The position numbers and the translations under genes were made by a program. Under the pieces are notes generated by a model. That model did no database searches. It had not been told where the DNA came from and worked only from the letters and a program-made list of their open reading frames with translations. This document shows, piece by piece, positions 1-64,000 of a stretch of DNA of 64,000 bases (position 1 is its first letter; each line of letters opens with the position of its first letter). Source of the DNA: Candidatus Levyibacteriota bacterium (lineage in GTDB: Bacteria > Patescibacteriota > Microgenomatia > Levybacterales > UBA12049); assembly GCA_963722305.1 (NCBI GenBank), contig CAVRKE010000002.1, positions 251,878 through 315,877 of the forward strand, written 5' to 3'.

Positions 1-1017
1 TCCGTTTTTGGCCAGTTTTCCTTCAACAATCATCCTGGATAGCCTTCTGGCGATTGTCGAAAGCGTCCTTTCCAGACTTCTTATTCCGGAATCATAACCC
101 AATGGTCTAATAATTGTTGGCCAAATTGTTTCGTCAATGCTTAATTTTAGTTCCGCCAGTCCAGCTTCCTGTTTAATCCTTGGGAAGAGATAATTTTTGG
201 CGATGGTGGTTTTTTCTTCATCCGAATAAGCAGGCATTTGAATAATTTCCATCCTGTCTAAAACGGCTGTTGAAAGATTAGTCGTATTGTTTGCCGTGGC
301 AATAAACAGCACATGGGAAAGATCAAAAGGATAATCAATGTAATGGTCGGTGAATTCCTTATTTTGTTCCGGGTCCAAAAGCTCAATCAGGACTCCCATG
401 ATATCCGCCCTGGCGTCTTCGGCAACCCTGTCCAATTCATCCAGAAGAATGACACAATTTTTACTCTCTGCACGGACAAGCTTTTTGATAACTTGCCCCG
501 GTTCCGCATCGGGAAAAACCCTTGACTGTCCTCTTAAAGCCAGTGAGTCGCCCATTCCGCCAAGAGGTATTCTTTCAAACTTTCTACCCAGTGCTTCGGC
601 AATTGAGATTGCCAGAGAAGTTTTTCCCGTTCCCACTAAACCAACCAGACAAAGAACAGGTGCTCTCAGCTCACCGGTCGAAGATTCCTGCATACTTAAA
701 ATAATTGCCGATAAATATTCCAAAATGGTATTTTTAACATTTTCCAACCCGTAATGATTTTTGTCCAGAATCTGTTTTACTTGACTTAAATCCATCACTT
801 CTTGAGTTTCTTTATTAAAAGGAAGCGCCAAAACCCAATCTATATAATTTTCAATACTTTCATAATTAACAAAACTGCCGGTTCCGGTCTTAAGACCTGT
901 TTTAAGAATAGTCAACATTATCGTTATCTTCTCCAATAAATCCGGCGGAAGGCTGGCAGTTCTTACTTTTTCTTCTAATTTTTGTATTTGTGAATCAACC
1001 GAAAGGGCAGGATCCAT
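1..1017 (-). CDS. lon: Lon-like ATP-dependent protease, AAA+ region (partial; C-terminus lies beyond the window edge). Short form with no large N-domain.
   Basis: Minus-strand ORF not in the ORF track because it runs off the window. Translation from the ATG at 1015-1017: MDPALSVDSQIQKLEEKVRTASLPP...DHYGLENVKNTILEYLSAIIL...LCLVGLVGTGKTSLAISIAEALGRKFERIPLGG. The Walker A motif and the Lon-specific DHYGL...VK motif are both present. Confidence 0.7.
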   Translation of the reverse strand, partial: MDPALSVDSQIQKLEEKVRTASLPPDLLEKITIMLTILKTGLKTGTGSFVNYESIENYIDWVLALPFNKETQEVMDLSQVKQILDKNHYGLENVKNTILEYLSAIILSMQESSTGELRAPVLCLVGLVGTGKTSLAISIAEALGRKFERIPLGGMGDSLALRGQSRVFPDAEPGQVIKKLVRAESKNCVILLDELDRVAEDARADIMGVLIELLDPEQNKEFTDHYIDYPFDLSHVLFIATANNTTNLSTAVLDRMEIIQMPAYSDEEKTTIAKNYLFPRIKQEAGLAELKLSIDETIWPTIIRPLGYDSGIRSLERTLSTIARRLSRMIVEGKLAKNG

Positions 1018-1065
1018 ACTTATATGATAGCAGATTTAAACATTAATAAGATACCAAATGGTGGT

Positions 1066-3360
1066 TTAATAGCGGGGCTTGCGGTCGCGGCTATAGCCTG
1101 ACCTTGTGCCGGTTCTGTTTCTCCAATCGCCTGTTCCCGAAACTATTCTCTCACGCCTGAATTGTTTTGCCAACGGATGTTCGCTTGGTGTTCGGGGCTG
1201 ATAAGTACCGCCGCCGACTGGCGCTCCGATTGATCGTGGTGCTTTTGGCTTGTCCGCATCTTCGCCGAAAAGCATCGAGAGATTGATTCTTCCTTGCTCG
1301 TCAATTTCTACCACTCTGACTTTAACTTTTTGTCCGATTTGTACAACGTCGTTTGGATCTTTGACAAACTCGGTCGACATCTTGGAAACGTGCACCATTC
1401 CTTCTTTGCCGGGTAAAATCTCGACAAATGCTCCGAAAGGAAGAATTCTTTTTACTTCACCTTCAAAAGTCTCGCCGGGCTGGACCTCGCGAACAAGACC
1501 CGTTACCCAATCAACCGCTTTTTTAACCGCTTCTTCCTCTGTTCCGGAAATAGCAATTGTGCCATCGTCCTCAACATCAACCTGTGCACCTGTCGTCGCA
1601 ATAATATTTTTGATTACTTTTCCACCCGGTCCGATTACTTCGCCGATTTTGTCAACCGGAATCTTGACCAGCTCAATCTTTGGCGCGTATTGTGAAATTG
1701 AAGCACGCGGTTTGGGCATCGCCGTTTTGATTACTTCCAGAATTTGCAGCCTTGCCTCTTTCGCCCTTTGCAGAATTGCTTTAATTTGTTCAACCGCCAG
1801 CCCTGGAATTTTAACGTCCAACTGAATTGCGGTCACTCCCTCATCTGTTCCGGCCACTTTAAAGTCCATGTCTCCGGAAAAATCTTCCAGACCGATAATG
1901 TCAGTCAAAAGTTCGTAACGTTTTTCATCCGACATCATGCCAATGGAAATTCCGGCCACCGGCTTAACAATTGGCACACCGGCGTCCATTAAAGCCAAGG
2001 TTGAACCGCAGGTTGAAGCCATTGAACTTGAACCGTTTTGCGATAAAACTTCCGAAACAACCCTGATGGTGTAAGGAAAAACTTCCTGCTTTGGAATTAC
2101 CGCTAAAAGGGCTCTTTCCGCCAGCGCCCCATGCCCGATTTCCCGTCTCGATGGCGTTCCGACTCTTCCGGTTTGGCCGAATGAATACGGCAATCCCGAA
2201 TAGTGGTGGATGTAGCGTTTTGTTTCTTCGCCTTCTGCGGATTCAATGAGCTGTTCCATGCGTGGAGAGCCTAAAGTCACAATTGATAAAGCTTGTGTAA
2301 TGCCTCGTTGAAAAATTGCCGACCCGTGAGTCCTTGGTAAAATCCCAACCGATGCACTAATCTCTCTAATTTCGTCTAATTTCCTCCCGTCGGCTCTTTT
2401 CTTTTTGTCCAAAACGTCCAGGCGGATTATTTTGTACATCACTTTTTCCAGCGCTTGTAAAATTATTTTTTTATCCAATTCGTTACCGGGATTGCCGATT
2501 TTATAATCTTCATATATTTTTGTCACCAACTCTTCCGTATCGTCTCCGCCCGATTCTTTGTTCGCTCTTCCCACGATTAAAGCTTTGATGTCTTCCTTGT
2601 AGGTTTTTTCAATTATGGCAATTGCTTCGTGTACTAGCGGCTCGTCCGGAACTTCCAGTTTTTTTTGTCCGGCTTTCTTTATCAAATCTTCAATCAGGCC
2701 GATTATCTTTTTGGTTTCAACGTGCGCTTTTTCCACCGACTCAACCAGAACTTCTTCGCTGACCTGACTAGCTCCTGCTTCAATCATCACGGTCTTATCT
2801 TTTGATTGGGAAACAATAATATCCAAAGCCGAGAGCTCCGCTTCGGCGCTTGATGGATTAACAATAAATTCGGCGCCTGAACCATTTTCTTTAACGTAAC
2901 CCATGCGCACCGCAGCGATTGGACCATTCCAGGGAATTCGCGAAATTGCCAAAGCTGCCGAAACCGCATTCAGGGCTAAAATATCAGGTTCTGTTTCTCC
3001 GTCAACCGAGAGAACGGTGATGATTACCTGAACTTCATTTTTGAAAGCTTTTGGAAAAAGTGGCCTAATTGACCTGTCAATGACTCTTCCCGCCAAAATC
3101 GCCTCATCCGACGGCCGGCCTTCTCTTTTAACCCATCTTGAACCTTTTATCTTTCCGCCGGCATAAAGCCTTTCACCATATTCGACCGATAAGGGAAAAT
3201 AATCCAGTTCTGTTTTACCGCCTTCAACTACGGTGACTAAAACGACTGTTTCTCCAAGCCGCGCCAAAACAGAAGCTGTCGCTTGTAAGGCTAATTCACC
3301 TGTCTCGAGCGTTAATGTCTTGCCCGCAAATTCTAAACTGACCGAGGTTTTTTTCATCAA
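1066..3360 (-). CDS. pnp: Polyribonucleotide nucleotidyltransferase (PNPase)
   Basis: 764 aa. Two RNase PH domains plus KH and S1 domains; full-length similarity to PNPase. Confidence 0.95.
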   Translation of the reverse strand: MMKKTSVSLEFAGKTLTLETGELALQATASVLARLGETVVLVTVVEGGKTELDYFPLSVEYGERLYAGGKIKGSRWVKREGRPSDEAILAGRVIDRSIRPLFPKAFKNEVQVIITVLSVDGETEPDILALNAVSAALAISRIPWNGPIAAVRMGYVKENGSGAEFIVNPSSAEAELSALDIIVSQSKDKTVMIEAGASQVSEEVLVESVEKAHVETKKIIGLIEDLIKKAGQKKLEVPDEPLVHEAIAIIEKTYKEDIKALIVGRANKESGGDDTEELVTKIYEDYKIGNPGNELDKKIILQALEKVMYKIIRLDVLDKKKRADGRKLDEIREISASVGILPRTHGSAIFQRGITQALSIVTLGSPRMEQLIESAEGEETKRYIHHYSGLPYSFGQTGRVGTPSRREIGHGALAERALLAVIPKQEVFPYTIRVVSEVLSQNGSSSMASTCGSTLALMDAGVPIVKPVAGISIGMMSDEKRYELLTDIIGLEDFSGDMDFKVAGTDEGVTAIQLDVKIPGLAVEQIKAILQRAKEARLQILEVIKTAMPKPRASISQYAPKIELVKIPVDKIGEVIGPGGKVIKNIIATTGAQVDVEDDGTIAISGTEEEAVKKAVDWVTGLVREVQPGETFEGEVKRILPFGAFVEILPGKEGMVHVSKMSTEFVKDPNDVVQIGQKVKVRVVEIDEQGRINLSMLFGEDADKPKAPRSIGAPVGGGTYQPRTPSEHPLAKQFRRERIVSGTGDWRNRTGTRSGYSRDRKPRY

Positions 3361-3371
3361 ATATTTATTAA

Positions 3372-3641
3372 TTAATCTTTCAATCCAACTCTTTTTGCAA
3401 TCGTGGAGGACCTGCCTTTATCCACTTTCTCTAAAAAGTTAAGGAGTCTTCTTCTTTTGGCAATCATTGATAACAGTCCGCGCCTGGAATGATTGTCATG
3501 CGCGTGGGCTTTTAAATGTTCTGTTAATCTTTCAATCCGGTAAGTTAACAATGCCACCTGCACCTCAGGACTACCGGTATCTCCTTGAACGGTTTGGAAT
3601 TCTTTAATTATATCTTTTTTCTGGGAAGGACTCAGTGGCAT
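3372..3641 (-). CDS. rpsO: 30S ribosomal protein S15
   Basis: 89 aa. The conserved S15 sequence (…[26 protein letters not shown]…) is present. It sits immediately upstream of pnp, as in canonical operons. Confidence 0.95.
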
Positions 3642-3707
3642 AAATCTTAAATTCTGTTTTAAATCTTGTTAATTATAGCAGTTATCTTTTGCTTTTACAA
3701 TGGTCTA

Positions 3708-4724
3708 TTAGAAGTTGGTTGAACCTTTATAGATTTTTGGCTCCAACCAATCTTCCGGAGCATTATCGTCCTGGGTTGATTGCTGGATTTGCGGTTGTAC
3801 TTGCGGTTGAGGGTGAACACGCGCTGTTTTAGGTTGTGCTGAAGGTGTAAACCTGGGTTTTAAATCCGGTTTTAGTTCTCTTTCCAATTCTTGTACAGTT
3901 TTTGTAGGACGAAGCTCATCAAAACCCGTTTCTAAAAAAGGTTTTTCTGCCTGTTCCTCAAAGTCAACCGACAATTTTCTTCTTGGCATTGTCGGATTCG
4001 GTCTCAAAGCTCCATTTCTCATCAAAACTCCTGCCATTTCAAACGCCAAGGAACTGGTTTGGGGGTCCTGGAAATTATTGGTGGCCGTTGCAATTCCCAA
4101 CATCAAATTTTGGGAAATATCCAAATCCATTTTAAGCCCGGTAGAAAGAATCACGTTAGCGACCGCTTCCGAAACAGAAGAAAACTTTGCGGAAACCATT
4201 ACAATATCACCAAAACCCTGATTATCCGGCTTATTATCGATGTTTACAACCACCGTATCTTTTAAAACTGCCGGGTCAAACAAATGAGCAAGGTCCGAGA
4301 CTCTGGCTGCGCCGACAATAAACAGCAATTCTGGGGCACTTGTTCCCCTGGTAAATTTGACGTCTTTTTCGGAGAAATTTAAACCTTTTTCTCCGGCTTT
4401 TACCACAATATTCAGAAAGTTTTCGTCTCTGGTATAGGAAACTTTTTCGATTTCTCCTTCTCTGTAGGGAAAAGAAACAACTAAATCTCCGGATGCTTCG
4501 CCAATGCTTGTTTTTACTTCATCTATTCCAACCAGCGAAGAAACTTCAACTAATGGGGTGTTTGGAGTGGCAATACTTAACGACTTGCCTAAATCCTCAA
4601 GCGAAAGGTACAACGAAAGGGCCGCTCCCATTTCATCAACCGTCGGGTCAACCGGTGCGGCAATAGCAATTTTAGTATATTTATCTACTGCTTCTTTAAT
4701 TTTATTTATAGCTAAATTATCCAT
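3708..4724 (-). CDS. DHH/DHHA1-family phosphoesterase-like protein (NrnA/CnpB-like) with degenerate catalytic motifs
   Basis: 338 aa with NrnA-like architecture in the infB-...-rpsO operon (the same position as the Mycobacterium CnpB gene after rbfA). The DHH motif positions read ...AAPVDPTVDEMGAA... and ...NIDNKPDNQGFGD..., so the His and Asp residues are replaced. A Pro/Gln-rich C-terminal tail is present. Confidence 0.6.
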   Translation of the reverse strand: MDNLAINKIKEAVDKYTKIAIAAPVDPTVDEMGAALSLYLSLEDLGKSLSIATPNTPLVEVSSLVGIDEVKTSIGEASGDLVVSFPYREGEIEKVSYTRDENFLNIVVKAGEKGLNFSEKDVKFTRGTSAPELLFIVGAARVSDLAHLFDPAVLKDTVVVNIDNKPDNQGFGDIVMVSAKFSSVSEAVANVILSTGLKMDLDISQNLMLGIATATNNFQDPQTSSLAFEMAGVLMRNGALRPNPTMPRRKLSVDFEEQAEKPFLETGFDELRPTKTVQELERELKPDLKPRFTPSAQPKTARVHPQPQVQPQIQQSTQDDNAPEDWLEPKIYKGSTNF

Positions 4725-4766
4725 ATAATTTAATTGAAAATCGATAATTGATTATTGAGAATTATT

Positions 4767-6254
4767 TCAGCTATGGGATATTACCACATCTCCTATAGTA
4801 AAGTCAAGGAACGGGGTGAGAATTACTCCTCCTTCGCCTCCGGCTTCTATCTTTGAGGCTTGCTCCTTGCCTTGCCTAACCGAGGAAACATGACTTTCGC
4901 CTAAAATTTCGTCGTTTCTCATCAGCCTGACTTTGTCTCCTTTGGCAATTCTTCCTTCGCTGACCTTTATTCCGCAAACCTGCGTTTTTTCATAAGGAAA
5001 ACTGGCCAAAATCTTGGCAATACCCATTATTTCTTCCTGTAAAGCATCCAGTTTTCCTTGAACAAAATCGTTAATTTCATCAATCATTTCGTAAATTATG
5101 GTGTAAGTCTTAACCAATACTTTTTCCGTTCTGGCTAATTTGGCCATTTCCGGTTTCAATCTGACATTAAACCCCAAGATAATTGCGCCGGTTGATTTGG
5201 CAAACAGAATATCCGAAACTTCAATATCACCGGTTTTCTGGGAAATAAATTTAACATTTTCTTCGGAAATTGAATGTACTATTGCCTCTAAAGAACCCTG
5301 ATTATCGGCACAAAGAATAATCGACAATAATTTTTTCTCTTCCATGTCAAAAGGCGAAACAGATTCTTTTGGTAACTGATTTTCTTCCTGGTAAATTAGC
5401 GGTGGTGTTTCCAGCACTTTTGCTGTGTTTGAAACGACACTGCCGACCTTTGGCACTTTTTCAAAACCCAAAACTTCTACCGCTTCACCAACACTTACTT
5501 CCTGCAAATTTTTACCCTGGTCCGAGATTAAGTTTCTGACCTTCCCTTTTGTATCATCCGAGAAAATCTCATCTCGAAGTTTAAGTCTGCCGTTTTTAAC
5601 CACTACTGTCGCTCTAGGGCCTGATTTTTGATCCATTTTCGATTCAATCACAATCCCCATAAAAGCACTGTTTGCACTGAAAGGATAAAAATTAGCCTCC
5701 CTTTTCAGTTCGTAAACTAAAAGTATTAAATCCAAAAGCTGTTTGACGTTATGTCCGGTTTTACCGGAAACTTCGATTATCGGCACATCTCCACCACTAT
5801 AGCCCTCAAGTGACACTCCTTCTTTCAAGAGTTGCTGTTTGGCTTTATCCGGTAGTTTTGCGGGATCATCAGATTTGGTTAGGGCAACGATAAACGGAAT
5901 TTTTGAGTTCTTTAGAAGCGCAATACTTTCTTTGGTTTGCGGCATAACGCCATCAACGCTTGAAACAACTAAAATTCCGACGTCTGCGGCTTGGACGCCG
6001 CGTCCGCGCATTTGGAAAAAGGCCTCATGGCCTGGAGTATCAATAAAAGTTATTTTGCGTTTTTTACCCTCGTGCTCGATCTCTATTTCCGAAGCGCCGA
6101 TTTTTTGGGTAATTCCTCCGTGCTCCCGGCTTGCAACATTAGTTTTTCTGACGGCATCCAAAAGAGTCGTTTTTCCGTGGTCAACGTGGCCTAAAACCGC
6201 TACTACCGGTGGGTAGAATTGCTTGTTTGAAATATTTTCACTTTTGTCTTCCAT
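4767..6254 (-). CDS. infB: Translation initiation factor IF-2 (short form lacking the long N-terminal region)
   Basis: 495 aa. G-domain motifs GHVDHGKTTLLD, DTPGHEAF and TKSD, followed by the beta-barrel C-terminal domains. Confidence 0.9.
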   Translation of the reverse strand: MEDKSENISNKQFYPPVVAVLGHVDHGKTTLLDAVRKTNVASREHGGITQKIGASEIEIEHEGKKRKITFIDTPGHEAFFQMRGRGVQAADVGILVVSSVDGVMPQTKESIALLKNSKIPFIVALTKSDDPAKLPDKAKQQLLKEGVSLEGYSGGDVPIIEVSGKTGHNVKQLLDLILLVYELKREANFYPFSANSAFMGIVIESKMDQKSGPRATVVVKNGRLKLRDEIFSDDTKGKVRNLISDQGKNLQEVSVGEAVEVLGFEKVPKVGSVVSNTAKVLETPPLIYQEENQLPKESVSPFDMEEKKLLSIILCADNQGSLEAIVHSISEENVKFISQKTGDIEVSDILFAKSTGAIILGFNVRLKPEMAKLARTEKVLVKTYTIIYEMIDEINDFVQGKLDALQEEIMGIAKILASFPYEKTQVCGIKVSEGRIAKGDKVRLMRNDEILGESHVSSVRQGKEQASKIEAGGEGGVILTPFLDFTIGDVVISHS

Positions 6255-6313
6255 AAATTATTTTCATTTTCCGACAAGCTTACATTTTTGAAAAAAATAT
6301 AATTTCTCATAGT

Positions 6314-7624
6314 CTAACTGGTCTTGTCGGCAACTTTTGTTTTAGTTTCTGTTTGAACGGGTTCTGCAGCTGCTTTAACAACTACTCCTTTTGGAGCAGC
6401 AGCTTCAGGCGCCTCTTCAACCTTATTTTCCTGAACTGGCTCCGCTGTTTCCTCTTTAACTTCAGCTTCCGTTTTTGACTCCGCTTGTTGTTCTTCCTTC
6501 GGTTCTTCTTTTTTTTCTTCTTTTTCCGCTGCGCTGGATTTCGTTTCGCTCAAATTCCCCTCAACTTTTTCCTCTTTTGATTTTTTCTCTTCTGCGCTTG
6601 GCTTTGTTTCAACTTTTTCTCCTTGCCCTTCCGTAGCTTTAGCGGAGGAGGGCTCCGGCGGAAATTGCGAAAGTTTTTCATCACCCTCAATTTCAATTCT
6701 GTAGCCGGTCAGTTTTGAAGCCAATCTGACATTTTGTCCATCTTTTCCGATTGCCAAAGACAGCTCCTCCGGCGCAACCGAAACGCGGGCTACTTTTTCT
6801 TTCTCGTCAATTTCTACCTGCAGCTGTTTTGCCGGAGACAAGGCCTGGGCAACATAACTTTTGGAATTTTCCTGCCATTGGATAATGTCTATTTTTTCGA
6901 TACCGTTGAATTCCTGAATGATGGCTTGAACCCTGACGCCTTTTTGTCCGACGCAACTGCCAACCGGGTCAATTCCGGGTTGATTGGACGAAACCGCCAC
7001 CTTACTTCTGTTCCCCGGCTCTCTGACAATTTGCTTTATTTCAACCGCACCTTGGGCAACTTCAGGCACTTCCCGCTTAAACAGCCCTTCCAAAAGACCA
7101 TTATTCGCTCTGGAAACAACTACTTCTTCCCCTTTTAGTCCCTCTTTTATTTCCAGAACATAGATCACCAGTCTTTGATTAAGATGGTATTTTTCGTTGG
7201 GAATTTGTTCTGCTGGCGGCATGATTGCTTCAGTCTTACCAACGTCAACAATGACATTTGGTCCGGCAAAGCGAAGAACCATTCCATTCACAATCGTACC
7301 AATTTTTAATTTAAAGTCGGAAATAATTGCTTCTTTTTCTTTTTCTCTGATTTTTTGCAAAATTACCTGTTTGGCTGTTTGGGCGGCGATTCTTCCAAAT
7401 CCCGGAGGAGTGACATCTTCGCCTTTATGGAAAATTTTAGCTTCACCCGTATTCGCATCTAAGGTTGCCGTATACTCTTCAAGTTCGGTTCCGGGATGGT
7501 CTTTTCGATAAGCAGCCAAAATTGCGTTTTTAACCGTGTCCAAAACAATAGCCGGATCCAGGCCTCTTTCGTTTGAGACCTGATTTAGGGCAAGAGCGAA
7601 TTCACTTCTTTGTATCGCTGGCAT
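6314..7624 (-). CDS. nusA: Transcription termination/antitermination factor NusA with an acidic, lysine-rich C-terminal tail
   Basis: 436 aa. NusA N-terminal, S1 and KH domains. It is upstream of infB in a conserved operon and carries a low-complexity EK-rich tail. Confidence 0.9.
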   Translation of the reverse strand: MPAIQRSEFALALNQVSNERGLDPAIVLDTVKNAILAAYRKDHPGTELEEYTATLDANTGEAKIFHKGEDVTPPGFGRIAAQTAKQVILQKIREKEKEAIISDFKLKIGTIVNGMVLRFAGPNVIVDVGKTEAIMPPAEQIPNEKYHLNQRLVIYVLEIKEGLKGEEVVVSRANNGLLEGLFKREVPEVAQGAVEIKQIVREPGNRSKVAVSSNQPGIDPVGSCVGQKGVRVQAIIQEFNGIEKIDIIQWQENSKSYVAQALSPAKQLQVEIDEKEKVARVSVAPEELSLAIGKDGQNVRLASKLTGYRIEIEGDEKLSQFPPEPSSAKATEGQGEKVETKPSAEEKKSKEEKVEGNLSETKSSAAEKEEKKEEPKEEQQAESKTEAEVKEETAEPVQENKVEEAPEAAAPKGVVVKAAAEPVQTETKTKVADKTS

Positions 7625-7710
7625 AGTAACAATTTTAAATTTAAAATTGTATATGAGAGTATACCATTTTTGAGAGAGCGCTTCAACCGTCGGATTAAGA
7701 GTTCTTGAGC

Positions 7711-8202
7711 TTATTTCGTGCCAGACGAAGAAGGCAGAGAAGTTTTAGTTTGCACTGGAGACGGTGGACACGCGTTCGTTCCTACGTAGGTCGGACAAGC
7801 TATTCCGGATTTTGGTATACAAGTTGGCCTGGGTGTGCAAGTTAGCTTTGGTGTTAACGTCGGTTTTGGTGTTGGAATTGGGGTTGGACAAACAATTTTA
7901 GCCACGTACTTGACGGTACTTAACATTGTTTGTGTTGCGCACATTGCTCCCCAAGTTTTTGCGTTAGTGCCGTTTTGTTGCAAAATTATGGCCACGCTTC
8001 CTTTTGTAAGCTGAACACAGGTTGCGCAAGTTAAGGAAGATGGAACAGGACCGGTAGTTGTGCCCAAAACTACGTTCTCCGAATTTGGATTAACGGACTT
8101 AAAAATGAATAAAGACAACAGAGAAACAATCACCAGCAAAACAATGACTGTCAGAAGAAGATACTTGATGACGTTTTTTTCTCGCGACGTTCTTTTTGCC
8201 AT
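7711..8202 (-). CDS. Hypothetical membrane-anchored Cys/Pro/Thr-rich protein
   Basis: 163 aa. One N-terminal TM helix, then an extracytoplasmic part with many Cys and PTP repeats. Confidence 0.5.
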   Translation of the reverse strand: MAKRTSREKNVIKYLLLTVIVLLVIVSLLSLFIFKSVNPNSENVVLGTTTGPVPSSLTCATCVQLTKGSVAIILQQNGTNAKTWGAMCATQTMLSTVKYVAKIVCPTPIPTPKPTLTPKLTCTPRPTCIPKSGIACPTYVGTNACPPSPVQTKTSLPSSSGTK

Positions 8203-8235
8203 CTAAGGTAATATAGTCACAAATTTTTGTTCTTG

Positions 8236-10623
8236 TCAAGCTGCAGGCGCCTTGCTTAGGAAAATATTATCAACTTCGTCAACCGAAAGCAAAACTTTGT
8301 CTCCCCTTTTTATTTCATCTTTAAGCATTGCTTGGGCAATCAAATCCTCAATTTTATCCTGAATAAAGCGCCTGAGCGGCCTTGCTCCAAAATCCTTATC
8401 AAAACCCTCAAGTGCCACTTTTGCAACCACCTTCTCATCGAAAGAAACCGTGATGTCTTTTTCGGCCAGGGTTTTAATTACCTCCGCTAATAATAGTTTA
8501 GCTATTTGCACTATTTCTGCTTGACCAAGGGGCTTAAAAGTAATAATGTCGTCGAAACGGTTTAGGAGTTCGGGCTTAAAGATTTCGTTTGTCTCCAGAA
8601 AATTCATCAAAGCCCCTTGGAATTTTTTGTCGACCGGCAGACCTTTACCGACTTCTTCCCGAATAAATTCCGAAGCGGCATTCGAGGTTGCAATCACAAT
8701 GCAGTTGGCAAAAGAAACGGTCTTACCTTTGTTATCGGTCAATCTTCCGTCATCAAGAACCTGCAAAAAAAGATCAAGAATTTTTTGATCGGCTTTTTCA
8801 AATTCGTCTAAAAGGACCAGCGAGTTGGGACTATCAAAGACAGCTTCCGTTAACTGTCCTTTTTCGTCTCCCTCACCCGGACCGGAGCCTAAAAGCCTCT
8901 TTAGTCCTTCATCACCAACGAATTCACTCATGTCAAGCCTAATAAACCTGGCACTCACTCCAAAATACACTTGGGCTAAAGCCTTAGCGGTTTCGGTTTT
9001 ACCAACACCGGTTGGTCCCAAAAACAAAAAGGAAATTGGTTTTTCTGCGGCAGTAAGCCCTGTCCTAAGCCTTCTGATTGCTTCCGAAATTGCAAAAACC
9101 GCTTGCTCTTGGTCAACTACTCTCCTATGTATTTCGTTTTCTAAATTCAGGAGCAAACTTTTTTCAACCGCCTTTGGCTGTCCAACCGGTACTTTCGTTC
9201 TCTTCTCAATTTGGTCCAGAATATCCTGCGCCTCAACGATTCTTCCCTGATTTGAAACTTTTTTAGCATTTGCCGCGTCCTCCAAAAGAGCCACTGCTGC
9301 TCCGGGTAAAACTTTTTCTTTTACATATCTTCCGGCAAATTCATAAGCATTAAGAATGGCTTTATAGGTTAAGGTAATACCGTCCTTTTCTTCTATTAAC
9401 GACGCCTTGTCAAATAACATTTGCAAAACTTGATTCTTATCCGGTTCATTAAAATTAATAACCGCAAAGTTATCCAGCAGTGGCCTCAATGGCTCAATAA
9501 ATTTTTTGTAATTTTCCATTGTCGAAGCAGCAATTATTCTTACCGCCTTTTTTTGCAGATATGGAATTAGGGCGCCGGAGATGTCTAAATCAAAAGATGC
9601 ACTGCCAAGAATATTTTGCAATTCTGGAATATAAATAATGATGTTTCCGGCGTGAGCGATTTCCACAATTAAGGCGTTAAATCTTGCTTCAAGCTCTCCC
9701 TGATTTTGTACGCCGGCCATAAACGCATCAACCATCAACTGAAAAATCTTTTGATGATAAAGGTTATCTTTTAATTTTCCCATAAAACTTTCGATGGCCA
9801 GCTCTTTGACGACAGTTTCTTTTCCGCTTCCCGTATCTCCTATCAAAACCACACTTTTACCGCTATAGAGTGCTTCCGTCATTTGCTGATACTCACTTTC
9901 TCTTCCCATTGGCTCCCGTTTCTCGTTTAAGAATTCGTGGCTTAAATCGCGCATGTATTTCTCGGTTTCCAAAGTCCATCCGTATACCCACTCTTCAGCT
10001 ATTCCTTCACCGGCCAGAGTTAGCTCTATTTTTTTATTAGATTCCTCGCTGACAAATACCCTTTTCGTCCAAAGCAAAATATTTCTCAAGTCTTCTTGTT
10101 TAAGATTATGGTTGAATAAAATCTTTGCGGATGGCTCGATTGAAAGTAAGTATGCGGCAAAAAAATCCATGGAAGTAACATATTTTCCTCCTAACTCTTT
10201 GGCTAAATTGAACGCACTTTGCACCAGTGAATTCTTATCGGCATCAATTAAAACTATCTCTTCTTTTTTCAAATCCGCTTTATAGATGATAAATTGTATT
10301 TGGGGAAGTCTGATAAGCTCTTTTATAACCTCGGAAAGCGTTTTTTTAGCCTCCAAAATACCCAATAACTCTAACGATAACGAATCAAACGCATCGCTTA
10401 AGTTTTGTGCAACCGGAACTTTCGGCATCAGTTTTGCAATCTTAAACTTGCAAAAGATTTCAAAAATTAAAAATAAAGAAAAAAATATGGCCAAAAAGTT
10501 GGGGAAGCTTTTGTTAAAAGCCCCGATGAGCGAAAAAACCCCAAGCAATACAAACACTGCGATTCTTAACAGTTTAGCTTCAAAAGTCGTGTACTGAAAG
10601 TAAAATTTGGCAAATTCTTTCAT
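8236..10623 (-). CDS. ClpB/ClpC-like double-AAA+ ATPase with an N-terminal membrane anchor and a degenerate D1 module
   Basis: 795 aa. The N-terminus has about 3 TM segments in place of a Clp N-domain. D1 Walker A reads GDTGSGKE, with E in place of the usual T/S after the lysine, and D1 Walker B reads IPELQ, with Asp replaced by Pro. D2 is canonical: GPTGVGKTETAKALA, LLDEFEKA, IATSN, GARPLRR. No IGF/L ClpP-binding loop was seen. Confidence 0.8.
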   Translation of the reverse strand: MKEFAKFYFQYTTFEAKLLRIAVFVLLGVFSLIGAFNKSFPNFLAIFFSLFLIFEIFCKFKIAKLMPKVPVAQNLSDAFDSLSLELLGILEAKKTLSEVIKELIRLPQIQFIIYKADLKKEEIVLIDADKNSLVQSAFNLAKELGGKYVTSMDFFAAYLLSIEPSAKILFNHNLKQEDLRNILLWTKRVFVSEESNKKIELTLAGEGIAEEWVYGWTLETEKYMRDLSHEFLNEKREPMGRESEYQQMTEALYSGKSVVLIGDTGSGKETVVKELAIESFMGKLKDNLYHQKIFQLMVDAFMAGVQNQGELEARFNALIVEIAHAGNIIIYIPELQNILGSASFDLDISGALIPYLQKKAVRIIAASTMENYKKFIEPLRPLLDNFAVINFNEPDKNQVLQMLFDKASLIEEKDGITLTYKAILNAYEFAGRYVKEKVLPGAAVALLEDAANAKKVSNQGRIVEAQDILDQIEKRTKVPVGQPKAVEKSLLLNLENEIHRRVVDQEQAVFAISEAIRRLRTGLTAAEKPISFLFLGPTGVGKTETAKALAQVYFGVSARFIRLDMSEFVGDEGLKRLLGSGPGEGDEKGQLTEAVFDSPNSLVLLDEFEKADQKILDLFLQVLDDGRLTDNKGKTVSFANCIVIATSNAASEFIREEVGKGLPVDKKFQGALMNFLETNEIFKPELLNRFDDIITFKPLGQAEIVQIAKLLLAEVIKTLAEKDITVSFDEKVVAKVALEGFDKDFGARPLRRFIQDKIEDLIAQAMLKDEIKRGDKVLLSVDEVDNIFLSKAPAA

Positions 10624-10946
10624 AATTTAATAAACGGTAAGACGAAAGTTGCAAGTGGCCAAATCAGAAATCCGACAAAAATAACTATTTCGGCGAAAAT
10701 TAGGCCGGCGAGAAGAATAAAATCCGCCAGAACAAATAAGCTTTTAACCACCACTCCCATAAATATTGAAAATCCAACTAGTCCTTCACGATATTCGTTT
10801 TTCCAGGGCTTAAAAAAGGTCTTTAGCATCAAGGGTAAAGAAAAAACAACTAAAAAAGCCTTGTTTAAAGTAATAAAAAAGCTAAGCAGTGAATAAGGCG
10901 CTTCCAGATACCAAAACCTGAGAATGTAGACGGGCAGTTTAATCAT
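10620..10946 (-). CDS. Small polytopic membrane protein, translationally coupled to the ClpB-like gene (4-nt overlap)
   Basis: 108 aa. Three predicted TM helices. Its stop overlaps the start of the downstream ATPase gene. Confidence 0.5.
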   Translation of the reverse strand: MIKLPVYILRFWYLEAPYSLLSFFITLNKAFLVVFSLPLMLKTFFKPWKNEYREGLVGFSIFMGVVVKSLFVLADFILLAGLIFAEIVIFVGFLIWPLATFVLPFIKL

Positions 10947-11052
10947 CTATTTTAGTGTAGGAAGTTTGGGGACAAATTGCAATTATTTCCAGCAATCTCT
11001 TTAATCTCATTAGGGTCTCATTAGATGTTCAAACCCTAAATTGGGTTTACTC

Positions 11053-11295
11053 TTATCTTGTGAGTTGCCGGACTTGACTGTTGTAAACGGAGGTTGCATG
11101 GGCCGTCTGCGGTTTATTTGTGTTTGCATCAAATTGGTAAACCGATAGAAAAACGAGTAAACAGGCAAAGATTATCATTGCAATTAATATTAACGCGCTA
11201 ATTTTACTTTTCTTAATAGACGTAACTTCCTTAACGTTTGACAAAGCAGTAATATTGGAAACACTTAAGTTACTTTTGGAAAATTGGTTATCCAT
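11053..11295 (-). CDS. Hypothetical small membrane protein
   Basis: 80 aa with a single TM helix. There is no similarity-based support. Confidence 0.35.
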   Translation of the reverse strand: MDNQFSKSNLSVSNITALSNVKEVTSIKKSKISALILIAMIIFACLLVFLSVYQFDANTNKPQTAHATSVYNSQVRQLTR

Positions 11296-11332
11296 AGATA
11301 AATCATCTCAAGAATAAAGACTTAAGTCAATT

Positions 11333-12391
11333 TTATGTATAGGTTACGGAGTTATTCGACAATCCTTCTTTTAGAATGAGGTGGTCCATTGGAGAAATTA
11401 ACCCCAAAGACTTATGCACTCTTTCTGTATTGTAGAATATCAGATAATCAATCAGTTTTCCAGTAAAAAGTACGGGGTTATGGATGTATTCCAGATTATT
11501 GTCAATAAACTCTTCCTGAATGGTTCTATTGAATCTTTCCACAACCCCGTTGATTCTACAGCAGCGGGGATAGATAAATACTTGGGAGATTTGATGCTTT
11601 TTAAGATAATCCTCAAAGTCTCCCAGGAATTCAAGACCATTATCTGTTTGGACAGTCTTAATCCTGTAAGGATACACTACCTCAAGTTTCTTGAAGAAAT
11701 CTACCGTATTCTGGCTATTTAAGTGTTTGTACATTAAGGAGAAGGCAAATTTACCTTTAACATCAACTGCCTGGTAGAAGTAGTATCGAATACCATCCAC
11801 AAACCTTAAAACAGTGTCCATTTCAACATATCCTATCTTGGTAGGTTTAGGAGCATATCTTACTCTTATTCGCCTTGTTCTCTTTCTTTTAGCAAAGCCG
11901 CTACCGGGATTATGGTAAATCTTGCCTGACTGTTGAAAAAAGAAGTTATTTCTCTTGATTACCTTACCGATGGTTGATACTTCTATAGCCGGAAGTCCTT
12001 CTTTAAGACAATACTTATCTAAAAGAGGTTTAATCTTCTCTTTTCCAAGTCTTGGGTGTTTTTCCCGCAAGGATTTAACATACAAGATTACCTTTGGGTT
12101 AGTTATCATAGTTCTTCTGGTTTTAGGCGTTGTTAGTGTTGGGATTAATGAGGAAATACTATTGTGACTCTCTTTTAACCGTTTCTTCCATATCCAAATA
12201 GTATCTCTGCCAACCTTAAATGCTTCACGTGTTGTTTTCTCGCCATGTAGATCGTAGAACTCAATGATTCTAAGTCTTTCTTTAGCTATTTCATCTTTAG
12301 AGAACCTTTTAAGACTTGCTACCACTTTTTTCACCTCCTCAAGTCCTCGTATTCTACTAAAGATTGGGTATGCTCTGGCGTAATGATCCAT
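11333..12391 (-). CDS. IS481-family transposase (HTH + rve/DDE integrase)
   Basis: 352 aa. N-terminal HTH and a DDE core with the ...VQTDNGLEF... rve signature. Confidence 0.85.
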   Translation of the reverse strand: MDHYARAYPIFSRIRGLEEVKKVVASLKRFSKDEIAKERLRIIEFYDLHGEKTTREAFKVGRDTIWIWKKRLKESHNSISSLIPTLTTPKTRRTMITNPKVILYVKSLREKHPRLGKEKIKPLLDKYCLKEGLPAIEVSTIGKVIKRNNFFFQQSGKIYHNPGSGFAKRKRTRRIRVRYAPKPTKIGYVEMDTVLRFVDGIRYYFYQAVDVKGKFAFSLMYKHLNSQNTVDFFKKLEVVYPYRIKTVQTDNGLEFLGDFEDYLKKHQISQVFIYPRCCRINGVVERFNRTIQEEFIDNNLEYIHNPVLFTGKLIDYLIFYNTERVHKSLGLISPMDHLILKEGLSNNSVTYT

Positions 12392-12429
12392 AGTTACGAA
12401 ATGTCGAATATGTTTCGTAACTTATACAT
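11335..12429 (-). mobile_element. IS481-family insertion sequence, about 1.1 kb, with imperfect terminal inverted repeats
   Basis: Left inverted repeat 11335-11363: ATGTATAGGTTACGGAGTTATTCGACAAT. The reverse complement of the right inverted repeat 12400-12429 reads ATGTATAAGTTACGAAACATATTCGACATT. The element encloses an rve-type transposase gene. Confidence 0.7.
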
Positions 12430-13004
12430 TTTATTCTTTTAAACTGAAATTTTATGGCTATGGCAATTAAAGAATTAACCAAGAAAATAATTAACGGATA
12501 AGCATAAGTTTGGAAATTCCAGTCTTTTATCGTTAATAAGGTAATTAAGCCTGAAATTGCACCGACTAAAAAAGCAGGGAAGTTTTCAGTTTCAGGATAA
12601 CGATAAGCTTTATAAACAGTCGGCAGCGACGCAAACACGTCTGCGGTAATGCTAAAAAATATGGCTAAATTTCCCACTCTTGTGATATACCACAGAGCCA
12701 ATCCGACTAACGATAATGCACCGCAAATTAAATCATTTCTGGTTATCTTCCAGTATGCTCTCTTGTTAACAAAAGAGGCTATAAAAATTAATATCGGGCC
12801 AAAACCGATTAAAAAAGTTAATAATGATTGAATACCAACCCTCTGATTTACCTCCGCGGCAAAGGCAATTAAAGGACTGACCGCCCACAAAATCCAAGTG
12901 ACTTTATTCGGTTTTACACGGCCTTTGATAGTTTCCCAAACGTAATAAATAGTCGCGGCAAAATTTAAAAATAAGGCCAGCCAAACAAAATTTTCGCTAA
13001 TCAC
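12357..13004 (-). CDS. Polytopic membrane protein whose 3' end runs into the IS481 right end (C-terminus replaced by IS-derived sequence)
   Basis: 215 aa with about 6 TM helices. Codons after roughly amino acid 192 lie inside the IS inverted repeat (boundary 12429). Confidence 0.5.
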   Translation of the reverse strand: MISENFVWLALFLNFAATIYYVWETIKGRVKPNKVTWILWAVSPLIAFAAEVNQRVGIQSLLTFLIGFGPILIFIASFVNKRAYWKITRNDLICGALSLVGLALWYITRVGNLAIFFSITADVFASLPTVYKAYRYPETENFPAFLVGAISGLITLLTIKDWNFQTYAYPLIIFLVNSLIAIAIKFQFKRIKCISYETYSTFRNYGSLRQSIPNL

Positions 13005-13027
13005 TATAAAACGATTATATCAGAAGC

Positions 13028-13963
13028 TTAGAACCAGCCGGATTTTTTGGAGTTTTCAAATTCTTTGAGCAGTTCTTTCTGTCTACCGGAAAGGTTTTTG
13101 GGAACTGTTACCTTGATGCGAACATAATGGTCGCCGTAACCGGAGCCTCTGATTACTTTTACGCCTTTTCCCCTAAGCCTAATTAAAGTTTCGGGTTGGG
13201 TGCCCGAAGGGATTTTTATTTTCACCGGTCCCTGCACCGTTTCGACTTCAACCGTCTCCCCCAAAGCTGCCTGGGCAAAAGAAATTTCCTGATTTCCAAC
13301 AATATCATATCCTTCTCTTCGAAATCTTTTATCCGGAGTAACATCAATGACAACATCGTAATCGCCAAATCTGACTCTTGACCCGTCGTCAACTCCTGCC
13401 GGAATTTTGATTGTTTGAGTTTTGCCCGCCAAATCAACCTTCTTAGTCACACCCTTAACCGCCTCCATCAAAGAAATTGTTAATTGATAAGTCGTTCTCC
13501 TTTGTGTTCTGCCAAAAGGCGAGGCGCCACCGAAAAACTGCTCAAAAATTTCAAACGGGTCGGAAAATCCGCCAAAATCAAACCCCTGCGGTCCACCACC
13601 GCTGGTGGTATATGTATAAGTGAACGGCCCCTGGCCACCCTGAGCGCCGCCAAATCCGCCAAACGGCCCACCTGCTCCAAACGGTCCCTGGCCGCTTGGT
13701 CCGCCCTGCTCAAAAGCTGCCGCGCCAAACTGGTCATATGTTTGCCGCTTTTGTGTATCTGACAAAACTTCGTAAGCTTTATTGACTTCTTTGAACTTTT
13801 CTTCCGCGGCTTTATCACCTTTATTTCTGTCCGGATGGTACTGCAAAGCTAATTTTCGATAAGCTTTTTTTATCTCCGCTTCGCTGGCGTTTTTGGAAAC
13901 TCCCAAAATTTGGTAATAATCGTTACTTGCCATAGCCGTATTATATATTAAAAGCGCGTTCAA
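13028..13963 (-). CDS. dnaJ: J-domain co-chaperone, type II (J domain plus G/F-rich linker plus C-terminal substrate domains; no Cys-rich zinc finger). Probable start at MASNDYY, about 13933.
   Basis: The HPD motif is present (…YHPDRNKGD…). A Gly/Phe-rich region follows. No CxxCxGxG repeats are present. Last gene of the hrcA-grpE-dnaK-dnaJ operon. Confidence 0.85.
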
Positions 13964-14001
13964 CGCGCTTTAATTGTTAACTGATAATTAATAATTGATA
14001 A

Positions 14002-15915
14002 TTAATTGACCACTTCACCTTCAACCGGTTCCTCTGCTTTTTTGTCGTCTCCCTTGGCCTGTCCGTCTTTTTCATTTTGCTCAATTTCTTCTTCCGGTTT
14101 TTGCTGGCCTTGTGGCGATCCCGCCGAACCATACATTGACTGCCCAATCTTCTGCAGTGATTCCGATAACTCTTTGGTTTTGGTTTCTAAATCTTCCTTT
14201 GAACCGGAATCAAGAACACCTTTAAGTGCCGCAATCTTGTCTTCGACCTCTTTCTTGACATCGGGTTTGACCTTATCTCCCGCATCTTTTAGTGATTTTT
14301 CGGCGGTGAAAATAAGTGAATCCGCCTGATTCTTAGCTTCGACTTTTTCTTTTTTCTCGGTGTCTTCGGCGGCGTGGGCTTCCGCTTCCTTGGTCATGCG
14401 CTCGACTTCGTCTTTGGTCAAGCCGGTTGAACCGGTGATTTTGATACTTTGTTCTTTGCCGGTCGCTTTATCAACCGCTTTCACGTTTAAAATACCGTTG
14501 GCGTCGATGTCAAAAGTCACTTCAATTTGCGGCACTCCTCTTGGCGCCGGTGGAATTCCGTCCAGTACAAACCTTCCCAATGATTTATTGTCCGAAGCCA
14601 TCGGTCTTTCACCCTGTAAAACGTTGATTTCAACTTGCGTTTGGTTATCGGCCGCGGTTGAAAAAACCTGCGATTTGGAAGTTGGAATGGTTGTATTTTT
14701 GGAAATTAATGGCGTTGAAACTGAACCCAAAGTCTCCAGTCCTAAAGTGAGAGGGGTCACGTCCAAAAGCAAAACGTCTTTGACTTCTCCGCCTAAAACC
14801 CCGCCCTGAATGGCCGCTCCAACCGCCACCACTTCGTCCGGATTAACCGACTTATTGGCTTCTTTACCGAAGAATTTGGTGACCACTTCGACCACTTTGG
14901 GCATTCTGGTCATTCCGCCGACCAACACCACCTCGTCGATGTCTTTAACCGTCGCTTTAGCATCTTTTAAGGCTTGCTCAACCGGTTTAATAGTTTTTTG
15001 AATTAACGGATCAACGATTTTCTCTAAGTTAGCCCGAGTTAAAGTCATCGTTAAATGTAAGGGCCCGTTGGCCCCCTGGGTAATAAATGGTTGGTTAATT
15101 TGCGCTTCCTGAGCGGTAGAAAGTTCAATTTTGGCTTTTTCGGCTGCTTCTCTTAAACGCTGCAAGGCTTGCGGGTCTTTTCGCAGGTCAACATTATTTT
15201 CTTTTTTGAATTCGTCGGCCAGGTAATTTAAAATTTCCTGGTCGAAATCGTCTCCGCCCAAATGCGTATCGCCATTGGTGGATTTTACTTCATAAACTCC
15301 GTCCCCAAGTTCCAGAATGGAAATGTCAAAAGTACCCCCTCCAAGGTCATAAACCGCAATGGTGTGGGCATTTTTCTTGTCCAAACCATAAGCCAGGGCG
15401 GCCGCGGTTGGTTCATTGATAATGCGCATCACTTCCAAACCGGCAATTTCCCCGGCTTGTTTGGTCGCCTGACGTTGTGAATCATCAAAATAAGCGGGAA
15501 CCGTTATTACGGCCTGGCTGACTTTTCCGCCTAAATAGGCCTCGGCATCCGATTTAATCTTCTGCAAAATCATTGCGGAAATTTCCTGAGGAGTGTAGGT
15601 TTTGCCGTTGACTTCAACATCCGCCATGCCGTCGCGGCCCGACTTGATGGAATACGGCAACCACTTAATATCGCTTTGTACCGAAGAATCCGTATATTTT
15701 CGGCCCATCAATCTTTTGATGGAGAAAATAGTTTCCTTCGGTTTTAAAACAATTTGCCTTTTGGCCACATCCCCCACCACATGAGTCACCGGGTCAACGA
15801 CTGAAGGAATTACATTTCGTCCTTCCGCCGAGTGGATAACCTTCGGGCTTCCACCTTCCATGACGGCTACACATGAGTTGGTTGTACCTAAATCAATTCC
15901 AATTATTTTTGCCAT
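14002..15915 (-). CDS. dnaK: Chaperone DnaK (Hsp70)
   Basis: 637 aa. Hsp70 signatures [16 protein letters not shown] and [10 protein letters not shown]. Confidence 0.97.
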
Positions 15916-15986
15916 AATATTTTCTAGCTTTTAGTTAGCTAGCAACTAGCGTCTAGTTATATTTTAAACTAAATGCTAAATGCTAA

Positions 15987-16457
15987 TCAACTAGTTGCTG
16001 ATTTTCCGACTATTACCTGTGCCGGCCTTAAAACTACGTCGTAAAGCATGTATCCGGCTCTTACTTCTTCAATTACTTTATTTTCCATTTGTCCTGAGCC
16101 TGTCGAAAGATTCGCCGGCACAGCTCCGACTGCTTCCATTAAATTCGGGTCAAAATCTTTTCCGGCTGTTTCAATTTTCCTGACCCCCTCATTTTCTAAA
16201 ATAGCCAAGAAATGATTTATTGAAAGCTTCACACCTTCATCTTGAGTATGCTTTTCGGCTAAGAGCAAACTATCAAGGCCGGGCAAAAGTTTTAAGAGCA
16301 AATTTTTATTGGCGACTTTTACCCAAATGCTTTTTTCTTCGGCGATTCTTTTTTCCAAATTTTGGTAATCCGCCAAAGCTCTTTTTAATTGATTTTCAAG
16401 GTTCGCAAATTCTTTGTTCTCTTCATTTTGTTTTTTATTTTCTTCATTTTTTTTCAT
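15987..16457 (-). CDS. grpE: Nucleotide exchange factor GrpE
   Basis: 156 aa. Coiled-coil N-terminus and GrpE C-terminal motifs (…FDPNLMEAV…). Confidence 0.9.
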   Translation of the reverse strand: MKKNEENKKQNEENKEFANLENQLKRALADYQNLEKRIAEEKSIWVKVANKNLLLKLLPGLDSLLLAEKHTQDEGVKLSINHFLAILENEGVRKIETAGKDFDPNLMEAVGAVPANLSTGSGQMENKVIEEVRAGYMLYDVVLRPAQVIVGKSATS

Positions 16458-16498
16458 TTTAATTCTGAATTCTGAATTCTAAATTTTGAATTCTTTTC

Positions 16499-17230
16499 TT
16501 ACCATCCCTGTGCGATTTCTTCAATTAAGTCTCCAAAATATCTGACGGTCGGAACTACAAAGGTGTAATTGAGTCTTGACGGTCCTAAAACTCCGATTTC
16601 ACCGGTTAAATTCATTGGCGTATGGAATTTTGTATAGACAAATCCGTACGGCCCAATCAGTTTTGGCCCTAATTCTTCGCCCAACAGAATATGAATATCA
16701 TCATCGTCAATCTGTCCCGAACATAAACCCTCAAGATAGCCTGCTTCCTCGATTACCGACAAAAGATTTCGGGTTAAATCGATATCGAAAAATTCCGGCA
16801 TGTCCAAAATATTGGCGTAACCCGAAACAAGCAAGTCGCCTACATTGGTGGTTGCAACTGCCAAAGCTTTTGTTCGCTCAGCCAAAGCCCTGGTCATTTC
16901 CTTTAAAAATTCCCTTTCTTTTTCCCTTAAATCCCAAACTTTTTCTTTTAAAGAAACTTCATCCGCCGTTGACAGCTCTTTTTCCTTCATCAGCTGCTTG
17001 ACGTAGAATTTCATTCCCGCAGGAGTCGGGATTCTTCCGGCCGAAACATGCGGTTTTTTTAAATATCCAAGCTCCGTAAGCCTGACCATTTCGTTGCGAA
17101 TGGTTGCCGGACTGGCTGATAAATTATGCTTTTTTTCCAGCGTTTCCGAGCCCACGGCTTCGGCTGTTTCGATATATTCTTCGATTAGACTTTTTAGAAT
17201 TTCAACCTGTCTGGCTGTTAAATCGTGCAT
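16499..17230 (-). CDS. hrcA: Heat-inducible transcription repressor HrcA (short form)
   Basis: 243 aa. N-terminal winged helix (…RQVEILKSLIEEY…) and an HrcA C-domain. A CIRCE operator lies upstream. Confidence 0.85.
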   Translation of the reverse strand: MHDLTARQVEILKSLIEEYIETAEAVGSETLEKKHNLSASPATIRNEMVRLTELGYLKKPHVSAGRIPTPAGMKFYVKQLMKEKELSTADEVSLKEKVWDLREKEREFLKEMTRALAERTKALAVATTNVGDLLVSGYANILDMPEFFDIDLTRNLLSVIEEAGYLEGLCSGQIDDDDIHILLGEELGPKLIGPYGFVYTKFHTPMNLTGEIGVLGPSRLNYTFVVPTVRYFGDLIEEIAQGW

Positions 17231-17283
17231 AAATTCTTGTCCTCAACTTGTTTGGACCGCAGGTCCTGAGCGAAGCCGAAGGA

Positions 17284-17310
17284 TTAGCAGTAATATATCA
17301 TGACTGCTAA
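17284..17310 (-). promoter_or_regulatory. CIRCE-like HrcA operator inside a sigma70 promoter
   Basis: The operator reads TTAGCAGTAATATATCATGACTGCTAA, i.e. TTAGCAGT-N11-ACTGCTAA (consensus TTAGCACTC-N9-GAGTGCTAA). On the minus strand the promoter reads TTGACA (17320-17315), a 17-nt spacer, then TATATT as the -10. Position of the -10: see note. Confidence 0.7.
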
Positions 17311-17323
17311 ATTCTGTCAAGGA

Positions 17324-18199
17324 GCAATTTTTGGGTAATCCCACCCTGTTGGTACAAAATCGTTAGAATATGATTATGTACCATTTAAAACAAGTACCTA
17401 CGGATGCCCAGATTAAAAAGTTTCTCAGAAGAACTGTTTTTGGTAGAAATATCTTCTGTCCAAAGTGCAAATCCTGGAATATTGTTCGCTTTGAAAAAAG
17501 ATACAGATGTAGACAATGTCAGATTAAGTTCTCGCTGTTTTCCCATACCTGGCTTTGCAATGTGAAGATTCCTTTGCAGAGATTTTGGTTAATTCTCTGG
17601 TGCTGGACAAAACAAATGCCGGTTAAACAGACTGAAGATCTAACTTCTTTGTCTGAGAAGGGAGTCAGACATTACTTTGACTTGTTCAGAGAACAATTAC
17701 CAAGAGATCGGAGGCTTCTAGAGCATATTGTCCAGCTTGATGAGGCCTACTTTGGCAGATTTGGTAATACCGCACTTCTCATGGGAAAGGAGAGAGGAAC
17801 CAGAAAGCTTGCTTATCAAATCCTCTCCTCTGATGCCCCAGCGAAGAAAGATGCAATTGATTTTGTTAGAACTTACGTTAAACCAGAGTCTCAACTAAAT
17901 ACAGATGGCTCTACTATTTACAAAAATATTGATAAGTATTATCCTCTATTCCATATGACAGACATTCACAAGAAATTTGAGTTTACCAACACCTCTGAAA
18001 TTGAAGGAATGTTTGGCGTTTTAAGGACTTTTATCCGGAGGATGTACCACCATGTCAGTGAAGAAAAGCTTGAAGAATATGTCTGTGAATTTTACTGCAG
18101 ATTTTCCAGACCGGAAATGTTTAAATCTCCTTACCATTACTTGCAAAACACGCTACATGCTTTACCAACAGGGTAGGAGAACCCCAATTTTTAAATTGC
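17324..18199 (+). mobile_element. IS1595-family insertion sequence, about 0.88 kb, with imperfect terminal inverted repeats
   Basis: Left repeat 17324-17348 GCAATTTTTGGGTAATCCCACCCTG. Reverse complement of right repeat 18169-18199: GCAATTTAAAAATTGGGGTTCTCCTACCCTG. Encloses a zinc-ribbon DDE transposase gene. No clean target-site duplication was seen. Confidence 0.55.
17370..18176 (+). CDS. IS1595-family transposase (N-terminal zinc ribbon + DDE_Tnp_IS1595)
   Basis: 268 aa. N-terminal CPKC...CRQC ribbon, and the ...LDEAYFG... and ...NTDG... DDE-region motifs. Confidence 0.8.
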   Translation: MIMYHLKQVPTDAQIKKFLRRTVFGRNIFCPKCKSWNIVRFEKRYRCRQCQIKFSLFSHTWLCNVKIPLQRFWLILWCWTKQMPVKQTEDLTSLSEKGVRHYFDLFREQLPRDRRLLEHIVQLDEAYFGRFGNTALLMGKERGTRKLAYQILSSDAPAKKDAIDFVRTYVKPESQLNTDGSTIYKNIDKYYPLFHMTDIHKKFEFTNTSEIEGMFGVLRTFIRRMYHHVSEEKLEEYVCEFYCRFSRPEMFKSPYHYLQNTLHALPTG

Positions 18200-18292
18200 G
18201 ACGCGATGCTGTGCAAAGCAGCAGTATCAAGTACCTTTTTTACATTTTTACAAATAGCACGCGATCCTGAGCCTGCCGAACGGATCAAGGGG

Positions 18293-18631
18293 TCACTTTG
18301 CGGCAATCATGCTAATTTCTATTTTTGCCCCAAGCGGTAATTCTTTTACACAAACCGTATCTCTGGCGGGAAAGGGTTCAGCAAAATAACTTCCGTAAAC
18401 TTCATTTATTTTTGCATAATCCCCCATATCGGTTACATATATTGTTGTTCTAACCACATTTTTGAAACTGGCTCCGGCTTTTTCTAAGACTGCTGAAAGA
18501 TTTTTCATTATTTGATGCGTTTGTTCTTCAACTGTTCCTTCCAAAAGCTTTCCTTCTGATGTTAAATAAACTTGTCCCGAAGTAAAAACAAAACCGTTTT
18601 GGGTTTTCGATGGGGAAAATGGTAGTGCCAT
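18293..18631 (-). CDS. ridA: RidA/YjgF-family reactive-intermediate deaminase
   Basis: 112 aa; typical RidA fold sequence …TTIYVTDMGDYAKINEVY…. Confidence 0.85.
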   Translation of the reverse strand: MALPFSPSKTQNGFVFTSGQVYLTSEGKLLEGTVEEQTHQIMKNLSAVLEKAGASFKNVVRTTIYVTDMGDYAKINEVYGSYFAEPFPARDTVCVKELPLGAKIEISMIAAK

Positions 18632-18663
18632 AACCGAATTATAACAAAATCCGTCAAGTTATT

Positions 18664-19584
18664 TTATATGTAGTACGGAATTCTCCACCATTTTGAGGGA
18701 TTAACAAACCTGTAATTTCGGTTTAAAGTATTTAAATCATGTTTTTCTTCTTCCGCTAACTCGAAATCAAAAACATCAATGTTCTCAACAATTCTTTCCG
18801 GAGTCACACTTTTGGGAATTACAATAGTTCCACGACTAATTGCCCAATTTAATAAGATTTGCGCTTTGGTCTTTTTATATTTCTTGGCCAAATTTCCTAC
18901 AATATGCTCATCAAATAATCTTGGTCCTTCCCTATCTGCGCCCTGACGTCCAAGTGGCGAATAGGCTGTTACGGCTATGTTTTTGTCTTTACAGAATGCG
19001 ATTATTTCCTCTTGGGTATTGTAAGGGTGTAACTCAATTTGTTCCATAACCGGCATAACGGCTGCATAGGTTAATAAATCAACAAGCATCATGGTAGTAA
19101 AGTTTGCCACTCCGATTGACTTAACCAATCCCTTTTTAACCAGGGCTTCCATCGCCTCCCAAGTTTCCCGTATCGAAACGCTATCCGTTACTGCGAACCC
19201 TTCTTTATCAACAGGTTCCAACTCTCCACCATGGGGGAAAGCAACTCCCCAATGCATTAAATACAAATCAAGATAGTGAAGCTTTAAGTCCGCAAGAGTT
19301 TTTCGGCAGGCTTTTTCAACGTACTCCGCCCGATGTTCGGTATTCCAAAGTTTGCTGGTGATAAAAATTTCTTCCCGCTTTACAGACCGAAAAACTTCTT
19401 TAAACGCTGCTCCTATTTCTGGTTCGTTTCTGTAAATACTGGCACAGTCAATGTGTCTATAGCCGGCCTTTGTAATAGCGAATTTTACGGCATCACCGAC
19501 AAGATTCTTATCCGCTCTCCACGTTCCTAAGCCCAAAACCGGAATGCTATTCCCGTTACCAAGTTTTTGCGTTTGCATATTCAC
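18664..19584 (-). CDS. Aldo/keto reductase family oxidoreductase
   Basis: 306 aa; AKR motifs …GLGTW…, …IDCASIY…. Confidence 0.85.
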   Translation of the reverse strand: MNMQTQKLGNGNSIPVLGLGTWRADKNLVGDAVKFAITKAGYRHIDCASIYRNEPEIGAAFKEVFRSVKREEIFITSKLWNTEHRAEYVEKACRKTLADLKLHYLDLYLMHWGVAFPHGGELEPVDKEGFAVTDSVSIRETWEAMEALVKKGLVKSIGVANFTTMMLVDLLTYAAVMPVMEQIELHPYNTQEEIIAFCKDKNIAVTAYSPLGRQGADREGPRLFDEHIVGNLAKKYKKTKAQILLNWAISRGTIVIPKSVTPERIVENIDVFDFELAEEEKHDLNTLNRNYRFVNPSKWWRIPYYI

Positions 19585-19652
19585 GTTGTATCACAAAACT
19601 GCATTTTCGGCAATATTTAAAGGAAAATTTAAACTTGTGCTAAACTTGAGGT

Positions 19653-19988
19653 ATGAAGAGAAGAAAAAGACATTTGTGGCTTTTGCCGGTTAGTTTTTTG
19701 AGTTTGGCAGCTTTGGTTTATTTAATATTGAACTTTTCTCCAGCGTTTCAATTATCAATTATCAATTTTCAATTTTCAATTCTGATACCGGCGCTGACGC
19801 TTTTATTTATTTTTATATTTTCCCTTTTTGCTTTTATTTTGAACAATTCCCGCCGCGGGTTTTTATTGGGATTATTAATAATTAGTTATTTATTATTGCG
19901 GTTGAACGGTCTCACTTCCCCATTTTTCGCTATTCTATTATTAATCCTTTTCGGAGTGATTGAGTTATTTTTTGTTAAGAGAAAGTAG
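19653..19988 (+). CDS. Hypothetical membrane protein
   Basis: 111 aa with 3 TM helices and no other support. Confidence 0.4.
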   Translation: MKRRKRHLWLLPVSFLSLAALVYLILNFSPAFQLSIINFQFSILIPALTLLFIFIFSLFAFILNNSRRGFLLGLLIISYLLLRLNGLTSPFFAILLLILFGVIELFFVKRK

Positions 19989-20039
19989 TTATCTTTAATT
20001 TTGCGATCGAAGCTTTAAATTATTTCGTCGTTCTGCAGT

Positions 20040-20215
20040 TGTCCTCTTGAAAGATCGAGTGAGTGCGTCAGGGGAATTCCGCACAAACTTGTTGCGGAAG
20101 GGGTGAAATTACCCGACAAACGAACGAGATCTTGAAAGTTGACAACAAAGTTCGACGAGAGTTTCTGCGTACTCTTGTCGGCACAAGAGTATAAAAAAGT
20201 TTTTTATTTTTTTAC
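20040..20215 (+). ncRNA. Candidate structured small RNA (copy A of a repeated element), upstream of but separate from metG
   Basis: A roughly 130-nt core 20068-20195 (CAGGGGAATTCCGCACAAACTTGTTGCGGAAGGGGTGAAATTACCCGA...AGTTCGAC...) recurs inverted at 30575-30705. It ends in the hairpin ACTCTTGT-CGGC-ACAAGAGT followed by a U-rich tract. metG has its own TGTTATAAT promoter downstream of this terminator. Confidence 0.3.
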
Positions 20216-20254
20216 TTTCCGAACTGAAAATTAAAATTCTGTTATAATCTAGCT

Positions 20255-21703
20255 ATGAAATTTTATTTAACCACTGCCATACCATATGTTAATGCCAAGC
20301 CGCATGTCGGCCATGCTTTGGAGTTTGTGCAAAGCGACGTTATCAAACGCTTTCACCAAATTTTAGGCGATGAAACCCTGCTTCTCTCCGGTGCCGATGA
20401 AAATTCTTTGAAAAATGTTCAGGCGGCCGACTCTGAAGGAATAACGGTTCAACAATTAGTTGATAAAAATTCCCTGTTGTTTGAAGAACTGGCCAAAAAA
20501 TTAAATATTGAGTTTGACATTTTTCAAAGAGGCAGCAGCATTGAACACCACGAGTCTTCGCAAAAATTGTGGGAACGCTGTTTTAAAACAGGCGATATTT
20601 ACAAAAAGATTTATACCGGCCTGTACTGCGTCGGCTGTGAACTTTTCTACGAGAAAAACGAGCTAAACGAAAAAGGCGAATGTTTTGAGCACCCGGGGAA
20701 ACCGCTGGAAGAAGTCAGTGAAGAAAATTATTTTTTCAAACTCTCCAAATACCAAAAGCAAATTCAGGCGTTGATTGAAGATGATAAATTGAAGGTCTAC
20801 CCGGAGTTTCGAAAACATGAAGTGTTGGGATTTTTAAAAGAGGGTTTGCAGGACATCAGTATCTCCAGAAGCAACAAACGGGCCAAAAACTGGGGCGTTG
20901 AGGTACCGGATGATAAAAGTCAAAAAATGTATGTCTGGTTTGACGCCTTAAACATTTATCAGTCGGGAATTGGTTTTGGCGCTAATGAGAAGGAGTACCA
21001 AAAATGGTGGCCGGCGGACTTACATGTTATCGGCAAGGGAATTATCCGATTTCATGCAGTTTATTGGCCGGCGTTTTTACTGTCTGCTAATTTGCCTTTA
21101 CCAAAAGCTTTATTTGTCCACGGATATTTTACGGTTGACGGACAAAAAATGTCTAAAAGTTTAGGTAACGTTGCCGATCCCTTAGAGTTTATCGAAAAAT
21201 ATGGACCTGACGGTTTACGTTATTATCTATTGTCGCAAATTTCTCCATTCCAGGACGGTGATTTTTCCGAGAAAAAACTAGTTGAAGTTTATAATGCCGA
21301 CCTGGCAAACGGACTGGGAAATCTGGTGGCCAGGGTGGCCAAACTTTGCGAAACCAGCTATTTTAAGCAGACTCCGTCCGAAAAAAACAAACACGTCATT
21401 GAAAATTATGAGCAATATCTAAAGGCGCTCAAGGAATACCGCTTTAACGACGCGCTGGCCTTTATCTGGAATAAAATCAGAAATGTCGATAAATATATTA
21501 ACGAAGAAAAACCCTGGGAACTAATTAAAGGCAAAAATCCCAAACACCCGATTAAAGCAATTCTTGAGCATGCGGTGGATGAGATTGAAGAAATCGCCGT
21601 GCTTTTGGCACCGTTTATGCCTGAAGCTTCCGCAAAAATCAGAGAACAATTTACCAAGGCGGAAATTAAGTCCGTTGCCCCGCTTTTTCCGCGTATCAGT
21701 TGA
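20255..21703 (+). CDS. metG: Methionyl-tRNA synthetase (short form)
   Basis: 482 aa. HIGH-type motif …PHVGHA… and KMSKS motif. The mRNA appears leaderless: the TATAAT is about 7 nt before the ATG. Confidence 0.93.
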   Translation: MKFYLTTAIPYVNAKPHVGHALEFVQSDVIKRFHQILGDETLLLSGADENSLKNVQAADSEGITVQQLVDKNSLLFEELAKKLNIEFDIFQRGSSIEHHESSQKLWERCFKTGDIYKKIYTGLYCVGCELFYEKNELNEKGECFEHPGKPLEEVSEENYFFKLSKYQKQIQALIEDDKLKVYPEFRKHEVLGFLKEGLQDISISRSNKRAKNWGVEVPDDKSQKMYVWFDALNIYQSGIGFGANEKEYQKWWPADLHVIGKGIIRFHAVYWPAFLLSANLPLPKALFVHGYFTVDGQKMSKSLGNVADPLEFIEKYGPDGLRYYLLSQISPFQDGDFSEKKLVEVYNADLANGLGNLVARVAKLCETSYFKQTPSEKNKHVIENYEQYLKALKEYRFNDALAFIWNKIRNVDKYINEEKPWELIKGKNPKHPIKAILEHAVDEIEEIAVLLAPFMPEASAKIREQFTKAEIKSVAPLFPRIS

Positions 21704-21736
21704 CATAAGTCTTATAGTTTACTATAATACACACCT

Positions 21737-22033
21737 ATGGCATTTCCAGAAAGACCACCAAGAGGACCTAATCCCGACAGCAATGCTGAGCAGAGAAAAG
21801 CTCGTGCGAAAACCGTAGCGGAAATAGCGCTAAGAATCTTAAACGGCCCTTCACGCGCAGTATCTAATATTTTGTCTTCCCGTGCCCTACCTATAGTAAT
21901 AGGCGTCGGGCTTTTCGGGTTTTGTATTAAAGCCAGTGGTGATACATTTCAAGGAGCCGCAATAGGCACTACAGCAGGAACTATCAGTGGTTTAATAACC
22001 AGAGGGTTTCAACAAGGACCGCCAGACCATTAA
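21737..22033 (+). CDS. Hypothetical small membrane protein
   Basis: 98 aa. A TTGACA-N17-TATAAT promoter lies 8 nt upstream of the ATG (leaderless-like). One or two TM helices. Confidence 0.45.
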   Translation: MAFPERPPRGPNPDSNAEQRKARAKTVAEIALRILNGPSRAVSNILSSRALPIVIGVGLFGFCIKASGDTFQGAAIGTTAGTISGLITRGFQQGPPDH

Positions 22034-22085
22034 CCTCTTCTTAAATCTGACTTGACAAAATCAGATGTTTACTGTTTAATAGAAA

Positions 22086-22212
22086 AATCATCAAGAGATC
22101 CCGCCATGGCGGGACGGCAACCGAAAGACAAACGGTGCCATTCCTAACGGAAGATGAGGTCCTAACCGGACAAGTCTATCGCCTCTCTTGATTGAGAGGC
22201 ATTATTGTATTT
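22086..22212 (+). promoter_or_regulatory. Candidate SAM-I-clan (SAM-I/IV-like) riboswitch with an SD-sequestering expression platform, upstream of metK
   Basis: SAM-I-like strings in order: AUCAAGAGA ... GGCAACC ... GGUGCCAUUCC ... GAAGAUGAGG (P1 closing). The downstream hairpin GCCUCUC-UUGAUU-GAGAGGC (22181-22200) contains the SD sequence GAGAGG, and its 5' arm CUCUUGAU is complementary to the P1 strand AUCAAGAG. A TTGACA-N17-TTTAAT promoter sits at 22053-22081. Confidence 0.5.
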
Positions 22213-23307
22213 ATGAGTGATTATATTTTTACATCAGAATCGGTCTGTGCCGGACACCCGGACAAAATCTGCGATTCAATTAGTGACGCGATTTTAGATG
22301 AGGTCTTAAAACAAGATAAAACCGGACGGGTCGGGGTTGAAACTCTGGTCGCTTTTAACAAAGTTTCTATTGTCGGCGAAATTACCGCCAATGCTAAAGT
22401 GGATTACGAAAAAGTCGCCCGCAAAAGAATCAGGGATTTAGGTTACACTAATCCTTTATTTAACTTTACCGACCAGTCGCCGGTGGACGTTGATGTTCAC
22501 GAACAATCACCGGAAATTTTTAGAGGTGTAAAGGTCAAAGGCGCCGGAGACCAAGGAATGATGTTTGGTTTTGCCTGTACAGAAACAAAAGTGTTGATGC
22601 CAATGCCGATTATTCTTGCCCACCGCTTAGCGCAAAGACTGGATGAAGTCAAAAAAACCACTCTCCCCTTCCTTCGCCCCGACGGAAAAACCCAAGTTAG
22701 TATCGAATATAAAAACGGCTTGCCATACAAAATTTTCCAAGTTGTCATTGCCGTTCCGCATGATGAAGATAAAACCTTAAAACAGGTCAAAAACGCGCTT
22801 TATAAGGAAGTCGTTCGAGGAATTCTGGATGAATACGGGTTTAAGATAAACGAAAAAGATTTAATCGTTAACGGCACGGGCGTTTGGCACATGCCCGGAC
22901 CGGCCAGTGATTCAGGACTGACGGGAAGAAAAATTATTGTTGATACATACGGCGGTTACGCCAGAGTCGGCGGCGGATGCTTCTCCGGCAAAGACCCAAC
23001 CAAGGTTGATAGAAGCGGCGCTTATGCGGCAAGATATTTGGCCAAACACGTTGTCAAAGAAAAATTGGCCGACAAAGCCGAAGTCAGACTGGCTTATTTT
23101 ATTGGCGCGAAAAAACCGGTCATGTTGGAAGTGGAAACTTTTGGAACAGAAAAAGTACCAAATAAAATTATCAAAAATTTTATGTCGGAAATTTTGGATA
23201 CTTCGGTGGCGGGAATAATTGAAGAGTTGGATTTGCAAAAACCGATTTACCTGGCCACCTCTGTCTACGGACATTTCGGCCGTGACCACTTCTCCTGGGA
23301 AAAATAG
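22213..23307 (+). CDS. metK: S-adenosylmethionine synthetase (bacterial type). Start taken at MSDYIF, downstream of the ORF-track start.
   Basis: Motifs GHPDKICD, GAGDQGMMFG, DTYGG and GGGCFSGKDPTKVDRS. Confidence 0.93.
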   Translation: MSDYIFTSESVCAGHPDKICDSISDAILDEVLKQDKTGRVGVETLVAFNKVSIVGEITANAKVDYEKVARKRIRDLGYTNPLFNFTDQSPVDVDVHEQSPEIFRGVKVKGAGDQGMMFGFACTETKVLMPMPIILAHRLAQRLDEVKKTTLPFLRPDGKTQVSIEYKNGLPYKIFQVVIAVPHDEDKTLKQVKNALYKEVVRGILDEYGFKINEKDLIVNGTGVWHMPGPASDSGLTGRKIIVDTYGGYARVGGGCFSGKDPTKVDRSGAYAARYLAKHVVKEKLADKAEVRLAYFIGAKKPVMLEVETFGTEKVPNKIIKNFMSEILDTSVAGIIEELDLQKPIYLATSVYGHFGRDHFSWEK

Positions 23308-23369
23308 CCTGGGAAAAAACTGAAAATTACCCCTTGACTAGCGGAAAAAATCGTCTTATACTCACGGTA

Positions 23370-24053
23370 ATGAAAAACAAATGGTTGATTATTGCTATCG
23401 TAGTAGTCTTAATCGTTCTTGTCGGAGCAATCGGTTATAAATTAATGTCCTCCAAATCAAAAACAATGCCGCAGGCACAAATGCAAAAACCAACTACTAT
23501 GCAAACTGCCAAACCGCAAACCGTAAATAGAAACGCCATCACCGGGACAATCTTAAGTTTGATTGAAGGCGGAAAAACTATTTCCTGCACCATTACCTAT
23601 CCCGACAACAAAGGCACAGGTACTATTTACGTCGGCAGCAATAAAAAATTTGCCGGAGACTTTAATATGAAAGGCACCAATAATGCCAATGTAGTTGCCC
23701 ACATGGTTTCCGACGGAACCTATATGTATATGTGGTCGGCAGCTATGCCAATGGGGATTAAAATGAGTCTTCTGGCTGCCAGAAATGCCGCCAGCAACAC
23801 CCAAAACCAAAGCGTTAATCTTAACCAAAATGTTAGCATGCAATGCAACCCTTGGACAGTTGATGAATCCAAATTTACAATTCCAACCAATATCAGTTTT
23901 ACGGACATGAGTAATTTAACTAATCCGGCTGGGTCAACTACAGTCGCTCCGCAAACGGGAACCGGAACAACCGGCACGTCGCCTTGTGACGCAATCACTA
24001 ATCCGACAGCCAAAGCTGCTTGCCAAAGCGCCTTAAAATCACACGGCTATTAA
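23370..24053 (+). CDS. Hypothetical membrane-anchored secreted protein (start at MKNKWLII)
   Basis: A TTGACT...TTATAC promoter lies just upstream. N-terminal TM helix, Thr/Asn-rich ectodomain, conserved Cys pairs. Confidence 0.55.
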   Translation: MKNKWLIIAIVVVLIVLVGAIGYKLMSSKSKTMPQAQMQKPTTMQTAKPQTVNRNAITGTILSLIEGGKTISCTITYPDNKGTGTIYVGSNKKFAGDFNMKGTNNANVVAHMVSDGTYMYMWSAAMPMGIKMSLLAARNAASNTQNQSVNLNQNVSMQCNPWTVDESKFTIPTNISFTDMSNLTNPAGSTTVAPQTGTGTTGTSPCDAITNPTAKAACQSALKSHGY

Positions 24054-24075
24054 ATTCCCCTTTTGCAGAAATAAA

Positions 24076-24498
24076 TTAACTTGAAGAATGAACTCTTTCT
24101 TTTTCTAATTGTTCTTGTTTTCTCATCCAAGCGCTTAATAAGGTACTGAAATTTCTTTCGCCGACTTCACAATTTATCGGACGCACCGCCCTATCTACCT
24201 GCATTTGCCTTCGTCCAATTGTTAGCGGAGGAAATAGTTCAAGGGCGCGTGCCCTTCTTAACCACTTTCCTAATTTCTTGCAATCTCCGGTTAACTCTAT
24301 TTCAGCTAGATATGCTTTCAGTCGTCTATCTTCATATCTAACTTTAGTTCTCTCGAATACATTAAGCAGGGTGCCATGTTCCTCCACTACTATTCCCATG
24401 CTTATTCCAACTGGCCCTTGATCAAAATCTGGTTTTCTTCTCATGTGAACGTTAATTCTAGCAAAAACTGGTCGATAAGTCAAACTATGGGGCATATG
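24076..24498 (-). CDS. Hypothetical protein (start at the internal MPHSLTY; 1-4 nt overlap with the upstream gene)
   Basis: About 140 aa. Translationally coupled to the SRPBCC gene. No recognisable domain. Confidence 0.45.
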   Translation of the reverse strand, partial: HMPHSLTYRPVFARINVHMRRKPDFDQGPVGISMGIVVEEHGTLLNVFERTKVRYEDRRLKAYLAEIELTGDCKKLGKWLRRARALELFPPLTIGRRQMQVDRAVRPINCEVGERNFSTLLSAWMRKQEQLEKERVHSSS

Positions 24499-24499
24499 A

Positions 24500-24895
24500 T
24501 TACCTTGTTTCAAGGTATTCTTTGAGAGGACCAAGATAATAGTCTTGCCAACCGTTTTCAATATCTTCGACGTTTTCATCGGGGATATCTTTTTGGCTTA
24601 AATCAAGTTTTGTTCCGCCGCCTCTTAATTTAAACAGTGTAAAAGCAACAATTGAGGGCTTATCCCATTTATTTTCTTCATCGGAAAACCATTCCTGAAC
24701 CAACTTTTGGTTTGCCAAAACTTCGATGTTCTTGCCCCAGATGCTTCCTCCCCACAGGGAAAATTCAAAACCAACCGTGTCCTCCATTTTTGCCGGCCCG
24801 CCGCCCCAAGCGTTGATAATTTTTGGGTCAACCAAGGATCGCCAAACTCTCTCAATTGGGGCATTAATTAAATATGTTTGTTTTATCCTTTTCAT
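24500..24895 (-). CDS. SRPBCC/AHSA1-family (START-like, polyketide cyclase-like) protein
   Basis: 131 aa. Family-typical N-terminus …YLINAPIERVWRSLVDPKIINAW…. Confidence 0.7.
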   Translation of the reverse strand: MKRIKQTYLINAPIERVWRSLVDPKIINAWGGGPAKMEDTVGFEFSLWGGSIWGKNIEVLANQKLVQEWFSDEENKWDKPSIVAFTLFKLRGGGTKLDLSQKDIPDENVEDIENGWQDYYLGPLKEYLETR

Positions 24896-24937
24896 TCCGC
24901 AGGTATTATACCACCAAAAATTTATCGGTAAATTTAC

Positions 24938-25195
24938 TTATCCGAAGTACATTCCCGGAATATCATTATGTACCGGCGATGGTTGCGCAGCAGAAACTCC
25001 TCCATCGACAGCGTGAGCATTAAATAAAGTTCTCCCCTCGCCGACTCCCGCCAGCGCACTTTCCCCTCCAGCCGGTTGAGAACTTTCTGTTCCGGATAAT
25101 GAAACATGTTTTCCTGCCCACTCGTTGACGTGGTCATGACTGTGTCCCACCTCTTGAGCAGCTCTAGCTCTTTGTATTATTCGTTCATAGTCCAT
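24938..25195 (-). CDS. Hypothetical small His-rich protein. Strong RBS (AAGGAGGTG) with the ATG at 25195.
   Basis: 85 aa starting MDYERIIQ. Located in a GC-richer patch. No homology inferred. Confidence 0.4.
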   Translation of the reverse strand: MDYERIIQRARAAQEVGHSHDHVNEWAGKHVSLSGTESSQPAGGESALAGVGEGRTLFNAHAVDGGVSAAQPSPVHNDIPGMYFG

Positions 25196-25718
25196 AGTTA
25201 ACACCTCCTTATTTTTAAAAGATTTATGGATTTAGATAAATTCTAAGAGGCAAACTTAATTTATGCTAGGGCATTAAGCTTACAACAAACTGAGAACGAA
25301 GTCAACCCGGGAGTTTAGAGACGGGTTAAAAAATACATGATCATGAAAATCACAAACCCGATGCCGATAATCCCCATCCCCAGACTGAAGTACTTAAGGA
25401 TTACCAATAAAATCTGGTTTTGTTTTTGCGGACTATCCATAAGTTGATTATAACATTGAAAGAAATCTTGTTATTTTTAGAAAATTGTGTATAATCCAAG
25501 AACTATGGGAGCAGAAGTAGTAAAACCGGTACCAAAAGACCTCCGAAGATGGGCGAAGGGTGTGTTGGCGGAAAAAAAGGCAAATCAACCGCTGGTACCC
25601 TTCCCGACCGGTGTCGAAGGTTATTCATGGCGGATTCGCCGGGGAGCGAGTTTAAAGGGAGTAGTATAATGGACCCCATAATCTGCACAGTCACCTTAGA
25701 CTAAGATAGAATAGTTCT

Positions 25719-26015
25719 ATGGATCAAAAAATACGCAGAATTCATCCACCGGCATTTAAAGCCAGAGTTGCTCTGGAGGCAATTAAGGAACAAAAAACAA
25801 TTGCGGAGCTGTCAAGTATGTACGGTGTACATTCAACCCAAATAACGAAATGGAAACGCCGGGCGTTGGAGATTCTCTCGCAAGGGTTTTCAGAACATCT
25901 TATTCAACGGAAACGGGATGACCGTGAGCTGGTACAGGAATTGTATCGGCAAATAGGAAGATTAAAAGTCGAAGTAGACTTTCTTAAAAAAAAGATGGGC
26001 ATCTTCGACGAGTAG
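25719..26015 (+). CDS. IS3-family transposase OrfA (HTH)
   Basis: 98 aa. Typical IS3 OrfA with a leucine-zipper-like C-terminus. It ends just after the A8G tract (25986-25994). Confidence 0.85.
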   Translation: MDQKIRRIHPPAFKARVALEAIKEQKTIAELSSMYGVHSTQITKWKRRALEILSQGFSEHLIQRKRDDRELVQELYRQIGRLKVEVDFLKKKMGIFDE

Positions 26016-26118
26016 GGATATCCTTACTCCCGGAGAAATTGCTCTGCACATTAACAAAACAGAAAGCGTATTACCAAAGAGTATACGGGCTGATCTTCTG
26101 GATATTTCCAGATCAAGT

Positions 26119-26856
26119 TTGTACTATCAGCCAAGACCGGTTAAACCCGAGGCACTCATTTTAATGAACAGAATTGATGAGGTATATACTGCCCACCCTT
26201 TTTATGGTTCAAGACGTATGGCAAAAGAGGTTGGTGTTAACAGAAAACAGGCACAACGCCTGATGCGTGAAATGGGCTATGAGGCATTGTATCCGAAGCC
26301 TAATTTGAGTAAACCCGATAAACAACACATGTTCTATCCGTATTTACTCAAAGGAGTAGTTGCAGGATATCCAAATCATATCTGGGGCACAGATATTACG
26401 TATATTCGGATGAAACATGGGTTTGTATATTTAACTGCCTTTCTTGATTGGTTTACCAGATTTGTTGTTTCCTGGAAGCTCTCAATTACCCTTGAAACAG
26501 ACTTTTGTTTTGATGCTGCAACTGAAGCAATTGAGAAATTCGGAAGACCAACCATTATTAATGAAGATCAGGGATCACAAAATACCGATCATCTGATGAC
26601 AGATCTCTGGGAAAATCACAATGTCAAAATCAGCATGGACTCACGGGGACGGGCACTGGACAATATCTTCACCGAGAGGTTATGGAGGAGTGTTAAATAT
26701 GAAGAGGTATACTTAAAAGAATACGCTACTGTTTTGGAAGCAAAAGAAAACATTGAAAACTATTTTTACTTTTACAATTATGAAAGAAAACACCAATCGC
26801 TTAATTACAGAACACCGGCTGAAATATATTTTGGAAAGGAGGAAAACTTAGTCTAA
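26119..26856 (+). CDS. IS3-family transposase OrfB (rve integrase core). The frame is open upstream to about 25984, overlapping orfA.
   Basis: DDE/rve motifs …WGTDITYI…, …EDQGSQN…, …NYERKHQSL…. The frame is +1 relative to orfA by coordinates (see findings). Confidence 0.85.
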   Translation: MYYQPRPVKPEALILMNRIDEVYTAHPFYGSRRMAKEVGVNRKQAQRLMREMGYEALYPKPNLSKPDKQHMFYPYLLKGVVAGYPNHIWGTDITYIRMKHGFVYLTAFLDWFTRFVVSWKLSITLETDFCFDAATEAIEKFGRPTIINEDQGSQNTDHLMTDLWENHNVKISMDSRGRALDNIFTERLWRSVKYEEVYLKEYATVLEAKENIENYFYFYNYERKHQSLNYRTPAEIYFGKEENLV

Positions 26857-26919
26857 GTTTAGCCGTTTTACTGTGTTGACAATGGGGTCCACCTTATAGA
26901 CAGAACCGACAGGGCGGAC

Positions 26920-27507
26920 ATGCTTGGCATCGCCAGAGAAGCTGCCTGGCTTGAGCATCGGGTTGACGAAGTTAGAAACGCGCATTTTCAATTTACCGAG
27001 GAACACCCGCAGGTACCTGGCGTAATAGCCGATGCCCAGCATGGCGGTTATAGCGTTACCGCGGTATTTCAAAATCAAGCGGATTTTAAGGATGACGTTA
27101 TTATGGCATCCTTGACACCCGAGCAATTAGCCAGAGTCTATCATCAGCGAAGAACTGAAATCACGTTTGTCTTTGACGGGGAAGAGTTGGTGACAGCCGA
27201 CGGAACACATTATTCCGCCCAAAAGGCAGCGCAAATGATGAGGCATTCACTGCTTGGGGGCGGAATTGAGGAGGGATTAGTTGACGAAAAACACCTTGCC
27301 AGTAAGATTAAAGCCGAAAGAGATATTGTGGCTCTGGCGGAAATTATTGACTCAGGGGTTTTTGTACCGGGAATTACGATTACACCATGGCGGCAGGAAG
27401 TCCGGGCTCTTGATAAATTTGCCGGAATACACTTCGACAGACAACCAAGAAGAAGAAAGAATTTAATCACACCCAGAAATAAACCGCGAACTACTCCGAA
27501 GTCATAA
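26920..27507 (+). CDS. Hypothetical protein (GC-richer patch); possibly the 3' part of a gene split by the IS3
   Basis: 195 aa. The frame is open upstream to the IS3 right end. No domain recognised. Confidence 0.4.
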   Translation: MLGIAREAAWLEHRVDEVRNAHFQFTEEHPQVPGVIADAQHGGYSVTAVFQNQADFKDDVIMASLTPEQLARVYHQRRTEITFVFDGEELVTADGTHYSAQKAAQMMRHSLLGGGIEEGLVDEKHLASKIKAERDIVALAEIIDSGVFVPGITITPWRQEVRALDKFAGIHFDRQPRRRKNLITPRNKPRTTPKS

Positions 27508-27511
27508 TTTT

Positions 27512-27913
27512 TTATTCCGTGGTGGTGCCGTCGAATTCGGGGCCGTCAGCTTCTGCTTCCTGTTTGGTTTGCCTGACAATCCCATCCTTGTGGTGCGGCG
27601 GGCTGTAAAGCGTATACAGTTTTAGCTCTTCCGTTTGGGAAGTATTAATCACGTTATGCTGCGAGCCCTGCGGCACAATCACTGCGTCGCCGTCGGAAAC
27701 TAGATATTCGGTGCCGTCAATAATTACTTTTCCCTCTCCCTTTTCAAAGCGGAAAAACTGGTCGTTTGCTTCGTGTACCTCCATGCCGATTTCCTCACCC
27801 GGTCGAAGAGACATTAAAACCAACTGACAATTTTTGGCAGTATACAAAACATGACGGAAATTTGTATTTTCCAGCGTCAGCTTTTCAATATTATCTTTGT
27901 AGCCCTTTTTCAT
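27512..27913 (-). CDS. Cupin-domain protein
   Basis: 133 aa. Cupin_2-like two-motif pattern (…GMEVHEAND…, …GDAVIVPQGSQHNV…). Confidence 0.7.
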   Translation of the reverse strand: MKKGYKDNIEKLTLENTNFRHVLYTAKNCQLVLMSLRPGEEIGMEVHEANDQFFRFEKGEGKVIIDGTEYLVSDGDAVIVPQGSQHNVINTSQTEELKLYTLYSPPHHKDGIVRQTKQEAEADGPEFDGTTTE

Positions 27914-27976
27914 CTACATTTAGTATAACACTAAATCTTGCATTAGAAAAATGTTTCCCCTATAATCCCACTAATT

Positions 27977-28306
27977 ATGCCAAGCTATCAAGAATTAGCT
28001 ATTTTTACCGTGGAGATTCCGGCGGCAGGACGCCCATTACCTTCTTTAGGTGAAGGGGCTGATTTTTCTTTACCGGCAATTCCCGGCGTGGACGCAAGTT
28101 CCAGCGGAAAAAGTCGACAGGAAAAGAAAGCTCGTGCAAGAAATTTTCAAAACAGATTTAAACAAACTCCCCCTTCCGTCCAACCCGACCAATCTGTTCA
28201 GCCCGACCGGCCTACTCAACCCGTTAAACCGATTAAACCGCAACACCGTATGCATGGAGGGCCCGGATCGATAAGACCCAGCCAAAGACGCGCAAAGCAC
28301 CCCTAA
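27977..28306 (+). CDS. Hypothetical Pro-rich protein
   Basis: 109 aa. A TTGCAT-N17-TATAAT promoter lies 10 nt upstream (leaderless-like). Low complexity, so weak support. Confidence 0.35.
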   Translation: MPSYQELAIFTVEIPAAGRPLPSLGEGADFSLPAIPGVDASSSGKSRQEKKARARNFQNRFKQTPPSVQPDQSVQPDRPTQPVKPIKPQHRMHGGPGSIRPSQRRAKHP

Positions 28307-28312
28307 GGTTGA

Positions 28313-28675
28313 TTATTTTCCTGCCTTGCGAAGCTCTTGCTCCGAAAGGCCGAAGTGGTGGCCGATTTCATGCATAACTGTTTTTCTAACTTGTGCCCGG
28401 ATTTCTTCTTCGCTTGAACATACCTGCAGCATTGCGTACTTAAAAATGGTGATTTTGTCGGGAATTGCACTGTAATATATTCCCCTTTTAGTTTGCGGCA
28501 CTCCCTCGTAAAGCCCGAACAAAAGCATGTTTGGAGCTAAGTCAGCTTTCCGCATTTGATATAGAGTCGGAAAGTCATCAACCGTCACTGAAACGTTATC
28601 CAGTTTTTCGGCAAATTCTTTGGGTAACAAACGTAAAGCCTCTTCAACCAGTTGTCTGAATTTTTTATCATCCAT
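28313..28675 (-). CDS. Zincin-like metallopeptidase family protein (PF06262-like); start at MDDKKF
   Basis: C-terminal …VMHEIGHHFGLSEQEL… HExxH-type motif typical of this small family. Confidence 0.7.
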   Translation of the reverse strand: MDDKKFRQLVEEALRLLPKEFAEKLDNVSVTVDDFPTLYQMRKADLAPNMLLFGLYEGVPQTKRGIYYSAIPDKITIFKYAMLQVCSSEEEIRAQVRKTVMHEIGHHFGLSEQELRKAGK

Positions 28676-28721
28676 CGTGGAAATTATAACACGGCATCCA
28701 GAGAAAAACGTCAACTCTTAG

Positions 28722-29408
28722 TTATTGTTGAAGCGTCCAGGTTCCACAATTTGATGACTTAAATCCAGCATCCGTAGCAGAAATAGTTACTATTGCTGTT
28801 GTATCAGTATTGTCGTTTGAAATAATACCATCTATACCTGCATCACTGAAATTGGAAAGTCTCGAGTAATAACAACCACTTTGACCACTATTCTTATATG
28901 TTCCTGCTTGGATGTCTGTTCCAACTATATACATTCCGTCAGGGAAAGTTGTGGTACTTTTTGTTATTTGTGAAACATCTTGTGTCCAGGTTCCACAATC
29001 TTGTGACTTAAATCCCTTATCAGTTGCCGCAATGGTTACTATTGCCGGAAAATCTGTGTTATCGTTTGCAATAATTTCATCAAGTGTACCACCAAAACCG
29101 CTTAAACGTTCAAAGTAACAACCTGATGATGCAACTCTTGTTCTATATGTTCCCGGCTGGATATCTTTTCCAACTGTGTATACTCCATCTCCAAAATGAG
29201 GATGTGTGTCAATTGTTGGCGTGGGCTGTTTCTGTTGACTTTGCGTTTGCTGATTATTGGTATTTGACGTTGCCGTATTGCTTGATGGCGTGTTATTGCT
29301 ACCACCACTTGCTGCACCAATTACCATAAGGACTATAAATACAACAATAATGCCTGTAATAAATTTATGGCGTATAAACCAATTTTTCTTTTTAGGTACT
29401 TCTTCCAT
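28722..29408 (-). CDS. Membrane-anchored protein with two tandem paralogous domains of about 75 aa (start at MEEVPKK; RBS GGAAGGAGG)
   Basis: The segments GDGVYTVGKDIQPGTYR...CGTWTQ and PDGMYIVGTDIQAGTYK...CGTWTL are internally duplicated, each with 2 Cys. A TTGACT-N17-TATTTT promoter lies upstream. Confidence 0.6.
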   Translation of the reverse strand: MEEVPKKKNWFIRHKFITGIIVVFIVLMVIGAASGGSNNTPSSNTATSNTNNQQTQSQQKQPTPTIDTHPHFGDGVYTVGKDIQPGTYRTRVASSGCYFERLSGFGGTLDEIIANDNTDFPAIVTIAATDKGFKSQDCGTWTQDVSQITKSTTTFPDGMYIVGTDIQAGTYKNSGQSGCYYSRLSNFSDAGIDGIISNDNTDTTAIVTISATDAGFKSSNCGTWTLQQ

Positions 29409-29512
29409 TGTTTCACCTCCTTCCAAATTGATTAAGCTAAAAATACTCTTTTACTTTTCAGAAGTCAAATTGATTTTTTAGCTAAACGGTGTCATGCTAA
29501 GAATGAAAGAGG

Positions 29513-29707
29513 GTGAGAACCTTGAAGAAAATCGAAAAATATTTTGCCAAACACATTTACCTTAACTGGCTGGGGGGTTTAATTGTCGGCACCGGTATCG
29601 GCGCCTTAATCACCAATAGTTTTCTAAACCCGCACCCCGTAAGATATGGACTGGCATTGATAGTGGTTGGACTTTTATTCTGTGCGTGGGGATATTATAA
29701 GGGATAA
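29513..29707 (+). CDS. Hypothetical small membrane protein
   Basis: 64 aa with 2 TM helices. Confidence 0.35.
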   Translation: MRTLKKIEKYFAKHIYLNWLGGLIVGTGIGALITNSFLNPHPVRYGLALIVVGLLFCAWGYYKG

Positions 29708-29709
29708 GG

Positions 29710-30153
29710 TTAAGCCAGCTTGGCGTAGTTTTCCCGGAACCTTTGCCGGAGCAAATTATATCTGTCCTTGGTTTTATTTTTTAGCGCATACTCGTCGTTT
29801 AAAACCTCATCTTTAGTTTTGTATTTGGTAATGACAAATTCCTGTGGCGTTTTATATTGATTTCTGGTCAGATCTTGTCGGGTTTTGTCGGGAAGTTCAT
29901 TCCAGAAATGGTGATTTTCTCTCGCGTAAATCAGTTTCCCGCCGAACATGTCGTTGATCAGCACCGCGGTGACTAAGCACTGGCCGCGGGGCGGATTGCT
30001 GCTTGACCATTTTTGAGTTGTGTCGGCAAAAGTAGCGGTTTGGGCAGACCACGACTTTTCCAAAGCCCTGATAATTTTGCTAAATTCCTGTTTACTTAAA
30101 AGTTTTGAGGGTGAATATAAATTCTTCACCGCCCAATTATACCACCGGGTCAA
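29710..30153 (-). CDS. Conserved hypothetical protein (possibly YunG-like)
   Basis: 147 aa. Motif …WSSSNPPRGQCLVTAVLINDMFGGKL…. The family assignment is from memory and weak. Confidence 0.45.
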   Translation of the reverse strand: MTRWYNWAVKNLYSPSKLLSKQEFSKIIRALEKSWSAQTATFADTTQKWSSSNPPRGQCLVTAVLINDMFGGKLIYARENHHFWNELPDKTRQDLTRNQYKTPQEFVITKYKTKDEVLNDEYALKNKTKDRYNLLRQRFRENYAKLA

Positions 30154-30197
30154 AGATATTAAGCGGAGCCGAAGGAGAAATGGTTTACCTATTATGA

Positions 30198-30422
30198 TTA
30201 AAATTTAAGGAGTTCGAGAACTTTATAAACAAGCAGAGCGGGCCAGACAATAGCTTTTAAAATACCTAAAAGACCCATCCAAAGTGTGGTTGCGTGCTGG
30301 AGAAAATAAATTAATGCGCCAACAAAACCAAGGCCGTAAACTGCATTTCCGCCGGTAGCTTTGCCGCCCTTTCCCCTGCTGCAAATTTTATCCTTTAATG
30401 ATTTCCCTTCTTCCTTGGCCAT
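30198..30422 (-). CDS. Small membrane protein with a leaderless-type promoter
   Basis: 74 aa. TTGACT-N16/17-TACAAT sits 6 nt before the ATG (promoter at about 30436-30466 on the minus strand). Confidence 0.5.
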   Translation of the reverse strand: MAKEEGKSLKDKICSRGKGGKATGGNAVYGLGFVGALIYFLQHATTLWMGLLGILKAIVWPALLVYKVLELLKF

Positions 30423-30559
30423 AATCTGATTGTAGCATCAAAACCCCCGAAGTCAAATCGAGCATGGCAATGCGAGATGGTTGCAAACCCTCCTTGCAAC
30501 CATACAGTCAAACCAACATTCTTAAGTTTGTTGGTTTGTTTTATTCTGAAAGGATTTGA

Positions 30560-30890
30560 AAGATTATTCTTTTTTCCGCAAAAAGAATCAAAAGCTCCTG
30601 CCAAACAAGTTTGATTCCTTGCGTCTTTTGCCGAAAAGACGCCCAAAACTCTTTGCAAGCCAAGTCGAACTATTTTTGCTTGTTCACTCATCGGGTAATT
30701 TCACCCCATCCGCAACAGGTTTGTGCGGAATTCCCCTGATTCATTCACGCGCAAAACTTAACGTTCTTTATTGGATTGCAAAATAATGAAATAACGAATT
30801 GGCAGTTTAGTAGAACATACCAACATTCTTAAGTTTATATGGATGTTCATGTTAAGCTGTGTGGAATTGGGGCCGAAGCGTCAGCGAGGC
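30560..30890 (-). ncRNA. Candidate structured small RNA (copy B of the repeated element) with its own promoter and terminator
   Basis: Minus-strand promoter TTGACT-N17-TAGATT at about 30895-30925. Core 30575-30705 is homologous to 20068-20195. The terminal hairpin GCGTCTTTT-CGGC-AAAAGACGC covaries with the copy A hairpin. A second hairpin GAATCAAA...TTTGATTC is followed by TTTTT. Confidence 0.3.
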
Positions 30891-30981
30891 CGTAGAATCT
30901 AAAAACCCCGGACTCCGAAGTCAAATTAAAACAGGTCATTATCGTTGACAAACCCCATATTAAATATAATAATCACAATAT

Positions 30982-31434
30982 ATGGCAAGTCCGGACCTAA
31001 CAAGCGCGACAACAGAATCACCCGGCCCAAGTGTGCTGCAAAAACTTGTTCCTCCGGGTTCCGGGCTAAGCAAGGTTTCCACCAGGTCTTACGAAGATAT
31101 CGACGGTTCTACAAAACAGGTTAACATTTTACACGTGTTGGGAGCTAAAGCGGTTATCATGGTTCAAAGGGTAAAAGACGGCTGGCGGCCGGAAACCCTT
31201 TTCGGCGAGCTGCGTAATCCGGCCCCTGAGAAATTAGGAGCATTTACGCAAAAAGCCCGTCAGCTGGCGGCAGAAAATCTGCCGACTTTTAACGATAGGT
31301 CTATTGGGCCGGAGTTGAAACGGTTGGCTAAAGATGCAAGGACAATTGCTCCCGGAGAAAGTCCGCATATCCGCTCGCAAAGACATAAGCTTTCCGCTCC
31401 CCGCTCGGCCATACTCATCGGCCCAAAGAAGTAA
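30982..31434 (+). CDS. Hypothetical protein (GC-rich patch)
   Basis: 150 aa. A TTGACA-N18-TATAAT promoter lies upstream. No domain recognised. Confidence 0.45.
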   Translation: MASPDLTSATTESPGPSVLQKLVPPGSGLSKVSTRSYEDIDGSTKQVNILHVLGAKAVIMVQRVKDGWRPETLFGELRNPAPEKLGAFTQKARQLAAENLPTFNDRSIGPELKRLAKDARTIAPGESPHIRSQRHKLSAPRSAILIGPKK

Positions 31435-31848
31435 AAGAAGTCAAATTAAATTTATTAAGGTTTTTTCATGGTCGTAAACCCTCTATTTTGCGACACGGAG
31501 GCTGTTTTAATCCAGTAAATTAGCCTTGTCAAGTTGATGAATCAAGGCTGAGCTATATATCCTAACCGGCTGGGATTTTGTCTAGCTATAAAATATACAG
31601 CGTTTAAGGCAAAAGAAGGTAATATTCTTCCGTTCTTTTCCTTTATCTAAAGATAAAGAAGATGAGACATCATTATTTGTAGACGTTGAATGCCCGTAGT
31701 ATAATCACTTTTGGTTTTTGGTCCTTGTAATGTTTTAATATTTATTTAGTATATCTCTGCCCCGTTTATATTAGCTGTCCTTTATTATTCCTGCTCTGTA
31801 TTTGTTTTATATTCCTGTCCAATTTTATATAACTAATTTATATAACTT

Positions 31849-32665
31849 ATGAGACATTATGGTATGGATGATGATTATGTTCCAACCCATAAGCAAATGG
31901 ATATTATTGAATTGGTCTATAAATTCCGGTTTATTAATAGAAAACAAATACAGACAATCTTTGATTATAAAGACCCCAAAAGCGTTAACCCCCTATTGAA
32001 AGATTTAGTAGAGCATAAATACCTTAATAGAATTTATTCTCACAAGCTTTTAGAAAATACTAAACCTGCCATTTATTATTTAGCTAATGAAGGAATAGGT
32101 TGGGTTCGAGCAAATTTTTACGAAGACGAACCGGAAAAGGTAAAAAGATTTTATCAGGATAAACATGCATCGGATAGGTTTATTAATCACTGTATTGCGC
32201 TTTGCGATTTATCTCTGCAATGGCAAGGAGTCTAGAAAGGGATATCCAACTGATGGTTATTCTTTTAGTACGAGTACTGAGCTTTGGTACGAGGAGGAAT
32301 TAAAAACAATCCGACCTGATGCCCATATTGAAATTCGAGAAAATCAGATAATATCAACATTCTTCCTTGATCTGATAGAGCCATATGTCCCAATGTATGC
32401 AATTCGTTACAAGATTGATCAGTATATAGATTTTCGCAGTAATTCACGTTGGTGGGATGTCTACACGGGAAGCGATTTGACGTCTTTTGTTATCCGTCTA
32501 ATCTTTCCTAATCAAACAAAACAAAGACGCATGAGCAAATACATTAAAGAACAGTTATACGGATCGTTTGATACAGAAAATCTAACATTCCTACTCTCTA
32601 CGTATAAAAAGGCTTCGGAAGAGGGTGTAGAAGCCGACATTTGGGAAACAATAAAAGATGCATAA
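31849..32665 (+). pseudogene. Replication-relaxation family protein gene (Replic_Relax-like wHTH), interrupted by a +1 frameshift near 32220-32235
   Basis: Track ORFs 31849..32235 and 32165..32665 are the two halves. Motifs …HCIALCDLSL… then …RPDAHIEI…FFLDL…. The shift maps to the run ...CAAGGAGTCTAG.... Confidence 0.6.
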
Positions 32666-32685
32666 AGTTGAAATATAGCAAAATA

Positions 32686-32718
32686 AAATCTCCCGCCGGA
32701 GCTGACGGGAGATTTTAA
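32686..32718. terminator. Bidirectional intrinsic terminator between convergent genes
   Basis: AAAATCTCCCG-CCGGAGCTGA-CGGGAGATTTT, with an A-tract on one side and a T-tract on the other. Confidence 0.6.
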
Positions 32719-32723
32719 TCAAA

Positions 32724-33032
32724 CTATTCGTAGAGCCAGGGCTCGTGAACCCTTTTTATCTCGGATAGTCTCGTAGGTTTAAAAGACATATCCTGCTCTA
32801 GTCCGTAAGCTTCATGAATCCGCTCAAGCTTTTCCAAGGAGAAATATCCAACCTCAGGATTATCTCCTACTACATAACCAAAGAATGAATCTTCTCCGTC
32901 AAATTCAAATGGATACCAAACCCATTTGTTAAGCGGCATATAGAATTTACAGACAGCTATCGGGTCTTCCACCTTTTCCTGGGAATGCAACGGAGGAAGA
33001 GCTTTTCTTAATTCATCTGTAATCAGTTTCAT
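32724..33032 (-). CDS. DUF2958-family protein (plasmid/ICE-associated); start at MKLITDEL with RBS AGGAGGTGA
   Basis: Motif …LPPLHSQE…DPIAVCKFYMP…WVWYPFEFDG…. Confidence 0.6.
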   Translation of the reverse strand: MKLITDELRKALPPLHSQEKVEDPIAVCKFYMPLNKWVWYPFEFDGEDSFFGYVVGDNPEVGYFSLEKLERIHEAYGLEQDMSFKPTRLSEIKRVHEPWLYE

Positions 33033-33211
33033 ATTTTTCACCTCCTTTCTTAATAATTTATTTTTAGGAAGCAGCCTTGCTTCCTGTACTTGAATTAAAA
33101 AAAGCGGGGTGAATTTTGCAAGGGCGACTGAAAGGAAGTTCATCTTGACCCTTGTCAAAAGAGGGGCAAGACCCCTAGAGAAGCTTTTTGCGTGCTATAA
33201 TATATTTTATT

Positions 33212-33979
33212 ATGGCAGATGGTTCAGCGATGCCTGAGGCTAGTATCCCCAACAGTGAAAGACAGACTTTGGGAGATTTCGAAACAACTCCTCCAAGCGA
33301 ACATGACCCGAATAATTTTCGCTATATTGTTCACTGTTTTGTTCCGGATAATTTGAAGGGGGTATTTACTACAGTTGGGTCGAAGAGAGCAGCGGATAAA
33401 GGTTGGCATCCTGAAACTCAAAGTGATCCGATCGAAAGCACGGAGCAATTTCTTAAAAGAGAATATATCTCTTGTTCTGTGGTAGATCAAGACCATTTAG
33501 CTACGTGGTCCAATGCGGGAATAATATTAAACGCTGAGAGGAAGAATCTTATGTTGACGTTTGGGGGAGACGCGGGAATAGTTTCGTCAACTGACGCGGA
33601 CAGGGAGCAATTCCCTTATCCAGTTATGCCCTTTTCGGAGCTTTTAGATGAAACTAGTCCTTTCCTTCACAACGAAGTTGTTGTGCGTGGATCCGAAGGA
33701 TATCCACCGCTTAGTATAGCTGGCGTTTTTATTAAGACAGATCCACAAGGACAATATATCCATGACATGGACGCTGAAGTTATTCCAAAGGCTCGCAATT
33801 TAGCTGCGAGACTCAATGTACCCGTAGTTGAGATGAGAGGAGTGCCTACCCTACATACTATTATACCCATATCTCAACCACCTAATGCTAATGTAGAACA
33901 ACCTATTGAATCTACTGGCGGAATGTTTAATAAGGTAAAAGTAGGCGTTTCTAGTATTAGAAGAAGATTCAAAGTTTAA
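33212..33979 (+). CDS. Hypothetical protein (GC-richer), flanked by 29-bp direct repeats
   Basis: About 255 aa from MADGSAMPEA. No domain recognised. The repeat CCTTGTCAAAAGAGGGGCAAGACCCCTAG occurs at 33149-33177 and 34121-34149. Confidence 0.45.
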   Translation: MADGSAMPEASIPNSERQTLGDFETTPPSEHDPNNFRYIVHCFVPDNLKGVFTTVGSKRAADKGWHPETQSDPIESTEQFLKREYISCSVVDQDHLATWSNAGIILNAERKNLMLTFGGDAGIVSSTDADREQFPYPVMPFSELLDETSPFLHNEVVVRGSEGYPPLSIAGVFIKTDPQGQYIHDMDAEVIPKARNLAARLNVPVVEMRGVPTLHTIIPISQPPNANVEQPIESTGGMFNKVKVGVSSIRRRFKV

Positions 33980-34216
33980 TAAGATCCACCTTTATTAGAA
34001 TAGGTGGTATTGCTTATGCAAAAGGTGTTTTTAAATTTAAAGCAAGAAGAGAAAGACTTATACCATTAAGCCAGGAATAGAATAGGATCTAACCTCGTCT
34101 ATCCCACGAATGCAGGAAATCCTTGTCAAAAGAGGGGCAAGACCCCTAGGATACTATCGATAAATAATCACTTCTTGTAATGATTGATTTTTCAAATTCT
34201 TTTACTATGGCAACCG

Positions 34217-34738
34217 CTATATAAATATATCAAGAACTTTATATTCCAAGTTATTTTCCTTGAATACGGTATCTATGCCTCTTTTTCTGGGACTATATTG
34301 ACTAACATGGTCTTTCCCTACGACAAGTAAAACTATTTTATCTGTTTTATTTTTTATTCTTTCATACCATATATTTTCTCTCTTATCGTTGTAATCATCT
34401 ATTAACTTTATATATGGTTCTTTTTCTTCATTGGTAAATCTAGAAGAGTTTACGATATTGAAGTATTCTACAATTTTTTCTAACTCTTCCAATCCATATT
34501 TAGATCTTTCATCAATTTCAGGTTCACACATAATATATTCAAGGCTATGCTTTACGGCTAGCTCTTTAACTATCATCCTATGATCCGGATTTTGAAAATT
34601 ATAAGTATTTACTTCTTCAGCGATGAGGGAGATTTTGAGGTCGCGAATTAATTTGTCTAGATATTGATAAAAAATCGGAGATTTTCTCGGGTCATCTCCA
34701 TATTGAATCATGTGATCGGTACCTAGTATATAAATCAT
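34217..34738 (-). CDS. Hypothetical protein
   Basis: 173 aa. Last gene of a three-ORF minus-strand unit with 34911..35213 and the small ORF 34774..34890. Confidence 0.45.
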   Translation of the reverse strand: MIYILGTDHMIQYGDDPRKSPIFYQYLDKLIRDLKISLIAEEVNTYNFQNPDHRMIVKELAVKHSLEYIMCEPEIDERSKYGLEELEKIVEYFNIVNSSRFTNEEKEPYIKLIDDYNDKRENIWYERIKNKTDKIVLLVVGKDHVSQYSPRKRGIDTVFKENNLEYKVLDIFI

Positions 34739-34773
34739 CGTCAGAAAATTGTATCGCTACGTTTCTAATAATT

Positions 34774-34890
34774 AAATTATCTTGGTGTCGATCTGTCAAA
34801 AGCCTTTATTCTTATTTTTTTACCATTAGATAATTTCCTCAAATAAGAGTGGACTTTAACAAATTTTTTGCCTCTTTGTGTTTCTGCCAT
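34774..34890 (-). CDS. Unannotated small basic protein (38 aa, MAETQRGKKFVKVHSYLRKLSNGKKIRIKAFDRSTPR) with a strong RBS
   Basis: Not in the ORF track (under 60 aa). RBS AAAGAGGAGGTGA is 8 nt upstream of the ATG at 34888-34890. It lies between two co-directional genes. Confidence 0.4.
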
Positions 34891-34910
34891 TTAATTTTTC
34901 ACCTCCTCTT

Positions 34911-35213
34911 TCATATATGCGCATACACTTCGCTCATTGCTGAATCATTTGGAGTATAAAACGGACGAATTCCTGTAAAGTTTTTATCTGTTAATTCCAT
35001 ACTTGAAATATTTTCCACGATAAAAAGCCTCCAGTTAGGGACATCATCGGGATGATTACTAAACCCGGAGATTTCCCATGCTCTCAAAAGCTCTTTATCT
35101 GAACCCCCTCTCCCATAACAAAAAGGCTCTATTAACCTTTCTCCTATTTCGTCCTTATAGCGAATGCTTACTATTGTTTTTGCTTGAATTGCTTGAGTTA
35201 ATGTTGAATTCAT
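34911..35213 (-). CDS. Small WYL-like domain protein (tentative)
   Basis: 100 aa. …IGERLIEPFCYG…WRLFIVENISSMELTDKNF… resembles the WYL ligand-binding beta-barrel signature (W-Y/R-L…R.F.ldRI). Assigned by pattern only. Confidence 0.35.
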   Translation of the reverse strand: MNSTLTQAIQAKTIVSIRYKDEIGERLIEPFCYGRGGSDKELLRAWEISGFSNHPDDVPNWRLFIVENISSMELTDKNFTGIRPFYTPNDSAMSEVYAHI

Positions 35214-35376
35214 AATCTATCACCTTAATTCCGGCACATAGTTAAAACTATACATCTAGTGCCACCAAAATAATATGGCACTATATCTACCCTGTCAACT
35301 ATTAACATCTATATCAAATTAGGTCAACATTATTTTTAGCTTCGGTTTGTGGCTAAGAAATCAATCGCTATAGTAT

Positions 35377-36132
35377 TTACATTCCTGAATATGGAGAAAC
35401 ATCAATTACAACACTACCAAGATCTTTATAATAATTCATCTTAACCTCTTTATTGCCCGTTATCTGTGAATCCTTTGTTTCTGTCCCATTGGAAAAAAGG
35501 ACAATCGTTTCATCAACCCAAGTTGTCCCATCACTCCAGTCAGGAGCAGCATTTTGAATAAATTGATGTGCTAAAACCAAAGCACTTTGATTTTCTGAGT
35601 TATGTTGACTTGCAATAAACATTAATTCGACATCAGATAAATTTGTTTTATTACCTATTAATTGTAAATTAGTATTGGCTGTATAGTCCGTTCCTACATA
35701 GTTTGGCTGACCCTTCACATCAACTCCTTGTTTCATTGTAAAAGAATCGCTTAATCCGACCATCATGTCATCATAGGAAACGCCTAGTGTTGGAACAGGC
35801 GTAGGACTTGAAGCGTTAGTTGGAGTCGCCTTTATTTTATTTGTTGGCGCTATGGTTGGTGTTTGCGTTGGTTGCGGAGTTGGCGTTGCGGTGACCTTAG
35901 CAAGGTTACCGGAATTGGTTTGTTGATTAGAAGGGCTATTTGAACCCGATGATGCTAAACTACTTATGATAAGGATTAAGAATAATATCGTAACTCCCCA
36001 TTTTAAGTACTTATTCCAATTGCTATATTTCCACATTAAGAATAATCCAACGGGAAAAAATAAGACAAGAAGTATTACTATCCAGATAGTCTTTGAGTGC
36101 CATTTTGAGCTTACCGTATTGTCTGATTCCAT
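35377..36132 (-). CDS. Membrane-anchored secreted hypothetical protein
   Basis: 251 aa. N-terminal TM helices, a Thr/Pro-rich linker and a C-terminal globular part. TTGACT-N17-TATATA promoter upstream. Confidence 0.5.
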   Translation of the reverse strand: MESDNTVSSKWHSKTIWIVILLVLFFPVGLFLMWKYSNWNKYLKWGVTILFLILIISSLASSGSNSPSNQQTNSGNLAKVTATPTPQPTQTPTIAPTNKIKATPTNASSPTPVPTLGVSYDDMMVGLSDSFTMKQGVDVKGQPNYVGTDYTANTNLQLIGNKTNLSDVELMFIASQHNSENQSALVLAHQFIQNAAPDWSDGTTWVDETIVLFSNGTETKDSQITGNKEVKMNYYKDLGSVVIDVSPYSGM

Positions 36133-36201
36133 AAGGATATAAATTCTGATTTGTATATATACCCAAATTAGAAGAAAGTCAAATTATTTCTAAAAATAAA
36201 T

Positions 36202-37107
36202 TTAACCAAGAACTTGCTTTAATCCTGCTTCTAAAACTCCTTCTTTGGCCATTTTATAATTAACTATACATGGAAACTTATTAAAATAATCTTGCATTAA
36301 TGATTTAGCTGACATCCACCCAAAGCCATCAGTAAATAAAAACAATGATAATGTAAATCCCTGGCTAAAAGTTCTGTTAACATAAGCGCCAGGAACTTCT
36401 AATTTAGTGCCACCTCCTGAAAAAAAATTTGCTTCTATATCAACAAATTTACCTCCTTTATAAACAATAAAATCCATATTCCTACGTAATTCCATAGGTG
36501 GTTCCTTAAAAGATAAGTCTCTTAATACTTTCTCAAATTTTTGTCTTATTTTTACTTGATAACCATTTTTATAAGCTATTTGCATAATTAGAGGTTCTAC
36601 AAACTTTTCCCATTCAACACCACCTCTATTTTTTCTAGCATTTGTGTCCGAACCTACTTCAACACCCATATAATAATCTCTTAAATTTTTTACTTCTTTT
36701 AAAACATTTGCTAACCCTGATTTTCTCCAAAAATCAATATATTCATAAATTTCAATATCTGTTTCTGGAAGCTTTGTAAAATCAAAATTTAAATATCTTC
36801 TCGTATCAGGGTCTTCAATAATAGAAAATTTATCATCTCTTATTGCTAACAATCGAGGGAAAACTCTAATAACTTCAGGATATTTTTTAATTGTTTCGAA
36901 AAATTCCTTAACGTCTGATTGCAAAACAGCTTCTAATATTCCTAATTCTATTTTATATTTTTCTACAAAATCTAATACTTTATCCCAATCCACATAAAAA
37001 CCCCACTCTCTATTTGTTATTAGAAGTGTTGATAAAAAATATTTAACAACGTCGTTAATATCGTTAATTCCTTTTATCTTTTTATAAATATCTATGTTAT
37101 TGTTCAT
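36202..37107 (-). CDS. Type II restriction endonuclease, DpnII/MboI family (GATC-type; specificity is inferred)
   Basis: 301 aa. Blocks recalled from R.DpnII: YPEVIRVFPRLLAIRD, GVEVGSDTNARKNRGG, DFIVYKGGKFVDIEANFFSGGG and FTDGFGWMSAK. It lies directly downstream of a beta-class methyltransferase gene in the same orientation. Confidence 0.65.
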   Translation of the reverse strand: MNNNIDIYKKIKGINDINDVVKYFLSTLLITNREWGFYVDWDKVLDFVEKYKIELGILEAVLQSDVKEFFETIKKYPEVIRVFPRLLAIRDDKFSIIEDPDTRRYLNFDFTKLPETDIEIYEYIDFWRKSGLANVLKEVKNLRDYYMGVEVGSDTNARKNRGGVEWEKFVEPLIMQIAYKNGYQVKIRQKFEKVLRDLSFKEPPMELRRNMDFIVYKGGKFVDIEANFFSGGGTKLEVPGAYVNRTFSQGFTLSLFLFTDGFGWMSAKSLMQDYFNKFPCIVNYKMAKEGVLEAGLKQVLG

Positions 37108-37109
37108 TA

Positions 37110-37941
37110 TTATTTAATATTCTCAAATCTTTTTATTGATAATTTTAGATAATCTTCTTCTTTGTCTATCCCTATAAATTTTCTCCCGTTCATGGCTGCA
37201 ACGATACCTGTTGTCGAACTTCCCGTGAATGGATCCAATATTACATCTCCTTTATTTGTACTTGCAAGTATTATTCTTTCAAGTAATGCAACTGGTTTTT
37301 GTGTTGGATGTTTGCCGTATTTTTTTTCGGAGGGCTTTGGCGTTGTTATGGACCAAACATCCTCTGGAAATCTATCAGAATTATTTTCAAACGCCCATAC
37401 GGAACGCATTTGTTTTCCTGGTTTTTTCATAAAGTCTTCCTGATGCCATTCCCCATTTTTCATTAATTTATAATTGAAAGTGTGCTTAGCATCTTTACTT
37501 TTTCTTGCCCAAATCAAAGTCTCATGGCTTGCGGTAAAATATCTTCCACTTAGATTTGGCGAAGCATTTGGCTTAAACCACGAAATATCATTTAGAATAT
37601 GGTAGCCATTAACTTCTAAAGCATAACCACATCTGTAAATAGAATGATAGGTTCCACTTATCCAGATTGTTCCATTTGGTTTTAATACTCTTTTGCAAGC
37701 CTCTATCCATTTCATATGGAAATATAAGTCCTCTTCCAATCCTTTACTCTTATCCCAATCTCCTTTATGAACACTTACTCTTTTCCTGCATGGACAGTAA
37801 AACCACCATTGGAAAGATTGTACGGAGGATCAGCAAAAATCATATCGAAATGCTCGGGAGGAAATTGTTTCATTAATTCTATAGAATCACCTAAATATAG
37901 AGCAAAATTTTTGTCTTTATCGAGGAAATATGGCTTCTGCA
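37110..37941 (-). pseudogene. Beta-class N6-adenine (N4/N6) DNA methyltransferase, DpnA-like. The reading frame is broken by two 1-nt homopolymer shifts.
   Basis: The N-terminal 55 codons (37941->37777; …FADPPYNLSNGGFTVHAGKE*) carry motif IV DPPY. The body (from 37739; …HPTQKP…DPFTGSSTTG…) carries motif I. Frames differ across 37737-37780. The shifts sit in an A4 run (GGAAAAGAG) and in GATTGGAAG, where an intact copy would read TGGG. Confidence 0.65.
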
Positions 37942-37989
37942 TAAACTTGAACCAATAATAACACTTTGGGAAATTTTTGGAAAGGTATT

Positions 37990-39060
37990 CTAAATAAAGA
38001 AATTGAACCCTTTATCTATTTTCAGCGTATCTGGATTTTCCCCTTCTTCTAAGTGTTTTTTAAGGCCGCTTGTATAAAGCTCTTGCCCCTCTTTCCCTAA
38101 TTTACTCCAAAGAGAATCTGAAAAAACTATGTTTTCGCAATTATTAGCAAGTAAATTTGTCAACAGAATCTTTTTTTGATCATCATTGACCGAAATCAAT
38201 TGTTTTTCTAGGAATGAGTAGTAATCATGGAATTCAGCAAAATAGCTTAACAATACATAAGTCTTCCCATTTTGGGGAAATATCGTAATAAAGAAAATGC
38301 TAGCCGGTTTTTCTAAATCTTGCAGTTGGCTCTTCATATTCCCTTCGAAATCGTAAAGAAAATTTATAGCAGAGCTTACAGAGAATAAATATTCTTCGTT
38401 AAAAGCGATAACTTTTGTTTCTATTAAATCATATTTCTTTTGCTCAAAGCACTCTTTAAATCGGTCGTAAGAAGCGATACTATCTTTTATAGATAGTTCG
38501 CTTCCTGCCACAAATAGAGCGCTATCAATATCTATGATCTGCGCCCTGCTCGTAACATAATTTGATAAAATTTTCAGGTAGGCCTCTTTCGAATATGCCC
38601 TGAAAGCAAACAGGAAATCTTGCTTCTGACTTCCAATTTGATAATCTTTCTCCTCAATTTCTTTAAAAATTAAATTGTCATGAAATTTACAAAAACCTGT
38701 AAAGGTAGTTGCCGAATTCTTGCTAATATCTTTTGCTGAGAGGGTAAATTCAACCGGATCCGTGCTTGGGGTAGGAAAAACCATTTTCACCATACCATTT
38801 TTAGATAATTTTTTTAAAATTTTGTTATTTTGTATTGAGTGTGCGTTAACTATTCCCCCTTTACATTGATCTTTAATTGGATAAAGACAGGTCATTACTT
38901 CTGCATTTTTAAACATTTGGGCCATCTTTACGCTTACAGGTTTCTTCAAACTATCTTGATGTAATTTATTGTTTAAATAACCGCAGGCTTTCCATTTCTT
39001 GCCGCTTCCGCAAATACAAAGCTTGTTCCTTTCAAACCTTAGCTTTAGTTTCTTTTTCAT
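37990..39060 (-). CDS. SEC-C-motif protein with an uncharacterised C-terminal domain
   Basis: 356 aa. N-terminal CICGSGKKWKACGY metal-binding SEC-C motif, then conserved-looking …GGIVNAHSIQNNKIL… and …FTGFCKFHD…. No family assigned. Confidence 0.5.
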   Translation of the reverse strand: MKKKLKLRFERNKLCICGSGKKWKACGYLNNKLHQDSLKKPVSVKMAQMFKNAEVMTCLYPIKDQCKGGIVNAHSIQNNKILKKLSKNGMVKMVFPTPSTDPVEFTLSAKDISKNSATTFTGFCKFHDNLIFKEIEEKDYQIGSQKQDFLFAFRAYSKEAYLKILSNYVTSRAQIIDIDSALFVAGSELSIKDSIASYDRFKECFEQKKYDLIETKVIAFNEEYLFSVSSAINFLYDFEGNMKSQLQDLEKPASIFFITIFPQNGKTYVLLSYFAEFHDYYSFLEKQLISVNDDQKKILLTNLLANNCENIVFSDSLWSKLGKEGQELYTSGLKKHLEEGENPDTLKIDKGFNFFI

Positions 39061-39104
39061 GCTGCTCGGATTATAGTACTATGGGGAATTTTTGGAAAGC
39101 AGGG

Positions 39105-39824
39105 TTAGTTTATTTTGCTTGTGTAGGGTTTTAGTTTTTCTTTTATTTCCAGACATTGCTCGGGAGATAAATAGCCAGTCGAGCACGTTGTTAATAATTT
39201 TTCTAACCACTTTTTACCAATAACATAAACACCATCTACTGGAGCTAATCCAAAATTCATGCGTGTTCTTTTGTTCGCAAAGACTAAGGCGGAAGCAACA
39301 GGAACAGCGTATCCAAGTTGAATCAAAAGATTTTCAACTTCTTTTGATTCGGCATAAGCCTGTTTTAAATCTTTATCTAAATATTTATCGTGAATGATTA
39401 CTCTTTCCGATAAATTTTTAACTTCAATCGTCCAAACTCCTGTTGGCCCAACTACAACACAGTCTATATTTCCTTTTTTATCTCCAATCATTACATCAGA
39501 TAAATAATGAAAACCTTCCGATTTTAACTTATACAAAATGTCTCTAATATCCATTTCTCCATCGTCTCCTTTTATAAAATTTAAATAGATCTTCGCAAAA
39601 AACACCAATAAGCCAAACAAAAAAATATCTACGACTAGAACAACAAGCTGTAAATTAATATTGCCATGCGTATTAATCTTTGAGGTTAAATAAAAAGTTA
39701 TTCCTATGAAACCAAACAATAACGCAGCGAGGGTAATTATTTGAATATTGTAAGAAACTTTTCTCACTGTCTTAATAGAACAACTATTTCCCTTTGAAGT
39801 CAAATTAGAATATGGGAGTGTCAA
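39105..39824 (-). CDS. Membrane-anchored NERD-domain (nuclease-related) protein
   Basis: 239 aa. Two TM helices, then …GEMDIRDILYKLKSEGFHYLSDVMI…NIDCVVVGPTGVWTIEVKN…, matching the NERD pattern. Confidence 0.6.
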   Translation of the reverse strand: MTLPYSNLTSKGNSCSIKTVRKVSYNIQIITLAALLFGFIGITFYLTSKINTHGNINLQLVVLVVDIFLFGLLVFFAKIYLNFIKGDDGEMDIRDILYKLKSEGFHYLSDVMIGDKKGNIDCVVVGPTGVWTIEVKNLSERVIIHDKYLDKDLKQAYAESKEVENLLIQLGYAVPVASALVFANKRTRMNFGLAPVDGVYVIGKKWLEKLLTTCSTGYLSPEQCLEIKEKLKPYTSKIN

Positions 39825-39939
39825 AGATCTCTCTTGTTTCTAGCTTCTTTTTTTATTAAAACACCTGATGAGAATATAGCTTTTTTAATCCAAAAATGCA
39901 ACTAATCATTTTGAATAGGAAGGATATATTTAATACTCA

Positions 39940-40041
39940 TTGACTTACTTTTAATCAGTGTTATAATCGATTCATGAGGTGAATCTGCATCGCAAGGTGT
40001 AGACCACTTCTCCAAAGAAAACTAGTTCGCTAGTTTTTTTT
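39940..40041 (+). ncRNA. Candidate small transcription unit (promoter + about 65-nt RNA + terminator), antisense/adjacent to the DUF3800 3' end
   Basis: TTGACT (39940-39945), 16 nt, TATAAT (39962-39967), then ...AAAACTAG-TTCG-CTAGTTTTTTTT at 40017-40041. The only ORF inside is ATGAGGTGA. Confidence 0.25.
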
Positions 40042-40042
40042 G

Positions 40043-40921
40043 TTATAAGGGATCCATTGTAACCTCTTCTAAATCTACCCCCAAATTTCTTAATTCAGTC
40101 CTAACTTTTTGAATAACTTTAAATCTATTCTTAGGAACATCTGCTAATTCTGCGTTTAATTTTTTAGAAAATCTTAAAGTTTGAAATGAAATATATGAAA
40201 TTAAATCTGCAATTTCAATTCCAGCATCTAAAGATTTCTTATTATGTAGTCTAATGCCTAAAACTTTTTTCCCATAATCCGAATCGATATCAATGTAGGT
40301 ATTGTATATACCTACTAACCTAAGATCAGTCGTTCGATTTGACTCTGCATTTACATAACCAATTGCATCTTCTTCCTTAAGCACGCTTAAATGATAATTT
40401 AATGCTCTTTTTATGGTGAGATCTAATGGAATAAAAATTTTACCGCTTAGTGATTTTTTTAATTTTCTACTAAACTCTTTTTTCTTTAGCTTGTAATCGC
40501 CTGCACTTGAATATGCTGGTGGTTCATCAATATGTAATCTGGATCTAACTTTGGGTAGATCAACATAAAAAGATATTGATTTAAATGTGATATAGCTTAA
40601 GAATTCCATTAATTCTTCTACGGCGTTGTTAAAATTTCGTGAAATAGACAATTCAGTTTTAATAATATGACTTGCCTTAGGATTTTTGCTCTCAAAAAAA
40701 TCAAATGCATGCAAACATTTATAAGGATTCAGTAAATATTTATCTCTCCATTTTTGCATTAGGAGATTTGCTAAAGTTCTCTGTTTTGGATCGATTATTA
40801 CTGCTGTGATAAGAAAGTATCTAAATTTTGACTGTCCAACGTAGGATAATCCTGATTCATCGATATATAAATCAAGTCTAGGATCTTGAATAATTGCATT
40901 TTTCACAATTATATTATACAC
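40043..40921 (-). CDS. DUF3800-family protein
   Basis: 292 aa. N-terminal …LDLYIDESG…, the signature DESG motif. Confidence 0.6.
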   Translation of the reverse strand: MYNIIVKNAIIQDPRLDLYIDESGLSYVGQSKFRYFLITAVIIDPKQRTLANLLMQKWRDKYLLNPYKCLHAFDFFESKNPKASHIIKTELSISRNFNNAVEELMEFLSYITFKSISFYVDLPKVRSRLHIDEPPAYSSAGDYKLKKKEFSRKLKKSLSGKIFIPLDLTIKRALNYHLSVLKEEDAIGYVNAESNRTTDLRLVGIYNTYIDIDSDYGKKVLGIRLHNKKSLDAGIEIADLISYISFQTLRFSKKLNAELADVPKNRFKVIQKVRTELRNLGVDLEEVTMDPL

Positions 40922-41027
40922 CTAAGATTGCACAATGTATATCGTGCCTCGCGTCGCACAAGATTTGCTTTACGTCAAAACGTAATTGAAACTTTTATCG
41001 GTATAATATTTGAGGCTAGAATATGGT

Positions 41028-41052
41028 GTTTGTCAAGTGTCACTTGACAAAC
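41028..41052. promoter_or_regulatory. 25-bp perfect palindrome carrying TTGACA -35 boxes in both orientations, between the divergent DUF3800 and ATPase genes
   Basis: GTTTGTCAAGTG-T-CACTTGACAAAC. The plus-strand promoter continues 17 nt to TAATAT, then 8 nt to the ATG at 41081. Confidence 0.55.
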
Positions 41053-41080
41053 ACCCCCCGTATATGTAATATATGGATAG

Positions 41081-42262
41081 ATGTTTATCTCAAGAAATAT
41101 TTTACCAAAACTTGAACAGGAACTCGAAAAAAAGGAAGCAACCGTAATTACGGGTATGAGAAGAGTTGGTAAGACCACACTTCTCGTTCACCTTTTTGAT
41201 TCAATAGCTTCCAAAAATAAAACGATCTTTGATCTAGAAAATCCCTTGCACAGACATGTTTTTGAGGAAGAAAACTATGATAATATTTGGAATAATTTAG
41301 CTCAATATGGCATAACCAATAAAGAAAAAGCATATCTTTTTATTGATGAAATACAGAACTTACCAACTATCAGCACCGCCATTAAGTATCTGTACGACCA
41401 TTTTGATATTAAATTCGTGCTCACTGGGTCTAGTAGCTATTATCTTAAGAACCTTTTCCCTGAATCACTCAGCGGAAGAAAAGTTGTGCTCGAATTATAT
41501 CCGCTAACTTTTTCTGAATTCCTAAGTTTTAAAGGGGTAGAAAAAAAATATTTTCCAACTTTTGAGGAAAAGATAAAAAGCAAAAATAAAATAAACTTCG
41601 AGCAACACAAAAAGTATTATGATGAATATATTGAGTTTGGTGGATTTCCCGCAGTAGTGTTAGAGGAAAACAGAGAAAGAAAAAAAATTCTTTTGGAGGA
41701 GATTTTTACTTCGTATTTTGAAAAAGATGCCAAAAATCTAGCCGATTTTAAAGACATGGCAAAACTTAGAGACTTAATTTTACTTTTAGTCCCACGCATA
41801 GGACAACGCATAGAAATAGCAAAGCTTGCCTCAAATCTTTCTCTATCGCGAGAAACAGTATATAACTATTTATATTTCCTCGAACAAACATATTTTATTT
41901 CGTTATTGTCGAAGTTTTCAAAAAGTATTGACCGTCAATCATCCGGAGGAAAAAAATTATTCCTATGTGACAGCGGCATTGCTAATATACTTGGAAAAAT
42001 ATCATTAGGACAGCTTTTTGAACAGAGTGTTTTCCAAAATTTAAGACCCTCTTTTACCTTACATTACTATAACAAGGAAGGAAAGAGCGAAATTGATTTT
42101 ATCGTTGACGAAAAAACTGCTTTGGAAGCTAAGCTTACTTTTTCACTCGCTGATCAGGAATACTTAAAAAGAAAAACATATCCTTTGAATTTAAAAGAGA
42201 CTTATATTGTATCTTTGGACTTCAACGATAGCGAAAACTCCCTTCCAGCAACTGAATTATAA
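41081..42262 (+). CDS. AAA_14/DUF4143-type ATPase (archaeal-ATPase-like)
   Basis: 393 aa. Walker A …ITGMRRVGKTTLL…, Walker B …LFIDEIQ…. DUF4143 C-terminal region. Leaderless-type promoter downstream of the palindrome. Confidence 0.8.
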   Translation: MFISRNILPKLEQELEKKEATVITGMRRVGKTTLLVHLFDSIASKNKTIFDLENPLHRHVFEEENYDNIWNNLAQYGITNKEKAYLFIDEIQNLPTISTAIKYLYDHFDIKFVLTGSSSYYLKNLFPESLSGRKVVLELYPLTFSEFLSFKGVEKKYFPTFEEKIKSKNKINFEQHKKYYDEYIEFGGFPAVVLEENRERKKILLEEIFTSYFEKDAKNLADFKDMAKLRDLILLLVPRIGQRIEIAKLASNLSLSRETVYNYLYFLEQTYFISLLSKFSKSIDRQSSGGKKLFLCDSGIANILGKISLGQLFEQSVFQNLRPSFTLHYYNKEGKSEIDFIVDEKTALEAKLTFSLADQEYLKRKTYPLNLKETYIVSLDFNDSENSLPATEL

Positions 42263-42313
42263 ATATAACCCAGATAATCTATGTCGTAAAACTTTTGATT
42301 TAGGACGTGAATT

Positions 42314-43501
42314 TTAAGCTATGAATTCTAAATAATTATGAGGCGTAATAACAGAAAACTTTTCCGACTCTGGATAACTAACCATCCAATCTTTTGGGGG
42401 AAGAACCTCGTTTTTTGTTGACCATTTAAATTCATAAGGAAACAGTTTGCCTTCTCTTTCTTCAATCAAATCTATTTCCCTTTGTTCGTAAGTTCGCCAA
42501 AAGTATGAATATCCATGAATATGTTTATATGATCTTTTTTTCATTCTTTCTATCATCAGAAAGTTTTCCCAAAGACTTCCTATATCATTTCTTGAATCAA
42601 GTCCGTTAAATTGGGAGATTACTGCATTCCGTATACCGTTGTCAAAAAAGAAGTATTTAGACTTGCTTGTTACTTCAGAACGCAAATTTCTGCTGAATGT
42701 GCTCAGGCGGAAAATAATAAAAGCTTTTTCCAAAAGATCCAGATAGCGCCCTACTGTTTTTACATCTATGGCAAGATTTGTCGACAACTCATTTAGGGAA
42801 ACCTCATTCCCTACCTGAAAGGCTAAAAGTTTTAAAAGGTCAAGCAAAGTTTTTGAACCCTTTAATTGTTGAAGAGCAAGTATATCCTTGAAGATGTATG
42901 AATTAACCAGTTCCTCAAGAATTCGTATTTTTTCTTCTTTTGTTTTAGCAGTAATAACCTGAGGATAACTTCCTAGAACAAGATACTCTTCCAATTTTTC
43001 TTTTAAATCATGACTATTATGCTCTGGCAGAAGTTCAAGTTGGGCAATCGGATATAAAGTCAGGGTAGTTTTTCTGCCCATCAGGGGTTCGCCGATTTGG
43101 TTTGAAAGATCGAAAGACGACGAACCCGTTGCGATAACTTTGAGATTCGGCACCTGGTCGACAAGTATTTTGATACCCATTCCGATATTCGGAATGTATT
43201 GCGCTTCGTCAAGCACAATCAGGTCATAACCCTGTGCGTATTCAAGTATTCGCGTGAAATCTTGAGACCCCAACAAATCCTGGATACGGATATTATCGCC
43301 CGAATCCAGCTTATATTTTAAGGTGGTGTTTTTTATAAAATTCTCCAACAGCGTTGTTTTTCCGACTCTTCGGGGACCATAGATGATTAACGCTTGGTTC
43401 GCTTTAAGAAATGGGTTCAAATCATCGTAAAAATGGGCAATCATAGGAAAAATATACCATAATTCCACAAATTTGTCAAATTTTATGGAGTTCAATTCCA
43501 T
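42314..43501 (-). CDS. AAA_14/DUF4143-type ATPase, second copy, convergent with the first. The true start is probably MIAHFYDD, about 43444.
   Basis: 395 aa. …IIYGPRRVGKTTLLENF…, …LVLDEAQYIPN…. A divergent paralog of 41081..42262. Confidence 0.8.
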   Translation of the reverse strand: MELNSIKFDKFVELWYIFPMIAHFYDDLNPFLKANQALIIYGPRRVGKTTLLENFIKNTTLKYKLDSGDNIRIQDLLGSQDFTRILEYAQGYDLIVLDEAQYIPNIGMGIKILVDQVPNLKVIATGSSSFDLSNQIGEPLMGRKTTLTLYPIAQLELLPEHNSHDLKEKLEEYLVLGSYPQVITAKTKEEKIRILEELVNSYIFKDILALQQLKGSKTLLDLLKLLAFQVGNEVSLNELSTNLAIDVKTVGRYLDLLEKAFIIFRLSTFSRNLRSEVTSKSKYFFFDNGIRNAVISQFNGLDSRNDIGSLWENFLMIERMKKRSYKHIHGYSYFWRTYEQREIDLIEEREGKLFPYEFKWSTKNEVLPPKDWMVSYPESEKFSVITPHNYLEFIA

Positions 43502-43678
43502 AGATTAAGCCTATTTTACGTATAATTTATGGATTGAGCCTGACCATGAATAGGCATATCCCGGTTTTAGCGTCGTACAAAAATTTGGTTTACGTCAAGC
43601 TTACAAACAATTGAGCTTAACAACTCTAGTTTTTATACGCCTTGACAAAATTTCATAGTTATGCTATTCTGTACGTAT

Positions 43679-44212
43679 ATGTACAGGATAAATGAACTGT
43701 TGAAGCTAGATCGAAAAATATATCATAGCAACGATTTGGCTATTCTTTGGGAAATTACAAATAAAAATACCCTTTATACAACAATAAAACGTTATGTAAA
43801 AAAGGGGGTTCTAATTCCTGTTTTTAAGGGACTTTATACCACGATTCCCACTACTCAACTTGATCCGTTAGTCCTTGGCACTGCGATTATCCACAGGTAT
43901 ACTTACCTAAGCACCGAATCGGTACTTGTAACACACGGGGTTATTTCGCAAATAACTTACAACTATACCTTCATAAGTAGCCTATCGAAAAAGGTGACTA
44001 TTGAAGATCGAACATTTTTGTTTCGAAGATTAAACCCAAAATTTCTTAATAATCCATTCGGAATCGAAAAAAGAGGAGACGTTTACGTTGCGACTCTTGA
44101 ACGTGCGGTATCGGACATGCTTTACTTCGATCCAAAGTATACATTTGATGTTAAAAAACAAATTGACTGGAAAAAAGTCAAACAAATTCAAAAGGAAGTA
44201 GGATACGTATGA
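43679..44212 (+). CDS. AbiEi-like antitoxin (wHTH + C-terminal domain) of a type IV TA/abortive-infection pair. Start taken at MYRINEL.
   Basis: TTGACA-N17-TATTCT promoter at 43642-43670. 4-nt overlap with the downstream AbiEii gene. Typical size and position. Confidence 0.55.
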   Translation: MYRINELLKLDRKIYHSNDLAILWEITNKNTLYTTIKRYVKKGVLIPVFKGLYTTIPTTQLDPLVLGTAIIHRYTYLSTESVLVTHGVISQITYNYTFISSLSKKVTIEDRTFLFRRLNPKFLNNPFGIEKRGDVYVATLERAVSDMLYFDPKYTFDVKKQIDWKKVKQIQKEVGYV

Positions 44213-44946
44213 TTAACTTAAGACCTCAAGATACAATCCATAAATCCTATTTAAACAGGATCTTAATTGAAGTAATAGATAATCCGATTCTCTCCCAAAA
44301 TTTAGCTTTTAAAGGAGGTACCTGTGCATCCATGCTTGGGTTTCTAGACCGTTTCTCCGTCGACTTGGATTTTGATCTTATTACCGATTTTGACAAAAAA
44401 ATAATCAGAAAAGAGTTTCGACAAGTTTTTAAGAAATTAGATTTGAACATTACAATGGAATATACAAATGTAATATTTTTCCTGGTTAAATATCCAAGTG
44501 CTATAGCAAACCAAAGAAATTCTATTAAAATCAGCTTAAACGACGTAAAGATTAAATCCAACGAATATAAAGTTCAATTTTTCCCTGAAATAGATAGGCT
44601 AATGAATAGCCAGACGATAGAAGCAATGTTTGCCAATAAATTAGTCGCTGCAACTGATAGATATCGAAGATTTCATACTATTGCTGGTCGTGATATTTAT
44701 GATATTCATCATTTTTATACGAGAGGTTATAAATATAAAAGTGAAATTATTAAAGAACGAACCGGTCTTACTAGTTCTGTATACTTAAATAAATTAATCG
44801 AATTCATTAAAGAACACGTTAATCAAAAGATAGTTGACGAAGACCTTAATACGCTACTTCCAAACGATTATTTTCAGCAAATACGTAAAATTCTTATTCC
44901 CGAAACATTATTTTTTCTTTCTGAAAACAAAACTAATAAAATATAA
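44209..44946 (+). CDS. AbiEii/AbiGii-family nucleotidyltransferase toxin (DUF1814)
   Basis: 245 aa. Signature …LAFKGGTCASMLGFLDRFSVDLDFD…. Confidence 0.8.
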   Translation: MINLRPQDTIHKSYLNRILIEVIDNPILSQNLAFKGGTCASMLGFLDRFSVDLDFDLITDFDKKIIRKEFRQVFKKLDLNITMEYTNVIFFLVKYPSAIANQRNSIKISLNDVKIKSNEYKVQFFPEIDRLMNSQTIEAMFANKLVAATDRYRRFHTIAGRDIYDIHHFYTRGYKYKSEIIKERTGLTSSVYLNKLIEFIKEHVNQKIVDEDLNTLLPNDYFQQIRKILIPETLFFLSENKTNKI

Positions 44947-45036
44947 TGTGAAGATAAATTTAATATCTAAATATAATTTGTTTTTCTTCGAGTCGTAAAA
45001 ACTTTGGTTTACGACAAAATTCTTGACAAAAGTAAT

Positions 45037-45065
45037 AGTTCCTAGTACACTAGGAACTAGGAACT
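45037..45065 (+). promoter_or_regulatory. Perfect palindromic operator overlapping the -10 of the wHTH-PRTase gene promoter
   Basis: AGTTCCTAG-TACA-CTAGGAACT at 45037-45058, with an extra AGGAACT half-site at 45059-45065. The promoter is TTGACA (45023-45028), 17 nt, then TACACT. Confidence 0.55.
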
Positions 45066-45066
45066 T

Positions 45067-46041
45067 ATGACACGAACCTCAGATAAAATAATCGAATATA
45101 TTTCAAAAGCTAATCACGCTAGTGGCAAAGAGATCACAAACTATCTTGGGAATATTACCGACAGAGCAGTAAGAAAACAATTAAGATCTCTTTTACAAAA
45201 AGGTATTCTAACAAAGGTCGGAAAACCTCCCAAAGTTTATTACCAAATTAACAATAAGGTGACAGAAAAAAATATCCCTATCGACCAAAAAATCAAAGAT
45301 TTTATTGATAAGCATTACTTATATATCTCGCCAGCGGGAGAATCGCTTGAAGGTTGGAAGGGATTTGTAGCGTGGTGCAATAAAACAAACCAGGATCCTC
45401 TCAAAACAGTAAGGGATTATCAGGTCACATTAAATAAATTTAATAAGTACAAAAAAAATGGGTTAATTGACGGAATGCCAAAAATGAGAAATACCTTTAA
45501 AAAAGTATTTTTAGACAAATTATTTTATCTTGATTTCTATAGTATCGAAAGATTCGGTAAAACAAAACTTGGCCAAATGCTTTTATATGCAAAACAAAGT
45601 CAGAATAGAATTCTAATATCAAGATTGATAGATAACATTAAACCAGACATTTTAAAAATTATTTCGAAATATAAAATAGACGGTGTCATTTACATTCCCC
45701 CAACAGTGAAACGTGAGGTTCAGTTAATGAAAGAGTTAGAAAATAATTTAAGTTTACCGTTAAGAACGTTGGGGGTAACCAAAATAAAAACAGAGATAAT
45801 TGTTCCCCAAAAAACTCTTTCAAAGCTTGAAGACAGGATTGAGAACGCAAGGAAAACAATTATCGTAAATGAACATAACAAGTATAAAAACGTTCTTCTA
45901 ATTGATGACGCTGTGGGATCGGGAGCAACAATGAATGAAACGGCAAAGCAAATAAAGAACAAGGGGCTGGTGTCCGGACAAATACTTGGATTGGCTGTTA
46001 CAGGTAGCTTTAAAGGGTTCGACATTATTAGTGAGGTTTAA
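45067..46041 (+). CDS. Winged-HTH + ComF-like phosphoribosyltransferase (PRTase) domain protein
   Basis: 324 aa. N-terminal wHTH (…GKEITNYLGNITDRAVRKQLRSLLQKGIL…). C-terminal type I PRTase with PRPP motif …VLLIDDAVGSGATMNE…. Confidence 0.6.
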   Translation: MTRTSDKIIEYISKANHASGKEITNYLGNITDRAVRKQLRSLLQKGILTKVGKPPKVYYQINNKVTEKNIPIDQKIKDFIDKHYLYISPAGESLEGWKGFVAWCNKTNQDPLKTVRDYQVTLNKFNKYKKNGLIDGMPKMRNTFKKVFLDKLFYLDFYSIERFGKTKLGQMLLYAKQSQNRILISRLIDNIKPDILKIISKYKIDGVIYIPPTVKREVQLMKELENNLSLPLRTLGVTKIKTEIIVPQKTLSKLEDRIENARKTIIVNEHNKYKNVLLIDDAVGSGATMNETAKQIKNKGLVSGQILGLAVTGSFKGFDIISEV

Positions 46042-46175
46042 ATTTTTGAGACCTCTCCTTTCTAAATCATCTTTCATTTAAAAAGAACGTCTGTCGAATA
46101 GCTCCCAACTCTCCAATAACAATTAAATCCTTCATGTCGCAAAATCCTTGGGTTTGCGATGTAAATTTGAGGCTA

Positions 46176-46574
46176 TTATAGTCGATTGGTAGTCGCATGT
46201 CTTTTTAGCCACTTGGAAATCTCTTCGATCGATAGATGTTGATTCTCGACTTTTAGGGGGAATGCAACAAACTCTTTCTGACTAGCTTCAAGTTCATACC
46301 CGTTCATAAACAAAAACCTTGCAGTTGAAACCATAGCAGTTCTCTTATTGCCGTCTACAAAAGCATGATTAAACATTAAGGAATGAAACAAAGCAGCGGC
46401 TTTGTCAAAAATAGTCTGATACAAATCTTCTCCCCCGAATGAAGATTGCGGTCTCGCAACTGCAGACTGGATAAGACCTATATCTCTTATCCCATGGCTG
46501 CCTCCGTATTTTTCCACCATCTTCTCATGAATTACCAGTATGATATCCAGAGTAAGATAAGAAGTGTTTCTCAC
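46176..46574 (-). CDS. doc: Doc (Fic-family) toxin
   Basis: 132 aa. Fic motif …HAFVDGNKRTA…. Confidence 0.85.
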   Translation of the reverse strand: MRNTSYLTLDIILVIHEKMVEKYGGSHGIRDIGLIQSAVARPQSSFGGEDLYQTIFDKAAALFHSLMFNHAFVDGNKRTAMVSTARFLFMNGYELEASQKEFVAFPLKVENQHLSIEEISKWLKRHATTNRL

Positions 46575-46822
46575 TTTTTTGCAAGTTCGCTCAGTGCGGA
46601 TTTGTATTTGCCGTTAAACTTTTCCAACCAATCCATGAACTCAGGAGTTATACCGCTGGCTTTTCCAACGGAAGATCCCAAGCGACCTACGACGAGAGCA
46701 TCAGCTTCCAGATCCTGCCTGACAACTACTTTCTGTCCCGCTTTCAGCTTCTTTTCTTTGACAAAATTTGCCGGAAGAGTGACTGCCAACGAATTACCGA
46801 CTTTTATAATTGTTTGTTCCAT
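46571..46822 (-). CDS. AbrB/MazE/SpoVT-type antitoxin (Phd-like partner of Doc)
   Basis: 83 aa. …MEQTIIKVGNSLAVTLP… swapped-hairpin beta-barrel motif. 4-nt overlap with doc. Tandem ATGTTATAACA x2 operator-like repeat upstream (46840-46863). Confidence 0.8.
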   Translation of the reverse strand: MEQTIIKVGNSLAVTLPANFVKEKKLKAGQKVVVRQDLEADALVVGRLGSSVGKASGITPEFMDWLEKFNGKYKSALSELAKK

Positions 46823-47019
46823 GTTATAACAATGTTATAACAAAATACACTATTTGTCAAGACGCCCTTAAGGAACTACTTAATCTGACGGGATAATTCA
46901 AGCACAATAGGTTTGTATCATTCCCCTAGAGAAAGGTATACTGAAAACGGAGAGCCAGCGAAAATAGGTTTCGGGATAGTATTTTTACTATGCCCACTGT
47001 TAGAGCAACTGGTCTTCCC

Positions 47020-48175
47020 GGTAAGTAGAAAGCGATCTATTCCTGGTTGTGCTTGAAGGCACACATAACCAACAAGCATATCGTAGTACTTCCTAAGGCA
47101 AGACTTTTAAGCTCTCCTTTTCTTTCTTCTCTTTCTCTTCTTTCTTTAAGGCTTAAAAGAAAAGGAGGTGATGAAAATGATAGTTGTAGGCGTAGATGTC
47201 TCAAAAGACACCCTTGTTGCTGTGGCAATTGATAAATCAATACGAATAAAGCATTCATTTACCGTTAAGAATAACAAGGAAAGTATCGATAAGTGGTTAA
47301 ATGCTCTTCCGTACAAAAAGATGCTGCTCTCTTGTGAGGCAACTGCCGAATACCACAGGGTACTTGCACTTTTGGCTCTTTCTTCTAAAATACCATTGAG
47401 GTTATTAAATCCCATTGTGACTAAGCAATATACCAAAGCAACTGTTCGAAAGAGAAAAACTGACCCTCAAGACGCATTAACCATTGCTAAGCTGGCTCTT
47501 GCCGGAGAAGGAAGGCTGATAAGTACCCAAACTTTTCACATTGCCAAAACCCATGAGAGAACCGCCATAAAGCTAACACACATGAAACAGCGTCTTTTAC
47601 TAATACAACAGCACGTACAAGAGGTAGATCCGGATGATACAGCTTCTTTTGAGGAGTTGCAGGTCTGTATTGATACCATAGAACAGTCAATCAAAGCATT
47701 TAGGAAGAAAGCAGAAGAAGAGGTTGATTCAAAACTTGTTAAACTGCTTTGCTCTATACCGGGAGTGGGAGAAACAATAGCAACGGTACTTCTTGCGGAA
47801 ATCGGAGATATTAATCAGTTCAAATCAGATAAAGCCCTCGTTGCTTATGCGGGATTGGATCCAAAGGTCAAACAATCAGGAGGAAGATTACACCATAATA
47901 CCCATTTAACTAAAAGAGGCTCTCCTTACCTTAGACAGATGCTCTATACAGGAGCTTCTATTGCACAACGGCATGATAAGGAACTTAAGGCGTATTACGA
48001 GAAGAAGAGAGCTGAGGGAAAGAGGTACAAAGAAGCAACCATTGCGGTATCAAGAAAACTGCTCAATAGAGTATATGCAGTTTTAAAAAGGCAGACACCT
48101 TATATACCTGGATGAGATACATCGGTAACACTTTGAGACCAGGGGTCTTGACAAAAGATTCCTGGTCTCTAACGT
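47020..48175 (+). mobile_element. IS110-family element, copy 1 (approximate ends)
   Basis: Contains the transposase 47168..48115. Its ends were inferred by alignment with copy 2: left about ...AAGCGATCTATTCCTGGTTG..., right ...GGGGTCTTGACAAAAGATTCCTGGTCTCT. A CT-rich leader and AGGAGGTGA RBS precede the transposase gene. Confidence 0.55.
47168..48115 (+). CDS. IS110-family transposase (DEDD N-terminal domain + C-terminal HhH domain)
   Basis: 315 aa. N-terminal …VGVDVSKDTL… and C-terminal …SIPGVGETIATVLLAEIGDINQF… typical of the IS110 family. Confidence 0.85.
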   Translation: MMKMIVVGVDVSKDTLVAVAIDKSIRIKHSFTVKNNKESIDKWLNALPYKKMLLSCEATAEYHRVLALLALSSKIPLRLLNPIVTKQYTKATVRKRKTDPQDALTIAKLALAGEGRLISTQTFHIAKTHERTAIKLTHMKQRLLLIQQHVQEVDPDDTASFEELQVCIDTIEQSIKAFRKKAEEEVDSKLVKLLCSIPGVGETIATVLLAEIGDINQFKSDKALVAYAGLDPKVKQSGGRLHHNTHLTKRGSPYLRQMLYTGASIAQRHDKELKAYYEKKRAEGKRYKEATIAVSRKLLNRVYAVLKRQTPYIPG

Positions 48176-48280
48176 CTTCTCCATGAACACGCTGTTCAGG
48201 ATTTCGCTGAAGCTCAACATCAGGGGGGAGCTGCTTAGCCTCAAAATTGACTTCCTCTTAAATTATGAGATGATTTATTT

Positions 48281-49732
48281 ATGGACCCAAATATACCTTC
48301 TCAAGAAGTCCCACAACCTATTATTCAACCCCAACTTCAATCAATTCAAACTCCACCACAAACCGTTCAAAATAAACCATCTTTCAAATGGGCAATTATA
48401 ATTGTATTTTCTTTAATTTTTATATTTATAATTTCAACTGGTATTTTTTTGTTTGCAAAGAATATTCCCTCAAAACATGCAACTCAAATAGTAACGGAAA
48501 ACACTCCAAATATTACTACTATGCCAAATCAAGTCACTGGTTCAACGACAATACTTCAAAGAGTAAACGCTCAAAGAACAAATGTTTATACTGATAATTT
48601 TGTCCTATCAGACTCTATAATCAATCAGGTAATTAAGCAGGCTCAAGATCTTTCTATCATTCACAATATGGACCATCATATTGTAGGCAATGCTGTTTTT
48701 GCAGACGGACAATTAGTGTTTGCGGATATAAATAGTGGGATTTTTTCTGTAAATAGCGCTACAGGAAAAGTAAACTGGCAAAAGCAATTCTCTTCTACCA
48801 ATAACTACTCCCCGCCAAGCGTTGCTGACGGTGCGGTTTTCGCTGGAGAGGATGGTGGGATCTTACATGCTTTTAAGGAAACGACAGGCGAAGAGTTGTG
48901 GAAATTTGTGACAAGACAAATTCAGGAAACTAATGGGCTTGGAGGGTTTATTACCGTTAATGCTCGGATAAACTCGTCGCCTCTAGTAGCAAATAATAAA
49001 GTATATTTTGCTGCGGAGGATAATTATTTATATGCTCTAGATGAAAAGACAGGCAAAAAGATATGGGATTTTACTGACAATACCGAGCTTTTTAACATTT
49101 CCTTCTACAAAAATATAATTTATACTCATGATTTTGCAAAGAATATTTACGCACTTGATGCTGACACAGGAAAATTAATTTGGAAGACAACAGGCGAATC
49201 AATCTCAGATAATATTAATTTTAGTTCGTATCTCGTTATTGCCAATGATAAAGTTTACTATGTCGTTCAGGATAATAGTTTAATCGCACGTGATGCATCT
49301 ACAGGTAAATTCTTATGGGAAGTTAATTTAAGCACTGATGTAAATGCAAATATTTCAGACCCTTCAGTAACCAGCAATTATGCGTATTTGACAGATAGGC
49401 TTGGCAATCTATATATCGTTGATGCTACTACCGGAGTAAAAATAACAAGTAAAAATATTGGGCAATATAATTTATCGGCACCAACAGTTTCGGGTAACAA
49501 TATTTATTTTTCATCAAGCGAATATTTTGAAGCTCCCAACAGTAATTGTTCTTATTACTACCTCTATCTAGCAGATGGGTTGAATGGTTCAATTAAAAAA
49601 CAAGTAAAATTAGATACCGGAGATAAAATAAAGTATTCTTGTCAATTTGAGCACGCACCAATCGTTGGACAAGATAGTATTTATTTAGTTACAAATAATC
49701 AAAATATTTATTCTGTAAAAAATAGGTTCTAG
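48281..49732 (+). CDS. Membrane-anchored PQQ-like beta-propeller repeat protein (BamB/YfgL-like fold)
   Basis: 483 aa. N-terminal TM helix, then repeated …G.LYALDA.TGK..W… blades. Flanked by the two IS110 copies. Confidence 0.7.
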   Translation: MDPNIPSQEVPQPIIQPQLQSIQTPPQTVQNKPSFKWAIIIVFSLIFIFIISTGIFLFAKNIPSKHATQIVTENTPNITTMPNQVTGSTTILQRVNAQRTNVYTDNFVLSDSIINQVIKQAQDLSIIHNMDHHIVGNAVFADGQLVFADINSGIFSVNSATGKVNWQKQFSSTNNYSPPSVADGAVFAGEDGGILHAFKETTGEELWKFVTRQIQETNGLGGFITVNARINSSPLVANNKVYFAAEDNYLYALDEKTGKKIWDFTDNTELFNISFYKNIIYTHDFAKNIYALDADTGKLIWKTTGESISDNINFSSYLVIANDKVYYVVQDNSLIARDASTGKFLWEVNLSTDVNANISDPSVTSNYAYLTDRLGNLYIVDATTGVKITSKNIGQYNLSAPTVSGNNIYFSSSEYFEAPNSNCSYYYLYLADGLNGSIKKQVKLDTGDKIKYSCQFEHAPIVGQDSIYLVTNNQNIYSVKNRF

Positions 49733-49734
49733 AC

Positions 49735-50885
49735 CTGGAATCTTTTGTCAAGACCCCAGGCCCGAAACTCATATTGCTTTGACAACGTAGGGCGTTTGTC
49801 TTTTCCACACAGCGTAAGTACGATAGAGTAGTTTTCTTGCAACAGCAACAGTTGCTTCTTTGTAAAACTTACCTTCGCCTCTTTTCTTCTCGTAATATGT
49901 TTTAAGTTCCATATCATATCGCTGTGCAATACTGGCTGCAAGAAAAACTGTTCGTCGTAAATACGGTGACCCCCTTTTAGTCAGATGAGTATTATGATGG
50001 AGTCCAATGCCACTTTGTTTTACCCTGGGATCAAGACCACAAAAGGCAATTAAACAATCTCCACTGGGAAATCTGGTGATATCCCCAATTTCCGCAATTA
50101 ATGTAGTTGCAATAGTTGTTCCGACACCGGGAATACTCATTAACAGCGTGTGTAACTTTGCATCAACAGTTTTTTCCGCAAAACTCTTGAATACTTTTTG
50201 TGATTTTTGCAACTGCTGTTGACAGAGTTCTAACTGTTTTACCAATGATTCATCCATAGCAATCAACTGTAATTGTTGCTGCATTAGAATAAGCATCTGT
50301 TCCATTTGGTTAAGTTTTACTGCGGTACGTACAGCCGGTTTGCCTTGAGTAAACATGGTTTTTGTAAGTAATGTTCCTTCTCCTTGCCCAACAAGTTTTG
50401 CAACAACAAAGGCATCAGATAAATCAGTTTTTCTTTTTCTAACTGTTGCCCTAGTGAATTGTTTTGTCACTATTGGATTAAGTAAGCGAAAAGTTATCCC
50501 TCTATCCAAACAGGCAAAAGCAAGTATCTGATGATAATATCCGGTTGCTTCGGAACCAATAACTATTCTTTTCCATTTCCCGGTAACTCTTTCCAAGAAT
50601 TGTTCGATTGCGCCTTTGGTATTTTCTATGAAGAATTGTTCTTTGACACGAGATGACCGATCGATCCTAACGCCAACAAGACTATCTTTGGCCACATCGA
50701 TACCAATAACTTGCATAATTTTTCACCTCCTTCCTTTGCTCTTAATTAAAGAAGGAAGAGAAAGAGAAGGAAGAAATGGAGTTTGCCAAAAAGGTCTCCC
50801 GGTGATAATATATCGGTAGGCTTGTTTGTGATCAGCGGCTAAAACCCGCAACCTGGAATCGATCGCTTACATTATCGGGGAGACC
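49735..50885 (-). mobile_element. IS110-family element, copy 2 (inverted relative to copy 1; approximate ends)
   Basis: Contains the transposase 49769..50716. The right end ...GGGGTCTTGACAAAAGATTCCAGGTCTAG abuts the stop of the propeller gene. The left end aligns with copy 1 at about 50860-50885. Confidence 0.55.
49769..50716 (-). CDS. IS110-family transposase (about 55% identical paralog of 47168..48115)
   Basis: 315 aa with the same motif layout (…IGIDVAKDSL…, …SIPGVGTTIATTLIAEIGDITRF…). Confidence 0.85.
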   Translation of the reverse strand: MQVIGIDVAKDSLVGVRIDRSSRVKEQFFIENTKGAIEQFLERVTGKWKRIVIGSEATGYYHQILAFACLDRGITFRLLNPIVTKQFTRATVRKRKTDLSDAFVVAKLVGQGEGTLLTKTMFTQGKPAVRTAVKLNQMEQMLILMQQQLQLIAMDESLVKQLELCQQQLQKSQKVFKSFAEKTVDAKLHTLLMSIPGVGTTIATTLIAEIGDITRFPSGDCLIAFCGLDPRVKQSGIGLHHNTHLTKRGSPYLRRTVFLAASIAQRYDMELKTYYEKKRGEGKFYKEATVAVARKLLYRTYAVWKRQTPYVVKAI

Positions 50886-51167
50886 AGATGCTAGAACGGT
50901 GAGCACTTTCTCAAGAAGTCTCAAACGTCGTCACGCTGGCTCTCCGATTTCTATTCTAATCCTTCCTTAAGGTAATGATACAAACGTCGTCTCCATGCGC
51001 AAAGCTTAGGCCATGGCTCTGGGAGCCCAGGCTCAAAGAGATTTCGCTGATGCTTAACATCAGGGGGAGTTAATTAGCCTTAAGATTGACAAAAACACGT
51101 GAGTTTTGATTAATTATCCGATATTAGCCTTTCACAATTCCTAATTACACTAAAGTAGAAACCTAAA

Positions 51168-51359
51168 TTAAAATAAATCAGGAGTTATACCGCTGGCTTT
51201 TCCAACGGAAGATCCCAAGCGACCTACGACGAGAGCATCAGCTTCCAGATCCTGCCTGACAACTACTTTCTGTCCCGCTTTCAGCTTCTTTTCTTTGACA
51301 AAATTTGCCGGAAGAGTGACTGCCAACGAATTACCGACTTTTATAATTGTTTGTTCCAT
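51168..51359 (-). pseudogene. Truncated duplicate of the AbrB-type antitoxin gene (first about 60 codons identical to 46571..46822) with its promoter/operator, lacking the doc partner
   Basis: 51176-51403 is nearly identical to 46636-46866 (about 230 bp). The ORF diverges and stops after …GITPDLF. Confidence 0.6.
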
Positions 51360-51480
51360 GTTATAACAATGTTATAACAAACTACACTATTTGTCAAGAC
51401 GGTTCATAGTCGCACAATCTATGTTTGCGAAAAATTAGATGTAAATTAATTTTGGGATTCTAGTACTTTGGGGAAGGAAG

Positions 51481-51711
51481 TTAATATCCCAAAATCGATT
51501 TTCTATTGTCAGAAATCTTATTGTCAGGCCAGGTTTTAAAATGTCCCGAAACCGGAGTGCCGTCTTTTCGAGAATAACCGTTTTGATATCTAATCATTCC
51601 GCCGTGAGTATAATGCCTGCGGGCATTTGATTGATGATTGATTCCTTCGGCTTTGCTCAGGATTTCGCGATGCTCAAGATTTATGACTGATGATTTATGA
51701 ACTTGGACCAT
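51481..51711 (-). CDS. Hypothetical small protein
   Basis: 76 aa; ORF only, no supporting signals. Confidence 0.25.
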   Translation of the reverse strand: MVQVHKSSVINLEHREILSKAEGINHQSNARRHYTHGGMIRYQNGYSRKDGTPVSGHFKTWPDNKISDNRKSILGY

Positions 51712-51762
51712 CTTACGAGGTGAATATACTACTTTAACAATCTAAATTCAAATTTTTGAAGA

Positions 51763-53076
51763 CTACCTGATAAATGTTAGTGCCATTCCTATAGAAGCCA
51801 GTCCCATCCCTAAAAAAGTTGCCCAGACCAAAATGTTGGAAAGCATTCCGCTTTTATACTCCCCCATGATATTTTTGTTGCGGGCAATCAGGGCAATAAT
51901 AAAAATAAGCGGTACCGCCACTACTCCATTAATCACCGCGGCAAACACCAAGGCCTTTATCGGGTCAATTCCGATAAAATTAATAATTAAACCGATTAAA
52001 GTGGCAATGGTAATCACTCCATAAAAGCCGTGCGCCTTTTTTAACTTTTGGTTTAAGCCTTCGCGCAAATTAAACGCCTCGGCAAACGCATAAGCGGCCG
52101 AACCGGCCAAAATGGGGATGGATAAAAAACCCAAACCCAAAATGCCAACGGCAAAAATTACTTTGGCAATGTAACCGGCATTGGGGAAAGTGCTCACCAG
52201 TGGCTCTAAAGCTTTGGCGGCATCGGCGGCGGTTCGGATATTAGTAATGCCATGGGCATTAAGAACTGTGGCCGTGACAACGATGATGGCCCAGGTCCCG
52301 ACTTCCGAAAAAGCCATTCCGACCAGGTTATCGATACGTAAGTTTTTAATAAACACCTTACCGATATGTGGTTTTTGCTTGCCTTTGAGCAAATGTTCCA
52401 TCCGTTCTTCCTCGGTTTCTTCCGACGCCTGCCAGAAAAACATGTAAGGCGAAATCGTTGTCCCTAAAACTCCGGTGATAATGAATAAAAATTGGAAGTT
52501 TAACTCAAGGTGCGGAATCAGTGTCGCTTTTAGCAGTGTCAACCAGGGCTGCGTGACAATAAAAACGGTAATCGGGTAAGCAAACAAAGAAATGCACAGC
52601 CACTTAAGAATTTTGGAATAGACTTTATAGGAAGTAAAGATTTCCAATAAAAGAATTGAAACGGTGAATAAAATTGTGAGGATGACAAAATTAAGCGGGA
52701 TGATAAGGTGCGCCGCCGACGCCATCGCCCCGATGTCCGCTCCGATATTTATGGTGTTGGCGATTAGCACCAGCAAAACGACAATGTATAAAACTTGCTT
52801 GCTGTAATGAGTATTAACGACAGCCGCAATCCCCTTGCCGGTCACCGCCCCGATTCTGGCGCAGGCTTCCTGGACTGCCGCCTGGAAAGGAAACATGAAA
52901 AGTGCCGTCCACAACTGTTTGTAGCCAAACTGGGCGCCGGTTTGCGAATAAGTGGCAATGCCCGAAGGGTCGTCATCGGCCGCACCGGTAATCACGCCCG
53001 GCCCCAACAGATGAAAAAACTTTTTGAGTCTTTTGAGCATTATACTGATTGTTCCATGATTTGCAATTCTTTTCAA
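51763..53076 (-). CDS. mntH: NRAMP-family divalent metal (Mn2+/Fe2+) transporter. Probable start at MLKRLKK, about 53037.
   Basis: 437 aa. NRAMP signature …GPGVITGAADDDPSGIATYSQTGAQFGYKQLW… and 11 predicted TM helices. Confidence 0.8.
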   Translation of the reverse strand: MKRIANHGTISIMLKRLKKFFHLLGPGVITGAADDDPSGIATYSQTGAQFGYKQLWTALFMFPFQAAVQEACARIGAVTGKGIAAVVNTHYSKQVLYIVVLLVLIANTINIGADIGAMASAAHLIIPLNFVILTILFTVSILLLEIFTSYKVYSKILKWLCISLFAYPITVFIVTQPWLTLLKATLIPHLELNFQFLFIITGVLGTTISPYMFFWQASEETEEERMEHLLKGKQKPHIGKVFIKNLRIDNLVGMAFSEVGTWAIIVVTATVLNAHGITNIRTAADAAKALEPLVSTFPNAGYIAKVIFAVGILGLGFLSIPILAGSAAYAFAEAFNLREGLNQKLKKAHGFYGVITIATLIGLIINFIGIDPIKALVFAAVINGVVAVPLIFIIALIARNKNIMGEYKSGMLSNILVWATFLGMGLASIGMALTFIR

Positions 53077-53097
53077 TGACCTGTATAAAGTTAATTA

Positions 53098-54534
53098 GTG
53101 AAATTATTAAAGATTTTTCCCTTAAGCGAAAAAATTTGTCTGCGAATTCTGGCCGTCTGGCTTTCTCTGCTTTCGGTTTTGTATTCTCTGCTTTCCGTTT
53201 TAAGGCACATGCATTTCCAGTCAGGCGGGTTCGACCTGGGAATTTTTGACCAGACTGTTTGGCAATACGCGCATTTCTTGGCACCTTTTAATACCATCAA
53301 AGGCAAGTTTATTTTAGGAGACCATCTGACTCTTACCATGCCACTCCTTGCCCCGCTCTACTGGATTTGGAGCGACGTCAGAATACTGCTAATTTTTCAG
53401 GCAGTTTTTATTACCCTGTCTTCTTTTGCCATTTATAAAATTGCCAGAGGGAGAAAATTCTCTCCTTTTGTTTCGTTATGTTTAAGTTTTATTTACAGCA
53501 TTTTTTGGGGAATTCAATTTGCAGTCTATTTTGATTTTCATCCGGTTGTCATCGGCGTTGCTCTTTTAGTTTGGGTCGTTTATTTTTTTGAAAGCAAAAA
53601 ATGGAAGTTATTTTGGCTAACTTTAACTTTGATGCTCCTGACGCAGGAAAATATGGGTATTGCTCTGGCGTGCATAGGCCTTATTTATTTTTTCAAGAAA
53701 AACTACCGCAAACCGGCAATCCTTTTTATCTTAGGAGGGGCAATTATTGCCCTTCTGTCGGTAAAGATTACCGGATTAATGTCTCCGACCGGGTACCAAT
53801 ACAGCCCGACTTTTGCTTTAAACCCCATAACTCTTTTCTTAAAATATTTTGACAGTCCCGATAAAAGACTGGTTTGGTTTTATTCGCTGAGCTGGTTTTC
53901 GTTTATACCGTTTTTATCTCCGGGAACAATCCTGGCAGTGTTAGGTGACCTGTCACAATATTTTCTCCCGCAAAGCCAGTTTGGACACATGGTAACTCCG
54001 TTTTTGCATGAAAGAGCAATTCTTGCACCGCTAATAACCATCGGCTTATTTGATGTTCTGGCATTTTTCCAAAGGAAGAAAATCAACATCACAATAATCG
54101 TTGTCATCCTGGTTTTAAGCGCCTTATTTCAGCAGTTTATTTTTCACTTTCCCTTAAATAAGCTTTCGAAGCCCGGATACTGGATAGAAGAATCCTGGAT
54201 GAAAGACGACGAGGCTCTTTTTAAACAGGTCCCAAAAAACGCCGGCGTTGCCACTGCTCAAGACCTGGTTCCTCACCTCTCGCAAAGAAAAGAAATTTAT
54301 TTAGTCTATCCCAGATTTACAACCGCTAAGGGGTTTTGCCAAAAGTGTTGGTGGCTTGATTTCGCCGGAAAACCGCAGTATTTGGTCGTTGACCTCCATC
54401 CGAACCAATGGCTAACCCAACTGTTGGAATCAAACGAAAATTTTGGAACTGCGGTCAAAAACATGGAAAAGGCCGGAAAAATTACAAAGGTTACCAACGT
54501 TAATGATGCCTTCCTCTATAAAATCAGTTATTAA
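53098..54534 (+). CDS. DUF2079-family integral membrane protein (putative GT-C-like glycosyltransferase)
   Basis: 478 aa. …HMHFQSGGFDLGIFDQ… motif. Polytopic. The N-terminal region contains a 21-bp tandem repeat. Confidence 0.65.
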   Translation: MKLLKIFPLSEKICLRILAVWLSLLSVLYSLLSVLRHMHFQSGGFDLGIFDQTVWQYAHFLAPFNTIKGKFILGDHLTLTMPLLAPLYWIWSDVRILLIFQAVFITLSSFAIYKIARGRKFSPFVSLCLSFIYSIFWGIQFAVYFDFHPVVIGVALLVWVVYFFESKKWKLFWLTLTLMLLTQENMGIALACIGLIYFFKKNYRKPAILFILGGAIIALLSVKITGLMSPTGYQYSPTFALNPITLFLKYFDSPDKRLVWFYSLSWFSFIPFLSPGTILAVLGDLSQYFLPQSQFGHMVTPFLHERAILAPLITIGLFDVLAFFQRKKINITIIVVILVLSALFQQFIFHFPLNKLSKPGYWIEESWMKDDEALFKQVPKNAGVATAQDLVPHLSQRKEIYLVYPRFTTAKGFCQKCWWLDFAGKPQYLVVDLHPNQWLTQLLESNENFGTAVKNMEKAGKITKVTNVNDAFLYKISY

Positions 54535-54551
54535 ACTCCTATAATATAGTT

Positions 54552-55346
54552 ATGATTGATGCGCACTGCCATTTAAATTTTCAGGCTTTTGCCAATGATT
54601 ATGACGAAGCGATCAAGCGGGCAATTAAAGCTGGCGTTGAAATAATGTTGGTGACCGGAACGTCCATTGAGTCAAGCCAAAAAGCGGTCGAGCTGGCGAG
54701 GAAATACAAACAGATTTACGCCATTGTCGGCGTCCATCCCCACCATGCGGATAAAGTTGAAAAAGGCTGGGATAAAGAAATCGAGCGACTGGCCAAACTG
54801 CCCAAGGTGGTCGGCATCGGTGAAGTCGGCATGGATTATTACAGCTATCAATCCAACGGCATTGTTGATCCCAAAATCCAGCGCAAGGTGTTTGAGAAAC
54901 AAATCGAAATTTCGCTGGCCAATAAACTGCCCCTCCAGGTCCACGGCCGGCACGCCGGAAAAGACATTCTGGAGATTGTTTCCGGCTATAAGAACCAGTT
55001 ATTGAATCCCCCCGGCATGTTCCATTGCTTTGCCGGAAACTTAGAGTATCTTGAGAAAGTTTTAGAGCTGGGGTTTGCTGTCGGCTTTGACGGCAACATC
55101 ACTTACAAAGGACTGGCTCCCGGCGAAGACACCACTTTATCTGAGCTGGTTGAACATACGCCGCTTAAGAGGTTAATTACCGAAACCGATGCGCCGTACC
55201 TGTCTCCTGTTCCCTACCGCGGTAGCCGAAACGAACCTTCCTATGTTATAATTGTGGGCAGTTCCATAGCAAAAATAAAGCAGACTTCATTTGACGAGGT
55301 GGACAGCGCAACATCGGCTAATGCCCGCCGGATTTTTAAACTATGA
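54552..55346 (+). CDS. tatD: TatD-family metal-dependent hydrolase (DNase)
   Basis: 264 aa. …MIDAHCHLN…, …GEVGMDYY…, …QVHGRHA…, …GFDGNITY…. Confidence 0.85.
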   Translation: MIDAHCHLNFQAFANDYDEAIKRAIKAGVEIMLVTGTSIESSQKAVELARKYKQIYAIVGVHPHHADKVEKGWDKEIERLAKLPKVVGIGEVGMDYYSYQSNGIVDPKIQRKVFEKQIEISLANKLPLQVHGRHAGKDILEIVSGYKNQLLNPPGMFHCFAGNLEYLEKVLELGFAVGFDGNITYKGLAPGEDTTLSELVEHTPLKRLITETDAPYLSPVPYRGSRNEPSYVIIVGSSIAKIKQTSFDEVDSATSANARRIFKL

Positions 55347-56836
55347 CAAATTTTTTTAATAAACTTTTTACACGCTATCCGATAAAAACCCGGAGAGCCC
55401 TGGAAATTATGCCGGGGTTTGTTTCCTGGTTTTTGATTTTCTTTCCGGTGTGGGGCTCTTTTTTTATTCCCTTAGCGGTTGCCTATTTTATTTTATTTTT
55501 TGACGTTTACTGGTTCTATAAATCATTTTCCCTGGCCATTACCGCCTTTATCGCTTCCCGCAAAATCAAGCAAGCGGAAAAAATGGACTGGCTGGAAAAA
55601 GCCAAACCTTTAGAAAATTTTGAAAAAGTCACCCACATCGCCGTCATTCCCAATTATAAGGAAAGCCTTGACAAACTAAGACAAACCATTGCCAGTATTG
55701 CCAACCAGACCTTCCCGGCCAAACGGATTTACGTGGTGTTGGCCATGGAAGAACGGGAAACGGAAGCGGCCGAAAGGGCCAAAAAACTGATTGGTGAATT
55801 TAGTAGTAAATTCGGAGGAATTTTTGCCACCTACCATCCGGATATCGAAGACGAAGTCAAGGGAAAATCCAGCAATGAGGCTTTCGCCGGCAGGAAAGCT
55901 TACGAACAGCTGGTCGAAACGGGAATTATTGATTATGACTACGCCACTATTTCCTCCGTTGACGCCGATTCGATTTTTGACAAACAATACTTTGCCTACC
56001 TTTCCCACCAGTTTTTGCTGGATCCCAAGAAATACCAGAAATTCTGGCAATCGGCCAATGTGAACTACAATAATTTCTGGTCTGTGCCGGCGCCGGTGCG
56101 GATTATTGCTTTTTTTGGCAGCCTTTGGCGAACTGCCCTTCTGGTCCAAAAAGATCGGTTAATCTCCAACTCAACCTATTCCCTGTCTTTAAAACTGTTA
56201 CATGAAATCGGTTACTGGGACACCGACGTCATTCCCGAAGATTACCGGATTTTCTTTAAAGCTTTCTTTAAAAAACAGGGGGATGTCTATATGGAACCAT
56301 TGTTTTTAAAAACATCGATGGACGCTCCACTTTCTTCCAGTTACATGAAAACTTTAAAAAATAAATACCAACAGGAAAGGCGCTGGAGCTGGGGCGCATC
56401 CGATGACTCCTTGTTTATAAGATGGCTTTTGACCGTACCCAATGTTCCGCTTGCCAGAAAAACCAACATGGTACTTAACGTTTTAATCGACCATTTCCTC
56501 TGGCCGGTCAACTGGTTTATAATAACCATAGCGGCCAATATTATGCCTTTTATTAATCCGGTTTTTTCCAGAACCACCTTAGGTTATAACCTGCCAAGAC
56601 TGGCCGGCCTGATTTTAACTATTTGTCTTCTGGCAACTTTTATGATGCTCATTATCGATTTTAGGCAAAGGCCCAAACATAATGCGCCTTCCAAAAAACG
56701 ACAGATGTTGTTTCCCTTAGAATTTATTCTGCTGCCGGTTGCCGGTTTTTTCCTCTCTACCCTGCCCGCTTTAATTTCCCATACCCAGCTGATGCTTGGC
56801 AAAAGGCTAGAATATAAAGTAACGGAAAAACTCTGA
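55343..56836 (+). CDS. Membrane glycosyltransferase family 2 (processive, cellulose-synthase-like)
   Basis: 497 aa. N-terminal TM helices, GT-A core (…VIPNYKE…, …SSVDADSI…) and QxxRW-type motif …QQERRWSWG…. 4-nt overlap with tatD. Confidence 0.8.
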   Translation: MTNFFNKLFTRYPIKTRRALEIMPGFVSWFLIFFPVWGSFFIPLAVAYFILFFDVYWFYKSFSLAITAFIASRKIKQAEKMDWLEKAKPLENFEKVTHIAVIPNYKESLDKLRQTIASIANQTFPAKRIYVVLAMEERETEAAERAKKLIGEFSSKFGGIFATYHPDIEDEVKGKSSNEAFAGRKAYEQLVETGIIDYDYATISSVDADSIFDKQYFAYLSHQFLLDPKKYQKFWQSANVNYNNFWSVPAPVRIIAFFGSLWRTALLVQKDRLISNSTYSLSLKLLHEIGYWDTDVIPEDYRIFFKAFFKKQGDVYMEPLFLKTSMDAPLSSSYMKTLKNKYQQERRWSWGASDDSLFIRWLLTVPNVPLARKTNMVLNVLIDHFLWPVNWFIITIAANIMPFINPVFSRTTLGYNLPRLAGLILTICLLATFMMLIIDFRQRPKHNAPSKKRQMLFPLEFILLPVAGFFLSTLPALISHTQLMLGKRLEYKVTEKL

Positions 56837-56846
56837 TTTTGAATTT

Positions 56847-58334
56847 ATGAAGATCTTGGCAAAGCTTGAAAAAAGTTTTGATTGCTGGTTTTTGATAATT
56901 GTTTCTTTTGTTTTTTTTCTGTTAAGGCTTCCCTCTTTGTTTGAACCGGACTGGTACGGAGACGAAGGCATTTACCAGGTTTTGGGAATGGGAATTAAAG
57001 CCGGAAGACTTTTATACCGGGACATTTTTGACAACAAACCGCCGCTTTTATATTTACTGTATAGTTTTGTCTCTTCCGATTTGTTTTCGGTTAAGCTGCT
57101 GTCTTTAGTTTTTGGTCTGTTGAGTGTCTGGGCCTTTTTCTTTCTCGCCAAAAAACTGCTCAACAAACCAAAGATAGTCTATTTTTCAACCGCGCTGTTT
57201 GCAGTGTTATTCGGGCTACCGCTGATTGAAGGCAATATCGCTAACGCCGAAAACTTTATGCTGCCATTGAATATTCTGGGCGGATATCTGGTACTAAAAT
57301 CCCTGGAAAGAAAAGCACAAAATACTAAATACGTAATACTGCTTACTGCCGGTCTCGTTGTCGGCTTGTCTTTTCTGTTTAAAATAGTGGCTGTTTTTGA
57401 TTTTGCCGCCTTTGCCGGATTTTTGTTTTTCGCCAATTATGCCAAAAAACTACTTGATATTTTTAAGCCCAAGCATTTGCTGATTGAAATTAAAAACCTC
57501 TCCCCGTTTATCCTTGGCTTTCTCATTCCGCTTGTTTTGACCGTTCTTTTCTTTGTTTTTAAACACGCTTTCGCAAATTTTCTGACGGCAACGCTGTCCA
57601 GTAACGTCGGGTATGTTGGTTACGGCAATAAGCTGATTATTCCCCAGGGCTTGCTGATTTTAAAACTCGCTCTTCTGGCCGTATTTTCCCTGTTTATTTT
57701 TTACAAAAGAAAAGCCTACGGCAATGCTTTCAGTTTTGTGGCTTTGTGGCTTGCCTTTTCCTTGTTTAACGCTTATTTTTCGCAAAGGCCATATACCCAT
57801 TATGTTTTAGTTATTCTTCCCTCGTTTTGTCTATTAATCGGCTTGTTCCTTCTTAACAAGCACTTTTCCAAACTGGCCGGCACATTGGCAATTGCTTCTT
57901 TTATCGCGGTTTTGTTAAGTTTTACTTTCTATGTCAAAACTATTTTTTATTATCAGAATTTTATTTCGTTTGTCGTTGACGGTAAAAGCGTTTATGCATA
58001 CCAAAGTTTCTTTGACGGGAGTACTCCGAGAGATTACGAGATTGCCGGCTATCTTAACAGTCATGCCTTGCCAACGGATAATCTTTTTATCTGGGGAAAC
58101 AATGCCCAAGTTTACTATTTAACCCAAAAGCTTCCTCCGGGAAAATATACTGCTACCTACCACATTACCTTGTACAAAGACGGCTATAGTAATACGCTGG
58201 CAGGCCTTCGTAAAAAACAGCCGAAGTTTATTGTGATAATGCCAAACGTCAGCGCTTATCCGTTCTCCCTTGCCGCTTACAACCAAGTAATCAATATTCA
58301 AAATGTCCCCATCTATGAAAAACTTAATCAATAA
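56847..58334 (+). CDS. GT-C-type glycosyltransferase (PMT/ArnT-like polyprenyl-phosphate-sugar-dependent transferase)
   Basis: 495 aa. Polytopic. N-terminal loop …PDWYGDEGIYQ… (DE motif) typical of the GT39/GT83 fold. Confidence 0.65.
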   Translation: MKILAKLEKSFDCWFLIIVSFVFFLLRLPSLFEPDWYGDEGIYQVLGMGIKAGRLLYRDIFDNKPPLLYLLYSFVSSDLFSVKLLSLVFGLLSVWAFFFLAKKLLNKPKIVYFSTALFAVLFGLPLIEGNIANAENFMLPLNILGGYLVLKSLERKAQNTKYVILLTAGLVVGLSFLFKIVAVFDFAAFAGFLFFANYAKKLLDIFKPKHLLIEIKNLSPFILGFLIPLVLTVLFFVFKHAFANFLTATLSSNVGYVGYGNKLIIPQGLLILKLALLAVFSLFIFYKRKAYGNAFSFVALWLAFSLFNAYFSQRPYTHYVLVILPSFCLLIGLFLLNKHFSKLAGTLAIASFIAVLLSFTFYVKTIFYYQNFISFVVDGKSVYAYQSFFDGSTPRDYEIAGYLNSHALPTDNLFIWGNNAQVYYLTQKLPPGKYTATYHITLYKDGYSNTLAGLRKKQPKFIVIMPNVSAYPFSLAAYNQVINIQNVPIYEKLNQ

Positions 58335-58668
58335 TATAAAAGCAGACAAGTTGGCTCTCCGCGGTTTTTTGGTTAGCCTTTTACTGACACTACTGGCAAT
58401 TTTGTATATTGCCATTAATTACAAAAGTCTACCCCAGCTAGTCCCGGTTTTTAACCAGCTCCCCTGGGGCAATGACAGGCTGGTTCCGACTGTCGGTATT
58501 TTTATTCCGGTGGCTGTTTTTGCCGCTATTTTTGTCTTTAATATTTTATTTACCTCCATTGTCTATTCCCATAACCCGCTTATCGCCAGGATTGTCGCCG
58601 CCGTGACCTTGATTCTGGCCATGATGAACCTCCTTTACATAATTAGAACCGTAATGCGGATAATTTAA
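58303..58668 (+). CDS. Hypothetical small membrane protein
   Basis: 121 aa with 3 TM helices. It overlaps the neighbouring genes. Confidence 0.4.
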   Translation: MSPSMKNLINNIKADKLALRGFLVSLLLTLLAILYIAINYKSLPQLVPVFNQLPWGNDRLVPTVGIFIPVAVFAAIFVFNILFTSIVYSHNPLIARIVAAVTLILAMMNLLYIIRTVMRII

Positions 58669-59747
58669 TGCAAAACTTTGATTTTCTGACAATTCTTCCT
58701 TTGGCAGTTTCTTTTATCGTCACCGCTATCGCCACACCTATCTGTCTTGTCTTTCTTAGAAAGTATCAGATTGTTGATGACCCTAAAAAACATAAACATC
58801 CGGCCATCATCCACGAAAAGCCGGTCCCCAGGGGCGGAGGAATTCCGCTTTTTATCGGAGTGTTAGTGGCAAGCCTTATTTTTCTGCCGATGACAAAAAT
58901 AATTGTGGCCATGCTGATTGCTTCTTTTGTGTCTCTGGTAGTCGGAGTATTAGATGACAAATACGATATTTCTCCGTATTTAAGATTTTTAGTCAACATC
59001 GGCTGTGCCGTTTTTGTGGTTTATCTTGGAGCCAATATTCCTTTTATCACTAACCCTTTGGGCGGAATATTATTTCTCAATCACGTCCAGCTGCCTTTCT
59101 GGCACGGAACAACCGTTTCCTTTTTGGCCGATTTAATCGCCATTCTGTGGATTGTCTGGGTAATGAACATGTTAAATTGGAGCAAAGGGGTTGACGGACA
59201 AATGCCGGGAATTGTGGCCATCTCGGCTATCGTTATCGGGATTTTGAGTCTGAGATTCTCCCCTCTTGATCAAACCAGTACCACTGCCGCTGCTTTGTCT
59301 TTTATCATCGCCGGTGCCTCACTGGGCTTTTTGCTGTTCAATTTTTATCCGGCAAAAATATTCCCCGGTTACGGCGCCACTTGCCTATACTTAATGCTGG
59401 CGGTAGCCTCAATTCTCTCCAGCGCGAAACTTGCCACCGCCATTTTAGTCATGGGAGTGCCAATGACGGACGGTGTCTTTACTATCGCCAGGAGAATTTT
59501 GTCGGGGAAATCCCCGTTTTGGCATGACAAAAAACACCTCCACCATTTGCTGTTGGATTTGGGGTTTGGACAAAGGCGAATTGCCTTATTTTATTGGGTG
59601 ATTTCCGCACTTTTAGGCACACTTTCCCTGGTTTTATCAAGCAAAGGAAAGTTGTTTGCAATAATAATGCTTGTAATTTTGGTCGGAGGTGCTATTCTAT
59701 TCCTACATTTATTGACTAAGCGAGCCGATGATAAAACTAGCATATAA
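58668..59747 (+). CDS. Polyprenyl-phosphate N-acetylhexosamine-1-phosphate transferase (MraY/WecA family)
   Basis: 359 aa. …VGVLDDKYDISPYLRF…, …MNMLNWSKGVDG…, …HHLLLDLG…. Confidence 0.85.
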   Translation: MQNFDFLTILPLAVSFIVTAIATPICLVFLRKYQIVDDPKKHKHPAIIHEKPVPRGGGIPLFIGVLVASLIFLPMTKIIVAMLIASFVSLVVGVLDDKYDISPYLRFLVNIGCAVFVVYLGANIPFITNPLGGILFLNHVQLPFWHGTTVSFLADLIAILWIVWVMNMLNWSKGVDGQMPGIVAISAIVIGILSLRFSPLDQTSTTAAALSFIIAGASLGFLLFNFYPAKIFPGYGATCLYLMLAVASILSSAKLATAILVMGVPMTDGVFTIARRILSGKSPFWHDKKHLHHLLLDLGFGQRRIALFYWVISALLGTLSLVLSSKGKLFAIIMLVILVGGAILFLHLLTKRADDKTSI

Positions 59748-60675
59748 TCTATTCAGACTGGTCAGACCCCGTCAATGGGTGAAAAACCTGGCAATTTTTG
59801 CCGCAATTACCTTTGCCGGCGAGCTGTTTGACGGTCCGGTTGTTTATAAGGTACTGTTGGGCTTTTTTGCTTTTTGCGGACTGGCTTCGGCCACTTACAT
59901 TGTCAATGACATTTTTGATGCTGAAAAAGACAGGCTCCATCCGTTTAAAAAATTCCGTCCCGTTGCCCACGGCGATATCCCGATTCCCCTGGCTGCAGTT
60001 TTTGCCGCACTTTTGACTTTTGTTTCACTTATAATTGCCATCAGCGTCACCCCCGCCTTTTTTGCCGTCACCATCCTTTATCTTTTAATCCAATTCCTTT
60101 ATTCTTCTTTTGTTAAATCACTGGCGGCAATTGATATTTTGGCGATTGCGGCCGGATACATTTTGCGAGTTTACGCCGGAGAGTTTGCCAGCGGTTACCA
60201 TATTTCGGTCTGGCTGTTGTTAACCACCATTTCCATCTCACTTTTCCTGGCAGTGGGGAAAAGAAGGTCGGAGCTGACTCTTCTTTCTCCCCGCAAAGAA
60301 GCGGATATTGTTTCCGTTAGAAGTTCTCTGTCGCATTATTCCGAAAAGTTGTTGGATGTTTACGCCTCAATCTTTGCCACTTCCACTTTTATCACCTATT
60401 CCCTGTTTACCTTTTTGGAAAATCCGGGAGGATTTAAGCTTTCGTTTGGTACCATTCCTTCGGATTTTCTGCCGGCGTTTTTCCAGAGAAAATGGCTGAT
60501 GATTACCATTGTACCGGTCGTCTATGGTTTAATGCGCTATCTTCAGGATATTTACGAAAAGAACGAAGGTGAAAGTCCGGAGAAAGTGCTGTTTTCCGAC
60601 AAACCATTGCTGGCGACTGTTGTGATTTGGGCGGTTCTGGTGGTACTGCTGGTCTACTTCATCAACCCCTCTTAA
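59728..60675 (+). CDS. UbiA-family prenyltransferase, decaprenyl-phosphate phosphoribosyltransferase (DPPR synthase)-like
   Basis: 315 aa. …RPRQWVKNLAIF…NDIFDAEKDRLHPFKKFRPVAHGDI… matches the DPPR-synthase subgroup pattern. Confidence 0.75.
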   Translation: MIKLAYNLFRLVRPRQWVKNLAIFAAITFAGELFDGPVVYKVLLGFFAFCGLASATYIVNDIFDAEKDRLHPFKKFRPVAHGDIPIPLAAVFAALLTFVSLIIAISVTPAFFAVTILYLLIQFLYSSFVKSLAAIDILAIAAGYILRVYAGEFASGYHISVWLLLTTISISLFLAVGKRRSELTLLSPRKEADIVSVRSSLSHYSEKLLDVYASIFATSTFITYSLFTFLENPGGFKLSFGTIPSDFLPAFFQRKWLMITIVPVVYGLMRYLQDIYEKNEGESPEKVLFSDKPLLATVVIWAVLVVLLVYFINPS

Positions 60676-60702
60676 GTTAGCTGTTTGTGATATTATCATC
60701 AA

Positions 60703-61137
60703 GTGAACAATATAAATCCAAAAGTAAACGTTGATATTCTAATTCTCAGAGGCAACAAAATTCTCTTGGGCCTTTTGACTAAAAAATGGGCTTACCAGGG
60801 AAAGCAGGTTTACGGTGTACCCGGCCGGGATATCCGCTTTGGCGAAACAATCAGTGAAACGGTTAAAAGAAATATTAGAGAGGAACTGAACTGTAATGTT
60901 CTGACCGAGAAAATTATTTGTGTTAATGAAAATTTTGCTTTAGGAAATCATTACCTCGGAATTGGTGTTTTGGCCGAAATTGACGGTGAACCGAAAAACT
61001 TAATTCCCGAAGATTGGCAAAAGTGGGAATGGTTTGCAAAAGACGCACTTCCTGATAATTTATTCCCGGCCGCCAAAAATCTGCTTGATTGTTATTTTGG
61101 ACATAAATTTACTGTTTCTGGGCGTATTGAGAGCTAA
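60703..61137 (+). CDS. NUDIX hydrolase
   Basis: 144 aa. Nudix box …GRDIRFGETISETVKRNIREELN…. Confidence 0.75.
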   Translation: MNNINPKVNVDILILRGNKILLGLLTKKWAYQGKQVYGVPGRDIRFGETISETVKRNIREELNCNVLTEKIICVNENFALGNHYLGIGVLAEIDGEPKNLIPEDWQKWEWFAKDALPDNLFPAAKNLLDCYFGHKFTVSGRIES

Positions 61138-61945
61138 TCCAGCCGGTCTTTCCGTTGCTTAACTGGATTTGATACCAACCGCTTTGTTCATCCAAAAGTG
61201 GATAAATTTCCCCCGGATTGACCTGCCCGATTTCCGCACCGGCGAGTGAAGCCTGGTCTCTGACTCTTAAAAATCCGGTTGGCGTTTGTAAAATCAGCAC
61301 TTTGCTAACCGGCAAAACATTGGCCGACGGCGAGGAAATTTGCGTTGCCGAGGCGGTAGCGGCATTGGGGTCAATACCTAAAAATGTCAGGGTTTCCAGC
61401 CGGTAACCCAAAACCGTTCTTATCCTGACAATTTTGTCTTTATAGCCTTCTCTGGTCAGTTTTAATTCGTGGTCCGACTCGGTAATATTATTTAAAAGCA
61501 GCGGCGTTTCCCCGACTAAATTATCGTCTAAAAAAACCTCGACTGTGTCGGGAAAAGAAATGGCACTAATCTCTGCATCTTTTTTGTCGGAAATTGGAGT
61601 AAGACCGATAATGCTGCCACTCCCTAACCCTTGCGCCCCGAAGGTTTGGTCAACCACGGTTAGAACTTTCGGCGAAATGGTGATTTTCTGCTCGAAGGGC
61701 GGAAAACTTCCTTGCGTAGACACTAATTTGACCGTATAATCGCCGGCCTCAAGCATGTCTTTTAATTCACATTTACAAAGCGGCGTCTGCCCAATTAACT
61801 GGTTATTTAAATAAACTTTGGCCTGCGGCACGGATGTAACCTGTAAAGCCCCTTTACCTTTATTCTGCAAAAGAAAAAAGATGACGGTTGAAAAAATCAA
61901 AACGACGATCACAAACGGCGCCAAAATCAGCAAAAACTTCTTCAT
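61109..61945 (-). CDS. Membrane-anchored PEGA-repeat / SH3b-domain protein
   Basis: 278 aa. N-terminal TM helix. Two PEGA-like modules (…VYLNNQLIGQTP…, …VFLDDNLVGETP…). C-terminal SH3_3-like …GEIYPLLDEQSGWYQIQLSNGKTGWIS…. Confidence 0.6.
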   Translation of the reverse strand: MKKFLLILAPFVIVVLIFSTVIFFLLQNKGKGALQVTSVPQAKVYLNNQLIGQTPLCKCELKDMLEAGDYTVKLVSTQGSFPPFEQKITISPKVLTVVDQTFGAQGLGSGSIIGLTPISDKKDAEISAISFPDTVEVFLDDNLVGETPLLLNNITESDHELKLTREGYKDKIVRIRTVLGYRLETLTFLGIDPNAATASATQISSPSANVLPVSKVLILQTPTGFLRVRDQASLAGAEIGQVNPGEIYPLLDEQSGWYQIQLSNGKTGWISSQYAQKQ

Positions 61946-61999
61946 AAAACATTTCCCATTATAACTTAAAAGGATGGCAAAATGAAGGCTTATTGAAGT

Positions 62000-63634
<1,635 letters not shown>

Positions 63635-63653
63635 TTAATTTTGAATTATGAAT

Positions 63654-63956
63654 TTAGCCATCGATGATGGCGAGTATGTCTTTTTGCTCTACCAGTATTA
63701 ATTCTTCGTCGTTTAATTTAACTTCATTTCCGCCCCATTTTTTATACATCACCTTTTGTCCGACTTTAACCACAATTGCTTCTTTTTCGCCTTTGGGAGT
63801 AACCTTTCCCGGCCCGACCGCTACCACTTCGCCCATCTGCGGTTTTTCCTGGGCCGTGTCCGGAAGGATAATGCCTGACGCGGTTTTTGCTTCCGCCTCA
63901 AGCGGCCTAATCAAAATATTATCGAATAACGGTTTAATCGTCTTTTTCGTTACCAT
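63654..63956 (-). CDS. groS: Co-chaperonin GroES (start at MVTKKTIKPL)
   Basis: About 100 aa. …IKPLFDNILIRPLE…GEVVAVGPG…. Directly upstream of groEL. Confidence 0.9.
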   Translation of the reverse strand: MVTKKTIKPLFDNILIRPLEAEAKTASGIILPDTAQEKPQMGEVVAVGPGKVTPKGEKEAIVVKVGQKVMYKKWGGNEVKLNDEELILVEQKDILAIIDG

Positions 63957-64000
63957 AAAGTCAAAAAATATCACTCCTCCGAAGTGACTGCTCATTTATA

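What the first reader, a model, noticed from the sequence alone, without database searches (positions are those of the whole stretch)
36202..37941. DpnII/MboI-like R-M pair whose beta-class methyltransferase is broken by two homopolymer frameshifts while the endonuclease is intact
The endonuclease (301 aa) aligns block-by-block with R.DpnII-family enzymes as recalled from memory.

The upstream methyltransferase has its DPPY motif-IV exon-like piece (37941->37777) in one frame and its body from 37739 (HPTQKP...DPFTGSSTTG) in another. About 35 nt carrying stops in the body frame separate the two pieces. Both shifts lie in homopolymer runs: an A4 run, and a GG run where the intact sequence would read GGG.

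An intact restriction enzyme with a dead methylase would be lethal. So either these are homopolymer sequencing errors, or the system is phase-variable, or the endonuclease is inactive or covered by another Dam-like methyltransferase.
Basis: partly seen in the sequence, partly recalled or inferred. Interest (0 to 1): 0.6.

Follow-up and report, generated by a model that had tools for sequence, protein, structure and literature searches.

The report
GATC restriction cassette, methylase missing one base
This is an ordinary two-gene bacterial restriction-modification cassette for the DNA site GATC whose protective methylase gene lacks a single base in this assembly only, most likely an assembly error or a very recent mutation rather than a designed feature.

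Summary
The restriction-modification (R-M) pair is real. The gene at 36202-37107(-) is a full-length DpnII-family endonuclease (R). It keeps every residue that is invariant across its family. The gene at 37110-37942(-) is a beta-class DpnA/LlaDCHIB-like adenine methyltransferase (M).

There is one frameshift, not two, and no stops lie between the pieces. The body frame is open back to 37829 and overlaps the N-terminal frame. One missing base, the wobble base of Gly52 (GG[N] AAA AGA, between 37785 and 37784), accounts for everything. Restoring it gives a 277-aa protein differing by one residue from intact orthologues.

The pair is a 1.81-kb mobile cassette found in at least three genomic contexts in Patescibacteria. 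The intact 277-aa M was found on 23 other contigs; the deletion was found nowhere else. M differs from the orthologues by 49 synonymous and 1 non-synonymous codon change, so the break is either brand-new or not real.

Phase variation and programmed frameshifting are not supported. I cannot separate a consensus error (about 0.5) from a fresh, tolerated mutation (about 0.33) without reads. Intact Type II endonuclease genes next to corrupted methylase genes are a documented category (Ershova et al. 2012) in which some cases proved to be sequencing errors. Interest is low.

The parts
36202..37107 (-). R gene: DpnII-family Type IIP restriction endonuclease, 301 aa, uninterrupted
   Evidence: Matches PF04556 at E 3.7e-62, full length, and PADLOC REase_II at 9.5e-54. 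All 21 invariant columns of a 37-sequence family alignment are kept. It is 31% identical to the endonuclease of the lactococcal plasmid pSRQ700.
37110..37942 (-). M gene: beta-class N6-adenine DNA methyltransferase (DpnA/LlaDCHIB-like), 833 nt where orthologues have 834, so the frame is broken once
   Evidence: With one base restored it matches PF01555 at positions 2-220 of 221, E 1.1e-63. It is 52.6% identical to the beta-class methylase of pSRQ700. The best solved-structure match is CcrM (6PBD), E 2.2e-56.
37775..37942 (-). N-terminal reading frame of M (55 codons plus TAA), carrying motif IV DPPY at 37831-37820
37110..37829 (-). Body reading frame of M, open over its whole length. The first in-frame starts are TTG 37739 and ATG 37715 (the 201-aa product in public annotation, P0021). 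Motif I DPFTGSSTTG is at 37235-37206.
37781..37786 (-). Frameshift site GG|AAAA. The wobble base of Gly52 is missing between 37785 and 37784.
   Evidence: The window reads GCAGG-AAAAGAGTA. L001 and L009-L014 read GGT AAA AGA. L003, L004 and L008 read GGG AAA AGA. L006 and L007 read GGA AAA AGA. L005 reads GGC AAG ATG.
36176..37985 (-). Extent of the mobile R-M cassette: homology to the same cassette in other genomic contexts begins and ends here
   Evidence: blastn against L001, L003 and L009 gives 96.4-96.6% identity with 1 gap, and the flanks are unrelated.
37955..37983 (-). Promoter-like site (TTTCCA, 17-nt spacer, TGnTATTAT) inside the ~45 nt upstream of M that is conserved across cassettes
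   Evidence: This is a consensus match only. Such hits are no more frequent in the region than in shuffles.
37105..37112 (-). M stop / R start junction TAA-TA-ATG (2-nt spacer), identical in all eleven related loci that contain it

Best explanation
What it is (shown): a 1.81-kb mobile Type IIP restriction-modification cassette for GATC. It lies in a low-GC defence island of a Patescibacteria (CPR) chromosome. M comes first and R second, separated by 2 nt, behind a short conserved upstream segment.

How it works (inferred from family membership): M is a beta-class DpnA/LlaDCHIB-type enzyme that methylates the adenine of GATC. R is a DpnII-type enzyme that cuts unmethylated GATC.

The break: the apparent break in M is one missing base at the wobble position of Gly52. 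I judge it most likely not to be a property of the living cell. Either it is a consensus or assembly error, or it is a non-representative allele picked up where several cassette variants co-occur in the sample. On this reading the gene is an ordinary intact 277-aa methylase and the system is an ordinary working R-M pair.
For: 1. Apart from the missing base, M is flawless. It differs from intact orthologues at 49-52 synonymous codons and only one non-synonymous codon (K67R).
2. R is intact and keeps every invariant family residue. A real lesion would therefore give the R+ M- genotype, which is toxic for Type II systems (Ershova et al. 2012, PMC3488263).
3. The deletion is unique to this assembly. 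The 277-aa M (P0251) was read intact on 23 contigs and is indexed in 49 blocks of the collection. Two scans of metagenome contigs for the deleted allele found nothing.
4. The missing base sits at a position that is T, G, A or C among related cassette alleles.
5. An independent k-mer assembly of run ERR11594402 matches both flanks (100% and 99.93% identity), but its contigs stop at the cassette. One stops exactly 31 nt inside it, at 37955. The other starts at 36231. The cassette is thus a branch point with several variants or contexts in that sample.
6. A second otherwise pristine gene in the same window also carries a single 1-nt indel (Replic_Relax at ~32229; its intact homologue is 271 aa and 92% identical). 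That makes two such events in 64 kb.
7. Precedent: annotated frameshifts in the MjaVIP and MjaIV methylase genes were sequencing errors. In Brucella, 109 of 138 frameshifted or truncated genes vanished on resequencing (PMC3488263).
Against: - There is no general homopolymer problem. 155 homopolymer runs of 6 nt or more (44 of 7 nt or more) lie inside uninterrupted ORFs. These include an A8 and an A6 inside M itself and the A8 of the IS3 slippery site.
- The second frameshift is an insertion outside any homopolymer.
- Both frameshifts lie in the 27-kb mobile part of the window and none in the 37-kb core. This is what real decay of accessory genes would look like, although random errors would give this split by chance with P about 0.18.
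- The same cassette family does decay in nature. In L005, R carries two nonsense codons.
- No reads were available, and the sequencing platform of the 679-kb source contig is unknown.
Confidence: 0.5

Rival explanations
1. The deletion is real and very recent, so M is a fresh pseudogene. The cell tolerates it for one of three reasons: another GATC-specific methylase elsewhere in the ~679-kb genome covers the sites; R is not expressed; or the premature stop at codon 56 also reduces translation of R, which starts 2 nt after the M stop.
For: - Both single-base frameshifts in the window lie in mobile or accessory DNA. Long homopolymers are all correct.
- The cassette family decays in nature. L005 has an intact M, while its R carries two stop codons and a G152C change at an invariant glycine.
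- GATC is the most depleted 4-nt palindrome in the core parts of the window (32 observed against 105.7 expected, O/E 0.30). In the mobile part O/E is 0.81. The lineage therefore has a long history with GATC restriction that predates this island, which makes a second GATC system or methylase plausible.
- Ershova et al. counted 11 full-length Type II endonuclease genes with a corrupted methylase gene nearby in 1040 genomes.
- R cassette alleles differ by more non-synonymous than synonymous changes (4-5 against 2-3). The counts are small, but this is compatible with weak constraint.
Against: - No second [DNS]PP[YFW] methyltransferase ORF exists in the 64-kb window.
- Unlike DpnII and LlaDCHI, the cassette has no alpha-class Dam-like partner.
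- R keeps all invariant residues.
- M shows no other lesion after 49 or more synonymous changes.
- The polarity argument is weak. Shine-Dalgarno motifs are rare genome-wide (9 of 53 genes against a 10% background), so their absence before R says nothing.
- 106 GATC sites remain in the window.
Confidence: 0.33
2. The deletion is real, but functional methylase is still made. One route is -1 ribosomal slippage of tRNA-Lys on GGA_AAA_G, which would yield exactly the wild-type peptide ...AGKRVSV.... The other is association of the 55-aa DPPY fragment with the separately initiated body.
For: - From the sequence itself: a -1 slip on the A4 run gives G-K-R-V-S-V, identical to the intact orthologues.
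- A 0-frame stop follows two codons after the Lys codon.
- The split falls just after motif IV.
- Natural two-piece methyltransferases are known, from my own recall and not checked here.
Against: - There is no canonical X_XXY_YYZ heptamer. Compare the true IS3 site A_AAA_AAG at 25988-25994 in the same window.
- The downstream RNA folds no better than shuffles (z = -0.78).
- None of the 13 related loci uses a shifted frame, so nothing is programmed.
- Unstimulated slippage on a 4-nt run is expected to be very inefficient (my own knowledge).
Confidence: 0.05
3. The system is phase-variable: the G/A tract expands and contracts to switch M on and off.
For: The break lies at a G2/A4 junction. Relatives read G3A4 or G2A5 there.
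Against: - Tracts of 2-5 nt are far below the lengths that drive slipped-strand switching (my own knowledge).
- Relatives vary at this position by substitution, not by length.
- No length variant was seen on 23 contigs or in two metagenome scans.
- Switching off only M of a Type II pair would be suicidal.
Confidence: 0.02

Closest known systems
LlaDCHI (LlaII) system of Lactococcus lactis plasmid pSRQ700 (NC_002798.1), and the homologous DpnII system of Streptococcus pneumoniae (dpnM-dpnA-dpnB)
   Same: The beta-class methylase is directly followed by a DpnII-family endonuclease on the same strand. pSRQ700 is the best plasmid match for M (52.6% identity over 99% of the protein). Its adjacent endonuclease also matches R (31% identity over 91%). 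GATC specificity is inferred from this relationship.
   Different: The classical systems have three genes, with an alpha-class Dam-like methylase (DpnM/LlaDCHIA) first. The Patescibacteria cassette has only the beta-class methylase plus R in every locus seen, so it has no built-in back-up methylase. The role of DpnA in methylating single-stranded DNA during transformation comes from my own knowledge and was not tested.
Full-length Type II endonuclease with a corrupted methylase gene nearby ('solitary RE' category of Ershova et al., NAR 2012, PMC3488263)
   Same: This is exactly that configuration: an intact Type II R, an adjacent M with a single frameshift, and intact orthologous systems in other organisms. 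The paper records that some such cases (MjaVIP, MjaIV) were sequencing errors.
   Different: Here the orthologues are near-identical (a single residue difference in M), so the lesion can be pinned to one base. The source is an uncultured organism, so no enzyme assay exists.
CcrM (PDB 6PBD) and other beta-class N6-adenine methyltransferases (M.RsrI, M.MboIIA)
   Same: They share the motif order (DPPY first, the SAM-binding motif last). CcrM is the best match among solved structures (E 2.2e-56, residues 16-270).
   Different: CcrM recognises GANTC and has a C-terminal extension. It is an orphan cell-cycle enzyme, not part of an R-M pair (my own knowledge).
Phase-variable methyltransferases with homopolymer tracts (e.g. 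Helicobacter, Neisseria, Haemophilus)
   Same: A frame-breaking length change next to a run of identical bases.
   Different: The tract here is 2+4 nt with no length polymorphism among relatives. The known switches use much longer tracts (my own knowledge).

Membership tests
DpnII-family Type IIP restriction endonuclease (Pfam PF04556) | Full-length match to the family profile above the curated cut-off | tested here: met
   210.6 bits against a cut-off of 23; profile positions 3-277 of 278.
DpnII-family Type IIP restriction endonuclease (Pfam PF04556) | Conserved family residues retained (no inactivating substitution at invariant positions) | tested here: met
   All 21 invariant and 17 near-invariant columns were defined on an alignment that includes the window sequence. 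The private change E34 lies in a variable column (G/R/T/E).
DpnII-family Type IIP restriction endonuclease (Pfam PF04556) | Cleaves unmethylated GATC and is blocked by G6mATC | not testable with these tools
   Inferred from family membership only. No solved structure of a relative exists.
Beta-class N6-adenine DNA methyltransferase, DpnA/LlaDCHIB group (Pfam PF01555) | Motif IV (DPPY) lies N-terminal to motif I (FxGxG-like), with a full-length profile match | tested here: met
   DPPY is at 37831-37820 and DPFTGSSTTG at 37235-37206. The PF01555 match covers positions 2-220 of 221 after restoring one base.
Beta-class N6-adenine DNA methyltransferase, DpnA/LlaDCHIB group (Pfam PF01555) | One uninterrupted reading frame | tested here: not met
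   The gene is 833 nt here against 834 nt in orthologues. The 0-frame stop is at 37777-37775.
Beta-class N6-adenine DNA methyltransferase, DpnA/LlaDCHIB group (Pfam PF01555) | GATC specificity | not testable with these tools
   Supported indirectly. M is always paired with a DpnII-family R and is 52.6% identical to the beta methylase of pSRQ700. However, 80-86% identical relatives are paired with a different nuclease (PDDEXK_11) in L006 and L008.
Three-gene DpnII/LlaDCHI cassette | An alpha-class Dam-like methylase (DpnM type) upstream of the beta methylase | tested here: not met
   The upstream gene is a SEC-C-motif protein. No other [DNS]PP[YFW] ORF exists in the window. It is absent in all related loci as well.
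Phase-variable (slipped-strand) R-M gene | A long simple repeat with length polymorphism among close relatives | tested here: not met
   The tract is G2A4. Thirteen loci differ by base, never by length. Two metagenome scans found no second frameshifted copy.
Programmed -1 ribosomal frameshift gene | A conserved slippery heptamer, a stimulatory element, and the shifted architecture conserved in orthologues | tested here: not met
   There is no X_XXY_YYZ heptamer. The downstream fold has z = -0.78. All orthologues are in a single frame.
Solitary Type II endonuclease with a corrupted methylase gene nearby (Ershova et al. 2012) | A full-length R, an M within 4 kb carrying a frameshift or stop, and intact orthologous systems elsewhere | tested here: met

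The most novel reading that the evidence does not exclude
The missing base is real, and the organism lives with an active GATC endonuclease. One possibility is that the methylase is still produced at a low level by unprogrammed -1 slippage on GGA_AAA_G, which recreates the exact wild-type peptide, or as a two-piece enzyme. The other is that the lineage is a survivor of methylase loss that is purging its GATC sites. For that second possibility the hints are a core GATC O/E of 0.30 and the window's second frameshift being an insertion that destroys a GATC site.
Probability: 0.06. Interest if true: 0.55.

Novelty: already known. Interest (0 to 1): 0.18.

Why it matters
If the break is an artefact, the only consequence is an annotation fix: the public record carries a 201-aa fragment where a 277-aa methylase belongs. 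If the break is real, it would be one more example of the rare R+ M- state. It would then point to a second GATC methylase or to silencing of R in a very small CPR genome. That would be mildly useful for understanding how R-M cassettes decay without killing the host, but it is not a new kind of system. The useful by-products are a precise description of a compact two-gene GATC cassette that moves between defence islands in Patescibacteria, and the strong GATC avoidance of the host core genome.

Tried and rejected
- Two-frameshift model: rejected. Translation in three frames shows the body frame is open across the supposed gap.
- Exact-sequence look-ups of the window's R and its 209-aa M body found nothing.
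- Independent assembly of the site: Logan contigs of ERR11594402 match both flanks but stop at the cassette edges, so they give no second reading of the frameshift.
- Two metagenome-contig scans found nothing: one for the window allele with or without the base, one for the deleted form in any allele.
- Organism and platform identification failed. Cluster look-ups carry no names. A literature search for the run accession found nothing. A Patescibacteria gene-transfer paper (PMC12455944) was not about this genome.
- Translational coupling of R to M, argued from the lack of a Shine-Dalgarno motif: dropped. Such motifs are barely above background genome-wide.
- Stimulatory RNA structure downstream of the site: not significant.
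- Flanking repeats that might explain cassette mobility: only short chance-level matches.
- Solved structure for R: none by sequence.
- The DUF3800 protein gives a weak PADLOC 'MTase_II' hit (E 5e-5, 20 bits). I disregarded it: the protein has no catalytic motif and its Pfam match is DUF3800.

Full report
**What is in the sequence.** On the minus strand, 36202-37107 is an uninterrupted 301-aa ORF (the endonuclease, R). It matches Pfam PF04556 (DpnII restriction endonuclease) end to end (E 3.7e-62) and PADLOC REase_II. Immediately upstream, 37110-37942 encodes an N6_N4_Mtase-type methyltransferase (M) in two frames. A 55-codon piece carries DPPY and ends at a TAA stop (37777-37775). A body carries HPTQKP and DPFTGSSTTG. 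Motif IV lies before motif I, and the best solved relatives are CcrM, M.MboIIA and M.RsrI.

**Correction of the anatomy.** Three-frame translation shows the body frame is open from 37829 downward, reading ...CPCRKRVSVHKGDWDKSKGLEEDLYFHMKW.... It overlaps the N-terminal frame by about 50 nt. There is no stretch with stops between the pieces, and only one frame change is needed. Inserting one base after GCAGG gives a 277-aa protein that matches PF01555 in one stretch (positions 2-220 of 221, E 1.1e-63). DNA alignment to intact relatives pins the lesion to the wobble base of Gly52. The window reads GCA GG- AAA AGA GTA. L001 and L009-L014 read GGT AAA AGA. L003, L004 and L008 read GGG. L006 and L007 read GGA. 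L005 reads GGC. Depending on the ancestral base, the event was G3 to G2, A5 to A4, or loss of a T or C.

**What the pair is.** Homology to the same two genes in other contigs runs from 37985 to 36176 (1.81 kb, 96.4-96.6% identity, one gap) and then stops. The cassette sits in at least three different neighbourhoods:
- after a SEC-C-motif gene, here;
- after a 281-aa gene downstream of a NERD gene, in L001 and L009-L014;
- between hypothetical genes and a GmrSD gene, in L003, L004 and L011.

About 45 nt upstream of M is conserved and contains a promoter-like TTTCCA-17-TATTAT site (a consensus match only). The M stop and R start are separated by 2 nt in every copy. Named relatives are all Patescibacteria.

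The closest annotated system is on the lactococcal plasmid pSRQ700. There a Dam-like methylase, a beta methylase (52.6% identical to M) and an endonuclease (31% identical to R) follow one another. From my own knowledge this is the LlaDCHI system, a homologue of pneumococcal DpnII. The Patescibacteria cassette is the two-gene version without the alpha-class methylase.

The cassette lies in a low-GC stretch (0.31-0.35 against 0.40-0.46) that is a defence island. The island also holds DUF3800, NERD, two PDC-S01 ATPases, AbiEi/AbiEii and a PRTase-type protein.

**How old is the break?** Apart from the missing base, M differs from L001, L003 and L004 at 49-52 synonymous codons and one non-synonymous codon (K67R). 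Forty-five of the 51 nucleotide differences from L001 lie in the first ~400 nt, so the 5' part is a recombinant allele. L005 shows a different mosaic, so recombination inside M is a natural feature of this family. Such purifying selection with no second lesion means the break is either evolutionarily instantaneous or not real.

R differs from other cassette copies at only 6-8 nt (4-5 non-synonymous changes). It keeps all 21 invariant and the near-invariant family columns. Its one private change (E34, where the others have G) lies in a variable column. There is therefore no sign that R is dead.

**Is the break a designed feature?** No.
- The 277-aa M (P0251) was read intact on 23 contigs and is indexed in 49 blocks of the collection. 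It is followed by a 301-aa R wherever the contig extends far enough.
- Thirteen loci vary at the site by substitution, never by length.
- Two metagenome scans for the deleted form found nothing.
- The tract (G2A4) is far too short for slipped-strand switching.
- There is no canonical slippery heptamer and no significant downstream structure (z = -0.78). By contrast, the IS3-type element in the same window has a textbook A_AAA_AAG site.

One curiosity remains. A -1 slip of tRNA-Lys on the A4 run would regenerate exactly the wild-type peptide AGKRVSV. I treat this only as a low-probability route for leaky rescue.

**Error or real mutation?**

For an artefact:
- The gene is otherwise pristine.
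- The R+ M- genotype is toxic for Type II systems.
- The missing base sits at a position that varies among related alleles.
- The cassette is a branch point in an independent assembly of run ERR11594402. Contigs matching the window flanks at 100% and 99.93% identity end 31 nt (one k-mer) into the cassette, at 37955, and begin at 36231.
- A second otherwise intact gene in the window, Replic_Relax at 31849-32662, also has a single 1-nt indel relative to 92%-identical 271-aa homologues.
- Ershova et al. (PMC3488263) describe exactly this category. They found 11 full-length Type II endonucleases with corrupted methylase genes nearby in 1040 genomes. The MjaVIP and MjaIV cases proved to be sequencing errors.

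For a real lesion:
- The assembly has no general homopolymer problem. 155 runs of 6 nt or more lie inside uninterrupted ORFs, including an A8 and an A6 within M.
- The second frameshift is a non-homopolymer insertion.
- Both frameshifts are in mobile DNA and none in the 37-kb core.
- The cassette demonstrably decays elsewhere. In L005, M is intact while R has two nonsense codons plus a G152C change.
- GATC is the most depleted 4-nt palindrome in the core parts of the window (O/E 0.30, against 0.81-0.90 in the mobile part). This suggests long exposure to GATC restriction that predates this island, and hence possibly another GATC methylase in the genome.

Within the window there is no other amino-methyltransferase motif in any long ORF. 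The other ~615 kb could not be examined.

I put the artefact or non-representative-consensus reading at about 0.5. I put a real, recent, tolerated lesion at about 0.33, leaky rescue at about 0.05 and phase variation at about 0.02.

**Verdict.** The R-M identification is right and the 'two frameshifts' is wrong. The puzzle of an intact endonuclease with a broken methylase reduces to one missing base found only in this assembly. Both the system and the phenomenon are known. Interest is low unless read data show that the deletion is real and GATC is unmethylated.

Noticed in passing
window 31849-32662 (+), frame change at ~32229: There is a second single-base frameshift. A Replic_Relax (PF13814) gene is split into 129-aa and 173-aa ORFs by a 1-nt insertion (GCAAGGAGTCTAG, where intact 271-aa homologues L018/L019 read GCAAGGA-TCTAG). 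The insertion is not in a homopolymer and it destroys a GATC site. Over the 1.77 kb aligned with L018 the window has lost 3 of 6 GATC sites (now GGTC, GACC and GAGTC) and gained none.
   Followed up: partly
window 1-24000 and 51301-64000 versus 24001-51300: GATC is strongly avoided in the core chromosome: 32 observed against 105.7 expected (O/E 0.30), the lowest of all 4-nt palindromes. It is not avoided in the mobile or island part (O/E 0.81; island 34-46 kb, 0.90).
   Followed up: partly
L005 919-1821 (ENA ERZ28653740, WOOD18 metagenome scaffold_33469): The same cassette shows the opposite decay state. M is intact (287 aa as called). R carries two in-frame stop codons (FIVY*GD*FVD) and a G152C change at an invariant glycine.
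   Followed up: yes
window 37540-37942 versus 37110-37540; L001/L003/L005 M genes: M is mosaic. About 11% of sites, almost all synonymous, differ from L001/L003 in the first ~400 nt, against 1-2% in the rest of M and under 1% in R. L005 has a different divergent 5' block. Recombination breakpoints therefore lie inside the methylase gene. R alleles differ by more non-synonymous (4-5) than synonymous (2-3) changes.
   Followed up: partly
L006 6001-7329; L008 1120-2499: Methylases whose genes are 80-86% identical in nucleotide sequence to the window's M gene are followed by a 160-aa PDDEXK_11 nuclease (E 3.6e-52) instead of a DpnII-family enzyme. The same methylase lineage therefore partners with unrelated nucleases.
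   Followed up: partly
window 34000-46100: A low-GC (0.31-0.35) defence island holds NERD (39105-39824), DUF3800 (40043-40921), a SEC-C-motif protein of unknown function (37990-39060), two PDC-S01 AAA_14/DUF4143 ATPases (41081-42259 and 42317-43504), AbiEi/AbiEii (43646-44943) and an HxlR-PRTase, PsyrT/ShosT-like protein (45061-46038).
   Followed up: partly
L015 (window 40980-37955) and L016 (window 36231-35330), Logan assembly of ERR11594402: Contigs from an independent assembly match the window flanks (100% and 99.93% identity) but end at the cassette. One ends exactly one 31-mer inside it. The sample therefore holds several cassette variants or contexts.
   Followed up: yes
window 25710-26853 (+); 47150-48112 (+); 49772-50722 (-); 11336-12421 (-): Mobile elements. 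An IS3-type element has HTH_Tnp_1 and rve ORFs in overlapping frames and a canonical A_AAA_AAG slippery site at 25988-25994. Two IS110-family transposases flank a PQQ beta-propeller gene. There is also a further rve integrase.
   Followed up: partly
window 22083-22188 (+): A SAM-I/IV riboswitch (RF01725, 47.6 bits) lies directly upstream of metK (22213-23304).
   Followed up: no
whole window: Shine-Dalgarno-like motifs are barely enriched upstream of genes: 9 of 53 genes against a 10% background. No tRNA genes occur in the 64 kb.
   Followed up: no

Follow-up and report, generated by a model that had tools for sequence, protein, structure and literature searches.

A solitary winged helix-phosphoribosyltransferase gene of candidate phyla radiation bacteria as a putative autorepressed one-gene conflict module

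The 64-kb stretch of DNA analysed in this study (hereafter the window) encodes a 324-aa protein that joins an N-terminal winged helix to a phosphoribosyltransferase (PRTase) domain at the C-terminus. Comparative evidence strongly supports the view that the operator predicted over its promoter is genuine and that the protein would repress that promoter. Our best explanation, which is tentative and to which we give a probability of roughly 0.42, is that the gene is a self-contained, horizontally spread, autorepressed one-gene conflict module with the PRTase as its output.

Results

The protein comprises, in this order, a winged helix-turn-helix (wHTH), a middle region of about 130 aa and a type I PRTase. 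Its AlphaFold2 model (mean pLDDT 82.9, pTM 0.71) shows three helices and a two-strand wing at residues 1-62 and a Rossmann-like PRTase core at residues ~203-318. Foldseek matches the N-terminal part to AspA, MecI and YodB and the C-terminal part to ComFC, PurF, XPRT, APRT, ShosT and PyrR, while the N-terminus of family members matches the Pfam families MarR_2, HTH_24 and HTH_5. An earlier note on this DNA had described a wHTH fused to a ComF-like PRTase with an intact PRPP-binding loop; AlphaFold2, Foldseek and PADLOC agree on that architecture, and the loop is present as VLLIDDAVGSGATM at residues 276-289. The features of the gene are as follows.

45067..46041, plus strand: coding sequence of the wHTH-PRTase protein (324 aa, ATG start, stop codon at 46039-46041)
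45067..45252, plus strand: winged helix-turn-helix, residues 1-62 (AlphaFold2 secondary structure, Foldseek, Pfam, covariation)
Within 45067..45252: recognition helix DRAVRKQLRSLLQ, residues 32-44; R33 and R36 change with the operator class
45286..45672, plus strand: middle region, residues 74-202 (AlphaFold2, conservation; the PADLOC PsyrT alignment passes through it)
45673..46020, plus strand: type I PRTase core of the ComF/RqlH/ShosT type, residues 203-318 (Foldseek, PADLOC, weak Pfam matches)
45712..45714, plus strand: R216, in the loop after the strand of residues 206-209 (PPTVKRE); invariant in 50 divergent members
45805..45849, plus strand: flexible-loop segment PQKTLSKLEDRIENA; Q248 and N260 invariant, R257 nearly invariant
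45892..45933, plus strand: PRPP loop, residues 276-289; D280 invariant, D281, S285, G286 and A287 nearly invariant

Among 50 divergent family members (27-57% identity), only P55, Y59, K176, R216, Q248, N260 and D280 are invariant, and D281, S285, G286 and R257 are nearly so. The strongest conservation in the protein thus lies in the PRPP-pocket residues, and both acidic residues of the loop, whose conservation the earlier note had proposed to check, are retained. In the winged helix, P55 and Y59 are the invariant positions; Q38 is conserved and absent from the 50-member invariant list. K176 lies in a helical segment of the middle region (FGKTKLGQ...AKQSQ), which also contains a beta-hairpin carrying a single conserved cysteine, C104, at the position of the four-cysteine zinc finger of ComF and RqlH. 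This is the only cysteine conserved in 28 close members, and none is invariant in the 50 divergent ones.

The counterpart of the PRPP loop in ComFC is 157-DDIITTGTTL-166, shown by the crystal structure to bind PRPP (PMC9005727). R216 probably corresponds to the conserved Arg after strand 2 of ComFC-like PRTases (PMC5512222) and, judging from the strand order of the model and the description of ComFC (PMC9005727), PQKTLSKLEDRIENA would be the ComF flexible-loop signature. With R216, Q248, N260 and D280 all invariant, the core features of a ComF-type PRTase (PRPP loop, PPi loop with its conserved Arg, flexible loop) are present according to the model and the match to ComFC structure 7p0h.

In agreement with this, the PADLOC profile of PsyrT matches the window protein with an E value of 2.5e-17 (query 4-312 against profile positions 366-682 of 689) and finds 50 of 50 divergent members (best 1e-18). 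The ShosT and PRTase_III-A profiles each match 36 of these 50 (best 1.7e-12 and 6e-8, respectively), the latter within the PRPP-loop region only. Pfam returns Pribosyltran and PRTase-CE on the PRTase core, both weakly, and a literature search on "PRTase-CE" found nothing. The top Foldseek match, and the best solved structure, is H. pylori ComFC 7p0h (E 1.3e-4, 182 aligned columns); ShosT 8zvc is also found. NCBIfam comF (TIGR00201) aligns to residues 173-310 with 28.9 bits against a cut-off of 233.55. Sequence searches of the PDB, whether started from the protein alone or from a profile, yielded nothing above threshold, only weaker matches to ferritin, AspA and OPRT, and a search of viral folds in BFVD gave isolated HTH or PRTase matches and no full-length analogue.

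The PRTase domain therefore belongs to the ComF/RqlH/ShosT group and is not of the PurR type, the relation to RqlH being read from the PADLOC profile and not from a residue-level alignment. The PurR resemblance proposed earlier holds as an analogy of architecture and fails as homology: neither PurR nor PuR_N was matched in Pfam, NCBIfam or the PDB sequence search, and the 50 best Foldseek matches listed contain no PurR chain. The alignment to PsyrT positions 366-682 also raises a re-annotation that can be tested: the "RqlH-specific linker" may itself be a winged helix.

A promoter scan located a TTGACA-17 nt-TACACT promoter with 10 of 12 consensus matches directly upstream of the gene, and TTGACA or a near match stands at equal distance in many relatives.

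45023..45028, plus strand: -35 hexamer TTGACA of the gene's own promoter (promoter scan)
45046..45051, plus strand: -10 hexamer TACACT, in the palindrome spacer and right arm (promoter scan)
45037..45065, plus strand: predicted operator of three 7-bp half-sites (AGTTCCT 45037-45043, AGGAACT 45052-45058, AGGAACT 45059-45065)

The first two half-sites are part of a perfect 9+9 palindrome, AGTTCCTAG-TACA-CTAGGAACT (45037-45058), and the third ends one base 5' of the ATG. All elements that the earlier note had named, a -10 box inside a palindrome and an extra AGGAACT half-site, were located in the window. With up to three mismatches, the 22-mer palindrome occurs once in the 64 kb and in none of 100 shuffles; AGTTCCT-N6-10-AGGAACT was found once against 0.01 expected. 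The three-half-site layout is retained upstream of relatives whose flanks are unrelated. Operators of the AGGAACT class have a conserved TAnACT spacer, and a variant with two left and one right half-sites (2L+1R) occurs among relatives.

More importantly, in the promoters of 117 non-redundant relatives the half-site sequence varies jointly with the recognition helix, while the layout of three half-sites stays constant. Arg36 goes with inverted GGAAC half-sites in 85 of 87 promoters, compared with 0 of 30 for proteins with Phe, His, Ser, Tyr or Lys at this position (Fisher p = 7e-26, phylogeny not corrected for). The latter pair with GTCAAC, ATGAAC, GTAAAC or GTATAC half-sites in the same layout. 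There are at least four operator/recognition-helix classes. The co-resident gene copies L072 and L083 share one class, which argues against a diversification driven by avoidance of cross-talk. The autoregulation suggested by the earlier note is thus borne out by the retention of the operator in unrelated flanks and by its covariation with the recognition helix.

The family is large. We found more than 3,400 homologues, which form 715 clusters at 50% identity, and the best 120 are all 323-326 aa long. A pattern-limited scan of species representatives counted 419 loci, in many Patescibacteria lineages and in Melainabacteria and Saganbacteria (53-69% identity). One genome holds two copies, and MAGs labelled Roizmanbacteria and Levybacteria share an identical protein. 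The island in the window has a GC content of 32-36% compared with 41-44% in its flanks, and at 7 of 60 loci a tRNA gene is found no more than about 600 bp upstream. No homologue was found in IMG/VR, the INPHARED phages or the PLSDB plasmids. The gene is common in candidate phyla radiation (CPR) bacteria, accessory and horizontally spread. Some JGI annotations label members "hypoxanthine-guanine phosphoribosyltransferase".

As the earlier note had it, the gene lies between AbiE and Doc modules.

43661-44212: AbiEi, upstream of the wHTH-PRTase gene
44209-44946: AbiEii, upstream of the wHTH-PRTase gene
46176-46574, minus strand: Doc, downstream of the wHTH-PRTase gene
46571-46822, minus strand: MazE/AbrB-type antitoxin, downstream of the wHTH-PRTase gene

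These neighbours are not conserved. Clustering of neighbours found no family in more than 7 of 82 loci; the 133 immediate neighbours from about 80 loci matched 137 Pfam families, none of them in more than 3 proteins. The 25 Pfam neighbour families listed include no comEC, comFA or dprA and no purine or pyrimidine genes, and no DprA-like partner stands beside the gene in the window or among the neighbour clusters inspected at the 82 loci. With no recurrent neighbour in either analysis, we rejected a partner or antitoxin sharing an operon with the gene, as well as a setting among competence or purine genes. Toxin-antitoxin and defence genes (Fic, PIN, AbiE, RelE, PDC-S01) recur among the otherwise unrelated neighbours. 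Neither Pfam nor PADLOC detected a reverse transcriptase among ten neighbouring window proteins, and an Rfam scan of 36-52 kb matched no family, retron ncRNA included. The gene always stands solo.

No second operator exists elsewhere in the 64-kb window or in the 858 kb flanking 82 family genes, where seven apparent extra operators turned out to be promoters of family genes overlooked by the gene finder. Together with the unconserved neighbours, this led us to reject the earlier proposal that the protein regulates the AbiE/Doc island.

Matching operators were also found on some metagenome contigs without a visible family gene. In L106, L133, L140 and L149 the three-half-site operator precedes a Zn-ribbon gene, after which comes a phage replication gene (TIGR02220/PF09524-type); in L156 it precedes a 152-aa ORF with that replication gene behind it. 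On an IMG/VR contig (L138, identical to L209) it stands before a DUF3310-type gene, in L147 before a type-IV-secretion-like cluster and in L096 before hicAB. The carriers among phages thus amount to five short phage-like contigs and one IMG/VR contig. The IMG/VR scan gave 3 matches; the other two lie within a phage tail gene, have only two half-sites and were taken as chance. Orphan operators at L103, L125, L127 and L113 are remnants of decayed family genes. Longer phages, of 40-52 kb, with a related replication gene (L211-L215) carry neither operator nor family gene, and their GGAACTCC repeats, which lie inside the replication gene, are not the operator.

Discussion

In the conflict module that we favour, the N-terminal winged helix would bind the three half-sites over the -10 box, the start site and the ribosome-binding region, and by acting on its own promoter would hold its own synthesis at a low set level, a step strongly supported by the comparative evidence. 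Homology and conservation point to the C-terminal ComF/RqlH/ShosT-type PRTase, with its conserved PRPP pocket, as the output. Its action would depend on PRPP and resemble the genotoxic or purine-disrupting activity that PsyrT/RqlH, ShosT and type III-A retrons owe to their PRTases. The N-terminal half, rather than a separate antitoxin, would prevent harm from the PRTase through dosage and perhaps also through restraint within the molecule. Since matching operators stand before phage-like replication genes, the winged helix may also recognise incoming DNA, and could then either silence the promoter of that DNA or be titrated by it, so that PRTase levels rise.

Several points weigh against this explanation. 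To our knowledge, a toxin under autorepression alone is unusual. Conservation of the PRPP motif is no proof of catalysis, because the non-catalytic PurR also keeps it. Unlike PsyrTA and ShosTA, the gene has no antitoxin or DprA-like partner, and the phage link comes from few contigs, whereas the longer related phages lack both operator and gene. Moreover, ComF-type PRTases have no known enzymatic activity, and ComFC, the closest solved structure, is not a toxin (PMC9005727).

Rather less probable, although it survives better than the other alternatives, is a ligand-gated repressor with PurR logic and without PurR ancestry. Here, a non-catalytic PRTase would sense PRPP, a nucleotide or an alarmone and thereby tune how tightly the winged helix holds DNA, and the output would be repression of the gene's own promoter and of phage or mobile-DNA promoters, as in an immunity-type repressor. 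PurR and PyrR are precedents of PRTase domains co-opted as sensors, and ComFC binds PRPP and NMPs without known catalysis (PMC9005727). The operators before other genes (phage replication, DUF3310, type-IV-secretion-like, hicAB) fit such a repressor, and at least four operator/helix classes resemble phage hetero-immunity. However, the absence of a second operator from the window and from the 858 kb around the 82 genes means that any regulon would be unlinked. The phage-like contigs that bear operators have no visible family gene, no viral or plasmid record encodes one, and some orphan operators are only remnants of decayed family genes. Finally, where a role is known for relatives at the sequence level (PsyrT, ShosT, retron III-A), it is in every case that of a toxic effector.

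A more specific possibility, which we regard as unlikely, is that the gene provides anti-phage immunity in CPR bacteria by means of a single polypeptide. An operator common to its own and to phage replication promoters would lead either to silencing of the phage or to titration that unleashes the PRTase. If this were true, the unleashed ComF/RqlH-type PRTase would modify DNA or drain PRPP, the operator/recognition-helix classes would be immunity specificities in an arms race, and the system would offer the first tractable handle on the chemistry of ComF-type PRTases.

We consider it very improbable that the protein is a housekeeping analogue of PurR or PyrR controlling purine and pyrimidine salvage in reduced genomes. 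Patescibacteria rely on nucleotide salvage, the order of wHTH and PRTase is that of B. subtilis PurR, and the JGI labels on some members would fit. On the other hand, the distribution is patchy, with two copies in some genomes, the gene lies in a low-GC island, PurR and PuR_N are not matched, and the 133 immediate neighbours show neither a recurrent family nor, among the families listed, purine or pyrimidine genes. The flanks hold no further operators, and in the sequence available the trend is towards no sites upstream of salvage genes. Operator specificity also differs between close relatives, which would require the whole regulon to change in step.

Slightly weaker still is the idea of a ComFC-like competence protein that handles incoming DNA and carries a winged helix in place of the zinc finger. 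ComFC is indeed the best solved-structure match, comF aligns to part of the protein, and Saccharibacteria are naturally competent (PMC10633639). Yet the comF score lies far below its cut-off, the four-cysteine finger is reduced to C104, no recurrent neighbour family or competence gene appears among the families listed, and the gene is accessory and not universal. Sequence-specific binding of a double-stranded operator and autorepression are not properties of ComFC either. A housekeeping ComF protein in a competence locus, the finding that the earlier note would have taken against its proposal, is thus not what we see.

It is scarcely credible that an RNA hairpin, as a terminator or 5'-UTR structure, accounts for the palindrome. 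A 9-bp perfect stem with a 4-nt loop could form, and a terminator scan flags the site on the minus strand (stem 45059-45036, then a T-rich tail). However, there is no nearby end of a minus-strand gene, and with the predicted start site falling within the right arm or beyond it, the gene's own promoter would leave most of the stem untranscribed. The direct repeat of the third half-site, the 2L+1R variant and the tracking of recognition-helix residues 33 and 36 by the half-site sequence would all go unexplained.

Natural transformation requires ComF-type PRTase domains, which are also what makes RqlH/PsyrT toxic, yet the literature assigns them no reaction (PMC9005727, PMC4670107). In the family described here, such a domain occurs in a protein that is small, looks soluble, lacks a helicase and has a defined predicted DNA target, so that binding, ligand and activity assays should be straightforward. 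Residues 33 and 36 and the first three bases of the NNNAACT half-site offer a ready-made DNA-recognition code in a lineage in which almost no transcription factors have been studied. Should the operators on phage-like contigs prove functional, their classes could serve to assign uncultured CPR phages to hosts and would reveal a new kind of immunity.

Comparison with known systems

PsyrT/RqlH shares with the wHTH-PRTase protein a ComF-like PRTase with a DD PRPP loop, and practically the whole 324-aa protein aligns to profile positions 366-682. In contrast, the RecQ-like SF2 helicase is missing, RqlH residues 1-346 having no counterpart; no helicase Pfam family was matched in the window protein or is among the families most often matched by the 50 members. 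The tetracysteine zinc domain of RqlH (PMC3378886) and the adjacent DprA-like RqlI/PsyrA are also absent, and a winged helix with a predicted operator of its own occupies the region of the "RqlH-specific linker". The genotoxicity of RqlH requires the PRPP-loop Asp, and its PRTase segment 509-690 by itself is non-toxic (PMC4670107), which indicates that the upstream parts matter.

ShosT has a related PRTase domain and its toxicity requires PRPP binding (PMC12961424), whereas its N-terminus is pyrophosphatase-like and it is paired with a DprA-like antitoxin, ShosA; the wHTH-PRTase protein has a winged helix at that end and no partner. Type III-A retron PRTase effectors carry a fused or separate winged helix. 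In the retron protein the PRTase is N-terminal and the winged helix C-terminal (PMC7736814), the reverse of the order found here, and no reverse transcriptase or retron ncRNA was found near our gene. ComFC has in common with it the PRPP loop, the conserved Arg after strand 2 (R216) and the flexible-loop segment. The wHTH-PRTase protein differs in lacking the four-cysteine zinc finger, in its additional N-terminal winged helix, and in being encoded by an accessory, autoregulated gene outside competence loci.

B. subtilis PurR, a repressor with a binding site in its own promoter region, has the same domain order (an N-terminal winged helix, then a PRTase fold in which the PRPP motif persists) and is the obvious model for ligand-gated DNA binding. 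It differs in that the wHTH-PRTase protein has an RqlH/ComF-type insert of ~130 aa between both domains and no purine regulon or PurBox, and that its gene is patchy and horizontally spread. Lastly, as in generic autoregulated winged-helix repressors, a repeat operator lies over the gene's own promoter and co-evolves with the recognition helix.

Operator and recognition helix

The 324-aa protein encoded in the window joins a winged helix and a middle region to a type I phosphoribosyltransferase (PRTase) domain, and its gene lies directly behind an operator of three 7-bp half-sites. An earlier note had described the reading frame, promoter, palindrome, extra half-site and PRPP loop, and every detail was borne out by coordinates, promoter scan and shuffles, as were the flanking AbiEi/AbiEii and Doc-antitoxin genes.

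Features of the locus (window coordinates)
37990-40921, minus strand: SEC-C-motif (356 aa), NERD-domain (239 aa) and DUF3800 (292 aa) genes, accessory genes in the low-GC stretch
41081-42262, plus strand, and 42314-43501, minus strand: two convergent PDC-S01-type AAA_14/DUF4143 ATPase genes, farther upstream (PADLOC PDC-S01 E 4.5e-67 and 8e-141)
Upstream of the family gene: AbiEi and AbiEii genes
45023-45028, plus strand: -35 box TTGACA, with a 17-nt spacer to the -10 box
45037-45058: palindrome AGTTCCTAG-TACA-CTAGGAACT, surrounding the -10 box
45046-45051, plus strand: -10 box TACACT, inside the palindrome
45059-45065: third half-site, AGGAACT, 1 base 5' of the ATG
45067-46041, plus strand: family gene, 324 aa; PRPP-loop motif VLLIDDAVGSGATM at residues 276-289
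Downstream, convergent with the family gene: Doc and MazE/AbrB-type antitoxin genes

TTGACA-17-TACACT, with 10 of 12 positions matched, shares first place among the sigma-70-type matches of the scanned region. Allowing up to three mismatches, the 22-mer palindrome has a single site in 64 kb, and 0 of 100 shuffles produced a match; AGTTCCT-N6-10-AGGAACT was found once in the 64-kb window (0.01 expected). The half-sites span the -10 box, the expected start site and a Shine-Dalgarno-like AGGA, so that their occupancy should block RNA polymerase, that is, cause negative autoregulation. Judging from this geometry, operator binding probably represses transcription.

When the upstream regions of homologues from unrelated contexts were compared, promoter and operator were the sole shared sequence. 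Over about 80 species-level loci the layout is kept as three, sometimes four, 7-bp units, one or two facing one way and two or one the opposite way, and the unit sequence varies by clade. We examined 117 non-redundant pairs, each of a recognition helix and its 110-nt upstream region. Where query position 36 is Arg (helix xRA[VI]RKQL), an inverted GGAAC/GTTCC pair was present in 85 of 87 promoters, and the other two have degenerate forms of it; where that residue is Phe, His, Ser, Tyr or Lys, it was present in 0 of 30. Other helices go with other half-sites in the same geometry: QA[LV]F and QALY with GTCAACT or ATCAACT, RAVF with ATGAACT or ATGCACT, and xxxH and MAVS with GTAAACT, GTATACT or GTACACT. 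The 3' AACT is constant and the first three bases vary, tracked by residues 33 and 36; in 28 close homologues K37 is nearly invariant and Q38 invariant. Fisher's exact test for the Arg36-GGAAC pairing gives 7e-26, a value inflated by shared ancestry, and at least four classes are involved. This covariation indicates a genuine operator that evolves together with the protein, and the winged helix very probably recognises the 7-bp half-sites at its own promoter. Two Melainabacteria copies (upstream of L075:1153 and L082:5989) have nested, mixed operators (AGTTCCT AGTTCAC ... GTGAACT AGGAACT ATGAAC) that combine two half-site classes.

Protein fold and family

In an AlphaFold2 model based on 28 homologues (mean pLDDT 82.9, pTM 0.71), a winged helix (helices at residues 4-15, 20-27 and 32-44; strands of the wing at 48-53 and 56-61) is followed by a middle region of mixed alpha/beta structure (residues 74-202) and a PRTase core (strands 206-209, 237-239, 276-283 and 306-313). 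Against the PDB, Foldseek ranks Helicobacter pylori ComFC (7p0h) first (E 1.3e-4, 182 columns), followed by PurF, XPRT, APRT, ShosT and PyrR, and the N-terminus resembles AspA, MecI, Fur and YodB. Pfam matches, to Pribosyltran, PRTase-CE and HxlR, are all sub-threshold, and NCBIfam comF aligns with residues 173-310 at 28.9 bits against a cut-off of 233.55. The PADLOC model of PsyrT, also known as RqlH, matches at E 2.5e-17, residues 4-312 aligning with profile positions 366-682 of 689. Among divergent family representatives this model matched 50 of 50, and the ShosT and retron PRTase_III-A models 36 of 50 each.

RqlH consists of a RecQ-like helicase (residues 1-346), an 'RqlH-specific linker', a tetracysteine domain and a C-terminal ComF-like PRTase; its genotoxicity needs the PRPP-loop aspartate, and the DprA-like RqlI restrains it (PMC3378886, PMC4670107). 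Profile alignment and domain layout together make the window protein the equivalent of RqlH's C-terminal half, without the helicase. Unlike in RqlH, the stretch aligned with the linker is a winged helix and the tetracysteine cluster is missing, C104 being the sole conserved cysteine.

The family is large. A word-indexed search returned 3,421 homologues, the best 120 of which are all 323-326 aa long and 61-71% identical, and an exhaustive search of 50%-identity representatives gave 715 clusters at E <= 1e-3, falling to 211 at E <= 1e-30; almost all are about 325 aa long. We confirmed 419 loci (one genome per species). The hosts are Patescibacteria (Levy-, Roizman-, Woese-, Collier-, Beckwith-, Moran-, Falkow-, Nealson-, Zambryski-, Kerfeld- and Peregrinibacteria, and Saccharibacteria), plus two Melainabacteria and one Saganbacteria; one Collierbacteria genome holds two copies (L072, L083). 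An identical 324-aa sequence (cluster P0098), named only 'hypothetical' or 'HTH type 11 domain-containing' in databases, occurs in metagenome-assembled genomes labelled Candidatus Roizmanbacteria and Candidatus Levybacteria, reflecting either recent transfer or binning cross-assignment.

Over 50 representatives (27-57% identity), P55 and Y59 in the wing, K176, R216, Q248, N260 and D280 are invariant, and D281, S285, G286, A287 and R257 nearly so. [quoted passage not shown] By residue conservation no part of the protein is as constrained as the ligand pocket, and assignment of the domain to the ComF/RqlH/ShosT type is strongly supported. For ComFC, binding of PRPP in the crystal and of NMPs in solution is reported (PMC9005727); the pocket described here would likewise bind PRPP or a nucleotide.

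Genomic setting

The earlier note had offered a regulator of the AbiE/Doc island as one possibility. This proposal was not upheld: the window has no second operator, and across the 858 kb flanking 82 family genes the operator occurs only at family-gene promoters. Neighbour clustering found no family in more than seven loci, the recurrent ones being PDC-S01 ATPases, RelE-like toxins, Fic proteins, AbiEi and RelB-like antitoxins. No more than three proteins share any one of the 137 different Pfam families hit by the 133 direct neighbours, a mixture in which tRNA synthetases, proteases and glycosyltransferases stand beside Fic, PIN, AbiEii and Phd, together with a Type ISP restriction enzyme and IS200. 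Since neither linked operators nor conserved neighbours were found, the gene is a solo accessory cassette of promoter, operator and coding sequence, and its status as a stand-alone unit is strongly supported. The cassette lands at variable sites, often close to toxin-antitoxin and defence genes.

In six of 60 loci a tRNA gene of the same orientation is found no more than about 600 bp upstream, and a seventh locus has one on the opposite strand. The six (Lys, Glu or Arg; L001:5794-5867, L006:5666-5740, L024:5423-5496, L049:5854-5926, L052:634-706, L056:5849-5925) are roughly 70-500 bp away, the pattern expected of insertion hot spots. At another locus, L026, a tRNA-like 3' fragment abuts the -35 box.

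GC content in the window is 32-36% over 36-48 kb against 41-44% on both flanks, and an Rfam scan of 36-52 kb gave zero matches. Six other loci likewise have a member of the PDC-S01-type ATPase family near the wHTH-PRTase gene. In the window, two copies of a direct repeat of 227 nt (99% identical) lie 4.5 kb apart (46638-46864 and 51175-51401), both spanning the 5' part of a Phd-like (MazE/AbrB-type) antitoxin gene; the second antitoxin copy (51168-51359) is truncated and without a Doc gene. Between the repeats lie two transposase-like genes, read as IS110-type (47168-48115, plus strand; 49769-50716, minus strand), and a gene for a 483-aa repeat protein.

No competence, purine, DprA-like or reverse transcriptase gene recurs among the neighbours. 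We rejected a PsyrTA, ShosTA or retron system on the last two counts, and canonical ComFC on the first, the low comF score and the missing cysteine cluster. The likeness to PurR drawn in the earlier note did not hold as an identity either, as no purine gene recurs and Bacillus subtilis PurR is absent from the best 50 Foldseek matches listed.

Operator copies apart from the gene

A metagenome scan for AGTTCCTANTANACTAGGAACT returned at least 120 stretches. Among the matches listed were 80 loci: 50 sites precede a family gene by 0-40 nt, 14 lie so near a contig end that they cannot be judged, and 16 have space on either side yet no adjacent family gene.

Operators and related repeats on metagenome or viral contigs (contig:positions)
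L103:1534-1555, L125:1157-1178, L127:9882-9903, L113:12689-12710: intact operator, decayed family gene with coding fragments only (residues 143-193, or 143-184 in L127; residues 8-50 in L113)
L106:838-859, L133:1296-1317, L140:1084-1105, L149:1724-1745: full three-half-site operator, small Zn-ribbon gene, gene for a 174-184-aa protein
L156:1712-1733: full three-half-site operator, 152-aa ORF, same 174-184-aa protein type
L138:5542-5563 (= L209), IMG/VR viral contig: full three-half-site operator, DUF3310-type gene
L147:6875-6909: four half-sites, type-IV-secretion-like cluster
L096:920-941: full three-half-site operator, hicB-hicA-type pair (hicAB)
L128:2255-2276: palindrome only, divergent promoter region of two PDC-S01-type AAA_14/DUF4143 ATPase genes
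L142:1246-1267: operator, 235-aa ORF, putatively HolA-like by reading
L109:2255-2276: operator, 447-aa protein with hydrophobic N-terminus
L129:2146-2167, L150:863-884, L135:3685-3706, L139:2442-2463: palindrome-only shared element of about 40 nt, AAATAAAAAGTTCCTANTANACTAGGAACTAAATAGAATAA
L211:10314-10360, L213:10305-10350, L133:1949-1990: iteron-like repeats (three copies of AAGGAACTCC, or variants of GCAACTCC) within a phage replication-protein gene

The full operator on phage-like contigs is exemplified by AGTTCCTAATACACTAGGAACTAGGAACT. The 174-184-aa protein is of the TIGR02220/PF09524 phage replication type; its homologues match PF09524 or PF14297 (JGI annotation 'phage protein TIGR02220') and are located on 30-52 kb contigs with an SU10-type portal, and L138 also has phage exonuclease and nucleotide-kinase-type families. 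The operator's position before genes of these kinds suggests that phage-like and other mobile DNA make use of it too. The iteron-like repeats, probably a phage origin, have the GGAACT core in common with the operator and a different layout. The AAATAAAAAGTTCCTANTANACTAGGAACTAAATAGAATAA element recurs beside Fic genes and beside a small gene pair, by eye a putative HigB/HigA-type toxin-antitoxin. The family gene was not found on the operator-bearing phage-like contigs, which are mostly short; three longer related phages have neither gene nor operator, and no homologue was found in viral, plasmid or phage records.

Possible function

Our tentative reading, with a probability of about 0.4, is that the PRTase is the output, with autorepression and the chain's own N-terminal half keeping it sub-toxic. 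This output would be PRPP-dependent and potentially genotoxic or purine-disrupting, like RqlH, ShosT and retron III-A effectors, and operator copies on incoming DNA may be its trigger or target. In the main rival, which we consider somewhat less likely, the PRTase domain is a ligand sensor only, as in PurR, and the output is repression of operator-bearing promoters, including those of phage replication modules, by an immunity-type repressor; this alternative stays strong mainly because the operator occurs on phage-like and mobile DNA without the family gene. A metabolic regulator is improbable in view of the lack of a recurrent purine gene, and ComFC-like DNA handling very improbable, with no recurrent competence gene and a comF score far under cut-off. 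A palindrome acting as an RNA hairpin, or arising by chance, cannot account for the covariation between half-site and recognition helix and is hardly credible.

Comparison with known systems

We found no description of this arrangement, and a PRTase-CE literature search came back empty; family members bear 'hypothetical' or automatic HGPRT/HTH-type labels in databases, without a functional name. The operator code stands out for its clarity; the family provides a simple system in which to approach the chemistry of ComF-type PRTases, still unsolved; and the presence of operator copies on phage-like DNA hints that the function may be immunity. The parts are known: winged-helix autorepressors, and ComF-type PRTases in PsyrT/RqlH, ShosT and retrons. 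PurR, moreover, is a precedent for PRTase folds that gate DNA binding. The arrangement itself combines an N-terminal sequence-specific winged helix, an RqlH-type middle without the cysteine cluster and a ComF-type PRTase in a solo autoregulated gene that is widespread in Patescibacteria.

Follow-up and report, generated by a model that had tools for sequence, protein, structure and literature searches.

In the window that we analyzed, a 64-kb stretch of a 679-kb contig from a Levybacteria (candidate phyla radiation) genome, one Doc toxin–antitoxin (TA) operon appears to have been split by a 4.31-kb block (46865–51174) that lies between the copies of a 227-bp duplication, and the two IS110-group elements within the block appear to be independent insertions; we assign a probability of roughly 55% to this reading. 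The locus is a case of ordinary genome plasticity and is neither an IS-made duplication nor an anti-addiction module.

The doc toxin gene (46176–46574, minus strand) is intact and encodes a protein of 132 aa that matches the Fic/DOC model from Pfam (2e-19) and the P1 Doc structure 3k33 (3e-9) and contains the HxFx[D/N]xNKR motif of Doc/Fic-fold toxins in the form HAFVDGNKR. Upstream and in the same orientation lies the gene for a full-length AbrB/MazE-type antitoxin of 83 aa (46571–46822, minus strand), assigned by the Pfam model MazE_antitoxin (PF04014) and a cluster alignment, the stop codon of which overlaps the doc start by 4 nt. The operator, a tandem palindrome TGTTATAACA x2 at 46822–46842, covers the -10 box and the start codon, and the -35 box of the antitoxin promoter (TTGACA) is at 46855–46860. 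The Pfam matches, the reading frames, and the gene overlap confirm the intact antitoxin and Doc pair that a sequence-only reading of this DNA had proposed. The pair has in common with P1 Phd-Doc a Doc toxin with a Fic-type motif, a small upstream antitoxin gene that overlaps doc, a tandem palindromic operator across the promoter, and, assigned here by analogy, a modular antitoxin with an N-terminal DNA-binding and a C-terminal neutralizing part; unlike in P1, the N-terminal domain of the antitoxin is of the AbrB/MazE/SpoVT type rather than the Phd/YefM type, and the mRNA appears to be almost leaderless.

Comparison of the sequence with itself revealed a direct repeat of 227 nt with 99% identity, in agreement with the near-exact duplication described previously. 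Copy 1 (R1, 46638–46864) comprises antitoxin codons 1–60, the operator, and the -35 box, and ends 4 nt past that box; copy 2 (R2, 51175–51401) has the same promoter and operator. Two mismatches separate the copies (46640 C versus 51177 A, and 46845 A versus 51382 C), which are identical, in R1 coordinates, over 46641–46844 and 46846–46864. A unique spacer of 46 bp (u1, 46865–46910, plus strand) separates R1 from the first IS element (IS-A), and another of 79 bp (u2, 51096–51174, plus strand) precedes R2. The two novel junctions, 46864|46865 and 51174|51175, contain no IS sequence and lie 46 and 189 bp outside the IS ends.

The copy of the antitoxin gene that extends into R2 is a truncated ORF of 63 aa (51168–51359, minus strand), in which 60 native residues are followed by DLF and a stop codon. 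No doc gene follows it, and the earlier description of a second copy with about 60 antitoxin codons and the doubled operator holds. In the cluster alignment, residues 1–45 and 56–83 of the antitoxin are near invariant and residues 46–55 are variable, and strands are predicted at residues 5–47 and a helix at residues 60–81 (low confidence, pLDDT 56). The fragment keeps the DNA-binding domain, the -35 box, and the tandem palindrome, and it ends at residue 60, within the near-invariant segment 56–83, so that the predicted helix is missing. Toxin neutralization in type II antitoxins such as Phd and MazE resides in the C-terminal part, and by this analogy the fragment probably cannot neutralize Doc. 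Because the DNA-binding domain is kept and the toxin-binding helix is lost, the fragment could at most add to repression at the two identical operators, and this DNA-binding-only remnant may have a regulatory effect. Chromosomal anti-addiction antitoxins are orphan or chromosomal antitoxins that neutralize plasmid toxins, and the fragment resembles them in that it is an ORF related to antitoxins that has a promoter of its own but lacks a neighboring toxin. To our knowledge, however, the known examples retain the toxin-binding region; the fragment lacks this region, as placed by analogy with other type II antitoxins, and we rejected the anti-addiction role that had been suggested for it.

At the center of the block is an intact gene encoding a TM-anchored PQQ-like beta-propeller protein of 483 aa (48281–49732, plus strand; Pfam PQQ_2, 2e-34), the stop codon of which lies within native target sequence and not within IS sequence. 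An orthologue (P0001) with 89% identity is found in an unrelated neighborhood, and the homology between the two loci covers only 48248–49726; the propeller gene in the window appears to be out of its usual context. The gene is flanked on either side by homologous intergenic repeats of approximately 110 bp. T1 (48167–48260, plus strand) lies upstream and ends in the propeller promoter TTGACT, and its sequence also follows a relative of IS-A at another locus (L021), whereas T2 (50986–51095, plus strand) continues 49716–49734 across the second IS element (IS-B). A repeat of about 50 bp at 48205–48255 and 51040–51095 had been reported before and is non-random: 48200–48227 and 51040–51067 are 93% identical, with no chance matches in shuffled sequences. 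When the IS elements are removed, the T1/T2 homology is longer, extending from AATAGGT to ATTGAC and spanning both IS sites, with a local score of 62 versus a null of 14.5 ± 2.1. The sequences that flank IS-B align collinearly with uninterrupted T1.

Five related TA loci with 88–91% nt identity were compared with the two copies. On the R1 side the homology ends at 46864; on the R2 side, and only there, it runs on in three of them (L005, L102, and L103) to 51420–51425, up to 24 nt past R2, and the sequence conserved at 51402–51425 (minus strand; TAGATTGTGCGACTATGAAC...) is the ancestral sequence upstream of the antitoxin promoter. At the internal mismatch (46845/51382), R2 has the state found in L102 and L103. 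Because the upstream sequence of the relatives continues into the flank of the truncated copy, we interpret the locus as one operon split by an insert together with a duplication that includes the promoter. Comparison with related genomes places the flank of the truncated copy on the ancestral side and the propeller gene outside its usual context.

We propose that the block is a translocated propeller-gene cassette with the order u1-T1-propeller-T2-u2, that T1 and T2 each hold a landing site for IS110-family bridge recombinases, and that IS-A and IS-B entered these sites independently, each by means of a bridge RNA encoded in its left end, the duplication not being their product. Because neither novel junction has informative microhomology and no relatives of u1 and u2 were detected (u2 had no significant similarity to any sequence examined), the route of the duplication can only be inferred; we favor illegitimate recombination, either through insertion at a long staggered or replicative break or through a crossover in which two chromosome copies or haplotypes paired out of register. 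The event may have been a recombination of haplotypes rather than an insertion if another haplotype already had the R1|u1 junction. Persistence would follow from a logical argument, in that disruption of the antitoxin would release Doc and the repeat, reaching 4 nt past the -35 box, is just long enough for a complete promoter-antitoxin-doc operon. The TA system is predicted to stay functional, and RecA-type excision across the 227-bp repeats would restore the ancestral locus. The locus may serve as a natural example of an insertion in an addiction operon that is tolerated because the duplication regenerates the promoter and the antitoxin.

Alternatively, though we consider it rather unlikely, the locus arose by a Campbell-type integration, in which the 227-bp homology served for recombination between the resident antitoxin gene and a non-replicating 4.5-kb circle containing the repeat and the IS/propeller block, and it would remain in equilibrium with the empty site and the free circle. 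The R1-insert-R2 order is exactly what one crossover would yield; R2 would then carry the allele of the chromosome and the right part of R1 that of the insert, in line with the mismatch at 46845/51382. The TA module has five different gene contexts in the five relatives, so that DNA carrying it moves often, and a Logan contig from ERR11594402 crosses the left edge of R1 without a break and ends one base before the mismatch, which hints, indirectly, at coexisting haplotypes. However, the two junctions of the circle would still require illegitimate events, which only moves the problem back, and the block contains no replication or integration gene besides the two IS recombinases, whose sites miss the junctions. 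More doubtful again is the idea that the block is a reversible homology-driven cassette that uses the Doc TA module as a portable attachment site, excising as a circle and re-entering module-carrying genomes, and that the 63-aa fragment, as a toxin-blind repressor or as a heterodimer partner, alters how the resident doc operon regulates itself. Both novel junctions could formally result from a large tandem duplication that spanned from the repeat to a remote copy of the propeller block, with later deletion of most of one copy, but this scenario requires two events as well as another copy of the block; the 64-kb window lacks such a copy, and the neighborhood of the propeller orthologue has no synteny to the region; we regard it as very unlikely.

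The independence of the IS insertions is evident from the elements themselves. ORFs and Pfam matches agree with the earlier description of two inverted IS110-family genes around the propeller gene, and both recombinases match DEDD_Tnp_IS110 (PF01548) and Transposase_20 (PF02371) above the curated cut-offs. Six related copies and the guides described later delimit IS-A (46911–48166, plus strand), which consists of GT cores (46911–46912 and 48165–48166), a left end with a predicted bridge RNA (46913–47176), the recombinase gene (47177–48115), and a right end (48116–48164). IS-B (49733–50985, minus strand), delimited by its own related copies and guides, is a different IS110-group element with cores that read AC on the plus strand (49733–49734 and 50984–50985), a right end (49735–49768), the recombinase gene (49769–50716), and a left end with a predicted bridge RNA (50717–50983). 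Related copies have in common only 46906–48172 (IS-A) and 49731–50985 (IS-B). The left ends are 264 nt and 267 nt and the right ends 49 nt and 34 nt in IS-A and IS-B, respectively, and terminal inverted repeats are absent. IS-A is 99.4% identical over its whole length to a copy from another metagenome (L020), and IS-B has 87% nt identity to its relative L037. The two elements share only 56% aa and 63% nt identity with one another, and because this identity is even along their length and IS-A matches L020 throughout, there has been no exchange between them.

About 40 nt into every left end is a conserved anchor, GGAGAGCCAGCN, followed by 7 nt that match the element's own left flank; among 46 non-redundant elements, the mean match was 4.52/7 to own flanks versus 2.22/7 to the flanks of other elements (0/5000 permutations). 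The reverse complement of the 7 nt past the right-hand GT sits at left-end position ~88–100, and this right-target guide covaries across clades (GTTAGAG, GTTCTAG, GCTCGAG, GTTGGAG, and TTCGGAG). In IS-A, the left target ACAATAG (46904–46910, the last 7 nt of u1) matches the guide AAAATAG at 6/7 positions and the right target CTCTAAC (48167–48173, the start of T1) matches at 7/7. IS-B likewise shows 6/7 and 7/7 matches around a GT core, with AGACGAC as the left target (reverse complement GTCGTCT at 50986–50992) and a right target whose reverse complement is GTTCTAG at 49726–49732. The targets specified by the guides are AAAATAG-GT-CTCTAAC on the plus strand of T1 for IS-A and TGACGAC-GT-CTAGAAC on the minus strand of T2 for IS-B. 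A consensus fold of 26 left ends (RNAalifold) contains two stems with internal loops and 28 pairs, of which 13 have compensatory changes; a search of Rfam gave no match. In the putative donor-binding loop, the left-end motif GATTCC[T/A]GGT is identical to the right end together with the core and changes in step with it between IS-A and IS-B, and GAT[A/C]AC.AAC approximates the reverse complement of GTTTGTATC. Because each element encodes a bridge RNA with guides that match its own flanks, IS-A and IS-B are, as read from these matches, simple, site-specific, and independent insertions at their own cognate targets.

These data leave little room for the proposal that IS110-mediated duplication or inversion in a composite-transposon-like unit copied an antitoxin-only module that now acts as an anti-addiction element. 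Inverted IS110-family genes do lie on either side of the propeller gene, with one repeat copy outside each, and IS110 elements can form IS-cargo-IS units and drive segmental amplification, but the composites reported have direct, identical copies (bioRxiv 10.64898/2026.03.19.712850). Here, the elements are inverted, belong to different IS species without chimerism, and each retain cognate left and right targets and GT cores; the flanks of IS-B are collinear with uninterrupted T1, the 227-bp repeat stops short of the IS ends, and the fragment lacks the conserved C-terminal module. We therefore rejected a composite transposon; because the inversion puts left ends at both outer sides, a right end–left end (RE-LE) donor junction cannot form. 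Equally improbable is an assembly artefact in which strain variants were joined chimerically to give the second copy. The source contig is the only one to show the u2|R2 junction, and short-read contigs of another sample break around the repeats, but each of the four sequences flanking the copies is unique, the copies carry two mismatches, no k-mer usable by an assembler is common to u2 and the antitoxin gene on the left of the junction, and a 598-bp ENA scaffold from an independent assembly reproduces copy 1 and both its flanks identically.

Like IS621 and other IS110-group bridge-recombinase elements (Durrant et al. 2024; PMC11208160), IS-A and IS-B have DEDD/RuvC-like and Tnp domains, a long left and a short right end without terminal inverted repeats, a 2-nt core repeated at both junctions, and a predicted left-end RNA with a target-binding loop containing both target guides and a donor-binding loop. 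A right-end -35 box and a left-end -10 box would, as in IS621, form a promoter only in the circle, at a predicted RE-LE junction reading TTGACA-16 nt-TATCAT. Unlike IS621, they have a GT rather than a CT core and target halves that read as 7 + 7 nt, their hosts are Patescibacteria, and the two clades use opposite strands of variants of one pseudo-palindromic site (AATAG-GT-NNNNN-AC-GTCGTC). The elements are of known kinds, and current understanding of neither IS110 elements nor TA systems is changed. They add two clades of bridge-RNA IS110 elements from the candidate phyla radiation, with targets readable directly from guide-flank covariation and with opposite strands of one dispersed intergenic repeat divided between sister clades, to a catalogue of natural bridge-recombinase specificities. 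ISPpu10 and ISPpu9, REP-targeting IS110 elements that form IS-cargo-IS units (bioRxiv 10.64898/2026.03.19.712850), differ in that the flanking elements here are different, inverted species with no sign that they moved the cargo. Shared with them are the insertion in dispersed intergenic repeats that flank genes and a flank motif whose conservation extends past the bases matched by the guide, perhaps as a structural determinant.

The locus comprises six genes, all of which lie where the sequence-only reading had placed them and represent further members of kinds already known. On the minus strand, a doc toxin gene (46176–46574), whose product contains the motif HAFVDGNKR and shows a match to the structures of P1 Doc, is preceded by the gene for a full-length AbrB/MazE-type antitoxin (46571–46822); then follow a first IS110-family gene (47177–48115, plus strand), a gene for a TM-anchored PQQ-like propeller (48281–49732, plus strand), a second IS110-family gene (49769–50716, minus strand), and a 63 aa antitoxin fragment (51168–51359, minus strand). 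The window derives from a Patescibacteria (Candidatus Levybacteria-like) genome, and the nearest Doc homologs are in MAGs of this kind. The near-exact duplication noticed earlier was confirmed as a direct repeat of 227 nt, the two copies of which, R1 (46638–46864) and R2 (51175–51401), differ by two mismatches (46640/51177 and 46845/51382). It contains antitoxin codons 1–60, a tandem palindrome (TGTTATAACA x2), and the promoter, and ends 4 nt past the −35 box. This promoter (46822–46864 and 51359–51401, minus strand) reads TTGACA-17-TAACAT, and the two TGTTATAACA palindromes together cover the −10 box along with the start site and the antitoxin's start codon. Because the ATG is found approximately 9 nt after the −10 box and has no Shine-Dalgarno sequence ahead of it, the mRNA of the toxin–antitoxin (TA) operon looks almost leaderless.

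In formal terms, the arrangement amounts to the insertion of 4.31 kb accompanied by a target duplication of 227 bp, and comparison with related genomes, which the sequence-only reading had proposed, revealed the ancestral flank. Five related TA loci, 88–91% at the nucleotide level, are found in five different gene neighborhoods, where the Doc/antitoxin module adjoins alaS (L005, 5154–5842), alaS-DUF2207 (L102, 9935–10648, and L103, 3278–3991), PIF1 helicase/BrnT (L104, 9959–10651), or GH130 (L105, 2474–3163). On the R1 side the homology of all five ends at 46864, whereas on the R2 side it runs on to 51420–51425 in L005, L102, and L103; at the mismatch 46845/51382, R2 carries the L102/L103 state. 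Given that homology stops at the R1 edge and continues past R2, doc-antitoxin on the left and R2 plus the sequence from 51402 onward on the right are, judging from this comparison, the two halves of one ancestral operon, with 51402 onward as the ancestral flank and 46864|46865 and 51174|51175 as the new junctions. In the five related contigs the ~0.7-kb module has sharp homology edges, ~10–24 nt upstream of the −35 box and directly after the doc stop codon, and the module itself appears to move.

The neighboring region at 43661–46041 encodes an AbiEii nucleotidyltransferase toxin with a small upstream partner ORF, as well as an HxlR-like HTH plus PRTase-domain protein that directly adjoins doc, and looks like a toxin–antitoxin/defense islet. 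Upstream of the HTH-PRTase gene are a promoter and palindromic operator (45024–45067; AGTTCCTAGTACACTAGGAACTAGGAACT), and this sequence recurs in L105 a short distance ahead of the TA module (2409–2443; 97% over 35 nt).

Between R1 and R2, the two IS110-family elements, IS-A and IS-B, have recombinases that are 56% identical and DNA that is ~63% identical, evenly along the whole length. A metagenome scan for relatives returned 80 related loci, comparison of which set the shared parts at ~46906–48172 (IS-A) and 49731–50985 (IS-B). Every left end has a conserved anchor (GGAGAGCCAGCN) ~40 nt inside, and the next 7 nt match the element's own left genomic flank, with 4.52/7 matches compared with 2.22/7 for the flanks of other elements (n = 46 nonredundant; 0/5,000 permutations as high). 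The 3′ side of the same loop is the reverse complement of the 7 nt after the right-end GT, and this right-guide heptamer covaries by clade (GTTAGAG, GTTCTAG, GCTCGAG, GTTGGAG, TTCGGAG, and others). A second left-end loop, GATTCC[T/A]GGT, equals the right end plus the core, and the difference between IS-A and IS-B in this loop is the exact difference of their right ends. The consensus fold of 26 left ends has the expected stems with 13 compensated pairs. This layout is that of IS621, in which target and donor each have a left and a right guide (PMC11208160). The GT core and the element limits follow from the evidence of the target and donor loops, giving extents of 46911–48166 for IS-A (plus strand) and 49733–50985 for IS-B (minus strand). 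Guide covariation overturned earlier boundaries (AATAG.../...CTCTAAC, with GTCGTC taken as an IS end), and CTCTAAC and CTAGAAC, which are conserved beyond the right ends, belong to the target and not to the IS. The targets are ACAATAG (guide AAAATAG) on the left and CTCTAAC (7/7) on the right for IS-A, and AGACGAC (guide TGACGAC) and CTAGAAC (7/7) for IS-B; by these guides, IS-A and IS-B are distinct IS110 elements of the bridge-RNA kind, and each occupies a target of its own. The predicted circle junction reads TTGACA-16 nt-TATCAT. IS-A is 99.4% identical end to end to a copy in another metagenome (L020) and is, therefore, recent and not a chimera with IS-B. No further cognate target sites for either element exceeded chance within the window, and an Rfam E-value scan of 45500–52500 found neither a bridge-RNA family nor any other credible family.

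Two further features of these elements were observed. Both left ends have a conserved CT-rich tract (47114–47149 and 50746–50781) capable of pairing with the Shine-Dalgarno region of the recombinase gene (AAAGGAGG); an RBS-sequestering hairpin there folds, yet was rejected because its energy is no better than that of composition-matched shuffles. Past the seven bases matched by the guides, a pattern of ~19 nt, GCTCCG-N5-TGGACGAC, is common to flanks from many unrelated metagenomes, in the left flanks of the IS-B clade (L036, L038, L051, L054, L059, L064, L088, and L099) and as its reverse complement in the right flanks of the IS-A clade (L023, L025, L028, and L039). This pattern is explained by no guide and may be a structural target determinant, comparable to the hairpin reported for ISPpu10.

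The ~50-bp repeat of the sequence-only reading proved to be a pair of intergenic repeats around the propeller gene, T1 upstream and T2 downstream, that serve as a landing pad for IS insertions. With the elements removed, T1 reads ...AATAG-GT-CTCTA-AC-GTCTTCTCCATG...GATTTCGCTGAAGCTCAACATCAGGGGG...ATTGAC and T2 reads ...AATAG-GT-TCTAG-AC-GTCGTCTCCATG...GATTTCGCTGATGCTTAACATCAGGGGG...ATTGAC, so that by their sequences the two are clearly homologous; the T motif was defined as AATAGGTNNNNNACGTCGTC. IS-A uses the GT on the plus strand of T1 and IS-B a GT on the minus strand of T2 (AC on the plus strand), offset by a further 7 nt. The flanks of IS-B on both sides are collinear with uninterrupted T1, which makes IS-B a plain insertion, and the propeller gene is intact because its stop codon lies within native target sequence. 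In L021, the same T sequence comes directly after an IS-A relative, and unoccupied T-like motifs are present in intergenic regions of a related contig. In L005, the closest related TA locus, an unoccupied composite IS target motif (ATAGACGACGTTAGAACC; ~5895–5912) lies 55–70 nt downstream of doc.

Capture of the propeller gene is supported by its only close relative, P0001 (89% aa), the homology of which is limited to 48248–49726, on a contig that otherwise shows no similarity to the window and no synteny with it. After P0001 come two genes in which the same promoter and 5′ region are repeated. On the related contig, L100, the same promoter, 5′ UTR, and first codons (TAAATTATGAGATGATTTATTTATGGA) are found at the propeller gene and at each of the two genes after it (2790–2830, 4431–4499, and 5729–5767), an expression signal repeated across a tandem gene set.

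We favor illegitimate recombination as the origin of the duplication, either by insertion where a long break, staggered or replicative, had formed or by crossing over out of register between two copies of the chromosome or two haplotypes. Irrespective of the route, a product should survive only if doc is preceded by a promoter-driven full-length antitoxin, following the post-segregational killing logic established for Phd-Doc, and the repeat is just long enough to keep such an antitoxin before doc. The main rival is Campbell-type integration of a circle carrying R. No informative microhomology was found at the new junctions and no relatives were found of u1 or u2, the unique spacers next to R1 and R2; local scores of u1, u2, and the 51402+ flank against each other and against T1/T2 all fell inside the shuffled range, for which reason we discarded a similarity between u1 and the reverse complement of T2 that MAFFT had suggested. 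A 9-nt string, TCCATGAAC, is common to T1 (48180–48188) and the antitoxin gene at the R1 left edge (46632–46640) but was rejected as microhomology because it is at neither novel junction and its chance expectation is not small. Duplication or inversion by the IS110 elements is not supported, as the new junctions, at distances of 46 and 189 bp from the closest IS end, are free of IS sequence and core; at the edges of the repeat, half-sites of the IS targets or donors matched only poorly. Nor can the pair act as a composite transposon, being different species in inverted orientation with both left ends outward, unlike published IS110 IS-cargo-IS units, which are identical, head-to-tail copies (bioRxiv 10.64898/2026.03.19.712850). 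From the sequence-only reading we thus retain the rearranged locus and the captured propeller, and not its IS-driven duplication, composite transposon, or anti-addiction antitoxin.

A short-read doc-antitoxin contig (L001) from sample ERR11594402 is unbroken through the R1 left edge and ends at 46844, one base before the internal mismatch, a hint that an uninterrupted locus may coexist in nature or as a haplotype in this sample. An IS-B contig (L004) ends one base into the left target (window 50992), with C instead of T, which suggests other IS-B sites in the sample. On the right side, a Logan contig begins only at 52417.

In 12 close homologs of the antitoxin, residues 1–45 and 56–83 are almost invariant and residues 46–55 are variable, and a low-confidence model (pLDDT 56) has beta strands as far as residue 47 and, after a linker, a helix at 60–81. 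The fragment stops at residue 60, so that it keeps the DNA-binding module and loses the C-terminal one, the part with which type II antitoxins bind their toxin. For a fragment without this module the proposed anti-addiction role is unlikely; if expressed, it would add a further repressor, insensitive to the toxin, at the two identical operators. At the end of T2 (51088–51116), a promoter-like TTGACA-17-ATTAAT, the −10 of which is weak, faces u2 and, beyond it, the truncated antitoxin copy in antisense, and any transcript from this site would be complementary also to the intact antitoxin mRNA over its first 185 nt.
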